A stretch of 64,000 bases of DNA. It comes from Isurus oxyrinchus (Eukaryota). Within the stretch, counting starts at the first letter, position 1. The number at the start of each line of letters is the position of its first letter. Shown one piece after another: positions 1-64,000 of this stretch. Both the position numbers and the translations under genes were made by a program. The DNA is taken from positions 87,916,001 through 87,980,000 of the forward strand of contig JANJGN010000004.1 of the NCBI GenBank assembly GCA_026770705.1, read 5' to 3'. Below the pieces are notes generated by a model. It ran no database searches. It saw nothing but the letters and a program-made list of their open reading frames with translations, and had not been told where the DNA came from.

Positions 1-2058
1 CAGGAGTGAGTTTCAGCCAGCATTTCCAGAGGCAGTGTGCATGATTGCTGATATCTATGTTCATGCTAAGAGTGGTCACCAGCTTGGCATATCAGACCTG
101 GCAATCCAGTGAGCACACACAGGCCCTCACCATTGACCTGTATATTCAGTTTGCACCTTAAACAGGATGGAGAAAAGACTTGTCTTGGCTTATCACTTAA
201 GTATAGTGCTCTCCAGCTGTTGGCTTACAGTTGGGCTATGAGAGGAAGGATGGAGAACAAGCACATGGAACTAGGGGCATGGCTCAAAGCATTCCTACAG
301 GTACCTCCCTCCCACCCCGCTCCTCCCCTCCCCCCACCATTACCTCAGTCAGAGCCCACATGCTGCCTCCTGCCCTGGTGGCTAAGTCTTCATCCACACA
401 GGTGCAGTTGGGGCAGTCTTTAGTCAGACCCTCATGAGCTCCAAAATCCAAAGGACATTCAACACAAGAATCTGAGCAGTCAAAGCAGGGGAAACAAGAA
501 GCCTGAATCTAGCTTTGTTGAAACTAGAGATTACATAAGGATATTCATTTGATTGTATCACACTATCTTAAATTATCACATTTCAGTCACAAAATTATCA
601 ACCATAAACTTTACTTCAAAGCTCTAGTATTCTGTCCCCATTGTTGCCTGTTGCCAGCTTAGTGTTCTGCTGTGTTGTGGAGAATGGAATGACATGAGTT
701 AGAAATGAGCATTGGGTGCCTGTGAGAGGGATGGATTGTTGATTGTGGGACGGTTTTATGCTGGGGGGCTGGTGGGGGTTGGAGCTGCAGTGGGTTCAGA
801 ATTAGTTTGCCAGATGGCTGCACTGCCTTAGGTTAACTGAGGCTCACCTGAATTAGTCTATCCCAGGCATCACTGTTGCCATGTAAGCAGCCATAGCTGG
901 CTTCATCACATCAGGCTCCTCATTCTCCTTTCTTCCTCTAGTTTCTCCTCCTGTGCAGATGCAGAATGATCATCATTTTCCTTCCCATGGAGCTCCAGTC
1001 CTTGCCGCTGTGCAGTGATGTGCAAGGGGCAGCACATCATGTTCATTCTGGAAACCCTGGCTGGTGCATCCTGAAGGTCGCCTCCTGATGTGCCCAGGCA
1101 TCTGAATCACATCTTCAGCATCATGATGGCTTCCTCATTGAAATGTCTTGGGCTCTAAATGGCTCCTGAGCATCAATGGTAGGGTTGCTCAAATGCAGCA
1201 TTAATGGCATCTTTAGAAGATAGCCCATATCTCCAAGGAGCCATCTGCTCATGCTGTTTAGAGATGTGAATATCTGTTGGAGACTTGACTGGTGTAGGAT
1301 GAGGGCATCATTGCAACCCCCAAACATGCATGGTGACCTTTTAGTGGTTGCACACCAGCTGAGCAATAAGCCAGAAATTAAGTGATATGGTGACCTTGAC
1401 TGCCACTGGCAGGAGGCCTTCTTCCAGGATGAGTTTGGAATATTGGCTGAAAGGTATGAATCTGTGAGTATGACTATGTCATGTTGTTGCCTGGCTACTT
1501 AACAACTTCATTTATTATGCATTCTACTGAAGGTTCCCTTGTGATTCCAATGAAAGTTTAAAGTACTGGTGGCGGATGTGTTCTTTGATTTGATGAGCGA
1601 TAGGAGAGGCCTGTGCCCAATGTGCAGCCCAGCAGGTTTAATCCTATGGACTACTGGTCAGTGAAAGAGCGAGGTGCATCCTTCCCGGACCCCCTGTGCC
1701 ATTTGGAGGCCCCCTCCCACAGTTTTGCCATCCCTGCCCTGTCCAACATGCCCCCCTACTTGCAAACCTAGTCCAGGTCAGATCCTGTATTTACTTGGGT
1801 TTCAAGGCATCCATGGTTCCACTTCCTCCTGGGCCTCCTGCAATACCAGTTCTAGCCACCAATCTAGGTGTGACTCACAGCTGCAGGCTCCTGATTGGCT
1901 GGCAGCTCAAAGAGGGTGGACTTCCTTCTGGAGGCAGGTGGAAGTCTTGCTTCATGATAATTAAATGGCCGGCACCCAAAATATTAAAGTGGGGCAAGCT
2001 GGCCAAGCAGATTGGGCTAATCCCAAACATTTACCTTTGGCTGTGGTGAATACACCCT
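1..2058. mobile_element. Degenerate PIF/Harbinger DNA transposon (3' end of the Myb-like gene on +, HARBI1-like transposase remnant on -)
   Basis: Minus-strand remnants LPVAVKVT (~1390-1415) and WLLGDMGY (ORF 1121-1366). Segment 440-540 resembles 16650-16720 and 17430-17520 in the second Harbinger cluster. Confidence 0.7.
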
Positions 2059-2560
2059 CAGTATATCATCCAGCTTGTGGTAATTTCATTCTTAATTAAA
2101 GACTCTAAAATATATTTTTCTACCACAGATGCTAAACTAACTAACTTGTAATTACCCAGATTTTCTCTGCCTCCCTTTTTAAAATGGTTTAAATTGGCTA
2201 CATTCCAATCCTCCAGCTTACCTCCACACTCAATGGAGTCCTGAAAAATATTTTGTGCAGTCTTGACAATTTCCACCTCCCCTTCCCTTAGGATTCTAGG
2301 ATGTATCCCCGTCAGCTCTGATGCATTGTCTGCCTTTAATCTAAATAACTTATTTAAAATTTTACTTTTGCCCATCATAATGTTAATTATGTTCCCAATT
2401 CCGAATTCACTTCCTTGCAATATCCTTATCTTTCATAGCTACCAAAGTAAAGTACTTATTAAATATCTATGCCATTTTTGATCATTATTTACAGTTTGAC
2501 AGTTCTCTGCTCTTGGAGGCCCCACCTTGTTTTTAACAATTTTTTTTATTGATAGACTTA
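2058..2560 (-). mobile_element. CR1-type LINE ORF2 fragment (RT N-terminal region)
   Basis: ORF 2058-2420 contains LKADNASELTGIHPRILRE and KKGGRENLGNYKLVSLASVV, degenerate forms of the CR1 motifs GPDGIHPRVL and KKGxxxxPGNYRPVSLTS. Confidence 0.75.
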
Positions 2561-3133
2561 TAAAATACTTATCATGCTTTTTTTGATGTTTTTTGAAACC
2601 TACCTTAGTTTTCCATGAAAGGGGCAGGCACAGTTAAAACCAGGAGGCTTTTATTTTTCATGGCTAATGAAGCAGGATTGTTATCTGGACACCTTCTGGT
2701 GGCGAATAGTACGATTTTAAACTACTATATGTGAGCCAGAAGCTGTGTTTGTTTGCTGATGATTTGCAAAGAGGTTCTGTTCTCTGTAAAGGAGTACATG
2801 CCGTTGTTCCAAGAGTGAGGCAGCAATAGCCCAACCATCCCTACATTGTGACTTGGAATGAGCTGGAAAATACGTGGCATTGTCAGTAGAGCAAGAGAGA
2901 TATCTGGTGTGAGTATGAAGAAAAGATGCTGCAGCAGTAGGGAGATGGCTTGATTGAGCAGCTTCTCTTTTTATTCCTGTTGGTGTGGAATGGTTGAACC
3001 ATCAGACAGAGGGAGGGGCTTCCAACTGTCGTAAAAAAGGAGTTTGAGTTTCAGCAGACAAAGGTGTGAATGATTTCAGCAGCTGTCGTGCATTTTGTAG
3101 TTGTTTCCCCATGTCTGTCTACAAATAAGCTAT

Positions 3134-3709
3134 GGGGGCTTGGCCTAAATAGCCAAGTGGTTATGGTACTGGGTTTGGAACCCCAAAAATCAAGAGTTCA
3201 AATGTCACAAAGGCAAAACTATCAAGAGTTCAAATCTCACAATGGCAAACTATGAAACAATGTAACTTCATCTGAAACAGATGGAAACGGGTTTGTACTC
3301 GAAAGAAATCAAGAGTTCAAATCTCATAATGGTAAACTATGAAACAATGTAACTTCATCTGAAAAACAGATGGAAATGGGTTTGTACTCAAAAGAGTTAC
3401 AAATAAGCTATGGGGGCTTGGCCTAAATAGCCAAGTGGTTATGGTACTGGGTTTGTAACCCCAAGATTCAAGAGTTCAAATGTCACAATGGCAAACCATG
3501 AAACAATGTAACTTCATCTGAAACAGATGGAAATGGGTTTGTACTCGAAAGAGTTGCATCTATTTAACAAGCTTGGCCTAAATAGCCAAGTGGTTATGGT
3601 AATGGGTTTAGAATCCCAAAATCAAGAGTTCATATCTCACAATGGCAAACTATGAAACAATGTAACTTCATCTGAAACAGATGGAAACATGTTTGTACTT
3701 GAAAGAGTT
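3134..3709 (+). repeat. Array of tRNA-Thr(TGT)-derived SINE-like units: truncated unit 3134-3220, half units 3221-3307 and 3308-3398, full units 3412-3555 and 3571-3709
   Basis: A-box TAGCCAAGTGG, D-stem GCCA/TGGT, anticodon arm GGG-TTTGTAA-CCC (TGT) and B-box GAGTTCAAATC, then a body with hairpin CATCTG-AAA-CAGATG and tail TCGAAAGAGTT. Acceptor and T stems are mismatched, so this is not a functional tRNA. Confidence 0.85.
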
Positions 3710-3711
3710 AA

Positions 3712-4749
3712 ATGTTCCCCGAGCCGAAAGAAAAATTGAAAACCCAGAGGGTGGAGTGTCCGGGAGGGCTGGGAAAGGAGGAGGGGGCCTCGGAAATGGA
3801 GGTCTCCCTAGCCCCCAGCCTGACCCGGAAGAGGCGTCACGCTTCGGAGGAGGAAGTGGGCGATGCCCAAACTGAAGAAGTTGGGTGTGTCCCTTCCCCT
3901 GATGAAGAGGTGGTGGCGTCTCCACCCAGTAAAACCTCGCCCTGCCCTCTGGGAGAACCCGAAACACAAACCCCTACCACTGTTCCCCCTAACACTCTGC
4001 TGCAGTCCCCTGAACAGGGCTCCTCGGGGGTCACTGAGGGCACCTCCCTTGAGGTGGTGTCCGACTCCAGGGCACTTAATACCCCCGAGGTACTTTCTAG
4101 CTCGTCGGGGGATTGCAGGTTTGAAATTTTAAAGAATATAAATGGGTCATTGGGTGGCGGCGAAAAGGAGGGCCTTCCCGCTCCCTCCCAAACCTTGACA
4201 CCGGGCGTCCTATGTTTCGGTCAGGAGCTTGTCCTGAGCTCCCCGGACGACCCGGTGCCGGGAGGAGAGCGGGCATCAGAACTGCCGCTGCCCTCTGGCC
4301 CAAAAAGTTTCGAGGAGACCAGAGAGGACTCCTCTGGCCTTGATCCTGGGGGTGGGATCGAGGCTGAGATAGAGCCAGCTGGCAGCTCCGAATCAGCCCC
4401 CGTACTCAATGCGGGGGAGGGGTTGGAAGCTGGAGGCGACGACCCGGAAGAGGACGGGGTGTCGGTGATGAGCGTTGGGGATTACGCGGAGTCGCTCTCA
4501 GGCGAGGCGGTGGATCCCCTGGTGCCCTCCACTGACTCCCCCCTCATCCCCCCAAGGGAACTCCGGGATTTTTTGTCGGGGCACCGCGGTCGCCGAGACA
4601 GGGTTCAGTTGGCCTTGGACCGGTGGCATTCATTTCCGCTGGTGTTCTGGTCCACTCGCGAGGCTCTCAAGTCTCCTGAGTTGGATAGGAACGCGCGGCG
4701 GAGGGTCCAAACGTTTCTCGCTGGGCTCCTGAAGGAGAGGAAGGACTAA
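3712..4749 (+). pseudogene. Tx1-type ORF1, C-terminal part (acidic Pro/Ser/Glu-rich region plus basic C-terminal helical domain)
   Basis: 345-codon open frame directly upstream of ORF2, ending RELRDFL...LDRW...RRRVQTFLAGLLKERKD. No N-terminal zinc-knuckle region, consistent with truncation. Confidence 0.75.
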
Positions 4750-4805
4750 AAAGTCCTCTTCTTCTTTTTAATTACTTAAGGTGAATGTTTGATGTACCTT
4801 TGACA

Positions 4806-7800
4806 ATGAAGACGACTATAGCCAGCCTCAACATCCGCGGCAGCAGGGGCGCACAGCGCAGGTTCCAGAACTTCTCGGTCCTCAGGGACGGGAAGTATGC
4901 GTTGTGCCTCCTGCAAGAAACCCATACCGTTCCAGGAGACAAAGCCACGTGGCTCCTGGAGTGGCGAGGGGGGGTCTACATGAGTCACCTAGCCTCCAAT
5001 TCTGGCGGGGTGGCTATCTTGTTGGCCCCGCATTTTCAGCCGGAGATCTTGGGGGTCAAGGAGCTGGTGCCAGGCCGGTTGCTGCACCTGACTGTGCGTC
5101 TGGGGGGGGGGCGGTGCTTCACTTCGTGAATGTATACGCTCCCCTGGGCACGCAGCAGCAAGCGAGCTTCTTTGAAGAAGTGTCCACTCATCTCGGCTCC
5201 ATCGACGCTGGCGAGTGCATCGTCCTCGGGGGGGGATTTCAATTGCACCCTCGGGGTCCGGGACCGTCACGGTACCCCACACTGCACGCGAGGTGTGAGT
5301 AAGTTGCGGGACCTGGTCAGGTCCTTCGACTTAGTGGACGTCTGGCGAAATCGCCATCCTGACTCCAGCGTGTTCACCTTTGTGTCACCTGGAGTCGGAG
5401 CGTCCAGACTCGACCGCCTTTACATTTCAAAGGCGTACGTGTCCTGTGTTCCGGCTGCTTCTATACGGCAGGTTCCGTGCACGGACCACCATCTGGTGTG
5501 GGCGGAGCTCACTTCGTTCTGCGCTCGGACGGGGTCCGCGTACTGGCATTTTAATAACCTGTTGTTGGAAGACCAGCGGTTCCTGGACTCGATCCGTCGT
5601 TTCTGGGCCAGCTGGAGAAGGAAGCAGGGAGGCTTCCCCTCCTTGAGGCTATGGTGGGACGTGGGCAAGACTCACGTCCGAGTTTTCTGTCAAGAGTACG
5701 CGAAGGGGTCGACAAAGAGACGCAAATCCAGGGTCGAGGAGTTGGAGAAGGAGGTGCTCGACCTGGAGGCACATCTCCGTCAGCCTGATGCGGACCCGGC
5801 CCTGCGGTCGGTGTACGATGAGAAGAAGGGTGCGCTGCGGGACCTGCAACTGGTCGGGTCTCGGGGCGCGTTCGTGAGGTCGCGGATCCGGTTCCTCAGG
5901 GAGATGGACCGTGGCTCCCCCTTCTTCTACTCGCTGGAAAAAAGGCACGGGGTCCATCAGCAGCTCTTTACGCTGCTGGCCGACGACGGATCCCTTGTCT
6001 CAGATCCGGAGGGCATCAGGGCCATCGCCCGAGATTACTACACTGCCCTGTTCTCTCCGGATCCATCCAGCGAGGACGCTTGCAGAGTTTTGTGGGAGGA
6101 CCTGCCACAGGTCGGCCCGGACTGCGCCGGAAGGCTTGACTCCCCTATAAGTCTGGGGGAGCTGACTGGCGCACTCGACGGTCTTTCTAGGGGCAAATCC
6201 CCGGGACTAGACGGGCTGACCGTGGAGTTCTTCAGGACGTTCTGGGACGTCTTGGGGAGCGACTTCGCGGGGGTCCTGGGGGAGAGCATTGCTACCGGGG
6301 AGATGCCCCTTTCGTGGCGCAGGGCCGTGATTGCCGTGCTGCCGAAGAAGGGGGATCTCCGCCTTCTTAAAAACTGGCGCCCGGTCTCCCTCCTCAGCAC
6401 GGACTACAAAATCTTCGCCCGAGCCATGTCTTCCCGGCTCGGCACCGTGCTTGACCACATGATCCACCCTGACCAGTCCTACACCGTCCTGGACCAAACC
6501 ATTTATGATAATATCCATCTGGTCCGGGACATCATCCACTATTCCCAGAGGGCTGGTCTGTCGAGCGCCTTCCTGTCTCTCGATCAGGAGAAGGCGTTCG
6601 ACAGGGTGGATCACGGATACTTACTCGGAACTCTGCGAGCGTTTGGGTTCGGGACGCATTTTGTCGCCCGGATCTGACTTCTGTACACCGCCGCGGAGTG
6701 TCTATGAAGGTTAACGGGTCCCTGACGGCGCCCCTTCGCTTTGGGAGTGGGGTACGTCAGGGCTGCCCCCTGTCTGGCCAGTTGTATTCTATTTACGTGG
6801 AGCCTTTCCTGCGCCTCTTGTGGAGGAGGTTGTCGGGATTGGTCCTGCGCGGGCCGGGCATCGGGGTGGTCCTTTCAGCTTATGCCGATGACGTGCTCCT
6901 TATGTTTAGTGACCCGGCTGACCTGCGGAGGATGCGCGAGTGCCAGGAGGTCTACTCTGCTGCTTCTTCTGCCAGGATCAACTGGGGTAAATGTTCTGGA
7001 CTCCTGGTCGGTCAGTGGCAGATGGATTCCCTACCCGAGGAGCTCAGGCCTTTCACCTGGAGCAGGACCAGCCTCCTCTACCTGGGGGTCCATCTCTGCC
7101 CCGCTGAGGAATCCTGGCCGGCAAACTGGCAGGAACTGGAGACGAAAGTCACCGCTCGCCTGCGGCGCTGGACAGGACTGCTCCGAGTGCTATCTTACCG
7201 AGGTCGAGTTCTGGTCATAAACCAGCTGATCGCCGCCATGTTGTGGTATCGGCTGGTCACTTTGACCCCTCCCCCGGACTTTGTCACAAGAATCCAGAGA
7301 TTGTTAGTCGACTTCTTCTGGGACAAAAGATTGCACTGGGTCGCTGCCGAGGTTCTGAGTCTCCCGCTTAGGGAGGGCGGTCAGGCGCTAGTGTGCCTAC
7401 GCACACAGGTGGCGACTTTCCGCCTTCAAACCCTGCAGCGATACCTCTACGTCGAGCATCCTCCTAGATGGTGTGCCCTGACGACGTATTTCTTCCGTCA
7501 GGTGCACGGCCTGAATTATGACGTGCAGCTCCTGTTTATAGAACAGCTGGGCCTCGGTGGCTCCTTGCAGGCGTTGCCCATCTTTTACCAGGACCCGATC
7601 AAAGTCTGGAAAGTGGTCGCATCGTGACGCAGCTCTCCCCCGTCAGGAGTAGCGGCTATCGTCAGAGAGCGGCTGCTCAGGAATCCACTCCTCCGTCCCT
7701 TTCAGTGGTTGGCGGAGAGGAGGGCTGTGGCCGCAGGGGTGACCAGGATCGGGGACGTGCTGGGTGGCGGAGGACTGGGCTGGATGCTCCCGCAGGAGTT

Positions 7801-8698
7801 GGCGCGACGCGCGTCTGTGAGTGTCCAGGTCGCAGCCGATGCCATCCAAGACCTGAGAATGGTCGTGCTCGGACCCGACATTATTTTGTGTCTTGAGGTG
7901 GCCCAGGTGTACGGTGGTCTTCCGTCTGAACGTTCCCCTGTTCGGACGGAATTCCACATTGGCCCCAAGCCCCGAACCCTGCCTCGGGTGCTGGTGCCCC
8001 ACAATATGAGCTGCCTCGGGGACATGCCCTCCGTGCCTTTTGGCACAGCAAAGAGGGGCTTTTTGTACGGACTGCTGCCGCACACCTTCCATTTTCTCGC
8101 CCTTGTCCGCCGCCCGGACATGCCCTGGCGTGCCTTGTTGCCGTCTGGCGGCAGAGGCCCCCGATGGGAGGCCCTCTACGGAGGTGTCCTCCCCCTTTCT
8201 ATCGGGGACCTGGGTTGGAGGGTGTTGCATGCAGCAGTCCCCTATAATAAGAGGATGCATAGGTTCATGGACTCTCAGGACACGTGCCCTTTTTGCGGTC
8301 TTGTGGAGTCCGTGGAACATGTATACATAGGGTGTTGTAGGCTGCACTCCCTTTTCAGTTATTTGAAAAACCTTTTATTGATGTTTTGTTTGCACTTCAG
8401 CCCCACGCTCCTGATCTATGGGCACCCGGTGCGGAAGGGGGTCGGGAAGGAGGAGGACCTCCTCGTGAACCTGCTCCTGGGCCTGGCCAAGTTGGCCATT
8501 AACAGGTCCAGGCAGCGGGCGATCGACGGGGGAGTCCCGCCCAATTGTTTGTCCCTCTTCCGCGGCTACGTTCACTGCTGGATGTCCCTGGAGAGGGAGC
8601 ACACGGTGTCTGCTGGCACTCTCGAGGCCTTCCGTGCTCGGTGGGCACCGCGGGGACTGGGGTGTTTTGTTGACCCCTTTAATCACATTTTGATTTAA
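4806..8698 (+). pseudogene. Tx1-type ORF2 (APE endonuclease-RT-zinc finger), disrupted
   Basis: Endonuclease: MKTTIASLNIRG..LLQETH, GGDFNC, SRLDRLY, TDHH. RT: KSPGLDGL, NWRPVSLLSTDYKI, LDQEKAFDRV, GVRQGCPLSG, AYADD. Zinc finger: CPFCGLVESVEHVYIGC. Frameshifts at ~5105, ~5230 and ~6700; stops at 6675 and 7625. Confidence 0.93.
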
Positions 8699-8807
8699 TG
8701 TTTGTAAGTTTCCTTTAAACTTTGTTCTTGGTTTTACAGCTGACCTGAATTAGGGGCTGTGCCTGATTTATCCCGATTTTGTTGATTTGGTTTTCATTTA
8801 AAAGATT

Positions 8808-9384
8808 ATCAAGAGTTCAAATCTCACAATGGCAAACTATGAAACAATGTAACTTCATCTGAAACAGATGGAAACGGGTTTGTGCTCGAAAGAGTATCAA
8901 GAGTTCAAATCTCACAATGGCAAACTATGAAACAATGTAACTTCATCTGAAACAGATGGAAACGGGTTTGTACTCGAAAGAAATCAAGAGTTCAAATCTC
9001 ATAATGGTAAACTATGAAACAATGTAACTTCATCTGAAAAACAGATGGAAATGGGTTTGTACTCAAAAGAGTTACAAATAAGCTATGGGGGCTTGGCCTA
9101 AATAGCCAAGTGGTTATGGTACTGGGTTTGTAACCCCAAGATTCAAGAGTTCAAATGTCACAATGGCAAACCATGAAACAATGTAACTTCATTTGAAACA
9201 GATGGAAATGGGTTTGTACTCGAAAGAGTTGCATCTACTTAACAAGCTTGGCCTAAATAGCCAAGTTGTTATGGTAATGGGTTTAGAACCCCAAAATCAA
9301 GAGTTCATATCTCACAATGGCAAACTATGAAACAATGTAACTTCATCTGAAACAGATGGAAACATGTTTGTACTTGAAAGAGTT
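8808..9384 (+). repeat. Second array of the tRNA-Thr-derived units: halves 8808-8895, 8896-8982, 8983-9073; full units 9087-9230, 9246-9384
   Basis: 8896-9384 is nearly identical to 3221-3709 at offset 5675, including private variants (CTCATAATGGTAAA, GAAAAACAGA) and both spacers. Confidence 0.88.
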
Positions 9385-9386
9385 AA

Positions 9387-10424
9387 ATGTTCCCCGAGCC
9401 GAAAGAAAAATTGAAAACCCAGAGGGTGGAGTGTCCGGGAGGGCTGGGAAAGGAGGAGGGGGCCTTGGAAATGGAGGTCTCCCTAGCCCCCAGCCTGACC
9501 CAGAAGAGGCGTCACGCTTCGGAGGAGGAAGTGGGCGATGCCCAAACTGAAGAAGTTGGGTGTGTCCCTTCCCCTGATGAAGAGGTGGTGGCGTCTCCAC
9601 CCAGTAAAACCTCGCCCTGCCCTCTGGGAGAACCCGAAACACATACCCCTACCACTGTTCCCCCTAACACTCTGCTGCAGTCCCCTGAACAGGGCTCCTC
9701 GGGGGTCACTGAGGGCACCTCCCTTGAGGTGGTGTCTGACTCCAGGGCACTTAATACCCCCGGGGTACTTTCTAGCTCGTCGGGGGATTGCAGGTTTGAA
9801 ATTTTAAAGAATATAAATGGGTCATTGGGTGGCGGCGAAAAGGAGGGCCTTCCCGCTCCCTCCCAAACCTTGACACTGGGCGTCCTATGTTTAGGTCAGG
9901 AGCTTGTCCTGAGCTCCCCGGACGACCCAGTGCCGGGAGGAGAGCGGGCATCAGAACTGCCGCTGCCCTCTGGCCCAAAAAGTTTCGAGGAGACCAGAGA
10001 GGACTCCTCTGGCCTTGATCCTGGGGGTGGGATCGAGGCTGAGATAGAGCCAGCTGGCAGCTCCGAATCAGCCCCCGTACTCAATGCGGGGGAGGGGTCG
10101 GAAGCTGGAGGCGACGACCCGGAAGAGGACGGGGTGTCGGTGGTGAGCGTTGGGGATTACGCGGAGTAGCTCTCAGGCGAGGCGGTGGATCCCCTGGTGC
10201 CCTCCACTGACTCCCCCCTCATCCCCCCAAGGGAACTCCGGGACTTTTTGTCGGGGCACCGCGGTCGCCGAGACAGGGTTCAGTTGGCCTTGGACCGGTG
10301 GCATTCATTTCCGCTGGTGTTCTGGTCCACTCGCGAGGCTCTCAAGTCTCCTGAGTTGGATAGGAACGCGCGGCGGAGGGTCCAAACGTTTCTCGCTGGG
10401 CTCCTGAAGGAGAGGAAGGACTAA
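9387..10424 (+). pseudogene. Tx1-type ORF1 C-terminal part, copy 2 (premature TAG at 10167-10169)
   Basis: ORFs 9387-10169 and 10185-10424 are collinear with 3712-4749; TCG has become TAG. Confidence 0.75.
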
Positions 10425-10480
10425 AAAGTCCTCTTCTTCTTTTTAATTACTTAAGGTGAATGTTTGATGTACCTTTGACA

Positions 10481-13400
10481 ATGAAGACGACTATAGCCAG
10501 CCTCAACATCCGCGGCAGCAGGGGCGCACAGCGCAGGTTCCAGAACTTCTCGGTTCTCAGGGACGGGAAGTATGCGTTGTGCCTCCTGCAAGAAACCCAT
10601 ACCCTTCCGGGAGACGAAGCCACGTGGCTCCTGGAGTGGCGAGGGGGGGTCTACATGAGTCACCTAGCCTCCAATTCTGGCGGGGTGGCTATCTTGTTGG
10701 CCCCGCATTTTCAGCCGGAGATCTTGGGGGTCAAGGAGCTGGTGCCAGGCCGGTTGCTGCACCTGACTGTGCGTCTGGGGGGGGGGCGGTGCTTCACTTC
10801 GTGAATGTATACGCTCCCCTGGGCACGCAGCAGCAAGCGAGCTTCTTTGAAGAAGTGTCCACTCATCTCGGCTCCATCGACGCTGGCGAGTGCATCGTCC
10901 TCGGGGGGGATTTCAATTGCACCCTCGGGGTCCGGGACCGTCACGGTACCCCGCACTGCACGCGAGGTGTGAGTAAGTTGCGGGACCTGGTCAGGTCCTT
11001 CGACTTAGTGGACGTCTGGCAAAATCTCCATCCTGACTCCATCGTGTTCACCTTTGTGTCACCTGGAGTCGGAGCGTCCAGACTCGACCGCCTTTACGTT
11101 TCAAAGGCGTACGTGTCCTGCGTTCCGGCTGCTTCTATACGGCAGGTTCCGTGCACGGACCACCGTCTGGTGTGGGCGGAGCTCACTTCGTTCTGCGCTC
11201 GGACGGGGTCCGCGTACTGGCATTTTAATAACCTGTTGTTGGAAGACCAGCGGTTCCTGGACTCGTTCCGTCGTTTCTGGGCCAGCTGGAGAAGGAAGCA
11301 GGGAGGCTTCCCCTCCTTGAGGCTATGGTGGGACGTGGGCAAGACTCACGTCCGAGTTTTCTGTCAAGAGTACGCGAAGGGGTCGACAAAGAGACGCAAA
11401 TCCAGGGTCGAGGAGTTGGAGAAGGAGGTGCTCGACCTGGAGGCACGTCTCCGTCAGCCTGATGCGGACCCGGCCCTGCGGTCGGTGTACGATGAGAAGA
11501 AGGGCGCGCTGCGGTACCTGCAACTGGTCGGGTCTCGGGGTGCGTTCGTGAGGTCGCGGATCCGGTTCCTCAGGGAGATGGACCGTGGCTCCCCCTTCTT
11601 CTACTCGCTGGAAAAAAGGCACGGGGTCCATCAGCAGCTCTTTACGCTGCTGGCCGACGACGGATCCCTTGTCTCAGATCCGGAGGGCATCAGGGCCATC
11701 GCCCGAGATTACTACACTGCCCTGTTCTCTCCGGATACGTCCAGCGAGGACGCTTGCAGAGTTTTGTGGGAGGACCTGCCGCAGGTCGGCCCGGACTGCG
11801 CCGGAAGGCTTGACTCCCCTATAAGTCTGGGGGAGCTGACTGGCGCACTCAACGGTCTTTCTAGGGGCAAATCCCCGGGACTAGACAGGCTGACCGTGGA
11901 GTTCTTCAGGACGTTCTGGGACGTCTTGGGGAGCGACTTCGCGGGGGTCCTGGGGGAGAGTATCGCTACCGGGGAGATGCCCCTTTCGTGGTGCAGGGCC
12001 GTGATTGCCGTGCTGCCGAAGAAGGGGGATCTCCGCCTTCTTAAAAACTGGCGCCCGGTCTCCCTCCTCAGCACGGACTACAAAATCTTCGCCCGAGCCA
12101 TGTCTTCCCGGCTCGGCACCGTGCTGGACCACATGATCCACCCTGACCAGTCCTACACCGTCCCGGACCGAACCATTTATGATAATATCCATCTGGTCCG
12201 GGACATCATCCACTATTCCCAGAGGGCTGGTCTGTCGAGCACCTTCCTGTCTCTCGATCAGGAGAAGGCGTTCGACAGGGTGGATCACGGATACTTACTC
12301 GGAACTCTGCGAGCGTTTGGGTTCGGGACGCATTTTGTCGCCCGGATCTGACTTCTGTACACCGCCGCGGAGTGTCTATGAAGGTTAACGGGTCCCTGAC
12401 GGCGCCCCTTCGCTTTGGGAGTGGGGTACGTCAGGGCTGCCCCCTGTCTGGCCAGTTGTATTCTATTTGCGTGGAGCCTTTCCTGCGCCTCTTGTGGAGG
12501 AGGTTGTCGGGATTGGTCCTGCGCGGGCCGGGCATCGGGGTGGTCCTTTCAGCTTATGCCGATGACGTGCTCCTTATGTTTAGTGACCCGGCTGACCTGC
12601 GGAGGATGCGCGAGTGCCAGGAGGTCTACTCTGCCGCTTCTTCTGCCAGGATCAACTGGGGTAAATGTTCTGGACTCCTGGTCAGTCAGTGGTAGATGGA
12701 TCCCCTACCCGAGGAGCTCAGGCCTTTCACCTGGAGCAGGACCAGCCTCCTCTACCTGGGGGTCCATCTCTGCCCCGCTGAGGAATCCTGGCCGGCAAAC
12801 TGGCAGGAACTGGAGACGAAAGTCACCGCTCGCCTGCGGCGCTGGACAGGACTGCTCCGAGTGCTATCTTACCGAGGTCGAGTTCTGGTCATAAACCAGC
12901 TGATCGCCGCCATGTTGTGGTATCGGCTGGTCACTTTGACCCCTCCCCCGGACTTTGTCACAAGAATCCAGAGATTGTTAGTCGACTTCTTCTGGGACAA
13001 AAGATTGCACTGGGTCGCTGCCGAGGTTCTGAGTCTCCCGCTTAGGGAGGGCGGTCAGGCGCTAGTGTGCCTACGCACACAGGTGGCGACTTTCCACGTT
13101 CAAACCCTGCAGCGATACCTCTACGTCGAGCCTCCTCCTAGATGGTGTGCCCTGACGACGTATTTCTTCCGTCAGGTGCACGGCCTGAATTATGACGTGC
13201 AGCTCCTGTTTATAGAACAGCTGGGCCTCGGTGGCTCCTTGCAGGCGTTGCCCATCTTTTACCAGGACCCGATCAAAGTCTGGAAAGTGGTCGCATCGTG
13301 ACGCAGCTCTCCCCCGTCAGGAGTAGCGGCTATCGTCAGAGAGCGGCTGCTCAGGAATCCACCCCTCCGTCCCTTTCAGTGGTTGGCGGAGAGGAAGGCT

Positions 13401-14372
13401 GTGGCCGCAGGGGTGACCAGGATCGGGGACGTGCTGGGTGGCGGAGGACTGGGCTGGATGCTCCCGCAGGAGTTGGCGCGACGCGCGTCTGTGAGTGTCC
13501 AGGTCGCAGCCGATGCCATCCAAGACCTGAGAACGGTCGTGCTCGGACCCGACGTTATTTTGGGTCTTGAGGTGGCCCAGGTGCACGGTGGTCTTCCGTC
13601 TGAACGTTCCCCTGTTCGGACGGAATTTCACATTGGCCCCAAGCCCCGAACCCTGCCTCGGGTGCTGGTGCCCCACAATATGAGCCGCCTCGGGGACATG
13701 CCCTCCGTGCCTTTTGGCACAGCAAAGAGGGGCTTTTTGTACGGACTGCTGCCGCACACCTTCCATTTTCTCGCCCTTGTCCGCCGCCCGGACACGCCCT
13801 GGCGTGCCTTGTTGCCGTCTGGCGGCAGAGGCCCCCGATGGGAGGCCCTCTACGGAGGTGTCCTCCCCCTTTCTATCGGGGACCTGGGTTGGAGGGTGTT
13901 GCATGCAGCAGTCCCCTATAATAAGAGGATGCATAGGTTCATGGACTCTCAGGACACGTGCCCTTTTTGCGGTCTTGTGGAGTCCGTGGAACATGTATAC
14001 ATAGGGTGTTGTAGGCTGCACTCCCTTTTTAGTTATTTGAAAAACCTTTTATTGATGTTTTGTTTGCACTTCAGCCCCACGCTCCTGATCTATGGGCACC
14101 CGGTGCGGAAGGGGGTCGGGAAGGAGGAAGACCTCCTCATGAACCTGCTCCTGGGCCTGGCCAAGTTGGCCATTAACAGGTCCAGGCAGCGGGCGATCGA
14201 CGGGGGAGTCCCGCCCGATTGTTTGTCCCTCTTCCGCGGCTACGTTCGCTGCCGGATGTCCCTGGAGAGGGAGCACACGGTGTCTGCTGGCACTCTCGAG
14301 GCCTTCCGTGCTCGGTGGGCACCGCGGGGACTGGGGTGTTTTGTTGACCCCTTTAATCACATTTTGATTTAA
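10481..14372 (+). pseudogene. Tx1-type ORF2, copy 2, disrupted
   Basis: Same endonuclease, RT and zinc-finger motifs as copy 1. Shares four lesions with copy 1 and has a private TAG at 12693-12695. Confidence 0.93.
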
Positions 14373-14481
14373 AGTTTGTAAGTTTCCTTTAAACTTTGTT
14401 CTTGGTTTTGCAGCTGACCTGAATTAGGGGCTGTGCCTGATTTATCCCGATTTTGTTGATTTGGTTTTCATTTAAAAGATT

Positions 14482-14570
14482 ATCAAGAGTTCAAATCTCA
14501 CAATGGCAAACTATGAAACAATGTAACTTCATCTGAAACAGATGGAAATGGGTTTGTGCTTGAAAGAGTT
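14482..14570 (+). repeat. 3' half of the tRNA-derived unit, followed by the locus TSD ACAAATAAGCTAT (14571-14583)
   Basis: ATCAAGAGTTCAAAT...TGAAAGAGTT, then the 13-mer also seen at 3121-3133. Confidence 0.88.
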
Positions 14571-17500
14571 ACAAATAAGCTATTTCACAAAAAAAGTAGA
14601 TGGAATAACACTGAACACTGCCTCCATCACGATAAAATAAAGGAATAAGCATTGTGCAAAAAGACAGAAGTTCTGTTCAAAAAACCAAAAATAAGGATCT
14701 TTCTAATTGGCAATACCAGCCTGTCTGCCTTTCCCTAAAGACAGAAAGTGCCTAAGTGGGAGTTGTGGGATCAGTATAACACTTGGATGTGGAAATGTTC
14801 AGCAGGGTGGGCAGAATCTGGAGAGATAAACAGGATTAACATACTAAATTTTAACACTTTGATCTGCTCACAGCAGGGGAAACTGGTAGCTGGTCAGGAA
14901 CACAAAAGTTTGTGCTGTGGGTTTCTCAGTGGTTCTCTAACTGAGCCACAGCATTAGCATCCCATTGGTTTCCTAACCAATCATAGTAGACAGTCATGGT
15001 GTTGATCCAAAACTGGGTGTTGGAAATTCACTATTTTTATGAATCCTACATGGGTGTGAATGTCAAGAGAGAGCCAGCTGCCTGACAGATGGAGTGTCAG
15101 TGAAGACTGGCTGCCCCATGGTTCTCAGATGGATCCCTGGAAATCATGCTGCAGGCTCTGTTCTTCTAAAATGTGAGGAAGAAAGGTGCCGTAAAACAAT
15201 CAGACCTGGCTAGAAGTAATGTTCCCTCACTCGTGGATACAATGCCAGAAGAGGTTTAATGACCTATACATTCAAATGCAGACTTCCTCTCTATGCCTTC
15301 CCCAGCTTTCTCCTGCACATTACTCCTAAGACCAACAAACTTGTAGATGCACACATGCCTTCTTTGTCGTGACACCTTCGCACATCTCCATCTGACTGGC
15401 CACCACTAACATTCACCATCATCTTATACCCATCCCTATCAGTGACCCTCCAAAAATGTTGTCCTTCCATCCTCTTGAAACAATCCACAGCTTAAACAGC
15501 TTGATTTCTTCTTGGAGAAGATAATACAGGACAGCATGGAGAGGCAGAGAACCAGGAGTGACCCAAAGGTCATAACAACCCTGACAGCAACACAAGAGGA
15601 AGCACTAGAGAGAAGCTGAGTCTTGGTGTGCCTGGCTATTAGAAAGGTAGGGATCTTACAGTTACCTGGTAACAGAATTAAATTCAGCACTGCCAATGGC
15701 AGACTACACTCACTCACATAGATTTGATGTCACTAGCAACTGATATATGATGGTCAGCATAATGACGACTTAGAGCTTTCTTACCTTGTCAGCTCTAATT
15801 CATGTTTTTCATTTCCCACAGGTCCCAGAAGTGTTGCTGAGCAGCCAGCGTTGGAGGAGGATGAAAACCCCTCAGAGGAGGGCACTCACTCTGAGGAAGC
15901 ACCAACTCATGTGCGCCCTCCCCCATCTCAAATACACACGCCTTGGTGAAGCCACAAAAACAGGGAGTTGGATAGTCAGATGTTGAAGTGCACATCACAA
16001 ATTAGCATGGGCAGATGCTGGAAACAGCTATACAGTGAAGGGTGCACATTGACAACCCAAGCTCTGTTCAGCCGGATGCGAATGCTGAGCTTTGGGAGTC
16101 ATCAATGAAGAGGACTATTCTGACGCAGCAGCAGAAAATGTGTGAGGCTCTGTCAGCATTTCCAGCTGCACTGTGCACGATTAGAGAGAGATTGAAGGAT
16201 TCCATTTCTAGCCTGAGTTCTATGATGTCTTAGACATTCACACTGAGTCTCCATCCATGCCACCCGAATGGATCATCAGACATGGTAGTACACTGAGTAA
16301 ATGCAGGAGCTCATCAATGGCCAGCAGACTCAGACTCTACACCTTAAGCAGGATGGAGGAAATCCTCATCTTGGCCTGCCTCACTGAAGTGCAGCAGAGT
16401 GTTCACCAGCTTTTGGCTTCCAGAGGAGTGTGGGCAGGCCATGAGAGGGAAGAAGGAGAAATGACAGATGGAAGTGGGGGCTCTGCTCAAAGTGCTTCCT
16501 CTCCTCACTGCTTCCCACCACCGCGTTTCCCATTACCCAAGCCCACACCTGCCTGCTTTGTCAGAGTCTCAAATGCTATCACCTACCCAATGGCCAAGTT
16601 TGCCCCTTCACAGTTGCAGGTGGAACAGTCACAAGCTCCAAAATTACATTGGCCATGAGCATCTGAGCAGTCAGGTCAGGGAAAATGAGTAGCCTGACTC
16701 TAGCACTGATGAAGTGGTTGCACCACATAGGGGTAAAAAGAAAAGAAGGGAAAAAGATTTGTAGTTGCTTAAGTTGCTTATTGTTTAACACTTTCTTAAA
16801 TTATCACATTTCTGGTCAGTCTTTCTCAACTGTAAATTTTATTGCAAAGTTCCATTGTCCCATCCTCAGCACCTGAACCTCTGGCCAAGTGCCCTACAGT
16901 ATAGTGGAGAATGCTTTGCTGAGAGTTGAAATGGATATTGGGTCTCTGTATGTGGGACGGATTATTGATTGTGGGACTGTTTTTGCTGAGGTCTGGGGTA
17001 CAGCTGCAGTGATTTCAGATTTGGTTTGCCAGATGGCCACACTGCCTCAGGATAGCTGAATTTCACCTTAATCCTGATGCATCCAGGCATCTGAATTACA
17101 TTTCCAGCATCACAAGGGTTTACTCGATGAAGCTTCCTGTGCTCAAAATGGCTTCCATTATACCTTTCCTGAGCTTCAGTGGTAGGACCTTGAACCTGTC
17201 AGTCTTTCCTCAGGCACAATGTACTATTGGAGAGAGTGGAGAATTCTGTCTCTATCCTGTGTGTCATGACTTCTCAGGCCTTCGCACTGATGCCTGTGCC
17301 CATGGAAAGAGTGGCCACCTCCCTCCAGCACCAAAGGCAGCAATAAACCAAGTACATGCTGTCCCTGACCAATGAGCTGCAGTCAGTCTGCCAGCATAAA
17401 CAGGACGAAGGAAATAATTTCCTTGGCCATTCAATGCTCAGAGGACTTTGACCAAGAACATCTGAGCAGCCAGAGCTGGAAAACGAGCAGGCTGCCTCAA

Positions 17501-18228
17501 GCTCTACTGAAGCTAAAGTTATAGAAATGCATCAGTGCAATAGAAAAAGGAAGAGAAAGAAGTTGTACTTTGACAAGAGTAATCACTTATTGCTGTATTA
17601 AATCATCATAAACATTATTCAAATCAATATTCAGTGCTGCCCATTGTTGCCTGTCACTCGACAAGTGGTTTTCAGCCTTGAGGAAAATGGTATGTCAATA
17701 TTAGAAAATAAGCAATAGGTGTCAGTGAGAGGGATAGACTGTTGACTGTGAGACTGCTTTGTGCTGGAGGCAGGAAGCAGGGGGGAATGGGGAATGGGGG
17801 TACACTGGGTTCAGCATTGCCATGCCAATAGGCTGCACTACCTCAGATTAGTTGAAGAGTGCCAGAACGAGTATGTCCTGCACATCACTAGCTGTTAGGT
17901 GAGCGGCTGCAGGAACCCTCGCTACAGCATGTTCCTCCTCTTCCTCCTCAGCCATCTGCTGCGCCTTGCCTCTTTTGAAGATGCAGAGCAGTCAACATCT
18001 TCCTCCTCCTGCAGTTCCAGTCCTCTCTGCTGCACTATACTGTGCAAGACACACTGCACCATTATCATCCTGGCCACCTAGGCTGGTGCTACTGAACAGC
18101 GTACACAGGGACCTGAATCACATCTTCAACATCCCAATAGTTTGCTCAATGACTACCCTCGTGCTCACACAGTTCCGATAATGCCTTTTCAAGGCATCTG
18201 TGGTGGGGCTCCACATAGGTGTTGTCAT

Positions 18229-19285
18229 ATTCATAACTTTAGACATGGACTGTGCTCATATGGAAGTTCTAGAACTGTCTTTTCTTTATTTAAAGTGGAC
18301 ACTGAGCTGTTAAAATAGCTGCCAAAGGGTCAAATGACCATTGCTTATTTAACACAGAATATCAAGCTTCATGAAAGTTCTGATTGAATGGCCCTGGGTG
18401 GGGACCTCCCTCTGGAATGGACATACCAAGATGAATATTTTCTGTAGGTTTCACACCCATCATTGTTTGAAGTTTATTCAAAACACAGAGTCAATGGACT
18501 CCGAGACTCTTTGTTTCCAGGTTTACAATTCAACAAAGGAAAGCTAATGAGAACAATTATCCACAAGTTAAGTGTGTAAGACTACCATCTATCTCCTAGT
18601 GTAGTGATGACTTTGCACTTCCAAACCATTCTTGTTGGACAACACCAGTATTGGTTGTGTGATCGAAACCAGCTTGTGATAATGAGTTTCTCTGAAGACT
18701 CAGGGAATCCAGGGAAGTCTGCAGAATCAAAGAGACAGCAACTGCGGGAAAGGCAGTGCCATCTTTGCCTTTCAAGAACCAAAAAGTTGTAACATCTTTA
18801 AAAAACCTCCTAGCATGATTCCAAAACTCCAAGTCCATCTACAAAGAAATTTGATCTCCTGATAAAAAAAACACAAGTGCCCAGCTTCGTGACCTGCTGA
18901 ACATTCATCACTTCAAAGAAATTCTGCAACAATCCAGATATATTACTTCAACTATTTTAGACCCATTGGAACTACTATTCAAAAGTAGAAAATGACTCCT
19001 CTTTACTGGACCCACACTGTCTGATCTCCGGCAACAAGTCAAACATGTGAACTGTTGACTATTCTTTTTGTTTAACACTTGTAGAAGTGCACTATCTCCT
19101 TTAATTGTATCTTTCTTGAATGTGAATGATGTAGTGTTTAGACTTTTTTGGGGGGAATGTGTGAACAAATAGCCTTCTTTATTTTTAAACCCATGAAAAT
19201 CTGCTGCTGTCTGTTTAAATTGACCACACGAAAACCTTTCCAAAAAACAGAACAGAAAAAAATGGACAGAAGGGAATTGGGGTTT
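18229..19285 (+). other. AT-rich insert between Harbinger transposase pieces; decayed reading frame resembling the C-terminal half of a viral envelope glycoprotein
   Basis: Manual translation across stops and frameshifts gives a Cys-containing segment, a helical stretch, a hydrophobic segment (LSPLIVSFLNVNDVVFRLFGGMCEQIAFFIF), CCC and a short basic tail. Identity not established. Confidence 0.25.
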
Positions 19286-20107
19286 CAGTTAATCTCTCCT
19301 CCTCTGTCTGTAACAGTGTCATCAGCCACGTCCTTAGAGGATATCCCTTGTCACCAATTGACTCTGATTGGAGGTGCGAACATCTGTGGGAGACTTGACT
19401 AGCATAGGATGAAGGCATAGTAGCATTCCATTGGTATTTAGCCAGATATGCATGATAGCCTTTCAGTGGTTGCATACCAGCTGAAGATTGATGGAGTGGC
19501 ATCCCTATTGGTTGATGAATAATGCTGGGTGATCTAAAGGCATCTTGATTTCCACATGTGTGTAATCTATGACTTTCTGTACCTGTGGGAACCCGTCCAG
19601 AGCAGTAAAGCAGAGGGTGGTTTCATTCTAATTGGCATGATCAGTAGCAAAGTAGGTGTAAGTGATGAACCTAGACAAAACATGGCATTTGTCACCTGGG
19701 GCATACATATTGCAAAAGAGATTGTGAAATTTTACAGTTGTCAATAGCAGATCCCTGGAAGGAGCTGGAAGCAAAGAAATTCAGGGTTATGGTGATCTTG
19801 CCCACCACAAGCAATATGGACCCGTCTGGTCCACTTGGAAGCATATCTTCTTCCAGGAGGCTGAAAATATCAGCAACAGCCTGTTGGGGAGTCTGAGCTG
19901 CTTAAGGCACAGGAACTCTGCCGTCTCTTGAAATCCTCTGCCTATATATGTTACATTGGGGTATTGCCTCTGCATACTGGAGCTCCACAGTCTTTTCCTT
20001 TGCCCTGTGGAGCAACAGATAGTTGAGGAGAAGGGAGCTGCTCCTGTGGTGCTGCCCAGTTGCTGGTGGTGTTGCTGGTTCTGCTCCTCTTTTTCGTCAT
20101 CAGAGGT

Positions 20108-20215
20108 CCAAGTTCTGATGAAGAGTCCTACAGACTTGAAACGTTAACTCTGTCTTCCCCTCCGCAGATGCAGTCAGACCTGCTGAGTTTTTCCAGCTAT
20201 TTTTGTTTTTGTCCA
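20108..20215 (+). ncRNA. Penelope-like-element terminal repeat fragment with a minimal hammerhead ribozyme motif
   Basis: AGTT-CTGATGA-A-GAGTC(ctaca)GACTT-GAAAC-GTT-AACT: core boxes CUGAUGA and GAAA, stem I AGTT/AACT, stem II and palindromic stem III. Degenerate relatives at ~20680-20830, 29640-29710(-), 49570-49670, 58120-58310 and 59060-59175. Confidence 0.6.
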
Positions 20216-20904
20216 AGATCCCCTGCTGCTGAGAAAGCTGACAGCTGGGAAGTAAAGATCAAAGCCAAAAAACAAACTCCAAGATAGCGAAGTAGTAAAA
20301 GCGCACTCTCAGAATAAATCCTGTGAATAAAGGCTTATCACTTAGGCCAGCTGTCATAGCTCAGTGCTTAAATGCATTCCAGCCTGTCACTTGCTCAGCC
20401 CTGTCAATCCCTGCTGTCCTGTCAGCTTAATCAAACTGTTGAATTCCAGGAAACCCAGGAACCCTATGCGAAGCAGAATCCAGGATAAAAATGCACTCAA
20501 TTGTCTTTTAACATATGTTAATAGCAGACCTGCATGTCCCATGAGGATTTCCTGAAAGTTTAAGTTAAATGTGACAGTTGGCAGACACCTGCCAGCTTCC
20601 TGACTGGTGTTTCTTCCTCTTTTGCCCTTCCTTCTGCACTGCCACTTGTCCACTCGGGAAGTTAAAATTCTGCCCTATGTTTCAAGTCAATGACTTTTTG
20701 TCGAATGAAAGGTCATTGACCTGAGGCAATAACTCTGTTTCTCTCCCCACAGATGCTATCTGACCTGCTGAGTATTTCCAGCATTCGCTGTTTTTATTTC
20801 AGATTTCTAGCATCCACAGTATTTTGTTTTACTTTTCTAGTATGTGTTTCAAGTGCTGTTCAAGGAATTTGGAGTACAGCGGACTCTGGCACTTATTTGT
20901 ATAG

Positions 20905-23902
20905 TTATCAATGTGGTTGACTCTTACATGCCCTCTGAAATGGTTTAGGAAGCCACTCAGTTGTACCAAACTGCTACAAGGTCACAAAAAAGGAACAAAA
21001 CCGGACGGACCATCCAGCATCGACCTAGGAACCAGAAACAACAATGTTAATCGCAGCCCTGTCGACCCTGCAACATCTTATTAACATCTGGGGGCTAGTG
21101 CCAAAATTGAAAGAGCTGTCTCACAGACTAGTCAAGCAACAGTCTGACATAGTCATCCTCACAGAATCATACCTTACAGATAATGTCCCAGACACCACTA
21201 TCATCATCCCTGGGTATGTCCTGTCCCACCGGCAGGACAGACCCAGCAGAGGTGGCGGCACAGTGGTATACAGTCAGGAGGGAGTTGCCCTGAGAGTCCT
21301 CAACATTGACTCTAGTCCCCATGAAGTCTCTTGGCATCAGGTCAAACATGGACAAGGAAAGCTTCTGCTGATTACCATGTACCGCCTCCCCTCAGCTGAT
21401 GACTTGGTGCTCCTCCATGTTGAACATCACTTGGAGGAGGCACTGAGGGTGTCAAGGGCACAGAATGTACTCTGGGTGGGGGACTTCAATGTCCATTACC
21501 AAGAGTGGCTAGGTAGCACCACCACAGACCGAGCTGGCCGAATCCTAAAGGATAAAGCTGCTAGACTGGGTCTGCGGCAAGTGGTGAGGGAACCAACAAG
21601 AGGGAAAAACATACTTGACCTCATCCTCACCAACTTGCCTGCCGCAGATGCATCTGTCCATGACAGTATCGGTAGGAGTGACCATCGCATAGTCGTTGTG
21701 GAGACAAAATCCCATCTTCAAATTGAGAATACCATCCATCGTGTTGTGTAGCACTACCACCATGCTAAATTAAACAGATTTCAAATAGATTTAGCAACTC
21801 AAGACTGGGCCTCCATGAGGCGCTGTGGGCCATCAGCAGCAGCAGAATTGTACTCGAACACAATATGTAACCTCATGGCCCAGCATATCCTCCACTGTAA
21901 CATTATCATCAAGCCAGGAAATCAACCTTGATTCAATGAAGAGTATAGGAAGGCATGCCAGGAGCAGCACCAGGCATACCTAAAAATGAAGTGTCAACCT
22001 GGTGAAGCTATAACACAGGACTACTTGTGTGCCAAAAAACATAAGGAACAAGTGATAGACAGAGCTAAGCGATCCCACAACCAATGGATCAGGTCTAAAC
22101 TCTGCAGTCTTGCCACATCCATTTGTGAATGGTGGTGGTCAATTAAACAACTCACTGAAGGAGGAGGCTCCACAAATATCCCCATCCTCAATGATGGAGG
22201 AGCCCAGCACATCAGTGTAAAAATAAGGCTGAAGGACTTACAACAATCTTCAGCCAGAAGTGCCGAGTGGATGATCTATCTTGGCCTCCTCCGGAGTTCC
22301 CCAGTATCACAGGCCTAGTCTTCAGCCAATTCGATTCATTCCATGTGATATCAAGAAACGGCTGATGGCACTTGATACTGCAAAGGCTACAGGCGCTGAC
22401 AATTCTCCGGCAATAGCACTGATAACTTGTGCTCCAGAGCTTGCTGCGCACCTAGCCAAGCTGTTCCAGTACAACTACAATACTGGCATCTACCTGGCTA
22501 TGTGGAAAATTGCCCAGGTATGTCCTGTGCAGAAAAAGCAGGACAAATCCAACCTGGCCAATTACCACCCCATTAGTCTATTCAAGATCATCAGTAAAGT
22601 AATGGAAGGGGGTCATTAACAGTGCTATAAAGTGGTACGTGCTTAGCAATAACCTGCTCACTGGCACCTAGTTTGGGTTCCGCCAGGGTCACTCAGCTCC
22701 TGACCTCATTACAGCCTTAGTTCAAACATGGACAAAAGAGCTGAGCTCCCGAGGTGATGTGAGGGTGATTGCCTTTGACACCAAGGCAGCATTTGACCGA
22801 GTGTGGCATCAAGGAGCCCTAGCAAAACTGGAGTCAATGGAAACCAGGAGGAAAACTCTCCACTGGTTGGAGTCATATCTAACACAAAAGAAGATGGCTG
22901 TGGTTGTTGAAGGTCAGTCATCTCAGCCCCAGAAAATCACTGCAGGAGTTCCTCAGGGTAGTGTCCTTGGCCCAACCATCTTCAGCTGCTTCATCAATGA
23001 CCTTCCTTCCATCGTCAGCGGGGATGTTTACTGAAGATTGCATAATTTTTGGCACCATTTGCGACTCCTCAGATACTGAAGCAGTTCATGTCCAAACGCA
23101 GCAGGGCCTGGACAATATCCAGGCTTGGGCTGACAAGTGGCAAATAACATTTGCACCACACAAGTGTCAGGCAATGACCATCTCCAACAAGAGAGAACCT
23201 AACCATCATTCCTTGATGTTCAATGGCATTACCATGACTGAATCCCCCACTTTCAACATCCTGGGTGTTACCATTGACCAGAAATTGAACTGGACTGGCC
23301 ATATAAATACTGTGGCTATATGAGCAGGTCAGATGCTAGGAATCGTGCGATAAGTAACTCACCTCCTGATTCCTGAAAGCCTGTCCACCATCTACAAGGC
23401 ACAAGTCAGGAGTATGGTGGAATACTCTCCATTTGCCTGGATGAGTGCAGCTCCCACAATACTCAAGAAGCTTGACACCATCCAGGACAAAGCAGCCCAC
23501 TTGATTGGCACCACATCCACAAATATTGACTCCCTCCACCATTGACGCACAGTAGCAGCAGTGTGTACCGTCTACCAGATGCACTGCAGGAACTCACCAA
23601 GGCTTCTTTGAAGCATCTTCCAAACCCACAACCACTTCCATCTAGAGGGACAAGGGCATCAGATAGTTGGCAACACCACCTCCAAGTCACTCACCACCCT
23701 GACTTGGAAGTATATTGCCATTCCTTCACTGTTGCTGGGTCAAAATCCTGGAACTCCCTTCCTAACATCACTGTGGGAGTACCTACACCACATGGACTGC
23801 AGCAGTTCAAGAAGGCTGCTCACAATCACCTTCTCAAGGGCAACTAGGGATGGGCAATAAATGCCAGTGAAGCTTACATCCTGTGAATGAATAAAAAGAA
23901 AA
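20905..23902 (+). mobile_element. Near-full-length decayed CR1-group LINE (single endonuclease-RT ORF)
   Basis: Endonuclease: IVILTESYL, WVGDFNVH, NILDLILTN, SDHRIV. RT: KATGADN, KAAFDRVWH, GVPQGSVLGP. 3' tail GGGCAATAAATG...GAATGAATAAAAAG. Many stops and frameshifts. Confidence 0.88.
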
Positions 23903-23984
23903 GACATTTACATAGCTGACAACTTTTTTTATGTGCTGATGCCAGAAAAGCCATAGAAAAGAACTTTATATGCAGTATTCACAG

Positions 23985-24240
23985 ATTCACAGAATTTTAA
24001 TGGCACAGAAGGAGGCCATTCACCCATCATCGTGTCTTCACTGGCTCTCCAAATGAGCATTATGACCTAGTGCCATTGCCCTGCCTTTTCCCAGTACCCC
24101 TGCACATTGTTTCTATTCAAATAATGATCTAATGCCCTCTTGAATTCCTTGATTGAACCTGCCACCACCATGCACCGCAGCGCATTCCAGTTCTGAACCA
24201 CTAGTGTGAAAAAGTATTTTCTCACGTCACATTTGTATTA
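23985..24240 (-). mobile_element. CR1 3'-end fragment
   Basis: CACAGAAGGAGGCCATT...CATTCCAG...ACCACT pattern shared with the tails at 51340-51530, 55975-56300 and 62030-62465. Confidence 0.6.
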
Positions 24241-25599
24241 TTCGAGAGCAAAATATCAGCTCTATTTAGGAGCAGGGCAGAGGAAAGTCGTCCCTAATAT
24301 TTCTCAGCTACGGGCAGTTGGATGACCAATGGAATAATTACTCAGGGTGATAAACAATGTTCATGACAGCATTCAATATGTCATTGCTCCTCAAACTGGC
24401 TGTGATTTGGTTAGTCCTGGAATCAAACCAATTGGAAATGTGCAATTCAGCTTTTTATTTTTTGGGATAAATTAGCTTTCTGGTTAAATAGAAGAAATTC
24501 CTATTCTTTTAAGTAACAGGATAGGTTTTCCTACTGTTTGGTGTTGAGCTAAACCAAGCAGGATTCCTGATTTGTGCTGAGTTAGCTGTCCTCAGATAGA
24601 ATACCCTTAGGCTAAGAATGGGAGAAATTAGCTGGGATTCTCACTGCTGATTGTTATTTAGTGATTTTCACCAGGAAGTGCATATGTGGAAATTGGGAGA
24701 GGGCAGCATTGGATACAGCAGTGATTCCTTCCTATGATCTATTAGCCTGCCGACACTCAGGGCAAATTGAATGAGGTTACACTCTTGAAAGGTGTTGAGC
24801 CAGAGGACCAGGGTTATGCCTCCAACTACTGCTCCAAGTAGAGAGACCCAGCATCATATTTACAGCCTCTCTCAATTTGCCATTTACTGCCAAGAGAAGA
24901 ATGACCATATAAATCAGATGCCAAAAGGTAGCTGACATCGATATTAACACAGCTCAATACCAGTCAATGTCTTCAGGAGGGGAGAAGAGGGAATGTTTTG
25001 AGGTGGAGGGGGGAGCAGTGAGGTTCGAAGGAATGCGAGGTCCCTTTTAAATTTAATATTACCTTATGTTGTGTGTGTGCACACATTTATGTGTGTGCGT
25101 GTCTATACTTGTGTGCATATGTGAGATACATGCAGGAAAGTACAAAATAAATAAAAACATAGATTGTTTCAAAGCATTCTCAGTCATATCTGTAACCCAC
25201 AGATTTCATTAAAAAATCTCAGCAGAACGTCTGAAAATCCATTTGAATGCTCATTTGTGATCTCTTGGTAACAAGCTGATGTTTACAATGACTCAGTTCC
25301 TGGGTCAAAACTGAGCAACATGTTTTGGGAACCCAAACTGCAACTGGTCAAGTTTGAGTGCTGCAGGATGGTTAGCGTCGAACATGTTCTCCAACCTAAG
25401 GTTCAGATTTTTATCTTTACTTATGTCGAACTTCACATTTCAATAATTTGTATCAATGGTAATCTTGACCAGGAGTTCCATAGCCCCTTTCTCACCACCC
25501 CCATTCTCTCAATCTTGTTCCAACTAATCTGCCGATCACCCAGCTTCCCCTCCTGGTCTCCCGGTTAGCCAATATTGTAAATGGTTTTCGCTCTGAACA

Positions 25600-27180
25600 G
25601 GTGTTGTTCATCTCTCCTTTTTGCTGTCATCACCTCTCCCCTCAAAAGAACAACCTTTGGCTCCACCATCCTTGCTCCGCCATCCAATCTCCAACCTCTC
25701 TTTCCTCTTCAAGTCTCTCCAAAATCTGTCCAAAAGCTTTGAACTTGTTGTTGCCTCCCAAATCGCTCCCATCTTTCCCAGAACTCTATGTTTGAATCCC
25801 TCCAACCAGGATTCTGCCCCTGTCATAGTACTGAAATAGCTCTTATTAAAGTCGTAAATGACTGCGAGAGTGGCAAATATTCCCTCTTTGTCCATCCCTG
25901 CCTGTCTGCAGCCTTTGACAAGGTTGACCACACCATCCTCCTTCAATGGCTCACCACTATTGTTCTAGTTGGATGGGACTGTTCTCATCAGTTTCCATTC
26001 TTATCTATTTAGTCAAAGCCAGGGAAACATTTGCAATGGCTTCTCTTCCTGTTCTTGCATCACTACTTGCAGTGTCCCACAAGGATCAATCCTTGGCCCT
26101 TTCCCATTTCACACCTATATGCTGCCCTTTGACAATATCAACCAAAGGCACAGTGACAGTTATCTCATATACACTGAACACACCCGGCTCTACCTCACCA
26201 CCACCTAACTCGACTCCTCCATGTTGCTAAGTTATCAGTCTGCTTATCCAACATGCAGTATTGGATGAGCAGAAATTTCCTCCAATTAAATATTGGGAAG
26301 ACTGAAGCCATTGTTTTTGGTCTCTGTTCACAGCTACTACTTCCTTCCCTCTCCCTGGCAACAGTCTGATATTAAGCCAGTCTGTTCATAATCTAAAGTG
26401 TCACATTTGACCCCAAGATGATCTTCTGACCTCATATTCATGCCATCGCTATTTCCACCTCCGTAACACCACCCAATTTCTCCCTGTCGTGGCTATCTAT
26501 GCTGAAACCCTCATTCATGCTTTCATTACCTCTAGACTTGAGTATTCCAATGCAGGCTTGGCTGGTCACCCACATTCTACCCTCCGTAAACTTGAAGTCA
26601 TCCAGAATGCTGCTGCCGATACCTTAATTCACACCAAGCCCCATTTCCTATCACCCCTGTGCTCAATGACCAACACGGGCTCCCAGTCAAGCAACATCTT
26701 TTTTTTAAACTTCTTATCCTTGTTTTCAAATCATTCTATGGCTTTGTTCCTCCCTATCTTTGTAATATCCTCCAGAACCACAGCCCTCCGAGGTATATGC
26801 ATTCCTCAAATACTGGCCTCTTCTGCATGCCCAATCTTAATTGCTCCACTATTGGTGGCCATGCTCTCAAGTTGGCTAGACTCGAAGCTCTGGAATACCC
26901 TCCAGACACCTCTCCATTATTCTACCTCTCTTTACTCATAAGACCATAAGACCATAAGACATAGGAGCAGAAATTAGGCCATTTGGCCCATTGAGTCTCT
27001 CCGCCATTTATACTCCTTTAATACACTCCTTAAAACCTATCTCATTGACCATAAAGCTTTTGGTCTTTTAACCTAATATCTCCTTATGTGGCACAGTGTC
27101 ACAGTTTGTTTTATAATGTTCCTGTGAAGCACTTTGAGATGTTTCATTACATTAAAGGTGCTTTATAAACGTAAGTATCT
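25600..27180 (+). mobile_element. L2-clade LINE 3' portion, interrupted at ~26938-27010 by a CR1 tail with (CATAAGAC)n
   Basis: PISNLSFLFK, FESLQPGF..HSTEIALIKVVND, AAFDKVDH, VPQGSILGP and ETLIHAFITSRLEYSNA; L2-type end GTGAAGCACTTTGAGATG...TTAAAGGTGC. Confidence 0.85.
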
Positions 27181-28989
27181 GCTGATGTAATACAAAGCAA
27201 TAGCAATACTATAATGTTCTTGGTGAGCCAACTGCACCAAACCTTGTATTTATATAAGCACACTGACACAAGAATGCGGATGACACCAGTCTTAAAATAG
27301 GTGCAATCAATGCTACCTTCAATCACCTTATTTATTTTGCTCCTTCTATCTTGGAGAGATATCAGTGAATATATTAAGCAGCAGGTCTCACTGTCACAAA
27401 GCAGCTTGTTTGACTACAAAGAAATGTGACATTTGATCTGCCAACAGTGACAGGTGTCAAACCCTGCTGGAGGCAAGCTTGTTTACCTAATGGATCCCCT
27501 GGTGTTTGAACCATGGAACAATAAGGTCTGAGCAGAGGTTATAAAGCAGCCAGGTTGGACTTCCTTTAGATCGTATTCAATGGAGGTGAAGTGTTCAAAC
27601 TGTTTGAACTGTTTGCCACATCATAGTAAGGACACAGTTAACTGCTCGTCAATGAAGGTTAAAGGTAACAAACCAGTTAGTCAGCGTGCACAGTAGAATG
27701 CACTGCTTTCATGGTCATAACTGTGGAACTCCTTACCTCCCTCACTTTTCCCCCACCCAATGTAATTTAATGCCTTTCAAAATGCAAGCTTGAGTTCATC
27801 CAACAAGTGTGTCTTGATTTACTAGGCTTGTCTCTTACTCCTGTCATTATATGTCTTCATTTTGATTTCCTGATTAAAAAAGAATCATGTTTTGATATAA
27901 CCAAGTTATTTACTTCTGAAGTCACTGTTGATGTTTCTGGCTACAAGAAGCAATAATTGTGCATCTCTGTTGCCATGAATACTACACACAGTTGCATCTT
28001 TCAAGTGTGAGGACAACAGACATTATTGCCTGGGCTTTATACACTGCTGATCACCCCTTATGGTGGTGTAATTTTGGTAGTCTATAGTGTAAACTGGAGA
28101 ACTGGTTGGTTCTGGCAGAACTCTGCTTACATTGTGCCCATTGCTGTGCTTCAGGGGTGGGGGGGCCAGAACCAGTGACAGTGGAAGCACCCACCTTAAA
28201 CAAGTGAGTGTTTCATTTAAATATTAGTTTTGGGGTGTGGCTGTCTGGCGCTCCATTTCCTGGCTGCATTCATGCGAGACGTCAGATTTAAACTATTCAA
28301 GTGTAGAATAAGCATATAAGTACACTGAAGGTCATGAAGATGATACCAGTAATATTAAGGTAAGTGTATTTAGTTATTTTGCATCTACCTTTCTTCAGTT
28401 ACTTCTTTCTTCTTTCCTGTTGCAACATAATTACAAACATCAATAGGATTTCCTTGCGAAGGAGTTTAGAAGAGGATTGAAGAAGAAATGCCAGGTAGTT
28501 CAGAATGCATACTGCCATATCAGAATATCAGCATCTACAGACAGAGCTGAATGCATCTAACTTTGGCAAGTAATTAATGCTTATTAAACAGTGTGAAACA
28601 GCTAGACATTTTCAGTCTCTCTATTTTAGTTTTCAGCATCATTTATCTATTTATCTCCATGCTGATGCCTGATACTTTTAACCTGCCCTTTAAAAAGTGA
28701 AGAAAAGTTTATTCAGGAGCACATTTTATCACCTAGTTTTATTCAGGATTGGCTTAAGATCCTGCAAATTCTATGACTGCAGGGCGGCCCAGGCATTGAG
28801 CTGGAATTGATTTCCACACTGAATTCCCTTTATTAGTGTCTGTGTTACTTGATTAGTTAATGAATCTGAGGATAGGTCACAATCTATTTTAGTATATTTA
28901 GTATATTGATTATTATATCCAACATAATGTGTGGCATTACAGCTGTGCTAAATTTAGAACAGATCTAGTAATTAATGGGCATCCATAAG

Positions 28990-29620
28990 TACCCATGAGT
29001 CATCAGCAGCAGCAGAATTGCATTCAACTATAATCTGTAACCTCCTGGACCAACAAATCCCTTATTCTACCTTTATCTTCAAGCTGGGGGATCAACCTTG
29101 GTTCAATGAATAGTGCAGGTGGGCATGCCATGGGCAGCACCAAGCTTACCTAAAAATGATGTCAACCTGGTGAAGCTACAATATAGGACTACGTACATGC
29201 CAAACAGCAGAAGCAGCATGTGTTAGACAGAGCTAAGCAATCACACAACAAATAGATGGGATCTAAGCTCTGCAGTTCTGCCACATCCAGTCAGGAATGA
29301 TGGTGGGTAATTAAACAACTAACAGGAGGAGGAAGCTCCACAAATATCCTCAACCTCAAGGATGGGGCAGTCCTGCTCATTAGTGCAAAATACAAGTCTG
29401 AAGCATTTGCAACCATCTTAGCTGGAAGTGCAGATCTTGGCCTTTGCCTGAGGTCCCCAGCATCACTGACGCCAGTCTTTGGCCAATTTGATTCACTCCA
29501 TGTGATATCAAGAAACCGCTGAAGGCACTGGATACTGTAAAGGGTATGGGCACTTACAGTATTCTGGCAGCAGCCTCTCAATCATCAGCAAAGTGATAGA
29601 GGGTCATCCTCGTTACTATC
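28990..29620 (+). mobile_element. Internal fragment of the same CR1-group family as 20905-23902
   Basis: Collinear similarity to 21830-22400 (CATCAGCAGCAGCAGAATTG..., GTCAACCTGGTGAAGCTA...). Confidence 0.8.
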
Positions 29621-29711
29621 AAGAGGCCCTTTTGTATCAATAATAAAAATAGGAAGCACTGGAAAATCTCAGCATGTCTGGCAGCATCTGTGGAGAGAGA
29701 AACAGAGTTAA

Positions 29712-30290
29712 GAGGCAGAATTTTCCACTCGTTGGGTGGGTGTGTGCCCGACCCAAACGAGCGTAAAATGACTTGCGATGACGCGGGCAAACATCCCGAC
29801 AACATCACACACTTGCGCGATGTTTTGGTCGGCTGGTGCGTGCAGGAGACAGCAGTGTGCCCGCCAACAATTAACAGGCCTATTAAGACCATTAAATATC
29901 GAATTAAATGAAATTTTTTGCTGCCTGTCCAACCTTACGGTTGGCGGACAGGTGAAAAGGCCAAGTGGCCCTTAGAATTTTTTAGAAACCCCATTCATGA
30001 GCAGGATGAGTTTTCGATCAGTCACCAAAAATAATTAAAAAATTTTCAAACTAATTTCTAAGATGTCCCTGCTCATGTGACAGAGTCACATGAGGGGGCA
30101 TGTTATTAACATTTAAAAAATCTTTCTTTTTTATTTTCAAAAATCTTCATCTTCCTAAGGCAGCTCTGTGCCTTAGGGAACTTTCCTGTAAGCACCCACG
30201 CACATGTGCAAACTTCCACACTCGCCCTCCTCCCAGCCACCCCCCAACTACACAGGCAGCACTGAGCGCTGCAGCGCCTGTTTTCATGAT
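29712..30290 (+). mobile_element. Harbinger-type terminal or non-autonomous fragment
   Basis: Starts GGCAGAATTTT, like the reverse complement of the terminus at 20664-20675; CpG-rich subterminal sequence. Confidence 0.5.
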
Positions 30291-30983
30291 ATACGTGAAA
30301 AACTTCAGGGAAGGACCAAAGTGGTTACGGAATGAAATAAGTGCAGTGATTGGACCTCTATCTTACAACGTGGAGGTGGAAGGCCAGATCATCCGTGAAC
30401 CATTTAAGGAAGAGAGAGATAAATCACCAAGGTTTGGTTCCACCAAAATGGGTCTGCATTTCCTGATGAGGATACTCAACCCAGAACTGACATGTCTGAT
30501 CTTCCTGTAAAAGTTGAGGATACAGAACTTCAAATGCCCACTAGAGCATCTGATGTTCAGGCAACTCCAGAAAAGGAGGTTCCTTACAAGGAATCTGAAG
30601 TTGTGGAGCTGCAACGTTCCACGTGTACCAGGAAATCACCTGAAAATCTGAACTTGTAAATTCCTTACCCAGTGTAAATATTATGTTATCTTGAAAAATT
30701 TGTAGGTGTAAATATATGTATAGTCAAGTTAAAGGGGCAGGAGTGTAGTATTTATGGTTTTATTTAGTGTTTAGTGTACCTTTAAGAATAATACTTGTTA
30801 GGGAAGATCACATGATCTGTACTAGCCAAAGGAGAGTATCGCAGGCTACCTCCACAGTTCAGTGTACAGATAGAGTTGGAGTTGAAAGCACACGTGTAGT
30901 TGCTGCTGAGTATATTGTAAATAAACTTAATGTTTCCACCCAAGAAGTGTCTGCAGATCAACTCTGTCACTAATAGTACAACA
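30290..30983 (+). mobile_element. Gypsy LTR retrotransposon 3' end: integrase C-terminus, polypurine tract (30731-30743) and 3' LTR (30744-30983)
   Basis: NFREGPKWL..IGPLSYNVEV and RSTCTRKSPENLNL. AAAGGGGCAGGAG is followed by TGTAGT...AATAAA...ACAACA. Confidence 0.75.
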
Positions 30984-32699
30984 CGGCCACCCTTGCAACA
31001 ACTTCTCAAATCGGCAGAGTGGGATTTGACTTTAGAAGCTCTGAGTTAGTAGTTCAAGAACTTGACCATTTTACTGTTGTGCCTACAAGTACGTGCATGG
31101 CTGGAGAAGTCCACTGAGGAAGGCTGGAACAAGCCTTACAGTAGCTTTTTACATGAAAATGAATTATTTTCACTATTTTGCCCATCCACTTCATTATCCT
31201 TACTTATATCTTCTTGCTTGCAAATTTTTGATTTTTACAGGAATATGTATATCCTGAAATTAGATAACAGCCTACGCATTTAGTGTTTGAAGGGCTGCTG
31301 TATTCAGAAATGGAAGCTTGGATTTTTAAAGGGTTGTGGGGTTGAATGCAGCGGGCTTTGAAAATTGAGGTACTGAAGGTTGTGTCAGCATCCTGATGTC
31401 TCTGGGATGGTTCCAAATTTTCAATGGGCCAGCAGTGGGGAGGGAGCGGTGAACGCACTAGCCTCCAATTAACAGTCCTTTAAGATCCAGAATGGAATGA
31501 GATTTACAAAACTTTTCCTGGCAAGCTTACAGTCTTGGGCATGTGTTGTCAGTGCGCAGCTGTCAGGTTTGCCGTTGGGTCCAAATAAGTTCCTTTGGAG
31601 ATGGTTTTGAGGCTAATCTGTGGGGCCAACTTGCACCAGCAAGAGTGCTGGCCCTTACCTTGTTGTGTAAGGCCACTATCTGCCCAGTTCAACCTCCTGA
31701 CTTTCCAAGGAGCTGCCTACTCAAATTGGCAAAGGAAACAGCAGCTGCCAATATGGCTGCCATTTGCCTTTGCCACTAGATAGGCAGCTCCCACATCCTG
31801 GAGGAGCTTGATGCATAACGCCATTTGAAGCCTGAATTTTCCCTCTTGTATCGGGTGTGCAGAATTGGGAGAATTCCCAGCTCCGCAAATGTGATGTCCA
31901 TAAAAGTGACCCCGAAGTTCCAATTTTCAGCTCGGGGGTTGGAGTTGGGGCAGGTGATCCCGGAAGCAGTTGGGGTCGGAAACGGGCTTGGTGTGGGTTG
32001 GGCAACTCAGGCACAGATAAAAAGCGGGCCTTCAGGAGGGCCCATTTGAGAGGTAGGGAGTCCGTAGTGCCATTGGAGGAGGCATCACAAAATTGTCAGG
32101 TGAGTGGGAACTCTGTAAATGTTGTCCAACTGTGATCTGATCCTGGAATAGTTGGCCCATCATGAGCTTTCCAATGGGTCTACTCATAGTTTACCACACT
32201 GATGCACTTAATGCGTGGAATGACTTCACAAGATATAGCTATAGAGACGGCATCATCTTGGCACCACTACCTGGTAAAGATATTCTGCAGTAATGTAGTT
32301 AGCTGATACGCTTCAGTGGATTTACAATAAACAGCACCAGGGTCATTAGCCCATGTGACTTCCCTCTTGCAACCCATCAATCACGATTTGCCCATACAGT
32401 TGATCATCCTTGACCAGGTCCTTCACGTCTGCACACTGTTTAGGCATAACAGTGTGAATAAGGCGGAGTAAGCCAGTAGGGCTGTTAGTGGTCGTGGAGC
32501 ACAGTGTGCTGCCTTGTAGCGACAGCTGCAACATCCATGGCATCATGCACGAGTGCAGAGCCATTTCCTCGACCACACTTCAACAGTACTCATTAATGAA
32601 ATGGTGAAAATGGGTAGTGGATGTAAGCAGACAGGTATGAATGAGAGCATTGTAAGGTGCATGGCTCACGTCCCTTTTCATCTTATATTTGTGTTGATA

Positions 32700-34580
32700 G
32701 AATGTCACACAGAGGAGACGCAGGTGAAAGGATGGGTCCAGCTGCCCCGAGACTCACCAGTCAGGACCTGCAAGTATAAGCGAGTGAGGAGCAGAAGAGG
32801 AGACAAGTGCTGAATCCTGCTATCTGGCGCAATCATCCAGGCACCGCAAAGAAGGTCTGGCTTGAAATTTCTGTTGTGGTAAGCGCAGCAGGAGAGCACC
32901 AGAGATCCTGGATCCAGTGCCACAAAAAATTCAATGACCTGCTGCATTCTGGCAAGGTGAGTAGCTTGGCTCACCCACACGAGGGTCACATCTGCATGCT
33001 GTAGCTAAGTTGCAAGACCTGGCACATGCCTCTGCTATAGCATTGAGGTCTGTAGGTGTAAGCTGCTCTTGTAGGTATGCACAGAACAAATTTGAATGAG
33101 CACTGTGATACACAGACACATTAAAGAGAATTATCCCTGCATGCACTATATGCCAGGCTAACAAATTCATGTTCTCTTTGCAGTTGAAGAGGAAAAAGAA
33201 CACCAAGATGATGGTCTGGGCTGGGTCAGCCTGGCTGCAATCAATTAGAACTGTGGAACATATAGCCATGGAAATAGCCAGAGTGCCAGAGCAGCTGGCA
33301 TTCGGTGATGGTGAATCACCAGTATCAGGTGATAAAGGCAGTCGTAAATGCATCTTGGAAACTTGTGGTGATGATGGAGGTCATGATGCCTGTTCACTGA
33401 GACAAGGGGATGTTGGCATGAGAGAGAGTGTAACGATGGGATTGTGTCATAAGGGCAACACAAGCATGGCTGAGGGCGATGGAATGCGTTTGGAGCATGC
33501 TTTCACAATGAGAAGGGCTATACCTAAATAACTCCTTTTGTGTCTGACACAGGTCCCAGCTCTGCTCCTTCAGCCCCCTGGGCCAGATCATCTCTTGGGC
33601 ATTAAGAAGGAAGAGATGTCCAAGGAGAAAGCTTCACGTCATACTCACCCACACTCGGCCTTCTCAGGTACCAGCATATCGGAGGGATGCAGCGCACATG
33701 CAGTCAGTGGCACTGGGTGAAGGGCACTGTGCGAGGGTACAGGAGGAGGCATCAGAGTCAGAGATATCTGTACACAGCCCTCTCAGAGGAGGGAGGTAAG
33801 TCATGATGATGGTCCAGTGGGCAGGAATGTGGAGCCTCAGGAGTCAACTTTTGACCATTTGGGGAACAGTATTTAGGTAATCAGCATCAGGCGTTTGGAC
33901 ATTTGGCAGAGCTCCCTGAGGCAGTGGGAGCTCTTGGACTGTGAACAAAGGAGTCCATCACCATCATGAACTCCACATTGTCCCGGGGGCTCAACCACAT
34001 GAACTCTGACCATGAGAGATTGGCCTGTCTCATGGAGAGACACATGCAGTAACACTCAGAGGGGATGCGAGAGCAGCATCATAGTCAGGAAAGGGCGCAA
34101 GCCTCCCTCATTAGCCTGGATCAGTCGCTCACTGTATGACCACTGACACCCATGGAATACATAAGGAGCTGCGTACCCATAACAGGACGATCGCACTGTT
34201 GGCCCAGCGGTTGCTGGAATGGGCAACTGCTGCGCACCAGCAACCAGCCTCATCAATTCCACCTGAAAGCCAACCCAGGACTGTGGAGGTGTCTGAGCAA
34301 AGTGAAAGTACCAAGAGCTCCTCAGCACCCTCATCTTCTTCCACCTCCACAGCCCCTCTGCTAGAGACTTCGCCTGTTCCACAGGTGCCAGTGACCACGG
34401 CAGCCCATGCAGAGGCTGAAGTCTGAAGGAGGTCTCCACCAGGTGCCTGTACAATGAGGCTGCCACCATGCTCCTCATTGCTGTCTAGACTGAGAAGTGA
34501 GCAGCCTGACTCTACTTCCTCTGAGGCAACGTGTAGGAGTGTCTATGAATGCAAGGTGGCATCTCACCTAGAGCACTAAT
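32700..34580 (+). pseudogene. Harbinger Myb/SANT-like (MSANTD-type) DNA-binding protein, spliced, decayed
   Basis: KKVWLEISVVVSA..RSWIQCHKKFNDL is followed by a GTGAGT donor (~32957); candidate acceptors at ~33183 and ~33552. Confidence 0.7.
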
Positions 34581-35689
34581 GGGTTCACCCTGGTTACACT
34601 TTTCAAGTTTTAAAGATCACAACTGAGCACTTTATGAATATATGTACATACACTCGTAGGTGTCTCAGTTTGTATTTGTACACTTCAAAGCTCAGTGAGA
34701 ATGTTAACACAATGAAGGACATTCTTACCAGTGAGACTGAAGGTGGCATGAAGTTCATCTCACATTGATGTCATCAGGAGCAAGGATGTAGCCAGATATG
34801 TGAAGCAGTGAAAGGCTTCTTTCTTCTCTGGGCTTTCACATAAGGTAGTAGTGAACAAAGGGTCAAAGTCTGAGGTGCATCATTGTCCATCCTTGGTTGC
34901 TTTTAAGGGAAGCTCAATGATCAGATTCCACAAACAGTTGGAGATCAGCAGGTGCATCTCAAGCATGAATGCTGGGTACAAGACAGTCATCTGCAATGTA
35001 AGTGTTATACCTAGGTGTAGGTAACACAGTTCTAGATACCATGTATGCTCCTGGAAATATTGCTTGTCTGCTGTTCCCGCTACTTTGGAAGCCTTTGCAA
35101 TTGAGGTGGCAAATGATGTGCTTTGTGAGGTTAGTCAAGATTTAAGGAAGCTTATTGCATATGACACCTGTTTCTGAAACTGGACCATGGGGCTGAATGG
35201 ATGCTGTGCAATTTCATTCAAAGAGCTGTTGTTGCACAGTTTTGGCTTCAACCTGCGCAGTATACCTTATCTGCAAGCATGTACAATCAAATCAGCATGT
35301 ATTATGTGTGATGTTTAAGTCCTAATGGCACTCTCGGCATTGCAGGCATGGTTTGAGTGCGCACAGTGTGGTGGCTTTGGCAATCACCCTGTGCCTCATT
35401 GACAATCACTGGTGATTACGTGAAGGTGCCATGTTGTGAAGGGCTTCTCATGATGTGTGTTTGCAGTTTGCTGAGCCCAATGGTTATGATGGTAAGAGCT
35501 GTAGCCATTTTTATTTGACTGAATCAAACTCATTTATATTGTTTTTCTCCCTTGTTTGGGATGGGCATTCCCCTGAGTAAGTGTGACTTCCATGTCAAAG
35601 GTTCTTTATTTGGAGGTTGCTCACCAAGGACTGGCTGATGGCAGGTGTAAGATCTGAGGAAATTATGTTAATCTGTTTTACACGCAGAC

Positions 35690-37020
35690 ACGTCTGGCAA
35701 TGAGTTCCTCCTGCTCAGAATTGCCCCTGGCTACATGTCCATTCCAGCCAGCTGCTTTCTGCCATGGCAACCTTATCACTCTCCTCTAGTTCAAATTCAT
35801 CCCAGAATGGACAGGGGCTTCCTCCTCCTCCTTGTCGCCCTCCACCTCATCATCATCCTCCTCTTCAGAGGTTGGAGCTCTGGCCATGGCATTGTTGTCT
35901 TCGAGTTATAGGTCCCTCTACTGTTCCATGTTTTCCAATGTGCAAAATACCGCCAATATTCTGGATGCTCTTGCTGGGGCATACTGCAGAGCTTCACTTG
36001 ACCATGTCGAGATACCTGGTGCATTTTTAGAATGCCAATGGCCTGCTCGACTGTAATCCTTGTGATGACATAGCTGCTGTTGTAGTTGTGCTCACCCCCA
36101 GTTTAAGTGTTCGTAAAAGGCGTCATTAGCCAAGGTCTTAAGGGGTAGCCTTTGACCCCTAGAAACCATCCACATATCTGTGAAGGTGGATGAAATAGCT
36201 GAGGGGGTTGGGAACTCCTTAGTCAGAGTCATGGCAGCTACCAGGGAACCTTGCACAGACTTGAAGGAAAACATTGTTGTGGTTACAAATGACCTGGACA
36301 TTGAGGAAATGGGAGGAGTTTCAGTTGACAGAGGTGTCCGAATGCTGGTGTGGGACCTTCAAGGTGACACGGATGCAATCAATAACACCCTGACCTAAGG
36401 GAAGCCTGCTAATTGGGCAAAGGATGTGGCTCTCTGTGCCTGAGATGCCAAATCTACAGGGAAATTAGTGTGCTGTCCCACACAATCAAACAGGGCATCT
36501 GTTCATATTTTATTGCAGCTGTGTGCTGATGACTGGGATAATCCAGACAAGTCTCATGCTGAGTACTAAAAAGAACCTGAGGCATAAAAATTGAAAGTGG
36601 CAGTTACTGCTACAGCCACTGGCAAGGCATCGATGAAACAGAGTGTGGTTTGAGATGTTGCTGGACCATGCGTCATATGTTCCTGACCACTTCACGGCTT
36701 AACCTCAGGATCCTTCGGCACTGGCCCACCGTCATACTGAGGTATGACCTCCAATATCTGTACACCTCTCCCAAATGGTTGTCCTGTCTCTCCGCCTCCT
36801 CCTTCTTGGTGCATTTGCTGCTACCTCTATCTCCTGACCTGGTGTTCTCTCTCTGGCCGCCAGCTCGTCATGTTGACTTGCTTCCACAGCACCTATGTGC
36901 GAGGATGTCATGCCCACCTTGTCTGTTCCTTGGCACAATGCACAATGTGACCTTCTCAAGCACAAGTATTCTTCCTGCCACCTGGGTGTCCAAGTCTGTA
37001 GGGGCAAAAAAATTGCCTGA
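35690..37020 (-). pseudogene. Harbinger (HARBI1-like) DDE transposase, decayed
   Basis: Minus-strand DALPVAVAVT (~36600-36632) and QGVIDCIRVT (~36363-36393), with an acidic C-terminal stretch (~35820-35865). Confidence 0.7.
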
Positions 37021-37560
37021 CTGAGTCCAGCAGCCCTACCCTCCTACTCCCTTGGGTTAAAGGCAGAGACTTGAGAATGAATATTTACAACTTCTGTGGC
37101 ACTTAATACAACTTTTAAGCAATTGTTGAAGGGGTTGCTGTACCTCTCCAAAAGGATACCCTAGCTATCTACACAAATCTGCAAAGTTCAGACCTGCTCC
37201 TACGAGATGTTGTTTCATACTCCTAGTGCACCAAAATTGGACATGATTGGAGGCAACTGCTGATTTATATGGGCAGCTGCATCCATGAAACCCTCATGTA
37301 CGAATCACACCCCACCACATTTCCTTCTGTGTGAAAATGCTGGGGGCAGTGTTTGCAGGTTGCAGGTGGGACTTCTGGATTTTGGCCTCCTCTGCCATTT
37401 TAACAATGATGGGGAGGGTCTCATCATTGTGAAAATTCAGGCCTGAATTTGAAGGTCGCATCGCAAGTGCAACATAGCACAGACAAGGGGCCGGCACCTG
37501 GAATTCATTCAGGTTTTGGGCTCCTGACCCCACATGGAAAACCTGGCCTGGGTCTCGGAG

Positions 37561-40500
37561 CTTTATATTTGGAAAAATATAATTTATTCATAAAATATCT
37601 GAAAGCATATTACAAAACATTTCAAAATGGCCATCACAAAAAATGCAATCATATTCAACTTTTCCACATAGATCATGAGGTGCTTCAATACAATCAATGA
37701 ACATTACAGATATTTCAATATGGTCATTACAGACAGTCAGACAGTGCAATGGTATTCAGGTTTTCGACATAGATCATGTTGCACTCTGACGTTCTTCAAT
37801 ACAATTGTGATACATTTAGTATTCACTGCATACATTTAATGTGAGTCATACATCCCAAGGGGTTGATACCCCTCAGTGCACTATGGCAGAAAGGTCTTAG
37901 ACAGTGACCTTTCCCCGTTAAGCCTTTGCAGGGTTGCCCCAAGCTTTAGTGAGTCCCTCAGCACTTAGCCCTGGACCTTGGAATGTGCCAGTCTGCAACA
38001 CTCGGTTGAGGACAACACTTTGCACTGGAAGACCAACAAGTTTCGGGCAGACTAAAGAGTGTCTTTCACTGAGTTGATCCTCCAGCAGCAGCAGTTGGTG
38101 TTTGTTTCAGTGTGTGTCCCTGGGAATAGTCCATGGAGCATAGAGTCTTGTATCAGGCAGCTGCTTGGGATGAACCTCGACACACACTGCTGCATCTCTC
38201 TCCAGGCCTTCTTTGGAAAGGAACATTTCACAAGGAGGTGAAAAATGGTCTCTTCCCCACCCCAGCCACCTTGAGGGCAACATACGGAGGGGGTGAAACT
38301 CCTGGTATATAGGAAAGACCTGACGGGGAGGCCCTTTTCACCACCAGCCAAGCTACATCTTGGTGCTTGTGGGAAAGTTCTGGTGATGAGGCATTCTGCC
38401 AAATGATTTTGAAAGTCTGCTTGGGGAACCATCTGAAAGGATCCACCATCTCCTTTTCCCGCAGGGCCTCTAGGATGTTACGTGCTGACCGCTGCCTGAT
38501 GGACTTCTGGTCAAAGGTGCTTCTCTGCATAAATATTTCCATGAGGGACAGGTGGTACAGCACGGTCTGACTACTTGGAACATTCCGCAGCTGCGTGGCC
38601 AGACCCATCCTTTGCAACACCGGGGACAGGTAGAACCTCAGCACGTGGTAACACTTGGTGTTTGTGTACTGAGGGTCTACTCACAGCTTGATGCAGCCCA
38701 CAAAAAGGTGGCCATCAGTATGAAGGCGATGTTGGGCACATTTTTTCCCCTTTACCTAGAGGCTTGTACATCATTTCCCTGTGAACACTGTCCATTTTCA
38801 ACCTCCAAATAAAATGAAAGATAGCTCGAGTGATCGCCACTGTGCAGGAGTGAGGAATGGGCCAGACCTGCGCCACGTAGAGCAACAGCGAGAGTGTCTC
38901 ACACTTGATGACCAAGTTCTTACCCGCAATGGAGAGGGAGCATCGTTTCCACATGTCCAGTTTTCTTTTCACTATATCGCTCCTTCCAGTTTATAATGCA
39001 TGCCCTGGTCTCTCTGAACCATATTCCCAGCACCTTCAGGCTGTTTGACCTGACGGTGAAGGGGAGAAAGGATCAGTCAGTCCAGTTCCCAAAGAACATG
39101 GCCTTGCTCTTGCCACAATTTACCTTGGCTCCCGAGGCCAGTTCGAACTGGTCACAAATGTTGATCAGTCTGCGCACTGACAGCGGATCTGAGCAGAAGA
39201 CAGTGGCATCATCCATGTACAGGGAGGCTTTAACCTGAGTGTCTCCATTGCCTGGGATTGTCAGTCCTCTTATGCCCGGATCCTTCCTGATAGACTCAGC
39301 AAAGGGTTCTATGCAACACACAAACAGGACAGGGGAGAGAGGGCAGCCCTGCCTGACTTCAGATTTAATTGGAAAGCTTTCTGATTCCCACCCATTGATT
39401 GAAACTGCACTAAAGGTGTTAGTATAGAGCAGTTGGATCCAGTTGCGGATTCCCTCCTCAAACTCCATTTTGGAGAGCACATCCACCATGTAGGTGTGCG
39501 ATACTCTGTCAAAGACCTTCTCCTGGCCCAGGTTGATAAGGCAGGTGTCCCGCACAAAGGCAATCGTATCCCTGAGTAGCGTGAAACCATCAGAGATCAT
39601 CCTGCCAGGTACAGCGCAGGCCTGGTCAGGGTGGGTCACCAACTCCAGAACAGATCTGACCCAATTGGTGATGACCTTGGACAGAATCTTATTGTCCACA
39701 TTCAACAGTGAGATGCGTCACCAATTTCTAATTTCCTCCCCTTCCCCCTTCCACTTGTAGATGAGGGTGATGATGCCTTTCTTCATGGATTCTGACATGC
39801 TGCTGGCCAGAAGCATACTCTCATACACTTCTAGCAGGTCTGGGCCGATCCAGTCCCACAGAGCCGAATACAGCCCAGCCAATAAGCTGTCACTTCCAGG
39901 AGTTTTACTCTTCTCGATGGACTCAAGGGCCTTAGTCAATACGACAGGAGTTGGTGATTTGTCCAGACTCTCCTGAGTACTGTCGTGATAGAGGACAGGA
40001 AGGACTGGGAGGCCGCGCTGTCTGTGGGTTTCACATCACACAATCCGGCATAAAAGGATTTGCTGATCCCCAAAATGTTGGACTACAATGACTTTACTGA
40101 GCCATCTTCTTCCTTAAGACTGTTGATCACAGAGTTCTCTCTGTGTACCTTTTGGAAGAAGAAACATAAGTACGTCTTATTCTGCTCCACGGAGCAGGAC
40201 TCTGGCCAGAAGTTGATCTTGGAGGCCTCTGAGGCAAAGAGTGAGGCTTGTTGGCTCTCCACTTCTTGGAATTCCTCCTTGACATCGAACCCCATTGACT
40301 GCAGCCGGAGAAGGTTCTGCATGTTTTTCTGGAGTCAAGACATTTCCCTCTGTTCCTTTCTAGCTTTCTGGACACCTTTGAAGATGAAAAACTTCTTGAT
40401 GTTCCCCTTGATTGCTTCCCTCCAGTGTGGGTCAGGGACTCAAAGAGGGGTCTCACAGTTCTCCAACCTTTGTAATCCCTCCTGAGTTCCTGAATGTTCT

Positions 40501-41100
40501 CTGGGGTCAACAGTTGCACATTCCGCTGCCATGTCCCCCTGCCAACCCTCTGATCTTCCTGTAAGTGACAATCAGCCAATAGAAGGCAGTAGTCAGATAA
40601 AAACACCAGCTTGACGTTGGTGGATCTGACTGTGAAAGCATGGGACACAAACAGGAAGTCTATTCTGGAATGGCTGGACCCATCTGGCCGTGACCGGGTG
40701 TATCTACGCCTGTGCTCCATCTGCAGGGTTGCTGAAGATGTTGTGCAGCTTAGCATCCTTTACTGTTTCCATCAATCTGGAACATGGTGTCCAGTCTGCT
40801 GTTGGCCCTGCCGGATCGTCCAGTCGCATCAATGATGCAATTGAAGTCACCGTCCAGAATGACCGGCCTCGAAGTCGCCAGCAGCAATGGGCACTGCTGA
40901 ATGATTGCTAGCCACTCGCTGTTTTGAGCTGGGGCATACACATTAATTAACCAGAGTGGAGCATTCTTGTACAATACGTCTGCTATGAGGAGGTGCCCAC
41001 CCACCACCTCCTTAACCTTGGGGATGATGAAGTTGCCTCCCCGCAGCAGAATACCCAGGCCATAGGAACGTGAATCAGCGTGGGTCTTGGAACAGCTTTT
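37561..41100 (-). mobile_element. Older, distinct Tx1/L1-group LINE (ORF2 plus 3' UTR), decayed
   Basis: LINVYAP, ILDGDFNCII, SRIDFLF, KTPGSD, QEKVFDRVSH, VRQGCPLSP and LYMDD in ORFs 40750-41160, 40127-40756, 39718-39939 and 39073-39705; AT-rich 3' UTR with AATAAA. Confidence 0.88.
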
Positions 41101-41513
41101 GCAAGGGATTCCTAAAACTCTATTATGGTTCTGCAGTTTCCATTCCAATGCTGGCTTCATGGTGTCCGAATCATGTCTGTATCAAGGTGATAATATCATC
41201 AATCTGACAAGTGCATCAAATTCCAAGCAATGGGAGGACTTTTTAAATTTCATTTTCAAACTTTATATTTGTTATTTGTGGGAGGGACTATGGTAGGGAA
41301 TGCAAAAGCTTCTTTGATTAGGTTAACAATGATCTGACTATCCTATCGACACTTCATTAATATTAAGAATGTTAAGGGTGTTGGATTTCATCATCCAAAT
41401 ATAAACTTGACTTTAATTTATTTGCCATTCATTTAAAGTTCTGGTTTTATTTTTAAAACGTCAGCAAACATGTCTATGGAGTTATTCAAGAGCTGGCAAG
41501 TGCTTCACTCACT

Positions 41514-41630
41514 GGGAAGAAGTTTACGGTCCCGTCTTGGTGGGGACGGGGCCATAAAATGCGGCGAGACACTCTAAACGTCATTGGCTTCGGCAGGAAT
41601 GTAAAATCCTGCTGTCATAAAATTTCGTCC
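41514..41630. mobile_element. Small MITE with Harbinger-like termini
   Basis: Imperfect inverted termini GGGAAGAAGTTTACG and CATAAAATTTCGTCC, flanked by ACT on both sides. Confidence 0.4.
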
Positions 41631-42424
41631 ACTGTGTTTTTTGGATATGACTATGAAGAGTTTAACCAGGTATCTATGTAAACAGCCAAGGTGTTGACTG
41701 GCACTGTGTCTGTGCAGAGATTAATGGAGAACCAAAAGCACTGCCTGCATTACAGCAAATATATTTAAAAAAACAGCAAATAGCTATTTATATCAAACCA
41801 ATCTGCTTCTAGATAGTTACTTCTAATTGAACTTTCATACTGATGTCATAAAAACTTTATCCTAATACCATAACTGGCTTATGCACAAAGAGGCACACAC
41901 AGGTAGCACACATGTTGATCATGTACAGAAAAAGGAGATCTGCACATGTTGGAAGGAATGAAAATGCAAACTATAATTATAGACTAGGAAAGATAATTTA
42001 GTAGAGGTGGAACTACTTATGGAGACATATCAAATAAGGAACAGAGGGGAAAGAGACAAATCAGACAGTAAGTAAGATGAGATCAAAAAGAGAATGCACT
42101 GAAAGAAAACTAACATTGGACAAAGATGGTAAAAGGAAAAAAGGTAATAAAAATGAAGAATATTGAGAGAAGAACAAAGAGCAGACAGTGCTAATAAAAT
42201 TACAGGTCACTATATTCATGCAGAATTGTCAACATGTTTAAACTTAGGAACAGACAAAACAAAGTCATTGCTTTGTCTATGAGGTCTCAGGAAATGATGC
42301 AATGGAAATTTTGAGTCTTCTTACAACTTTGCATTGTTTTCAAAGGCAGCACATTCTTTTCATCTTCCCTAGTTCCCTTAGCCTTCAATTAAATCTTAAC
42401 AGAAATTCTTAAATTTAGAAAAGA

Positions 42425-45400
42425 CCACCTGTCCTGAATTTCTCTCCATGGACACAGATAATCATTCCTCCATCTTACCCCATGAACACTGACAATCGCT
42501 CCTGTAGCTCACCCCATGGACAGTGACAATGAGTCTGGTATCTCACCCCATGGACAGTGACAATGAGTCTGGTATCTCACCCCAGGGACAGTGACAATCA
42601 TTCCAGTATCTTACCCAGACACACTGACAAATCACTCCTGTATCTCATCCCATGGTGATTGACAATGACTCCTGTACTTCACCTGATGGACTCTGATAAT
42701 CCCTGCTGAATCTCACCCCACAGGCACTGACAATCATTCCTGTATCTCACCACATGGACACTGACAATCACTTCTGTACCTCGCCACATGGGCACTGACA
42801 ATCACTCCTGTATCTCACCACATGGACACTGACAATCACTCCTGTATTTCTCTCCATGGTCACTGACAATCACTCCTGTATCTCACCACATGGACACTGA
42901 CAATCACTCCTGTATCTCACCACATGGACACTGACAATCACTCCTGTATTTCACCACATGGACACTGACAATCACTCCTGTATTTCACCACATGGACACT
43001 AACAATCACTCCTGTATCTCACCTCACAGACACTGACAATCACTCCTATATCTCACCACACTGACACTGACAATCATTCCTGTATTTTTCTCCATGGACA
43101 CTGACAGTCACTTCAATATCTCAACCCAAGGGCACTGACAATTATGCCTGTATCTCATACCACTGACGCTGAGAATCACTCCCGTAGTTCTCTCCAAGGA
43201 CACTGACAATCATGCCTGTAACTCACCCCATGAGCACTGACAATCGCTCCTGTATCTCATCACACGGCACTGACAATCACTCTTGTAATTATCTCCTTGC
43301 ACATTAACAATCACTCCTGCATCTTACCCCATGGACATTACCAATCACACATGTATCTCACCCTGCTTACACTGACCATCACACCTGTATCTCATCCTGT
43401 TTATACTGACAATCACTCCAGTATTTCTCCTCATGGGCACAGGCATCACTACAGTAATTCTTTCTATGGACACAGACAATTACTTCTGTGTCTCACCTGA
43501 TGGACACTGACAATCACTCCTGTATCTCATCCCATGGATACAGACAAGCACTCCTGTATCTCAACCCATGGACGCTGACAAACAATCCTGTTTCTTCCCA
43601 CCATGGACACAAATAATAACTCCGGTATCTCACCCAATGGACACTGATAATCACTCCTGCATTTCTCTCCATGGACATGACAGTCACTGCTGTATCTTAT
43701 CCCAGGGACATTCACAATCATTTCCATATATCCCTCCATGGACACTGACGATCACTACTGCATCTCAGGACATGGACACTAACAAACGCTCTTGTACTTC
43801 TCTCCTTATGACACTGACAATCACTCCTGTATTTTACCCAATAGACACTGAAAATCAGTCCAGTATTAACCCCATGGACACTGACAATGACTCCTGTATC
43901 GCATTCCTTGGACATTGACCATCACTCCTGTACATCAAGCAATGGACACTGATAATCACTCCTGTATCTTATCACATGGGCACTGACAAGCACTCCTATA
44001 TTGCTTTTCATGGACACTGACAATCACTCCTTTATCTTACCCCACAGGCACTCACAATCACTCCTGTATCTCACCTCACTGACATTGACAATCACTTCTG
44101 CATTTCTCTTAATGGAAATTGACAATTGCTCCTGGATACCACCCCCCCCCTCAATGGACACTGAAAATCATTCCTCTATGTCACCCCATGCCCACTAACA
44201 TTCACTCCTGCAATGCTCTCCATGGACACTGACAATCACTCCAGTAGCTCACCCCATCAACACTGAAAATCAGTCCTGTTTCTCACTCAATGGACAATGA
44301 CAATCACTCCTGTACCTCAATTCAAGGACACTCACTATCAGTCCTCTATCTCACCACATGGACACTGACAATCGCTCCTGCATTTCTCTCCATTGACACT
44401 GACAATTAGTCCTGTATCTCACCCCACAGACACAAACACTCAGTCCTGTATTCCTCTCCATGGACAGTGACAGTGATTCCTGTATATCACCTCACTGACA
44501 CTGACAATCACTTCTTTAGCTTGCCCCATGGACACCGATAATCACTCCTGTATCCCACCACACATACACTGACATTCACTCCTATACCTCACCCCACGGA
44601 CACAGATAATCACACCTGTATTCCTCTCCATGGACACTGACAATCACTCCTGTATTCCTCTCCACGGACACTGACAATCATTCCTGCATCTCACCCCATG
44701 GACAATGACAATCACTCCCGTACCACACTCCATGGGCACTGGCAATCAGTCCTGTATCTTACCCCACAAGCAGTGGAAATCACGCCTGTATCTCACCCCA
44801 CAGACCCTGACATCCACTCCTCTATCTCACCACATGGACACTGACAATTACTCCTCTATCTCAGCACATGGACAGTGAAGATCACTACCCTATGTCACCC
44901 CATGCCCACTAACATTCACTCCTGCAATACTCGCCATGGACACGGACAATCACTCCAGTAGCTCACCCCATGGATGCAGAAAATCACTCCTGTTTCTCGG
45001 CCTATTGGCACTGATAATCAATTATGCATCTCACCCAATTTTCACTGACAATCACTCGTGTATGACATCCCATGGACACTGACAATCACTCCTGAATCTC
45101 ACCCACTTCATTATTATTCCTGTATTTCTATCCATGGAGACTGACAATAACTGTTGTATCACATCCCATGGACACTGATAATCAATCCTGTATCTACTGA
45201 CAATCACTCCTGCTTCTAAGCCTATAAACACTGATAAAAATGCCATTACCTCATCCTACTGACACTGACAATCCCTCCTGAATCTCACCCAAGGACATTT
45301 ACAATATATCTTGTGTCTCAACCCATGCACATTGATAATCACTCCTTTATCTCTCCCCAAGGACATTGACAATTACTCCTGTACTTCATCCGATGGACAA

Positions 45401-48355
45401 TGACAATCACTCCAGTATCTCACCTCATGGACATTGACCATGACTCCTGTATCACATCCCATGGACATTGACAATCACTCCTGTATATCACGAGATAGAT
45501 ATTGATAATCACTCCTATATCTCACCATATGGACACTGACAATCTGTCCTGCATTTTTCTCCATGGACATTGACAATTACTCCTGTATCGCATTCCATGG
45601 ACACTGACAATCACACCTGTACCTCACCACATGGACACTGGCAATCGCTCCTGTATTTCACCACATGGACATTGCTAATTACTCCCGTATCTCATTCCAT
45701 GGACACAGACAATCACACCTATATCTCACTGAATGGACACTGACTATCACCTCAATATCTCAACCCATGCACACTGATAATCATTCCTGTAACTCAACCA
45801 ATGGACACTGACCATCATGCCTGTATCTCACCCAACAGGCACTGACAATAACTCCTGTAGCTCACTCCATGGAGTCCGAAAATCAATCCTGTACCTCACC
45901 CAATGAGCAATGAAAATCATGCCTGTATTTCTCTTCAGGGACACTGAGAATCGCTCCTGTAGCTCAGTCCATCGACATTGACAATCACTCTTGTACCTCA
46001 CCCCATGGACACTGACAATCACATCTGTACCTCACCCCATGAACATTGGCAATCACTCCAGTATTTCTCTCCATGTTCTCTGACAACCACTCCTGTATCT
46101 CACCCCATCGAGACTGACAATCATTCCTGCATCACACCCAAAGGACATTAACAAACACTCCTGTATTTCTCTCCATGGACACTGCTAATCACTCCTGCAT
46201 CTCCCCCAGTGAAACTGAAACTCACTATTGTATTTCTCTTCATGGATACTGACAATCCCTCCTCTATTTCCAACCATAAACCCAGATAACCACACCTGTT
46301 TTCACAACAAGGACATTGACAATCACTTCTGAATCTCACACCATGCACACATTCACTCCTGTATCTCACCACATGGACACTGATAATCACTCTTGTATCT
46401 GATTCCATGTACACTGACAATCACTCCAGTATCTCATCCCAAGTAAATTAATAATTACAACAATATCTCGCCCTATAGATACTGACAGTCACTCCTGCAT
46501 TTCTCTCCATGGACACTGACAATCAGTCCTTTATCTCACCCTGCGGATACTGACAATTATTCCTGTATTTTTCTCCATGGAGACTGACAATCTCTCCTCT
46601 ATCACATCTCATGGACACTGACAATTAACCTTGTATCTCACCACATGGACACTGACAGTCACTCCTGTATCTCATCCAATCGAGACTGACAATCACTCCT
46701 CTATCCCACCCCATGGACACTGATAATCACTCACATATCTTACCCCACGGACACTGACTATCACTCCCATGACCCACCCCACAGACACTGACTATCACTC
46801 CCATGGCCCACCCCATCGAGACTGACAATCACTCCTCTATCTCACCCTATGGACAATGACAATGACTTCTGTATCTCACCCCATTTACACTGACAATCAC
46901 TCCTGTTTCACACACCATGGTCACTGACAATCACTCTTGTATCTTACCCCACGGACACTGACAATCACTCCTGTATTTCTCTCCATGGACACTGACAATG
47001 ACTCCTGTATCACATCCAATGGACAATGACAGTCACTCCTGTGCATCACGAAATGTAACCTGATAATCACTTCTGTATTTCACCCCATAGGCACTGACAG
47101 TCACTCCTGCATTTCTCTCTATGGACACTGACAATCAGTCCTTTATCTCACCCTGCGGATACTGACAATTACTCCTGTATTTTTTTCCATGGAGACTGAC
47201 AATCTCTCCTCTATCACATCTAATGGACACTGACAATCGCTCTTGTATCTCACCACATGGACATTGACAGTCACTCCTGTATCTCACTCAATCGAGACTG
47301 ACAATCACTTCTGTATCTCACCCCATTTACACTGACAATCACTCCTGTCTCACACACCATGTTCACTGACAATCACTCTTGCATCTTATCCCACAGACAA
47401 TGACAATCACTTCTGTATCTCAACACACGGACACTGATGGTCACTCCTGTATCTCACCCCATCAAGACTGACAACCACTCCTGTCTGACAAACCATGGTC
47501 ACTGACAATCACTCCTGTAGCTCTCCCTATGGACACTGACATTAATTCCGGTATCTCACCCCACAGACAGTGACAATCACTCTTGTGTTTCATCCCATGG
47601 ACACGGGACTCACTCTTGTATTTCATCCCATGGACGCGGGAATCACTTCTGTATTTCTCTCCATTGACAGTGGCAATAATGTCTGTATCTCACCCCATCA
47701 AGACTGACAATGGCTCCTCTATCCCACCCATGGACACTGATAATCACTGCCATATCTCACCCTATGGACACTAATAGGAGCTCCTTTATCTAATGTCCAT
47801 ACACTGACAGTCACTACTGTGTCTTCCACTATGGTCCCTGACAATAAATCCATTATCACGCCCCATGGACACTGACAATCACTCCTTTATCTAACCCCGT
47901 ACACTGACAATTACTCCTGTATTTCTCTCCGTGGGCACTAACAATCACTCTTCTATGTAAGCCAAAGTGCACTGACAATCATTCCTGTATCTCACGACAT
48001 GCACACTGAAACTCACTCCTGTATTTCTCTCCAGTGACACAGACAATCACTCCTGTATGCTAGCCCACAGGTACATACAATCATTCCTGTTTTTCTCTCC
48101 AATGTCACTGGCAATCACTCTCGAATCACACCCCATGGAAAATGACAATCACTCCTGTATCTAGTCCCATGGGCAGTGATAATCACACCTGCATCTCACT
48201 CAATGGACACTGAAAATCACTTCTGTATTTCTCTCCAACAACACAAGACAATCACTCCTGTATCTTACCGCACAGGAACTGATAATCACTCCTGTATCTC
48301 ACCCCTTCGAGGCTGACAATCATTCCTGTATCTCACCACACAGACACTGACAAGG
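42425..48355. repeat. 34-bp minisatellite/satellite array, roughly 170 diverged copies
   Basis: Consensus CATGGACACTGACAATCACTCCTGTATCTCACC(C/A); recurring variant ...TATTTCTCTC. Confidence 0.97.
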
Positions 48356-48394
48356 GCTCATTGTATTGGCATTGGAACGTTCACTCAAGAGTGC

Positions 48395-48700
48395 AACAAG
48401 AACTAGAAGGCACCGATTCAAAATAATGGGCAAAAGGAATAGAGAGATGAGAGGTAATTTTTTTTACCAGAGGGTGGTTGGAGTCTGGAATGAACTCCTG
48501 AAAGGGTGGTGGTGGCAGGTTCGATCAAGATATTCAAAAGGGAATTGGATTGCTACCAGAAAAGAAATAATGTGCAAGTTTATGGGGATAAGGCAAGGGA
48601 GTGGGATTAATTAGAATGCTCTTTCAGTGAGCCAGTTCAGACTTGATGGATCAAATAGCTTCCTTCTGCACTGTAACGACTCTGTGATCCTGTGAAATGC
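48395..48700 (+). mobile_element. CR1 3'-end fragment
   Basis: RTRRHRFKI..MRGNFFYQRVVGVWNEL, the typical CR1 ORF2 C-terminus, followed by the 3' UTR. Confidence 0.8.
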
Positions 48701-48949
48701 TTTGCCATTTGGACCATATAACTATAAAAGCATAATTAGCATATATATTGCTTCAATGCTGCAGATTGATTTACAATATTGATTACTCCCTGAACATCCC
48801 TCCAATTTAATGAGCTATTATATTTTATTTATGTAAAGAGAAATTGACTATGTAGTGACAGTCATACTTGTGCTGTTGTGTTGGTACAAATCATACAAAC
48901 ACTTGTGCTATGCAGGGTGTTTGTTTACCAAAGCAACTGCTGTACTTGG

Positions 48950-49295
48950 AAATCAGTTGCGGAAAGAGGACAGCTGAAACACTTTAGGGATGTCCTTAAA
49001 GTATCACTGAAAAGATCAAACATCCTCACTGACCCATGGGAGACTCTAGCTTGTGATCTACAAAAATGAAGAAGGTTCATTTGGGAAGGCACCAAACACA
49101 CAGAGAGACTTCATCGGAAGCACACAGAGAGTGCAAAAATTTCTAAACAAATTATCTTCCTCACCCTCCAAGTACCACCTGCTGTGTGGCAGAGGCTTTA
49201 GATCATGCATTGGGTTTATCAGCCATCTCAGAACCCATCAATGGGAGTGGAAGCAAGTTGTCCTTGATCTCAAGGAACTGCTTATGAAGAAGAAG
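48950..49295 (+). mobile_element. RTE-clade LINE 3'-end fragment
   Basis: GQLKHFRDVLKVSLK..WETLACD, then CGRGFRSCIGFISHLRTH, then a (GAA)n-like tail. Confidence 0.75.
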
Positions 49296-51339
49296 TTTGT
49301 TTACTTTTTCATATTAGCTGGTATGTAAAAGCAATTTCATTGCTGTTCCTGATACATAAATGTAATTATAATGTTATTACCTGTAGAAGCAGAGTGATAT
49401 TTGCCTCCATTCTCTGTTTTGGGGTGAATATTTGAGTATGGAGCAATGGGTTCCATCCAAAGTTGACTGGCAGACCTCCTCAGCCCAAACCCTATTAATA
49501 ATAACAAATGGGAGGTTCCCCTTTTTTCTTATTCATCTTAATAAAAGGCTTCACCAACCTGATATTGTCAGCTCTGATGAAAGGTCTACATGCAAAGAAT
49601 AACTCTATCTTCCTCCTTACAGTTAGAAATTGACCTGCTGTGTATAGTCAGCATTTTATATTTTTCTTTCAAATTAATAGCATTCACTATTTCCTTTTTA
49701 TCTTTACAAACAGGAGAATTGGGGTCTGCCATTTGTCTCTGGTTCAGTAGCGTCTGCTATTCTTATGAATGATTTGACAATCTTACATTTTGGGAGTAGA
49801 CTTACATTATCTATCCCCTTGTGATATGGACAGGATATTTGCTTCGTTTGCACATATGCTTCTTCAATTTCTCAGGGGGTGGACCAAGCGAATATGTGGT
49901 GAAATGAGGCCCACTGCAAATCATTAAGCTGCTCTCTTTCACAGTGAGGCAAACATATAGAACAGTAATTAAGAGTATTCATTTATCTCAAACTTACTTT
50001 GATATAATTAATAAAATATACAGTATGCAACATCACTTCACTTCTTTAGATTGTCTTATTTGCTCAAACACAATGTCTTGCAGCTATCACACAGGATCAC
50101 GTGGGATATATGGCAAAGAAACAGACGCAGTTAACCCAATCCATGCTAATGTTTATGCTCCATTTGAGTCTCCTCCCATATTTTCTGATCTACATTTACT
50201 ATTGTGACCATCTATTCTCTTCTCTCTCATGTGCTTGTCTAATTTCCCCTTAAATGCAACTATTGTTCATTCCCCCCACTCCACAACAAGGTAAATAAAA
50301 TAAGTATGGACTACTGTTTAGTTGCTAAGTGCCTGAAGAAAGTGACCTCAACGTGCACACTGCATGCTGAGGCACACGAGATAAGGTGCAATGTAATTGT
50401 GCAAAAGGGGCTTGAAATAGATGTTAGGCCTTCTATTTGCATATATGAAGGGGCTAACGCCTATTTTAGGTGTATGCTCTGGCACTGATGGAAGAAGTTC
50501 ATTGCTCATTCCTTCATTCTTTCATCTATTTAGTTTTTCTCTGCCCTCTGTAAAGTAACTTGAGATGATTTCTAAGTCAAAGATCTATCACTATATATAT
50601 GTTTTCCTTTACATTACAGCATTTCCTGAAACTTCTCTGCTGTCAAAAATTAACATGATACATGAAGCAATGGAGCAGGTGCAGAAGGGCTCAGGTGTCA
50701 TAAACCTTTAGCTTCTTTGCAGATGGACATACCTGCATTTAAAAATATGGCAGTAGTATGAAAAGGTGTTGCTAAAGGGTGCTTTAAGCTCAGGGGCTAT
50801 AGTTATTCTGTTCATGTGTCTTATGGACACACACAAATATTATACAAAATATATTGTAAGACAAACACAATTTTATAAAGGGATTTTGCTTTTATTTATA
50901 GAGGGATTGCTTGGCATCAACATTCTGATACTGTGTTATTATTTAGGCTTGGAGATCAGCATTCCAACATCACTAGTGGCCCAGAATAAGACCTCAGCAC
51001 ACTTTTAGCCTTCCCCACATCAGTATTTGCAAGCACCAACACCGTTGCCTGTTTCTTGGAGGATGCAGCTAGTAAGCTTCAGGAGTTGGCATCAGGTGAG
51101 TTAAGTAAAGCAAGATGTGGAAACAGGGGAAGAACAGGAGCCTGCCGGCCAGGTGCCCACATATTGTTTTTAATGATCTGTCACACTTTCAAGCTCCAAT
51201 GTAGTACATGATAGAATTGAACATCCATCCATAACATTGCCAGTCTCTACCCTTGCCTCAGCTTATCTGCAGATGAAATCCTTATCCATGTTTTTGTCGT
51301 GACTATTTGAATCCACTCCTGGGTTGGCCTAATATTTCA

Positions 51340-52190
51340 GAATCACAGCACTGAAGGAGGCTATTTGGCCCATTGTGCCTGTGCCTCTTTGAAAGGGGCA
51401 TCCAGTTAGGCCCCTGCATCCCATTGCCTTGAAACATTTTTCTTTTCAAGTATAAATCCAGTTCCCTTTGGAAAATTACTATTGAATTTGTTTTCAGCAC
51501 AGGCAATGCATTCCAGACCATAATAACAAACAACATAAATCCACAACTTTTATTATAATTGTTCATGGGATGTGGGCTTCGCTGGCTATGCCAGCATTGA
51601 TTGCCCATCCCTAATTGCCCATGAGAAAATGGTTGTGAGTGGCCTTCTTGAACTGCTGCAGTCCATGTGGTGTAGGTACACCTACAGTGCTGTTAGGGAG
51701 GGAGTTCCAGGGTTTTGACCCAGTGATATGAAGGAACGGCGTTATATTCCCAAGTCAGGTTGGGTGTGATATGGAGAGGTGCTGGTATTCATCTCCCTCT
51801 TGGTTAAGGTGTAAATTATCTTAAATTTGCGCTCTTTGGCTTTTGACCCTTCTGGCAGTGGAAACAGCATCTCCCTATCCCATCCTGAGGCATGCAAGAT
51901 GATTAAAGGATTTGAGGTGAAACATGGAAAGAAATTATTTCCTCTGGTGGGGGGAAACCAGATCAACGGAGCATAACCTTGAAATTAAAGCTAGCATTTT
52001 CAGAGGTGATGTCAACCAAACTTTTCAAAACTTGAAATTGATAGATTTCTGTTAGGCAATGGTATTAATGGGTATAGAACCAAGGTGGGTAGATGGACTT
52101 AAAATGCAGAGCAGGCATGATCTAATTGGATGAAAGGTGAAACAGGCTCAAGGAGCTGAATGGTTTATTCCTGTTGCTATGTTCCTACGT
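51340..52190. mobile_element. Cluster of CR1-group 3' fragments: 51340-51530(-), 51550-51790(-), 51790-51885(-), 51890-52190(+)
   Basis: 51550-51790 is the reverse complement of the 23690-23900 tail; the others match the CR1 tail at 48400-48700. Confidence 0.7.
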
Positions 52191-52996
52191 CCAATTCACC
52201 TGTTAAATTCAGCAGGAAACCCTCATAGGTTTCCCATCTGATAATCCTCCTTCTCCCCTCTCTTCTCGGCTCTGAGTGAATATCGGTGCTATCTGTAATT
52301 CTAAGTAAAACGGGTTTAACAGACAAAAGTCCTGGTCTAAATATGAGGGAATCCTTTTTTTGTGTTTAAATTTTGCATGCATTCTGGGGACTTAATGAGA
52401 CTTCAGCACAATAACATAACTTTTATGGTACAAGGTTCTGCACTAAAAGTATTAAATTATATGATGTATCCGGGGTAAAAGCACTCTAGTACACAAAATA
52501 CAGCTAGTAAAAAATCATAGGAGGAAAAAAGGAATTTTGTTGGAATACAGCCTTGCTCACCTAGCTTTGTCATATGATTTTGTTCTTTGACTGTTCAACC
52601 AGCACAGATGAGCACATAGCTGGCACTTCTGAATGTACTGGAGCTTGAAATTTAGGATTTCAGATAATGGGGCTCATTATTGCAAGTCTCATCTCCCGAC
52701 ACACATCACTGCTTGTAACAAGTGTGGACATGGAGTTAAGGGCCACAACATTATAAACCTATTGATCCGACGCACAATCATCAGCAGCAAGGGTCTATGT
52801 CAGGAATAAATAGAGCCTTCCAAAATGAGTACATTGCTGTTGGCAGGTGGCAGGAAAAATAGGCAAGAGATGACAATGGAGCCATGCAATATATTTTATG
52901 GTATAACTTTGGAGAGGAAAGGAAGGCTGGAGATGAGGTGGTAGTTTGCAAGGAAGGTGGGGCCAAGCGTAGTTTTTTTGAGGAAAGGGTGATAAC

Positions 52997-53296
52997 TGTT
53001 GTAATGGGTTCTTTAGATGTCTCAATGATGAGATCTTGAGACTTCTATGTTTAAACATGAACCGTTTATTGTCAATCTTTAACTATTTACAGATCCCAGG
53101 TTACTGTCATGCATGGTGCAGTTACCTCCAAGCAGGTTGATTACAGAGTGTTCTCTCCAGTTTGTTCTCTCAGTCTATTGCACGTGACTCGATATATCTT
53201 ACCAAGGCAGTGCTATTCTTGAGTCCCACATTAAGCCTTGCTCTGCCAAGCACTTTTACATTACAATGGCATGCAGGCACATACCAACATCACACA
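52997..53296 (-). mobile_element. 3' LTR (~300 bp) of a Gypsy-like element, preceded by a polypurine tract
   Basis: On -: GGAAAAGAAAGGGAGG, then TGTG...AATAAA...TTACAACA. It abuts an L2 fragment (~52900-52996). Confidence 0.65.
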
Positions 53297-55870
53297 ATAC
53301 CTCCCTTTCTTTTCCAAAGACAGTTTTCCCTTCCAATGAGGCATTACCATTTGTAATACAATCTTTACTTGTTATTTCTTCTCGCCCAAATCAAATTTCT
53401 GAATTTATAAATTCAGATGATCTTTAGGCTTGATGGTTCTTTCACATCTCAGTCTGTCACAAATGGAGGAATGGTAGTCATAGTCTGTGTTTCTGGTACT
53501 TGGTTATCTCTATTTGCTTCACGTTTTGTGCTCCTTCGAGTTGCGTTTCTCTTTATTAACAACTCGTCTGCTTTTTCCGGACACTGTGAGTTTGACCCAT
53601 TCCTTCCAAGGGGAATATGCGCTTCATTCATTCCTAGAGTAGACTCAAATTTTCTTTTTCCGTGGTGTCTGCCATGTTCTTGCTGGACATATATGCTTTA
53701 CAAATGGAACCTTCATTTCCACTTGTTTCACAATTTCAGCCCAACACTTGTTTGCTGTTTTATTTTCAAATCCATTTGCAAGCTTATGAATCTTTTCATT
53801 CAGCTCAGCATTTTATTCTTCTAGTGCCTTGCATTTCAGTGTTGGATTTATGTTTTTCAATCTCATTTCTGTCTTTTCTTTTTCTGACTGCAAACAGAAC
53901 GTTGTCCTTGTGCTTCAATTGGGACTCATTTTTGGCTAGGTCTGTCTCCAGCGAAGTGTTGACTTGTTTTAGTTTTTTACTTGTGATACTTATGGCTTCA
54001 TTATCCGCTTGCAGTTTGGAAAGTTCTATGCCTTTTCCTTTCAATGCTTCTTCCTTTCCATTTGCCTTCTTCTTCAGCTCTTCACTCTGTTTCTTGTGGC
54101 TTTTTGCTTCCTCCTGGAATATGGAACATTGCAGAATCTTTTCTGCCGCCTGGTTCTTCAATTTATTCAGAGTGACATTAAATTAATTTTCTTTCTCTTC
54201 GTAATTTTCCAGAGGGATAAACTTTGTCCGAAAGAATTCTTGTAGCGTGTGAAGGTCTGTCAACAGGTTTTCCTTTTCTTCGTGAAGCTCACTTGCTTCA
54301 TCTTGAGCTTTCCTGTAATTCAGCAGAGTCTGTTTGAGTTTCTTCTGCTGTGCTTCCATCCTGTTGTTTAAGACAGTTTTCATTTCTTCATGTTGCTGAA
54401 TGGCTATGCATTCCTTTTACATTTGATCCTGAAGGACAATCAACTGTTCCTTCAACAGTTTATTTTCTTGTTGACCTCTTGCTAACTCACTCTGGGCTTC
54501 AGTGTGTCATTTTGTTGCTATTGATAGTTCCAGCGCAGCTTTTTCTGAAGTAATAGTCAACATCCTTTCTAGCTCCTCATGTTTTTCCATGGCTACATAT
54601 TGATGCCTCAAGGAGTCTTTCAGGGTTGCAACTTCTTTGCGTGGCTTTTCTGCTCGCTGTTTTGCCTGGCTGTACATCTGGTTGAATTCTTCTGACTCCT
54701 GCTTTGATTTGCCAACTGTGGAATTGAGGGTCATTATCTCCTTCTGGTAACTTTGTGTTGTGTCTGAAATTTGTTTGTTCAGATCTTGAACAGCTTGGTT
54801 CATTGAAGACTTCAGTTTATCGTGCATTTTCAAAGGTATATACTCAGCTTGAATCTTGTGCTTCAAATCTTCCAGTTCAGCTCTAATGGGAACATTTTCC
54901 TGTAGAACAACTTTACTTACTTTTTGCATGCTTTGCTTCTTTTGAGTTACCTCAGATAGCTTTCCTTCATTCATAGTCATCAGCTCACTCTGCACTGCTA
55001 TCTGTCTCCCTTGCTCTGGGGCTTTTAGCTCCCTCTCTCTGGGGTTGTCTGTCATCCTTGTTCTGCCCTTGTTCTGGGATTTTTATTGCTCTCTCTCTGG
55101 GGTCTTTTGTTTCTCGCATCGATTTATTGGGAGTTGAATTATTTCTGGGGTCTCTTGCCCTCGACGCTTGATTGGGAGTTGCCCTCTCTCTGGGATCACT
55201 TGTTGCTCTTGGCACTTTATTGGGAGTTGTCCTTTCTGGGGTCTCTTGTTGTTTCCGATTCTTTACTGAGCATTTGCTAGACTTTCTTTGAGGGTCTGTG
55301 TTCGCCACAACTTGGAGCTTAAAATGTCTGTCAAAGCCTTTTAATATATCACCAAATGTTGTAGAGTACTGCTTAATACATTGGCTGTGGAATACTTCAC
55401 CAGCAAATGAACCAAATATGAATAGAAGCTTATCAACTTGTACTTTCTTACTAAATCTTGTAGTTCTTCTGTAAACTAAAAATGATCTTCTCCAAGACTC
55501 CCACTCTTGGGTCGGGTTTAGCCACTTCCATAACACAAGTATGTCAGGCTCTTCTAATTTTCCAACCATGGCTGATATTTCCTTTAGTGGTTATTGGTTT
55601 AAATTTCGTTACCACTTTAAGACTGTCAGTGAGGTAACCACTCCCTCCACTTGGGCTTCTGCAGATACTGACCCTCTGCACTGTGAACCACCCACACCAA
55701 CTTGGGCCCCGGTGAGACCTCCAGGGACCATGGCCACCCCCATCCCAAACTGCCAAATTTTCAAGGTAGGAGTTTTGCATTCCTCTGCAATTCTTTCCTT
55801 TTTTTTTTCTGCAGGTCCTCTTCGTTGGAGTTTTGGTGGGCTCATTGTCTGATCAGGGTCCTTTTCTTAA
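53297..55870 (-). mobile_element. Internal region of a pol-less Gypsy-like element: gag N-terminus, short repeats and UACA/RAI14-like coiled coil
   Basis: ORF 54985-55569 has EWESWRRSFLVY..QVDKLLFIFG..FGDILKGFDRHF (gag-like). ORFs 54507-55055, 54183-54383 and 53805-54161 are heptad-rich, with YIPLKMHD, YVAMEKHEE and FIPLENYEE. Confidence 0.65.
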
Positions 55871-55974
55871 AACTTGAAACGACAGTGCTTTGTTCTTAAA
55901 ATCTGCATTATGAACACATCTTGCTTGACCATCATGTGTTGGGGTGGGATTTGAACCCAGAGCTTCTGGCTCCA

Positions 55975-56305
55975 CAAAACCATAAAACCATAAGACCATA
56001 AGACATAGGAGCAGAAATTAGGTCATTCGGCCCATCAAGTCTGCTCCGCCATTCAATCATAGTTGATAAGTTTCTCAACCCCATTCTCCCGCCTTCTCCC
56101 TGTAACCTTTGATTATCTTACCAATCAAGAACTTATCTATTTTGGTCTTAAATACACTCAATGTCCTGGCCTCCACAGCCTTCTGTGGCAATGAATTCCA
56201 TAGATTCACTACTCTCTGGCTAAAGATGTTTCTCCTCATCTCTGTTCTAAAACGTCTTCCCTTTACTCTGAGGTTGTGCCCTCGGGTCCTAGTCTCTCCT
56301 ACTAT
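55975..56305 (-). mobile_element. CR1 3'-end fragment with (CATAAGAC)n terminal repeat
   Basis: CCATAAGACCATAAGACATAGGAGCAGAAATTAGG, also seen at 26938-26980. Confidence 0.8.
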
Positions 56306-58599
56306 TCAATTCTATCCTTTGAGAAATGATCTCCGGTGCTTGAATTGTTTTTTTCTTAATGACCTTATTAACCCTCATTGCTAATTTTTAGTGATTTGTG
56401 TATCTGTACCCCTTGACTCCAACCCAGTGTAGAGGGTGATTTTCCTGAAAAATGCGATTGTAAACTGGAACACTGGTTTCACCTACATTTAGCACAGGAT
56501 GCCACCTTGGTAAAGAAATCTAAGCTTATGCTTGGAACAGCTACCCAGAGGCTAATTAAGTAACTGATTGCCTCTTGCAATGCCTTCAAGCATTCAATAA
56601 AGAGGCTGCACAGCATTTTGGTGGCTAGCGCCTCAACTACTGCCCTCTCCTAACTAGCTGTTTGTGATAAAACACGGTGTTCATGTCAACTTCAAGTGCT
56701 ACTTAAAGTGATACTCACCTCTTAAAGGGATACTTAGCATTTCATTGCCATGGCTGCTGGAGTTGTGAAGCAGATTTCTTCAACACAGCAGGAGGCTTTT
56801 TACGACACTGTTTCAAGATTACATTAATACTCAAACATTTATTCTGGGAATTCTCTGAGGACTTAATTTAAAAAGAGTAAATGCTGTGCTACTCCACTAT
56901 ATTGTTCATCTCATACGGGTCACGAGAAGAGCATGCTTGGTCATGGGCATCTTGCTAGGGATTCTCCTTGGTCTGGATGAGGATTGGAAGAAGGTCATGA
57001 AGCCAGGCAAAGTGGCATCAGCTGCTGCAGGAAAGAGAGACAGGAGGGTGAGGTAGTGTCCTTCCTCCTGCAGTCGTATTACATTCTTCCTCCTCTGGAC
57101 ATCTTCCACTAGAACTTTTAGTATTGCACCCATGAACTTGTGTGCCCTCTCAGTCCCTGAACCATCCTGTAACATGCTACAGTGTGCCAGCCAGTGTACA
57201 CAACACTTTCAGTGAAGTGGGTGCCAGGAGCCCACATGCAGCACATTGTATCTAATCAGCACTTGAGTGCTAAACCTATGCCTGCAGACACATTCTAATC
57301 AGCCTGAGAATTATGTGCTAAATCAGGATTTTTAAACCAGCGCTTGTTATTACTGCAACACTCATTTAGTGCCTGTTTCCATCCCTTGTCCAAAATAACC
57401 CCATTATCCCTTATTACCCTTAATAGTATGTGCCCTCCTTAGTCCTTTTAGCAAAATGTAACACCTCACATTTATATGCAGTGAAACTAACTTGTCAATT
57501 GCAAGCTCATTCTGCAAGTTTATTAATGTCTTCATGTAATCCTAATTTAGCACAGCATTCTCAGGCTGATTATTATGATTTGCATGTCTGCAGATGCAGG
57601 CTCAGCACTCAGGTTGCATACTTCCTTAATATTAACCACACTCCTAATTTGACGTCACCTCCAAATTTTGAATTGTATTCCTGATTCCAGAGTCCAAATC
57701 ATTGATGTTGGAGACTTATGAATGCTGGAGCAGGTAAGGATCACACAAATCAAAGATCTAAAGCATGAGTCACTGCAGACTATGTGAGATACGCGCGGTA
57801 AATGAGGGCATCTTTTATGATTTGCAATGGGTAAAGGAACATGACATGTGAATGCACTTTGTTCACAAAATGTCTAAATTGGGAAACATCATCTGAATAT
57901 TGTTTTTAAAATCACACCAATGGTGATATTATCGAGAAGTAGGAAATTTAATTCATTGAATCCCGTTTTTTTAAAAATGACTTCATTCTAATTTTCACCT
58001 CTTTCTGTCACTTGAGATCTACTGCTCTGCTTCTCTGTAAAGCTGCCATAAGCTGAAAATGTAGCAACAACACAGACTCACAGAAAGCAATAACTCACAG
58101 TAACCTAAAACACCTTTTGCCACCTTTTCACCTCCCTTAAACAGTATATGTTTCACCACATTTCTACTTCCCTTTAGCTCTGGAGAAGAGTCATACAGAC
58201 TTGAAATATTAACTCTGTCTTTCCCTCCACAGATGCTGTCAGACCTGCTGAGTTTTTCCAGCATTTTTTGTTTTTGTTTCAGATTTCCAGCATCTGCAAT
58301 ATTTTAATTTATATTATGTAAGGATGCCATCTTTCCTTTCCTAAAGGACATCAGTGAACATTTGGATTTTTCCAACAATCCAATTGCATCATAGTCACTA
58401 TTACAAGACCATTTTTTAAACTGAATGCAAATTGTCAGATTGCCATAGTGAGACTTGAACTCCCAGGCCACAATTTTAACTCTCCTTACCTGCTAGCCAG
58501 TTTGCAATTTCAGCCAAAGACCTGAATGAGAAGATAGCTTCCCCATCATGCAAAACCTGCTGGGATCTAAATCCAGGACCAGAAAAAGCCTAGAACCCT

Positions 58600-59056
58600 T
58601 TGCCCTGCCTGAGGTCCTGAACCAGGAACCAGTAATCCAGCTAATGCTTCAGGATCATGAGTTCAAATCCCATCACGGTAGCTGGGGGGTATTTAAAAAT
58701 TCAATTATTTAGTAAATTTACAATAAAATGCTAGTCTCATTAGTAATGATCATGAAGCTAGGGGATTATTGTAAAAACCTATCCGGTTCACTAATTCTCC
58801 TTGATGACGAAAATCTGCTCTCCTTATCTGGTCTGGCCTGCATGTAACTCCAGACTCCCACTAATGTTGCTGTCTCTTAACTGTCCTCTGAAATGGTGTT
58901 TTAAGCCACTCATTTGTATCAAATCACTGCGGAAACATAGTACTGTGTGTGTACTTATACCACATGGATTGCAGTGATTCATGGACAGTTAGGGGTGGCA
59001 ATAAATGCTGGCCTTGCCATTGATGCTCACATCCCAAGAATGAATACAAAAAAAAC
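58600..59056 (+). mobile_element. tRNA-derived SINE sharing 5' UTR and 3' tail segments with the CR1-group LINE at 20905-23902
   Basis: B-box GAGTTCAAATCCC at ~58660. 58865-58925 resembles 20911-20975; 58955-59056 resembles 23783-23900; ends in an A-rich tail. Confidence 0.7.
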
Positions 59057-59519
59057 CCTGTGGAGAGAAACAGAGTTAACTGTTCCTCGCTACAGATGGT
59101 GCCTAACGTGCTGAGTATTTCCAGAATTTTTGTTTTGATTTCAGGTTACAGCATCTACAGTATTTTATTTTTATTAAAAAAACACTTCCCTGATTGAGGC
59201 CAACACCCTCCCCCATTGGCTAGGCTGTTACTTTGGCCAGCTATCAGGTAGGAATTTGCAGCAGATTACGTAAACCTTGCTGGGGTTTTCCTTTGCATGA
59301 TCCCCACTTCATCACAATTTATAATGTGATGTTCCTTGAAATACTAGTCCAGCAATGTAACCACAAGACGATATATATAAAGACAGCAACAGCTGCAGTT
59401 ACAGTTACAGGCAGTGCAGTGGGTTCCATGATGCAGCAAGCCTTACTGACTACTCCTCTATTGATTCTAAAACTTTGTGCATTTTGGTCAGTAAATTCCA
59501 CAAGGCAGCTTTTTTTATT

Positions 59520-61160
59520 CTTTGTGGTACTGCTTCAGTATCTGGGGAGTTGTGAATGCTGCTGAACATTGTGCAATCATTAGTGAACATCCCCACTCCC
59601 AACATTATGATGGAGGTAAGGTCATTGATGAAGCAGCTGAAGATGGTTGGGCCTTGGATATTACCCTCAGGAACTCCTGCAGTGTTGCCCTGGGGCTTAG
59701 ATGATTGGCCTCCAACAACCACAACCATCTTCCTTTGTGCTGGATATGATTTCAACCAGTGGAGAGGTTCCCCCTGATTCCCATTGACTTCAATTTTACT
59801 CGAGCTTCTCAATGTCACACTAGGTCAAATGGTGCCCTGATGTCAAAGGCAGTAATCTCACATCCTGAGTTTGGTTCTTTTGCCCATGTTAGGTCCAAAC
59901 TGTAATGAGGTCAGGAGCTGAAAAGCCCAGGTAGAACTCAAGTTGAGCACCTGTGAGCAGTTTATTGCTGTGTCAGTGCCGCTTGATTGCACTGTTGACA
60001 ACACCTTCCATTGTTTTGCTGATGATCGAGAGTAGGCTGATGCTGGACTAATTGGCTGGATTAAATTTGTCCTATTTTGTATGGACAGGACATACCTCGG
60101 CAATTTTCCACATGTTGGGGTAGATGCCATCTGTACTGGAACAGCTTAACTAGGGACTCAGTTGTTTCTGCAGCATACGTCTTCAGTACCACACTAGAAT
60201 GTTGCCAGGGCCCGACATATTTTCTGTATCCTGTGCCTTCATCGGTTTCTTGACATCGTGTGGAATGAATCAAATTGGTTAAAAACTGGTATCTGTGATG
60301 CTGGGGACCTTAGGAGGAGGCTGAGATGGATCATCCGCTCAGAACTTCGGGCTGAAAATGATTGCAAATGTTTCGGTCTTGTCTTTTGCACTGATGTACT
60401 GGGCTCCGCCAACATTGAGGATGAGGATATTTGTGGAGCCTTCTGTTCTGGTTAGTTGTTTAAATATCCACCACCATTCATGGCAAGACTGCAAAGTTAT
60501 GATCTGATCTGTTGGTTTTGGGATTGCTTATCTCTCTATATTGCATGTTCCTTCTACTGTTTAGCATACATTTAGTCCTGTGTTGTAGCATTATACTTTT
60601 AGTCATACCTGAGCTGCTACTGGCTTGTTCTCCTGCACTTCTCATTGAACCATGACTGATTCCCTGGCTTGATGATAATGGTAGAGTAAGGGATATGCTG
60701 AGCCATGAGGTTACAGATTGTGGTTGAATGCAATTCTGCTGCTGATGTTGGACCGCAGCGCCTCATGGATACCCATGGTTTGAGCTGCGGGATCAGAATC
60801 CATCTCATTTAGCATGCTGTTAGTGTCACAAGATATGGTGGATGCTATTCTCAGTGTGAAGACAGGATTTTGTCTCCACAAGGACAGCGCAATGGTCACT
60901 CATACAATACTGTCATGGACAGATGCATCTGCGACAGATAGATTGGAGAGGGTTAGGTCAAGTAAATCTTTCCCTCTTGTTGGTTTCCACACCACCTGTC
61001 ACAGGCCCAGTTGGACAGATATGTCCTTCAGGATTTGAACAGTTTGGTCAGTGATGGTGCTACTCTTGGTGATGGGCAGTGAAGACCCTCACCCAGAGTA
61101 CAAATTTGGTCCACTGCCACCCTCAGTGCTTCTTCCAAGTGGTGTTCAACATGGAGAAGC
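59520..61160 (-). mobile_element. Decayed fragment of the CR1-group family (endonuclease end to RT)
   Basis: Reverse-complement similarity to 21410-23090 (GVPEGNIQGPTIFSCFINDL, IIIKPGNQSWFNE). Confidence 0.85.
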
Positions 61161-62029
61161 TTATTTAAGACAATACAGTAATTATCCTTCTTTTGAATAC
61201 GACCTTCACAAAATTAATTCATTATTCATTATTTCCCTCCTCTGACACAGCAATCAAAACTCCCTAATGGAAGATATTGTTAAAATGGCTCATGTTACAG
61301 CCTTGGCTTACAGAATTAATTAAACTGGATCCTGGTAACTAGTAAACCTCCTGAAAGTTCTGTTTGAAAATTGGTGCTCATTTAATGAAAGGCAATGGAG
61401 TATTTACTGCATCCTTCACCAGCCCTAATTAATTCATATCAGTGAGCCTAAAAACCTGTTTGGTCACAGCAAGTTTATTGCTGCTTCATGTACAGTTTTT
61501 GAAATTTGTATTCCCTTACCATCCTCAAGCCAGTAAACTTAGAGTTTAGGTTTTAATATTTTCATAACTGGAGAGCTCTGGTTTACGACTTGGATTTATG
61601 CAAAGTCTTTTCATTTTCCCTCCCTCCACATTCTTCCACAGTATTAACAGTTGAAAATATTGTTTTCCACATTCGTCAGAATATAAAACATTCATTACAA
61701 AAAGAGAACAAAGATATTTATCTTGACTTTCGGCTTCATTGCCTAAACTTTTATTTCATATGAATGATGGAATTTGCATTCCCTTCAACCAAGCATTGAA
61801 AACTCATAAAATATCAATAATATATTGGCAACATTGCACACCGACCTGAAAATCTTGAAACCAGCTGAATGGGGAGGTTTATCAGTTGAATTCCTGCACA
61901 GCCTGAACAATTATAAATTGTATTTTGTGTTCATACTGGTCTCTTGCACCTTTTCCTATTTTGTGTACATTATGATTTCAATGAATAACATGTTCATCAA
62001 AAATTGCTTGTCAAGCTTCATGGTCTGGA

Positions 62030-62465
62030 TAAAAAATTTAGGGCACAGAAGGAGACCATTTGGCCCATCGTATCATGCCAATCAAAAAAGAGTTATTCAG
62101 ACTAATAACACTTTCCTTGCTCCTGGTCCGTAGCTCTGTAGGTTACAGTTCTCAACATACATATCCAAGTTTTTTTTTTAATTGGATGAGGGTTTCCACC
62201 TCTACAACCCTTTCAGGCAGTGAGTTTCAGAGCCTCACCATCCGCTGTGTGAAAAAAATCTCCTCAACTCTCCTCTAATCCTTTAGATTACTTAAAATTC
62301 ATGCCACTTGGTTATTGACATCTCTGCGAAGGGAAATATGTCCTTCCTATCCATTCCAACTATGTCCTTTATAATTTTGTTCACCTCAATTCGATCTCCC
62401 CTCATTTCCTCTGTTCAAAAGAAAAAATGCTCAGTCAATTCAATCTTTCCTCATAGCTAAAATTC
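62030..62465 (-). mobile_element. CR1 3'-end fragment
   Basis: CACAGAAGGAGACCATTTGGCCC...TCAGGCAGTGAGTTTCAG...TGTGTGAAAAAA tail pattern. Confidence 0.65.
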
Positions 62466-62468
62466 TTA

Positions 62469-64000
62469 GGGCTGAGTTTTCTAGTTGGCAGGTGGGCGGA
62501 GTGGGAGTGGGCGTGGGCGGGGGCAGGGGCAGGTGTGGACCTGATTGCTGCCTGTGCTCGGGTCCGCGCTGCCATTTTATATGGGTAGGCCAATTAAGGC
62601 CCGCCCAGCGTAATGCACCACTCTCAAGAATAGCGGGAGTGGGTGGGTGGCGATGGGACTGCACTGTCTGCCAGGTCCAATGGCAACCCGGCGGCCTGTT
62701 TATATGAAGCGTTGGCAGCCTTTGCAAGGCTGCTCACAATGGCAATTGCCGGCCAGTCTGGAGGGTAGGGCAGTGGAGCAGGCCAGGCTGGAGTGTAGGG
62801 CAGGAGATCAGGCTAATCTGGAGGGTAGGGCAGTGGAGCAGGCCAGGCTGGAGGGTAGGGCAGGACAGCAGGCTAGTCTGGAGGGTAGGGCAGTGGAGCA
62901 GGCCATGCTGGAGGGTAAGGCAGGAGAGCAGGCCAGACTGGAGGGTAGGGCAGGGGAGCACTGTGCCCCTTGTTTTTTGGATGATGGCCTTGCGGCCCTC
63001 CTCGAGGAGGTGGCAGCACAGAAGGAGATGCTGGTTCCCCAGGATGGGAGGAGGAGGCTCCCCTCCACATGACGAAATGCGCTTGGGAGGAGATGGCGGC
63101 GGTGGTGAGCTCCTGCGCCGTGGTGCAGGGCACCTGGAGCCAGTGTCGTAAGCGCTTCAAGACTTGTTGGCATTGGTCACTTAACCCAGCAGGTCGTTTT
63201 AACCCCCTGCAGCCCACCACCCCCCCCCACCCCACCCCCCGCCACACAAGCCTCAGTATCGTGACTGCATTGAATTATTGACGGAATGTGTCCTTTGCTA
63301 GGTGGGCCAGCAGATGTTGCCCATGCCTGGGTCAGCCTGAGAGGATGGTGAAGAGATGGGTTCTGCGCCTACAGCATGTGGTACACTGAGACCCACATGA
63401 CTGTTTTGGGGGCAACCTGGAGGAGCTGCACCTAGGCGCAGTGCTTGAACAGCAGGACATGTCCAAGTCAAGGTGATGACATGCTGGGAGGGGAGCTTCA
63501 AGGTGGTGTGGCAACGAACCATCTGTTGCCCTCTGCGCTCCACATGCTTGCACCTCCTTGCTATGGAAGGATATACCGTGTGGTGCGTAATGTGATGTAG
63601 GCAACATGTGTCCAATGGGGGAAACAGGCCTAGTTCCTTTGTGTGAGTTTTCAGCAGCAGTGGGGTGAGGAGGCATTGGAGATCTGATATGTCCCACTCT
63701 GGGTGGGGTGGGGCGTGGGCGAAGAGAGTCCATGTGCAATTTACACTAATCGATGCTCTGCTCTCATTTTCAGGAGAAGAATGCTCATAATTTGGCAGAG
63801 CGTGCAAGGACTGGCGGCTGCTAGGCGCAGTTAGCCATTCTTAGCCACTTCGAGCAGGAGGCCCTGGATTTGGAGAGGCGCCATGCACCCAGGTCCACTG
63901 GTGTTGGTGAGGTTGGGGTGCCACGGCCAGATATTTATTCCCAACAGTGAGGTCAGTATTGCCCTCTCAACAGCTGTAGCAGTGGTGAATGTTTAATGAT
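62469..64000 (+). mobile_element. Harbinger transposon left end and Myb/SANT gene (continues past the window)
   Basis: TTA|GGGCTGAGTTTTC terminus. APCFLDDGLAALLEEV..LVPQDGRR and AWEEMAAVVSS..WSQCRKRF are separated by one frameshift at ~63070. Confidence 0.8.
62750..62960 (+). repeat. 30-bp coding tandem repeat (~7 copies of LEGRA[V/G]EQA[R/S/N/M]) upstream of the Myb domain
   Basis: CTGGAGGGTAGGGCAG(T/G)(G/A)GAGCAGGCCAGG repeated in frame within ORF 62647-63072. Confidence 0.9.

What the first reader, a model, noticed from the sequence alone, without database searches (positions are those of the whole stretch)
3120..14583. Candidate self-targeting Tx1 LINE / tRNA-Thr SINE system: the SINE is both cargo and target
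Seen: the 3' end of each Tx1 copy (8807, 14481) joins the same position in the unit's tRNA head, immediately before ATCAAGAGTTCAAAT at the variable-loop/T-arm boundary. Unit 3' ends join that same position (3307|3308, 8895|8896, 8982|8983), producing ~88-bp half units. A 31-32-bp stretch starting at this site occurs both before (3189-3220) and after (14482-14512) the whole insert, like a long TSD. Established: many Tx1-clade families are sequence-specific and target multicopy RNA genes or other repeats. Inference: this family's endonuclease cuts a defined site in a SINE that its own RT also mobilises, so the LINE disperses its own safe landing sites and the SINE builds arrays by inserting into itself. 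Caveat: the tandem duplication means there is only one independent LINE junction and about two independent unit junctions here.
Basis: partly seen in the sequence, partly recalled or inferred. Interest (0 to 1): 0.9.

Follow-up and report, generated by a model that had tools for sequence, protein, structure and literature searches.

The report
Shark LINE wearing SINE-derived ends
A dead shark jumping gene (an L1/Tx1-type LINE) is joined at both ends to pieces of a small tRNA-like SINE, and sequencing reads show that this joint is typical of the whole LINE family, but it more likely marks a tail the LINE inherited from the SINE than repeated homing into the SINE.

Summary
A 14-mer (TACAAATAAGCTAT) brackets and subdivides the block. 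Inside are SINE units, ~88-bp half units and a degenerate L1/Tx1-like LINE. A 5,675-bp segment is present twice at 98.7% identity. Every half unit, and the DNA after each LINE 3' UTR, starts at ATCAAGAG.

One read-laying run added three things:
- The SINE is an abundant, dispersed element. Its 5' flanks are unlike one another, and its 3' ends read ...GAAAGAGT + TACAA + unlike DNA.
- Roughly a tenth of SINE copies sit next to the 14-mer.
- The LINE 3' UTR has no comparable loose end at 8807, so most family members run on into the half unit.

LINE ends and SINE ends therefore have very different flanks. "Same machinery, SINE both cargo and target" cannot be the main mode.

Best reading (0.45): the half unit became the LINE's own tail, probably after one landing or template switch at that SINE position. 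The composite now lands at TACAA-type sites, the 14-mer above all. Main rival (0.30): this LINE family does home into the SINE, but another LINE moves the SINE.

No independent genomic copies could be fetched. Earlier notes of this scan describe the same system on other DNA of this genome.

The parts
3120..3133 (.). 14-mer TACAAATAAGCTAT, copy 1 (left flank of the block; target-site-duplication-like)
   Evidence: 4 exact copies in the window against 0.02 expected. Reads cover the 14-mer beside heads at depth ~720, against 0 reads at 3041-3099.
3134..3188 (+). SINE head 'head0' (the 5' part of the tRNA-like region, including the D-arm / A-box region)
   Evidence: 53 of 55 positions identical to the U1 head. 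Rfam tRNA hit at 3143-3215, 17.6 bits, below the gathering score.
3189..3220 (+). P31+T: a duplicated copy of the first 31 nt of a half unit
   Evidence: 27-29 of 32 positions identical to the start of every half unit. It begins at the same nucleotide as all the half units.
3221..3307 (+). Half unit H1. Its 3' end is shortened to ...GAAAGAA.
3308..3397 (+). Half unit H2, a variant type, followed by the 14-mer
   Evidence: Read depth 950 at 3362.
3398..3411 (.). 14-mer, copy 2 (internal)
3412..3555 (+). Full SINE unit U1 (head plus 3' half), close to the read majority
   Evidence: Depth 7,515 at 3467. Loose ends lie before 3415/3416 and behind 3555. Rfam tRNA hit at 3421-3493, anticodon loop TTTGTAA.
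3556..3570 (+). 15-nt spacer between U1 and U2. It recurs in the genome.
   Evidence: Depth 1,323 at 3562. At 3556, G>A in 1,859 of 1,961 X20 reads.
3571..3710 (+). SINE unit U2. It lacks the first ~4 nt and is complete at its 3' end. It abuts the LINE ORF1 start codon.
   Evidence: 90.7% identical to U1. Rfam tRNA hit at 3576-3647, 18.7 bits. The junction reads GAGTTA|AATG.
3711..8807 (+). LINE copy 1, degenerate. ORF1 is 3712-4749. The ORF2 pieces run to the stop at 8698. The 3' UTR is 8699-8807 and ends TTTAAAAGATT.
   Evidence: ORFs. Pfam RVT_1 and zf-RVT. Similarity to the SINE unit is absent before 8808.
8808..8895 (+). Half unit H3a after LINE copy 1
   Evidence: 93.6% identical to the U1 3' half; 85 of 88 to H1.
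8896..14481 (+). Second copy of the 5,675-bp repeat: H1', H2', the 14-mer (9073-9086), U1' (9087-9230), spacer, U2' (9246-9385) and LINE copy 2 (9386-14481)
   Evidence: 73 differences in 5,675 bp. Shared stops at 5129/10804, 6677/12351 and 7627/13301.
14482..14569 (+). Half unit H3b after LINE copy 2
14570..14583 (.). 14-mer, copy 4 (right flank of the block)

Best explanation
This is a LINE-SINE partner pair in which the LINE carries SINE-derived ends. The SINE is an ordinary dispersed element, probably transcribed by RNA polymerase III. Its A-box side lies in the head and its B box / T arm lies in the 3' half.

Once, or a few times, a LINE ending ...TTTAAAAGATT became joined to a SINE exactly at the variable-loop / T-arm boundary. 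The cause was either a landing there or a template switch by the reverse transcriptase. The 88-nt SINE 3' half then became the 3' tail of that LINE lineage. In the same way, a whole SINE unit (U2) sits directly before the ORF1 start codon.

SINE RNA and LINE RNA would then end in the same tail (...GAAAGAGT, followed by TACAA) and use the same target-primed reverse transcription. They land at TACAA-type sites, most often the 14-mer TACAAATAAGCTAT, which is copied again at each insertion.

On this reading the locus formed in three steps:
1. Two insertions at one 14-mer site. One was a SINE with a duplicated 3' half. The other was a composite: U1, spacer, U2, LINE, half unit.
2. Decay of the LINE.
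3. A 5.7-kb tandem duplication whose break points lie at two TACAA/ATCAA-type sites.

Shown: the anatomy, the genome-wide joint, the dispersed SINE flanks, and the recurrence of the 14-mer. Inferred: the single capture event, the RNA 3' end at the end of the half unit, and the priming mechanism.
For: 1. LINE and SINE 3' flanks differ sharply in the raw reads of X20.
- SINE 3' ends give loose ends at 3555 (1,114 reads), 3710 (548), 3306 (347) and 8981 (622). Their consensus starts (GT)TACAA and then has only 0.34-0.44 agreement.
- No row at 8807 appears among the six shown for that run, although mean depth there is 2,686. I estimate about 1,800 informative reads, so at most about 19% of LINE ends can leave the half unit there.
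- One nicking and copying machinery should give LINE and SINE the same flanks. It does so only if the LINE's real end is the half unit's end.

2. In this window the LINE-plus-half-unit is followed by the same 14-mer that follows SINE unit H2.

3. The 14-mer recurs genome-wide next to the SINE. Depth is 719-728 at 3406-3410, against 0 reads at 3041, 3057 and 3099.

4. Composite forms recur. Depth is 1,323 on the U1-U2 spacer, 997 on U2, 950 on H2, and 496 just inside the LINE 5' end. This suggests composites are copied as units.

5. From the bin and point depths, I estimate that 3' halves exceed heads by roughly 4,000-5,900 depth units. That is more than the LINE 3' UTR depth of 2,686. A tail borne by every LINE copy would produce such an excess.

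6. There is a precedent. Crocodilian Tx1-Mar LINEs carry U1/U2 heads shared with their SINEU partners, share a DNA-transposon target with them, and acquire 5' additions by template switching (PMC4494074, sections 16, 17 and 19 read).

7. Earlier notes of this scan report Tx1 LINE plus SINE stacks at one 14/15-nt Harbinger site at several other loci of this genome. These are leads only; I could not check that their 14-mer is the one seen here.
Against: 1. The shared part begins inside the tRNA-like fold, and the T arm / B box lies in the half unit. The LINE must therefore have taken it from the SINE.

2. The 31-nt duplication (3189-3220) starts at exactly the same nucleotide. The chance of that for a random tandem duplication within a 143-nt unit is about 2% (my estimate).

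3. The joint of the 5.7-kb duplication (8895|8896) again puts a SINE-type 3' end against ATCAAGAG. Unequal crossover between H1 and H3 would give a period of 5,587 bp, not the observed 5,675.

4. The last 25 nt of the LINE 3' UTR weakly resemble the last 25 nt of the SINE: score 6, reached by 138 of 6,000 background 25-mers. That is what a true LINE 3' terminus at 8807 would look like.

5. The bound on loose ends at 8807 rests on my assumption that table 7 lists the six best-supported rows per run. 8,344 rows were not shown.

6. The raw reads come from 'organism B', a close relative or another individual, not certainly the source of the window.
Confidence: 0.45

Rival explanations
1. Active homing. 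The endonuclease of this LINE family nicks the SINE at the variable-loop / T-arm boundary, and also at the equivalent joint behind a SINE 3' end. Every LINE copy is then an independent insertion into a SINE. The SINE's own spread to TACAA sites and to the 14-mer would be driven mainly by another Tx1 family of this genome.
For: - Several junctions in the window have ATCAAGAG on the right and a different left partner: LINE end GATT| at 8807, SINE end GAAAGAA| at 3307, SINE end GAAAGAGT| at 8895 (the duplication joint), and the 31-nt duplication at 3220|3221.
- The tRNA-like fold is continuous across the site.
- Most LINE 3' UTRs run into the half unit genome-wide, and intact units abound.
- The LINE sits cleanly between a SINE 3' end (U2) and a half-unit start, with no loss of sequence.
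- The 25 nt before the internal site resemble the SINE's own last 25 nt: score 10, reached by 1 of 6,000 background 25-mers. The site therefore mimics an element-end/target joint.
- Many Tx1-clade families are target-specific, and some target other transposons (PMC4494074, introduction and section 15 passages).
- The LINE 3' UTR end weakly resembles the SINE end.
Against: - SINE ends mostly do not lie at this site, so 'cargo and target of the same machinery' fails and a second mobiliser is needed.
- H1-H2 and U1-spacer-U2 seem to be amplified composites, since read depth on their private variants is 950-1,323. They are therefore not independent local hits.
- The similarity between head end and tail end also gives a homology route, by slippage or template switching, to half-unit repeats without any nick.
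- 3' halves outnumber heads (my estimate), which plain homing does not predict.
- No 5' junction of a truncated LINE copy could be examined.
Confidence: 0.3
2. The chimera is re-made at each jump. Reverse transcription starts on the abundant SINE RNA tail. At the AAGAT-type homology at the end of the head, it switches to the 3' end of LINE RNA (...AAAAGATT). Each LINE insertion thus acquires a fresh SINE 3' half, and half-unit repeats arise from the same slippage.
For: - The head end, the SINE tail end and the LINE 3' UTR end share a GGnTTT...AAGAnT pattern just before the joint: head against tail at 1 of 6,000 background 25-mers, tail against LINE at 138 of 6,000.
- U1 and the LINE share AAGATT right at the joint.
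- Template jumping is the accepted source of 5' additions in Tx1-partnered SINEs (PMC4494074, sections 17 and 19).
Against: - Head against LINE end is not significant (1,940 of 6,000).
- The model needs a very regular switch point in thousands of copies.
- No direct evidence supports it.
- It does not explain the 31-nt duplication or the joint of the 5.7-kb duplication.
Confidence: 0.1
3. A purely local DNA rearrangement or an assembly artefact. The half-unit array and the LINE joint would come from unequal recombination, or from misassembly of repeats at this one locus.
For: The region is repeat-rich, and a 5.7-kb tandem duplication is present.
Against: - The two copies differ at 73 positions, so they are not a collapsed or doubled assembly.
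- The joint types recur in reads and contigs of four runs from two organism labels.
- A contig of run X5 covers the left flank and runs into the head.
Confidence: 0.03

Closest known systems
Tx1-Mar LINEs and SINEU SINEs of crocodilians (Kojima 2015, PMC4494074; abstract, find passages and sections 16, 17, 19 read)
   Same: A Tx1-type LINE and a small partner SINE share sequence at the 5' end of the LINE and share a preferred target inside a DNA transposon. Insertions stack there. 5' additions arise by template switching. The SINE's target preference can be weaker than the LINE's.
   Different: Here the shared module is tRNA-derived, not snRNA-derived. The LINE also carries 88 nt of the SINE at its 3' side, beginning inside the tRNA-like fold. 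In crocodilians no LINE sharing the SINEU-1 3' terminus was found (section 19).
Tx1L in Tx1D of Xenopus laevis (as cited in the introduction of PMC4494074; primary papers not read)
   Same: A Tx1-clade LINE found inside another, non-autonomous repeat at a defined site.
   Different: Tx1D is a DNA transposon that the LINE does not mobilise. Here the host repeat is a retroposon that shares the LINE's tail, which makes homing and tail-sharing hard to tell apart.
Canonical LINE-SINE pairs with a common 3' tail (e.g. UnaL2/UnaSINE1, HER1/HE1; table and text of the review PMC3747384, find passages only)
   Same: The SINE consists of a tRNA-like head plus a 3' part that is also found at the 3' end of a LINE. 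The copies are dispersed.
   Different: In the canonical case the tail comes from the LINE and lies behind the tRNA-related part. Here the shared part starts at the T arm, so the direction of transfer must have been from SINE to LINE.

Membership tests
L1/Tx1-type (APE-endonuclease) non-LTR retrotransposon | Domain order: APE-type endonuclease, then reverse transcriptase, then a C-terminal zinc-binding region | tested here: met
   - RVT_1: E 2.5e-17.
- zf-RVT: E 1.3e-4, 23 bits, below the cut-off of 27.5.
- Exo_endo_phos: E 0.0038, 17.4 bits, below the cut-off of 24.5.
- Human LINE-1 ORF2p structures match residues 72-586 at E 1e-45.
- Homologues carry PF03372 plus PF00078.
The endonuclease and zinc-region hits are sub-threshold on this decayed copy.
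Tx1 clade specifically | The reverse transcriptase groups with Tx1, Keno, Kibi and Koshi in a tree rather than with L1 proper | not tested
The best hits are unnamed turtle proteins (50-57% identity) and a Heterodontus francisci protein (65%).
Tx1 clade specifically | Target-specific insertion | tested here: inconclusive
   The 3' flank is uniform in reads, but that is equally expected from an inherited tail. The 14-mer recurs beside the SINE.
tRNA-derived SINE (SINE2 type) | A tRNA-like head with A- and B-box regions | tested here: inconclusive
   Rfam's tRNA model gives full-length alignments on 3 units at 14.2-18.7 bits, below the gathering score of 29. ARAGORN finds 0 tRNAs. The D-arm and T-loop letters fit the box consensus as I recall it.
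tRNA-derived SINE (SINE2 type) | Many dispersed copies with sharp ends and unrelated flanks | tested here: met
   - 2,547 X20 reads with unlike DNA before 3415/3416.
- At least 2,631 X20 reads with unlike DNA after the 3' end.
- Depth 7,515 at 3467, against 0 at the single-copy flank positions.
tRNA-derived SINE (SINE2 type) | A 3' part shared with a partner LINE | tested here: met
   88-94 nt at 93.6% identity follow each LINE 3' UTR. No similarity exists upstream of 8808.
   There is no loose-end row at 8807 among those shown, and intact units are abundant. This is not discriminating, because an inherited tail gives the same picture.
   The window holds only one independent LINE.
   SINE 3' ends mostly run into TACAA plus unlike DNA, or into the 14-mer, not into ATCAAGAG.

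The most novel reading that the evidence does not exclude
The variable-loop / T-arm boundary of this SINE is a real, actively used nicking site of a Tx1-type endonuclease. The thousands of SINE copies would then serve as dispersed safe landing pads for a LINE family. The site mimics the element's own 3' joint, since the head end resembles the tail end, so every insertion makes a new pad. That would be the first LINE known to home into a SINE related to its own tail.
Probability: 0.3. Interest if true: 0.75.

Novelty: new variant of a known kind. Interest (0 to 1): 0.5.

Why it matters
Tx1-clade LINEs are the main vertebrate example of retrotransposons that choose their landing sites, and little is known about how they change targets and recruit SINE partners.

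Here a LINE carries a whole SINE unit in front of its first ORF and the SINE's T-arm half behind its 3' UTR. That shows sequence moving from SINE to LINE, the reverse of the textbook direction. It may preserve a former target as the element's own ends.

If homing into the SINE proves real, it would be a self-propagating safe-harbour strategy. If not, the case warns that a uniform 3' flank alone does not demonstrate site specificity.

Tried and rejected
1. Independent genomic copies.
- A protein-based scan of metagenome contigs matched 153 pattern stretches, but none was confirmed.
- A DNA scan with the last 20 nt of the LINE 3' UTR returned 22 loci, L001-L022. BLASTN found no similarity between any of them and 3100-9000, so all are chance matches.

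2. A hidden, decayed SINE head in the LINE 3' UTR.
- In register, 26 of 55 positions are identical. That level is reached by 1 of 9,974 LINE-body windows and 33 of 97,892 other windows. About nine registers were looked at.
- Local alignment of the 3' UTR against the whole unit is no better than background: 598 of 1,500 and 740 of 1,500 windows score as well.
- I left this as unproven.

3. Harbinger identity of the flanks. No ORF of 50 aa or more with a recognisable family lies next to the block. The frames that end at the stop codons inside the 14-mer are full of stops. Not shown here.

4. A ribozyme or other known RNA at the site. Rfam at E up to 10 gave only weak tRNA hits and noise.

5. SINE RNA fold. 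The z-score is -1.95, and 10 of 200 shuffles fold as well, so it is not remarkable.

6. Subfamily markers of LINE-linked against head-linked half units, taken from tables 3 and 7. I dropped this because the tables are truncated and reads are placed on the best-matching unit.

7. Literature. Four full-text searches found no description of a Tx1 LINE joined to a tRNA-derived SINE in sharks. Supplements were closed, and the supplementary figures S3-S6 of PMC4494074 on target sites may bear on the comparison. I read sections 16, 17 and 19 and find passages of PMC4494074, and find passages only of PMC3747384 and PMC3706591.

8. I built no consensus and no repaired reading frame.

Full report
WHAT IS THERE. 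From left to right:
- the 14-mer TACAAATAAGCTAT (3120-3133);
- a SINE head (3134-3188);
- a 31-nt partial 3' half plus T (3189-3220);
- half units H1 (3221-3307) and H2 (3308-3397);
- the 14-mer again (3398-3411);
- a full unit U1 (3412-3555);
- a 15-nt spacer;
- a second unit U2 (3571-3710), which lacks its first ~4 nt;
- a LINE (3711-8807);
- half unit H3 (8808-8895).

The stretch 3221-8895 is then repeated (8896-14570) with 73 differences in 5,675 bp, and the 14-mer closes the block (14570-14583). The 14-mer occurs 4 times against 0.02 expected. The ATCAAGAGTTCAAAT motif with up to 2 mismatches occurs 13 times against 0.31 expected, 11 of them in this block. BLASTN finds no other unit or LINE copy in the 64 kb.

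Half units are 80-87 of 88-91 positions identical to each other. H1 equals H1' and H2 equals H2'.

THE LINE.
- Domains. Its ORF pieces carry RVT_1 (E 2.5e-17). A zf-RVT match and an Exo_endo_phos match both fall below their cut-offs. Human LINE-1 ORF2p structures match at E 1e-45.
- Relatives. The nearest database proteins are unnamed turtle proteins (50-57% identity), a horn-shark protein (65%), and two short environmental ones (74% and 80%).
- Decay. Both copies share stops at 5129/10804, 6677/12351 and 7627/13301. Both also lack a G that most reads have behind 6704. The LINE was therefore already dead when the 5.7-kb duplication happened.
- 5' end. ORF1's ATG (3712) follows the 3' end of U2 directly (GAGTTA|AATG). 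The only 5' leader the LINE has is a SINE unit.

THE SINE. ARAGORN calls no tRNA. Rfam's tRNA model aligns full-length to three units at 14.2-18.7 bits, against a gathering score of 29. In U1 the anticodon loop reads TTTGTAA. In all three alignments the T arm and the 3' acceptor strand lie inside the half unit. The joint with the LINE therefore falls inside the tRNA-like fold, so the half unit is SINE-derived. Similarity between the LINE and the unit stops abruptly at 8807|8808.

READS. Runs were found. X1 (organism A, contigs) is probably the source. X5 (contigs), X20 and X24 (raw reads) are organism B. A contig of X5 covers the left flank with three differences and enters the head. One call laid them on 3000-8999 at 85% likeness or more.

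In X20, with the two strand columns summed:
- Depth is 0 at flank positions 3041, 3057 and 3099.
- Depth is about 410 at the LINE 5' end and 2,686 in the 3' UTR, a typical 5'-truncation gradient.
- Depth is 4,865 in the U1 bin and 7,515 at 3467.
- Before 3415/3416, 861 + 1,686 reads run into unlike DNA (agreement 0.34). That is the SINE 5' end, a few bases before the tRNA-like start.
- Behind 3555, 3710, 3306 and 8981, 1,114 + 548 + 347 + 622 reads run on with (GT)TACAA and then unlike DNA (agreement 0.34-0.44). So the SINE ends ...GAAAGAGT followed by TACAA.
- No row at 8807 is among the six shown for either raw-read run. The smallest rows shown have 347 reads (X20) and 465 reads (X24).

I assume the table lists the best-supported rows per run; 8,344 rows were not shown. 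On that assumption, with about 1,800 informative reads, at most about a fifth of LINE 3' UTR ends leave the half unit.

Composite forms also recur:
- Depth is 719-728 on the right part of the internal 14-mer.
- Depth is 1,323 on the U1-U2 spacer. Its G at 3556 reads A in 1,859 of 1,961 reads.
- Depth is 997 on U2, 950 on H2, and 496 just inside the LINE.

But it does not discriminate, because a LINE whose own tail is the SINE 3' half gives the same result.

The informative point is the asymmetry. LINE 3' UTRs are almost always followed by the half unit. SINE 3' ends are mostly followed by TACAA plus unrelated DNA, and in roughly a tenth of cases by the 14-mer. One endonuclease and reverse transcriptase acting on both RNAs should give both the same flanks. 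So one of two things must be true:
(a) The LINE RNA really ends at the end of the half unit. LINE and SINE then share tail and targets, and the 8807 joint is inherited.
(b) This LINE family homes into the SINE, but something else moves the SINE.
'Cargo and target of the same machinery' is not the main mode.

My rough sum of bin and point depths puts 3' halves at 12,600-13,400 depth units and heads at 7,500-8,600. That excess is at least as large as the LINE 3' UTR depth and fits (a) somewhat better. The estimate depends on how reads were shared among the six half units of the stretch.

EVIDENCE THAT KEEPS HOMING ALIVE.
- The T arm in the shared part means the LINE met the SINE at this nucleotide at least once.
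- The 31-nt duplication starts at the same nucleotide.
- The one novel joint of the 5.7-kb duplication (8895|8896) again places a SINE-type end against ATCAAGAG. Its flanks allow no cyclic shift, and crossover between H1 and H3 would give a period of 5,587 bp rather than 5,675.
- The last 25 nt of the LINE 3' UTR weakly resemble the SINE's last 25 nt (138 of 6,000 background 25-mers score as well).

A new observation cuts both ways. The 25 nt before the internal site resemble the SINE's own last 25 nt (1 of 6,000). The site thus mimics an element-end/target joint, which a site-specific enzyme could recognise. The same repeat also gives a homology route, by slippage or reverse-transcriptase template switching, to half-unit repeats without any nick.

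COMPARISON WITH WHAT IS KNOWN. The closest system is Kojima's crocodilian Tx1-Mar/SINEU pair. Those LINEs have heads shared with their SINEs, share a target in a DNA transposon, stack there, and gain 5' additions by template switching (PMC4494074).

Earlier notes of this scan report the same shark LINE/SINE association on other pieces of this genome. One follow-up judged homing 'only weakly supported'. Several report stacks of a Tx1 LINE and a SINE at one 14/15-nt Harbinger site. These notes led me to read the 14-mer as a target. The read depth on it is my own check, but I could not show that the flanks here are Harbinger.

Four literature searches found no description of a LINE joined to a tRNA-derived SINE in this way.

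VERDICT.
- Observation: confirmed.
- Interpretation: partly supported.
- Best reading: a LINE lineage that has taken SINE pieces as its ends and now travels with them (0.45).
- Main rival: true homing by a specialist LINE family (0.30).
- Novelty: a new variant of a known kind. Interest is moderate.

Noticed in passing
window 3443-3467 vs 3530-3554: The 25 nt at the end of the SINE head (the anticodon-arm region up to the internal site) resemble the SINE's own last 25 nt. They share TGGGTTTGTA, and only 1 of 6,000 background 25-mers scores as well. The SINE therefore contains an internal repeat that frames the half unit.
   Followed up: partly
window 3710-3714 and 9385-9389: The ORF1 start codon of the LINE directly follows the 3' end of a complete SINE unit, so the LINE has no 5' UTR of its own. 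Earlier notes report U1-snRNA-headed Tx1 LINEs in the same genome.
   Followed up: partly
window 3556-3570: The 15-nt spacer between U1 and U2 is not unique DNA. X20 read depth on it is 1,323, and its first base differs from the read majority. This suggests an amplified dimeric SINE form, or a second recurrent target.
   Followed up: no
window 8753-8807: The last 55 nt of the LINE 3' UTR match the SINE head in register at 26 of 55 positions, starting GGGGCT. The nominal probability is about 0.002 after allowing for the registers tried, but local alignment does not support it.
   Followed up: yes
window 5228 and 6704: Copy 1 has a private extra G at 5228; most reads and copy 2 lack it. Both copies lack a G that most reads have behind 6704. 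These are datable frameshifts relative to the duplication.
   Followed up: partly
I did not examine it.
   Followed up: no

Follow-up and report, generated by a model that had tools for sequence, protein, structure and literature searches.

A tRNA-like SINE and a Tx1-like LINE that meet at a common base in a compound array of Isurus oxyrinchus

The window, which is the whole 64,000-nt stretch of Isurus oxyrinchus contig JANJGN010000004.1 analysed here, contains a SINE that is confined to one compound array (3134-14570), where it is found together with two copies of a LINE, all on the plus strand. An exact 13-bp duplication (TSD) flanks the array at 3121-3133 and 14571-14583, and the same 13-mer occurs four times in the window, always as part of the array, with two bounding and two internal copies. 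If H denotes the tRNA-like front part of the SINE and T the part from ATCAAG to the SINE end, the first part of the array reads TSD, H, 32 nt of T, T, T, TSD, H-T, 15-nt spacer, H-T, LINE, and the second part reads T, T, T, TSD, H-T, spacer, H-T, LINE, T, TSD. The left TSD copy is followed by four local G's (3134-3137), by a first SINE head with 32 nt of the 3' half (3138-3220, delimited by alignment, with an Rfam tRNA score of 17.6 bits at 3143-3215) and by two head-less 3' halves (3221-3306 and 3308-3398, also delimited by alignment), each of which starts with the ATCAAG site. An internal TSD copy lies between two SINEs at 3399-3411 and recurs at 9074-9086. Downstream of it are a full SINE unit of 140 nt (3416-3555) and, at 3556-3709, the 15-nt spacer with a second full SINE (3571-3709, by alignment) that is fused directly to the 5' end of the first LINE copy (3710-8807). 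A second SINE cluster (8808-9384), made up of three 3' halves from the ATCAAG site, a TSD copy and two full SINEs, leads to the second LINE copy (9385-14481). A last SINE 3' half (14482-14570), with its ATCAAG site directly after the LINE end, completes the array in front of the right TSD copy.

Much of this layout is repeated in a 5,675-bp tandem duplication within the array. Its two blocks, like the two LINE copies that they contain, are 98.7% identical, and CpG transitions make up 38 of the 72 differences. Given this tandem duplication, both LINE copies are treated as a single event.

Parts of the stretch are also present in 20 of the 24 public runs listed, which represent two coded organisms and one metagenome. 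Reads of four runs were mapped on 14200-14800 and those of the raw-read run X22 (1,887 Mb) on 9231-14497, while runs X20 and X21 were left out for their small word shares. Run X22 stems from organism B, which is perhaps a relative of the window's species and not necessarily the same, and its junction tables hold the best-supported rows, beyond which there are 212 joints and 1,349 loose ends. In this run, the SINE has a sharp 5' edge at 9245/9246 (723 and 2,555 reads, flank agreement 0.34-0.35) and a sharp 3' edge at 9384/9385 (2,755 reads, flank agreement 0.36), positions that are equivalent to the two edges of the unit at 3416-3555. Sharp edges combined with low flank agreement indicate a dispersed SINE family whose first base corresponds to 3416. 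An earlier note on this DNA, made from the sequence alone, had placed the unit at 3412-3555; the unit is indeed present, but the reads move its 5' edge to 3416 and leave the G's at 3412-3415 as a local feature. The depth of the SINE head in X22 (9,617) corresponds to 15,000-36,000 copies, assuming a genome of 3-7 Gb. These copies are interspersed, with many also in tandem; they exceed the number of at least 100 used by SINEBase, and the non-coding 140-nt unit is inside the SINEBase limit of <700 bp. A TSD is seen at one locus only, namely the 13 bp round the array, since the reads are too short to span both flanks elsewhere. Exact scans with 22-nt patterns gave no matches in metagenome contigs and viral contigs. 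A subfamily of the SINE carries five extra bases at the loop of an 8-bp hairpin described below (14536-14537), which appear as an insertion in 465 reads and as loose ends in 1,398.

The head of the SINE bears a weak likeness to a tRNA, as judged from its sequence. Three SINE heads align over the full length of the Rfam tRNA model with 14-19 bits (cut-off 29, E 0.5-9), and ARAGORN reported no tRNA genes. TGT (3454-3456 in the full unit) occupies the anticodon position both in the Rfam alignment and in the read consensus (7,108 reads). The label tRNA-Thr(TGT) of the earlier note is correct in this respect, but it is an anticodon reading only, and the D-arm is presumably no less like those of Arg, Ser or Leu tRNAs. 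The head also contains motifs at 3428-3438 and 3472-3482 that we take to be A-box-like and B-box-like, respectively, on the Pol III promoter consensus. As there is no TTTT in the unit, Pol III would be expected to read through its end. The SINE:LINE depth ratio is 41 and 35 in two contig sets guessed to be RNA vs. 4.8 and 8.6 in DNA, a poor measure that gives no more than a hint of SINE transcription. Rfam searches up to E 10 found no U1 or U2 match in the SINE, and the ~60 nt after the tRNA-like head would leave little room for a central V or Deu domain such as those of the shark V-SINE HE1 and the DeuSINE SacSINE1, which have a CR1-type tail. The first seven bases of the unit can pair with the A-box region (3416-3436) in a predicted 7-bp hairpin, which would compete with the tRNA fold. 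In addition, part-length halves of ~29-37 nt, joined either to the ATCAAG site or to a head, recur in the reads, with 3189-3220 as an example in the window. They stop close to where the tRNA-like region ends on its 3' side and may represent TSDs or processed, tail-less RNAs.

The first LINE copy comprises the 3' part of a putative ORF1 (3712-4749), a broken ORF2 (4806-8698) and a 3' UTR, and both window copies are interrupted by frameshifts and stops. ORF2 aligns to residues 1-1291 of Xenopus Tx1L with 49-50% and 44% identity over its two halves, and Tx1L is also the closest named protein in a protein search (52% identity). The alignment to Tx1L scores 577 bits, compared to 159 bits for human L1 ORF2. 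In a quickly built tree with 25 rows (24 of them chosen from 120 matches, without an L1 outgroup), ORF2 groups with Tx1L and with proteins of sturgeon, stingray and turtle, and a stingray protein is among its closest matches. By its ORF2 grouping and the Tx1L alignment, the LINE is thus assigned to the Tx1 clade. Pfam domains found in it are RVT_1 and a weak zf-RVT, and no Pfam match to an endonuclease domain was obtained in ORF2. The 345-aa open frame upstream of ORF2, the putative ORF1, is likewise without a Pfam match. The endonuclease of Tx1L itself is sequence-specific, as described in PMC1950540. The depth of the LINE family in X22 declines from ~2,950 near the 3' end to ~450-500 at the 5' edge of the window copy, which is the usual profile of 5' truncation, and the first window copy is itself probably truncated at its 5' end.

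In agreement with the earlier note, neither the SINE nor the LINE has a poly(A) tail. The terminal 19 nt of the LINE (8789-8807) are in register with the SINE end and identical to it at 13-14 of 19 positions, without a gap and with the last T of the SINE set aside; most SINE-to-site junctions show this same register without the last T. Against a background of 97,964 19-mers, 13 and 14 matches were reached by 5 and 1, respectively. The match of 14 in 20 nt that had been read by eye was recovered from the sequence with one gap. The gapped, end-anchored score was equalled by 2 of 400 shuffles, 2 of 506 pseudo-ends and 0.28% of 98,001 window positions (p ~0.003-0.005). An unanchored local alignment of the SINE 3' part with the LINE UTR was not significant (715 of 1,000 shuffles). 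On these comparisons of sequence, the likeness between the two ends is real but short.

The last 46 nt of the SINE fold with a z-score of -2.07 (7 of 200 shuffles equally good) into two predicted hairpins, one of 8 bp (3513-3531) and a terminal one of 4 bp, ACTC-GAAA-GAGT (3543-3554), the latter being an addition to the earlier note. Read variants of the terminal hairpin have a loop of four or five A's and keep the stem (523 and 129 reads), and variants of the 8-bp hairpin carry extra bases in or beside the loop, both in the reads and at 3360-3367 in the window. Upstream hairpins had been described for both elements, and both are indeed predicted, but the stem-loop in the LINE is at chance level and does not stand out from shuffles (z -0.55 and -0.17). 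Homology of these two upstream hairpins is unsupported, as no sequence match was seen between them. The LINE end is predicted to form no terminal hairpin of the SINE type. Variant LINE ends were found at 14467 in 14 contigs of X1 and 2 of X15, and their ACT...AGT end is by eye closer to that of the SINE; no ATCAAG follows them in the consensus (agreement 0.70 and 0.82). They are a faint indication that dispersal of the SINE may be due to a sister Tx1 family, and they lend slight support to the earlier suggestion of a related partner whose tail is more like that of the SINE. The earlier note had also proposed priming by annealing between the RNA end and the target, but this is contradicted by the junctions, which retain both AAGAGT copies. 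For the same reason, microhomology-driven duplication via this common motif was rejected as the main route for the listed junctions.

Both elements share one insertion base, which lies inside the SINE. This common break base, G/ATCAAG, has the anticodon arm on one side and the B box on the other, and it is where the two LINE copies and each of the six head-less SINE halves in the window break, in four kinds of junction. The listed rows of X22 include 5,589 reads with a SINE 3' end, of which 1,569 (28%) continue into the ATCAAG site, 1,265 (23%) cross a short spacer to reach another head and 2,755 (49%) enter diverse, AT-rich flanks, where the percentages cover the listed rows only and detection differs by class. 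In the runs mapped on 14200-14800, at least seven junction forms on the ATCAAG site come from full SINE ends (1,761 reads) and at least five from part-length halves (213 reads). The 3' junction of the LINE also shows a target preference, a trait that many but not all Tx1 elements have, with 547 reads from ~155 start points passing from the LINE end into a SINE half at the ATCAAG site through a single joint. This number is ~39% of a rough expectation of 1,400 for a complete link, and the LINE-to-SINE share increases to up to ~73% when reads that overrun the end of the stretch are added. The listed rows, the smallest of which have 392 and 407 reads, include no loose end at the LINE terminus. In a multi-gigabase genome, the chance of meeting one of ~10^4 sites would be in the order of 10^-5. 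It could be argued that the LINE in fact targets a family of host tRNA genes and hits the SINE as a look-alike decoy, given that the insertion site is within the tRNA-like region and that small-RNA genes are among the known targets of Tx1 families (PMC4494074). This is very improbable, however, as the LINE-end reads enter the SINE's own 3' half, and there is no other common flank among the listed rows.

The junction forms differ widely in abundance. A single one accounts for 921 of the 1,761 reads, and several spacers between SINE copies recur (79, 53, 44, and 40 reads). Such few dominant forms and recurrent spacers indicate that compound masters were amplified, so that independent events are fewer than the read counts. 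Taken further, the same data could reflect inherited compounds with little targeting, in which an old internal duplication of the SINE and an old LINE insertion with a SINE half were both amplified as masters, the SINE half serving as the effective tail of the LINE in the form of a read-through 3' extension. Quasi-dimeric SINEs are known (PMC3531059), and the listed rows contain no large loose-end row inside the 3' half that would mark a fixed TSD at the LINE 5' end, both of which fit such a history. Nevertheless, we consider it unlikely, as at least seven full-length and at least five part-length forms, together with the LINE's own end, all meet one base, and the window alone has four kinds of junction, which a single duplication does not yield. 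Furthermore, the native end of the LINE is in register with the SINE end at the junction. The junction counts cover the 3' side of the LINE, and individual LINE copies may have brought a SINE half with them instead of inserting into a SINE. At the 5' side, the eight bases at the SINE-LINE junction (3710-3717 and 9385-9392) are also found at the beginning of a spacer that recurs in the reads (joint 9392 to 9246, 151 reads). These bases may derive from SINE read-through RNA and not from the LINE, or may represent microhomology of a template jump.

About half of the SINE ends are dispersed, as would also be expected if the SINE were moved by a non-Tx1 LINE (CR1, Zenon, L2, RTE, or L1) and the Tx1 LINE used it only as a safe target. 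The arrays would then have formed by DNA recombination between TSDs or copies, and the TSD copy inside the array, which is followed by the same four G's (3399-3415), does resemble a DNA-level duplication. TSD-(SINE-TSD)n and TSD-(SINE)n-TSD arrays have been put down to unequal recombination in PMC11481361, and the partners of the shark SINEs listed in Table 1 of PMC3747384 are of the CR1 type. Against this, the SINE ends meet the Tx1 target base intact, without a microhomology merge, and resemble the end of the Tx1 LINE. CR1 and L2 partners usually end in terminal short repeats, whereas such repeats are absent here and the TSD is 13 bp long. Finally, six motifs from the SINE unit and the LINE end had no matches in the CR1-group supplement of PMC13343379, a weak argument given that long cells of that file are cut. 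Mobilisation by a non-Tx1 LINE is therefore quite improbable in our view.

We regard it as probable that the tRNA-headed 140-nt SINE is copied by a reverse transcriptase of the Tx1 clade, and that the LINE endonuclease nicks a fixed base of the SINE where both elements land. That a dispersed SINE depends on a Tx1-clade LINE had already been proposed in the earlier note, and it is supported by the dispersed read flanks, the TSD of the array and the likeness of the 19-nt ends, but above all by the shared insertion base, which had not been stressed there. The starting point would be the dispersed, sharp-ended copies, with a TSD at this locus and no run of four T's. Pol III would transcribe them from the A- and B-box-like motifs and continue into neighbouring copies, yielding monomers as well as multimers. 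An ORF2 protein of the Tx1 clade, either the LINE's own or that of a close sister, would then recognise the last ~19 bases and the terminal hairpin. LINE and SINE ends are joined to G/ATCAAG, and the first-strand nick would be placed at this position. The SINE cDNA could subsequently pair with the identical head upstream of the nick, resulting in a net gain of one head-less half. Such pairing would hide the 5' junction and, if repeated, would give arrays of the head-half-half type. A template jump from LINE RNA to SINE RNA could account for the whole SINEs at the LINE 5' end, and the 5.7-kb block might later have been duplicated by unequal exchange between 3' halves. Dispersed copies and head-to-tail copies separated by spacers may result from looser nicking at sites starting with A, by the same enzyme or a sister.

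Some further observations weigh against this explanation. A strictly specific endonuclease fails to explain the roughly one half of SINE ends that lie in diverse AT-rich flanks. The common tail is much shorter than the ~100 nt of the tobacco TS pair, as given in PMC3747384. In addition, the LINE end in the window is without a terminal hairpin.

SINEs are usually regarded as pure LINE parasites. More tentatively than for the mobilisation itself, and with somewhat less than even confidence, we propose that the two elements form a closed loop, in which a LINE of the Tx1 clade has as its main target one fixed position within a SINE mobilised by the LINE's own lineage. Tens of thousands of harmless sites would be seeded by the SINE, insertions of the LINE and of further SINE copies would separate the A box from the B box, and the pair would have in common no more than a 19-nt end that includes a 4-bp hairpin. 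If a site-specific LINE does target its own SINE, the relation is reciprocal and the SINE makes safe sites, while insertion into the SINE promoter region could in turn limit the SINE. If true, the 19-nt end with its four-base-pair hairpin would be among the smallest recognition tails known. The SINE would also be a Tx1 partner that has a tRNA-like head, no poly(A) and a tail that is a candidate for the minimum required, and the template and target choice of Tx1-clade proteins could then be tested with a 19-nt tail and one target site.

Individual parts of this proposal are already known, including Tx1-mobilised short elements, Tx1 targeting of transposons, self-targeting LINEs and tandem SINE arrays. 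In crocodilians, SINEU-1/2/3 were assigned to Tx1-Mar by their common target (Kojima 2015, PMC4494074), and that system is similar to ours in having short elements with a Tx1 partner, tandem copies around a TSD and small-RNA heads at LINE 5' ends. SINEU elements have U1/U2 heads, a poly(A) tail and a third element, Mariner-N4_AMi, as target, and no tail in common with the LINE was found. In contrast, the present SINE has a tRNA-like head, lacks poly(A), is LINE-like in its last 19 nt and is itself the target. Site-specific insertion into another mobile element is also described for Xenopus Tx1L in Tx1D (PMC4494074, PMC1950540). As far as these sources tell, however, Tx1D, a DNA transposon, does not rely on Tx1L to spread, whereas the present target probably relies on the enzyme of the LINE itself. 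The Zepp and Zepp-like L1 elements of green algae (PMC8226300) likewise insert into copies that are already present, building nested arrays rich in 3' ends. Zepp is described there as an autonomous, self-targeting LINE with one cluster per chromosome, and no SINE figures in that part of the account. The layouts TSD-(SINE-TSD)n and TSD-(SINE)n-TSD recall the SINE arrays of the blood clam (PMC11481361), but these were ascribed to unequal recombination, the term 'Tx1' occurs 0 times in that text, and its passages on the arrays describe no LINE at the same base. The stringent pairs ZfL2-1/ZfL2-2 (PMC4176376) and shark HE1/HER1 (PMC3747384, Table 1) likewise lack poly(A) and, as is probable for the present SINE too, work through an RNA hairpin that is recognised at the 3' end. 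Their partners are L2 or CR1 elements, however, and the stretch in common is much shorter in the present case. None of the SINE partners in Table 1 of PMC3747384 is named Tx1. A LINE that targets the SINE it mobilises was not found in open-access full texts; Repbase, Dfam and most subscription papers (e.g. Kojima and Fujiwara 2004) fall outside this scope, and both the SINE and the LINE family may already have been named.

The remainder of the window contains further repeats. A second, decayed L1/Tx1-like LINE at ~37,560-41,200 on the minus strand is ~34% identical to Tx1L; it was rejected as a source of the SINE tail, as its A/T-rich end is, by eye, unlike that of the SINE. Three related LINE fragments (21029-23900, 28976-29569, and 59529-61160) are ~73%-77% alike, the first of them with an endonuclease domain, and give the impression of being CR1-like. 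Older related repeats at 91-1141 and 16275-18152, ~65% alike, lie on either side of the array, and a Pfam scan of 13 of the 29 listed ORFs detected no transposase in the ORFs of the array flanks. Finally, a 34-bp minisatellite with ~175 copies and 69% matches extends over 42432-48353, and a G-rich tandem repeat of 30/60 bp occupies 62751-62960 with seven units.

Follow-up and report, generated by a model that had tools for sequence, protein, structure and literature searches.

A probable SINE stack with target-site-type spacers beside a Tx1-clade LINE in Isurus oxyrinchus

A repeat-spacer array near the left end of a 64,000-nucleotide stretch of Isurus oxyrinchus DNA (contig JANJGN010000004.1; "the window" hereafter) is probably a stack of SINEs whose spacers are likely target-site duplications (TSDs) trapped between neighbouring insertions, spacer 1 being local and spacer 2 likely derived from a multi-copy site elsewhere. 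We hold this reading, and the history proposed for it below, with moderate confidence. It agrees with the sequence-only reading in that the layout was made by retrotransposition and that its CRISPR likeness is superficial.

Organization of the Locus

The six coordinates previously given for spacers and flanks were all correct. A 13-mer occurred exactly at 3121, 3399, 9074 and 14571, with no further site in the 64 kb at up to two mismatches. A 15-mer lay at 3556 and again at 9231 with a single T/C difference, which the T/C variation in the search string proposed earlier covers in full. The flanking 13-bp duplication had rightly been equated with spacer 1, but its true length was 14 bp (3120–3133 and 14570–14583); similarly, the positions of the array spacers stood but their limits did not, the first 3 nt of both being part of the SINE unit. 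The spacers at 9074 and 9231 were no independent instances; they were doubled copies of the 3399/3556 set, produced by a tandem duplication of 5,675 bp (3220–8895 versus 8895–14570). The two tandem copies were 98.7% identical, with 73 differences that included 38 of CpG type.

On the forward strand, the order of elements was A, the U1 head, Ta, Tb, A, U2, B, U3, the LINE and a half-unit, after which the stretch from Ta to the LINE was repeated and followed by a final half-unit and A. The left copy of A (3120–3133), repeated exactly at 14570–14583, is the likely TSD bounding the locus. U1 was a tRNA-like SINE head (3134–3221; departing from the read majority at 6 of 84 nt) that stopped 31–32 nt beyond a fixed internal site, Ta was a young 3′ half-unit beginning at that site (3221–3307; 1 difference in 87 nt), and Tb was an older 3′ half-unit that included the terminal ACA (3308–3401; 6 in 91 nt). 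The inner copy of A, which is spacer 1, occupied 3398–3411. It was followed by U2, a full-length 147-nt SINE with the variant GCA in place of the terminal ACA (3412–3558; 4 in 140 nt), by B, which is spacer 2 proper (3559–3570), and by U3, an older SINE without four of the five leading G (3571–3712; 9 in 139 nt). A dead, 5′-truncated Tx1-clade LINE then extended over 3715–8807, its 5′ edge being approximate, with the C-terminal part of ORF1 reaching 4749 and ORF2 at 4806–8698. Tc, a 3′ half-unit (8808–8895; 1 in 88 nt), was connected to the LINE 3′ end by a joint also present in many reads. The second tandem copy (8896–14482) comprised Ta, Tb, A (9073–9086), U2, B (9234–9245), U3 and the LINE, and ended in a terminal 3′ half-unit (14482–14573; 3 in 89 nt) and the right copy of A (14570–14583).

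The SINE Family

Copy numbers were obtained from public sequencing runs of another sample of the same species (organism A; 1.9 Gb of raw reads). Runs X21, X22 and X23 were used as reads, and a second species (organism B) as contigs. Per 1.9 Gb, the SINE head was read to a depth of ~9,900 and its 3′ half to 15,800, versus ~280 for the LINE. For an assumed genome of 3–5 Gb this corresponds to roughly 20,000–37,000 SINE copies, or 22,000–37,000 when tails are counted. Loose read ends before the head and after the tail had an agreement of only 0.33–0.37, so that flanks are mostly unrelated and the unit is a dispersed 147-nt tRNA-like SINE rather than a satellite. RNA-like runs contained 0.06–0.10 of the words, and organism B runs contained 0.35–0.38 of the words of 2300–3900.

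In line with tRNA-derived SINEs, the unit was interspersed, high-copy and non-coding, and its tRNA-like head carried box A (at 3150, 3428 and 3583) and box B, the motif of which was found in six half-units. As a candidate for the TSD expected of a SINE, the present locus had one 14-bp repeat, and no poly-A or microsatellite 3′ tail was seen. The Rfam tRNA model covered unit positions 1–71 (in U3) with 18.7 bits, below the 29-bit cut-off; no tRNA was found with ARAGORN, nor any family at cut-off in an Rfam scan of 3000–3800. A 28-nt motif of the unit gave no match in metagenome scans.

The base after the apparent unit end was A in 2,545 of 2,625 reads (X21) and 2,512 of 2,570 (X23), and loose read ends past the tail began with ACA, indicating that the GCA at spacer 2 is a mutated SINE end. 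Since the SINE end runs 3 nt into both spacers as originally drawn, the true spacers are ~10 and 12 nt long. In the predicted tail fold the terminal ACA closed an 8-bp stem (z of −2.1 to −4.2 for three tails), and the predicted stability of the whole-unit fold was not unusual (z −0.9). A hammerhead reading of the tail, examined by eye, was rejected, the core motif being absent and the stem out of register.

Several variants were seen in the tail. A 5-nt insertion in the tail hairpin at 3675–3676 was common (~1,500 loose reads per run) and also present in organism B, and at 9234 about 640 reads per run lengthened the tail by T, often followed by TG(T), at a low agreement of 0.32; this extension would lengthen the terminal stem. 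An A>G variant at 9218 was carried by 19% of organism A reads versus 0.1% of organism B contig depth. It was present in both half-units directly after the LINE (8872 and 14546), and is a possible marker of a young or LINE-borne SINE subfamily.

Spacer 1 and Site A

Spacer 1 was identical to the 14-bp outer repeat, overlapping the SINE end by 4 nt, and the 10 nt beyond the SINE's own end matched the left flank (p ~1.6e-6 at a fixed place). It is thus likely the local TSD, as had been proposed. The two inner copies of spacer 1 represent one junction, doubled by the 5,675-bp duplication. A SINE-TSD-SINE arrangement is expected when an occupied site is hit by another insertion, and tail-to-head joints were common among the reads (397 + 129 in X21 and 437 + 139 in X22, counts that cover the two main joints, ahead of 388 further joint rows). 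The pieces of the array also differed in age, with the U1 head, Tb and U3 6–7% from the read majority versus ~1% for Ta and Tc, as they would if a younger insert had come to lie beside an old SINE at A. We give double insertion a somewhat better than even chance of having produced the inner spacer 1, and a local duplication an appreciable but lesser one, the spacer being local in either case.

Under the latter explanation, which on its own we regard as possible but rather unlikely, no second insertion took place at site A, and the inner copy arose by unequal exchange at the TSD or by copying of A together with the SINE head (~101 nt). U1 and U2 have in common a five-G start, C>G at the final position of box B and one additional base around 3617–3621, close to the fixed site; the box B change and the extra base fit local duplication better than independent insertion, and count against the main reading. 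Unequal recombination between TSDs has moreover been named as a source of TSD-(SINE-TSD)n arrays (PMC11481361). Against this, the 84 nt of the U1 head held five private changes versus one in its young neighbours, its extra A at 3646 was a genome-wide variant (1,791 of 15,856 reads) that U2 lacked, and tail-head joints were frequent genome-wide. With its C>G at the last base of box B, U2 would be weakened as an active promoter.

The 31–32 nt overlap at the U1/Ta joint (3189–3253) resembled a long TSD, yet it differed from Tb at five places and is therefore no clean young TSD. It would also be explained by a 56-nt deletion between two TAT triplets.

Spacer 2 and Its Recurrence in the Genome

Reads were aligned to the tail, the copy-2 spacer 2 and 12 nt of head, an arrangement in which alignment to B favours B-like matches, and the outcomes given are those of the top-ranked rows. 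In X21, 3,520 of the 12,808 tail reads turned into another half-unit, 4,565 left right after the tail and 987 passed 9240. Among these 987, T was present at 9237 in 811, and 633 reached 9243, versus ~0.5 expected by chance (p 4e-5 per read). X23 gave a similar picture, with 994 of 12,713 tail reads continuing into B-like sequence, 795 of them with T at 9237. The B-like extension thus followed ~8% of SINE tail reads and was seen in two species; perhaps 2,000–4,000 loci carry this recurrent flank. Spacer 2 matched 11 of its 13 letters, and would be a decayed copy of it. An origin of spacer 2 in the flank of some other locus, as had been suggested, is accordingly likely, and spacer 2 indeed had no partner in the flanks of the present locus, though it was not unique genome-wide. 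The idea of the array as an informative record of earlier sites was not supported: spacer 1 is local, and spacer 2, being multi-copy, names no donor locus.

B-like sequence followed by a SINE head was present in 135 of 12,808 reads (X21) and 143 of 12,713 (X23), about 1% of tail reads, versus 0.4–0.7 reads expected from the present locus. The exact copy-2 junction was found on an X3 contig with a depth of 11.1, near the 8.45 of the longest X3 contig listed, suggesting that the exact spacer 2 variant is local and its type common. In organism B, 11 contigs ran past 9243 into a common non-SINE sequence (median 49 nt, agreement 0.52), the picture expected of a multi-copy host. This continuation had no match in the window (0.29 expected), so that B was likely imported. 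A third B-like match, at 21074, was set aside, as it was within chance (0.65 expected) and had a different continuation.

Just past U3, 3710–3717 matched the recurrent flank at 6 of 8 positions and may be what is left of a second, right-hand B, which would complete a B-U3-B pair. Beyond the SINE end 4 of 5 positions agreed (p 0.01–0.02, post hoc), and the base of the window at 3714 was kept in at most 30 of 363 reads.

Instead of a TSD created repeatedly in a host repeat, spacer 2 might be a linker or 3′ extension fixed in one SINE subfamily derived from a single master locus, a fossil flank spread by read-through. About three quarters of head-reaching reads kept both A's at 9244–9245, suggesting one amplified junction, and match depth dropped in steps between 9237 and 9243, a pattern expected of ragged RNA ends. 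However, only 135 of the 987 B-like reads reached a head, the continuation in organism B was a common, host-repeat-like non-SINE sequence on short contigs, and a possible second B follows U3; a master-locus linker is doubtful. An origin as fold-back filler, whereby joining would have produced an inverted copy of the neighbouring SINE head, is very improbable and was largely refuted by the reads at 9238. In copy 1, 7 nt matched the head in inverted orientation (p 0.007), but in copy 2 only 5 nt did so (p 0.14), and the C of copy 2 at 9238 was the genome-wide state, other letters being found in at least 39 of 854 reads, so that the longer match in copy 1 is likely derived.

Satellite and CRISPR-Like Readings

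A satellite monomer with fixed spacers would be compatible with the Tandem Repeats Finder result (period 154, 2.6 copies) and is likewise very improbable, since the 4,565 loose ends after 9230 had an agreement of 0.37 and ran into unrelated flanks, and B followed by a head was present in only ~1% of tail reads. For the SINE family, the unrelated flanks refute it. The sequence-only reading had itself named spacers occurring genome-wide as fixed satellite parts as an outcome that would speak against it; sequence resembling spacer 2 does recur across the genome, yet it is no constant piece of a satellite monomer, since most SINE ends run into unrelated flanks.

CRISPR arrays consist of short repeats (about 23–55 nt) and similar-sized, unique spacers. 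A CRISPR-like system storing target sequences as guides can be practically dismissed, as it shares the repeat-spacer layout only, whereas the units here are 147 nt and the spacers 10–12 nt long, spacer 1 is present four times and every feature follows from TSD formation. Of the 113 stop-to-stop frames listed for the window, 18 were scanned, and none of these gave a Cas family. The spacers are ordinary scars without memory function, and no function of the array is implied. They are usable as markers, since an imported scar reveals the movement of a SINE dimer in a single RNA.

The Tx1 LINE and Its Joint with the SINE

ORF2 of the LINE was 45–50% identical to the ORF2 of Xenopus Tx1L over residues 1–1291 (45–51% over its length for protein P0008), and the best identity in the protein search was 60%, over half of the query, to a stingray protein. 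By sequence comparison, ORF2 of the LINE encoded an APE endonuclease and a reverse transcriptase (RT) nearest to members of the Tx1 clade. The frame upstream of ORF2 matched only the C-terminal part of a zinc-knuckle protein, indicating that the LINE copy is 5′-truncated; in the homolog P0053 the zinc knuckle was located upstream of the matched part, and ORF1 here is the C-terminal part only. P0041, the best long ORF1 match, was set aside because it carries an RT domain. The ORF1 piece had no match to P0001, and no longer protein was matched in a word search. Metagenome scans for ORF2 relatives gave 135 pattern matches, none of which was confirmed. Both LINE copies shared stops (6675/12349 and 7625/13299) and a frame break (near 6704–6770/12378–12444). 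The LINE was thus dead before the duplication, which was likely a DNA-level event, and duplication through the activity of the LINE itself is disfavoured.

In 1,710 reads (X21) and 1,741 reads (X22), the 3′ end of the LINE met the SINE at a single, constant base immediately ahead of box B, with a consensus agreement of 0.72. Reads over this joint (8780–8815 and 14455–14490) were six times the depth of the ORF1 region of the LINE, and 27% of tail reads showed half-units stacked at this very base. The joint would be either a target site or an acquired tail of the LINE, and is a stronger lead than the spacers. Were it a target site, this Tx1 family would be directed at the promoter region of the SINE, parasitising what is likely its own parasite, and the half-unit stacks would be explained. 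It is possible, though less likely than not, that a Tx1L-like LINE targets the tRNA-derived SINE that it mobilises, cutting just before box B, and that SINE RNAs lacking a terminator read through neighbours and scars and re-insert as stacks, yielding arrays that carry the scars of several loci in age order. Such read-through is feasible, as 3121–3720 contained no T4 run (terminator). In the literature searched, which left Repbase, Dfam and subscription journals aside, no Tx1 family fixed inside a SINE was found in cartilaginous fish.

Proposed History of the Array

The following order of events and RNA steps is inferred from the arrangement of the pieces. An older SINE (U1 head to Tb) would have inserted at site A and duplicated it, and a second insertion at the same site would have left SINE-A-SINE. 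The second insert was probably a chimera, in that reverse transcription would have left a Tx1 LINE RNA within ORF1 and proceeded along a SINE-dimer RNA (U2-B-U3), the source of which may have been a locus with two SINEs stacked at a B site. A variant in which the LINE entered U2 at the fixed internal site would give the same picture. Half-units would then have been added at the fixed internal site, and finally a DNA-level tandem duplication would have doubled the 5,675 bp.

Comparison with Known Systems

The idea that the spacers hold target-site sequence was right, but the principle is already published for crocodilian SINEU-3, for the blood clam and for Drosophila dimers. In crocodilians, tandem SINEU-3 copies sandwich a TSD through sequential insertion, the TSD recurs because the target, Mariner-N4, is multi-copy, Tx1-Mar of the Tx1 clade is the likely mobiliser, and SINE heads are joined 5′ of Tx1, with 5′ extensions from donor loci (PMC4494074). 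The present locus resembles this system, as described by Kojima (2015), in its probable tandem SINE-TSD-SINE, its likely recurrent TSD from a multi-copy target, a Tx1-clade LINE as likely mobiliser, its SINE heads 5′ of Tx1 and a 5′ extension probably brought from a donor locus. It differs in that its SINE head is tRNA-like and most copies have unrelated flanks, and in that the fixed joint of the LINE lies inside the SINE itself, whereas that of Tx1-Mar lies in a Mariner element. Xenopus Tx1L is similar in ORF2 and in having a 3′ end that joins another repeat at a single, constant site, but its partner Tx1D is a non-autonomous piggyBac DNA transposon instead of a SINE (PMC1950540, PMC4494074).

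Blood clam arrays of the forms TSD-(SINE-TSD)n and TSD-(SINE)n-TSD likewise have a TSD as spacer and internal units cut off at a single point within the tRNA head; one TSD is described throughout those arrays, whereas a second, foreign spacer and a LINE are present here (PMC11481361). In Drosophila, double-insertion dimers of R1 and of the P element carry a TSD at the tandem junction, and such junction TSDs have already been used to place dimers at the insertion locus, with later expansion by unequal exchange. These dimers share the junction TSD with the present array but belong to other element classes, and no imported spacer is described in the account of them (PMC5932611). The U6/L1 and Alu/L1 chimeric insertions, SINE/LINE chimeras in which a sense-oriented, full-length small RNA or SINE sits on the 5′ side of a truncated LINE within a single TSD, are also alike; they involve mammalian L1, whereas the 5′ part here would be a SINE dimer with its spacer (bioRxiv 10.1101/2025.02.02.635956). 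PMC8869645, PMC13343379 and PMC5499810 did not bear on the present element.

Other Features of the Window

Old repeat fragments, 65–77% alike, lay on either side of the locus (91–1362 and 16275–19484), with no Pfam match in the frames scanned. A 34-bp tandem repeat of ~175 copies occupied 42432–48353. Other LINEs were represented by an endonuclease frame at 21029–21751 on the forward strand and an RT frame at 39016–40014 on the reverse strand, and a coiled-coil-like frame with weak Pfam matches (54510–55082, reverse strand) is likely an ORF1 remnant of another LINE.
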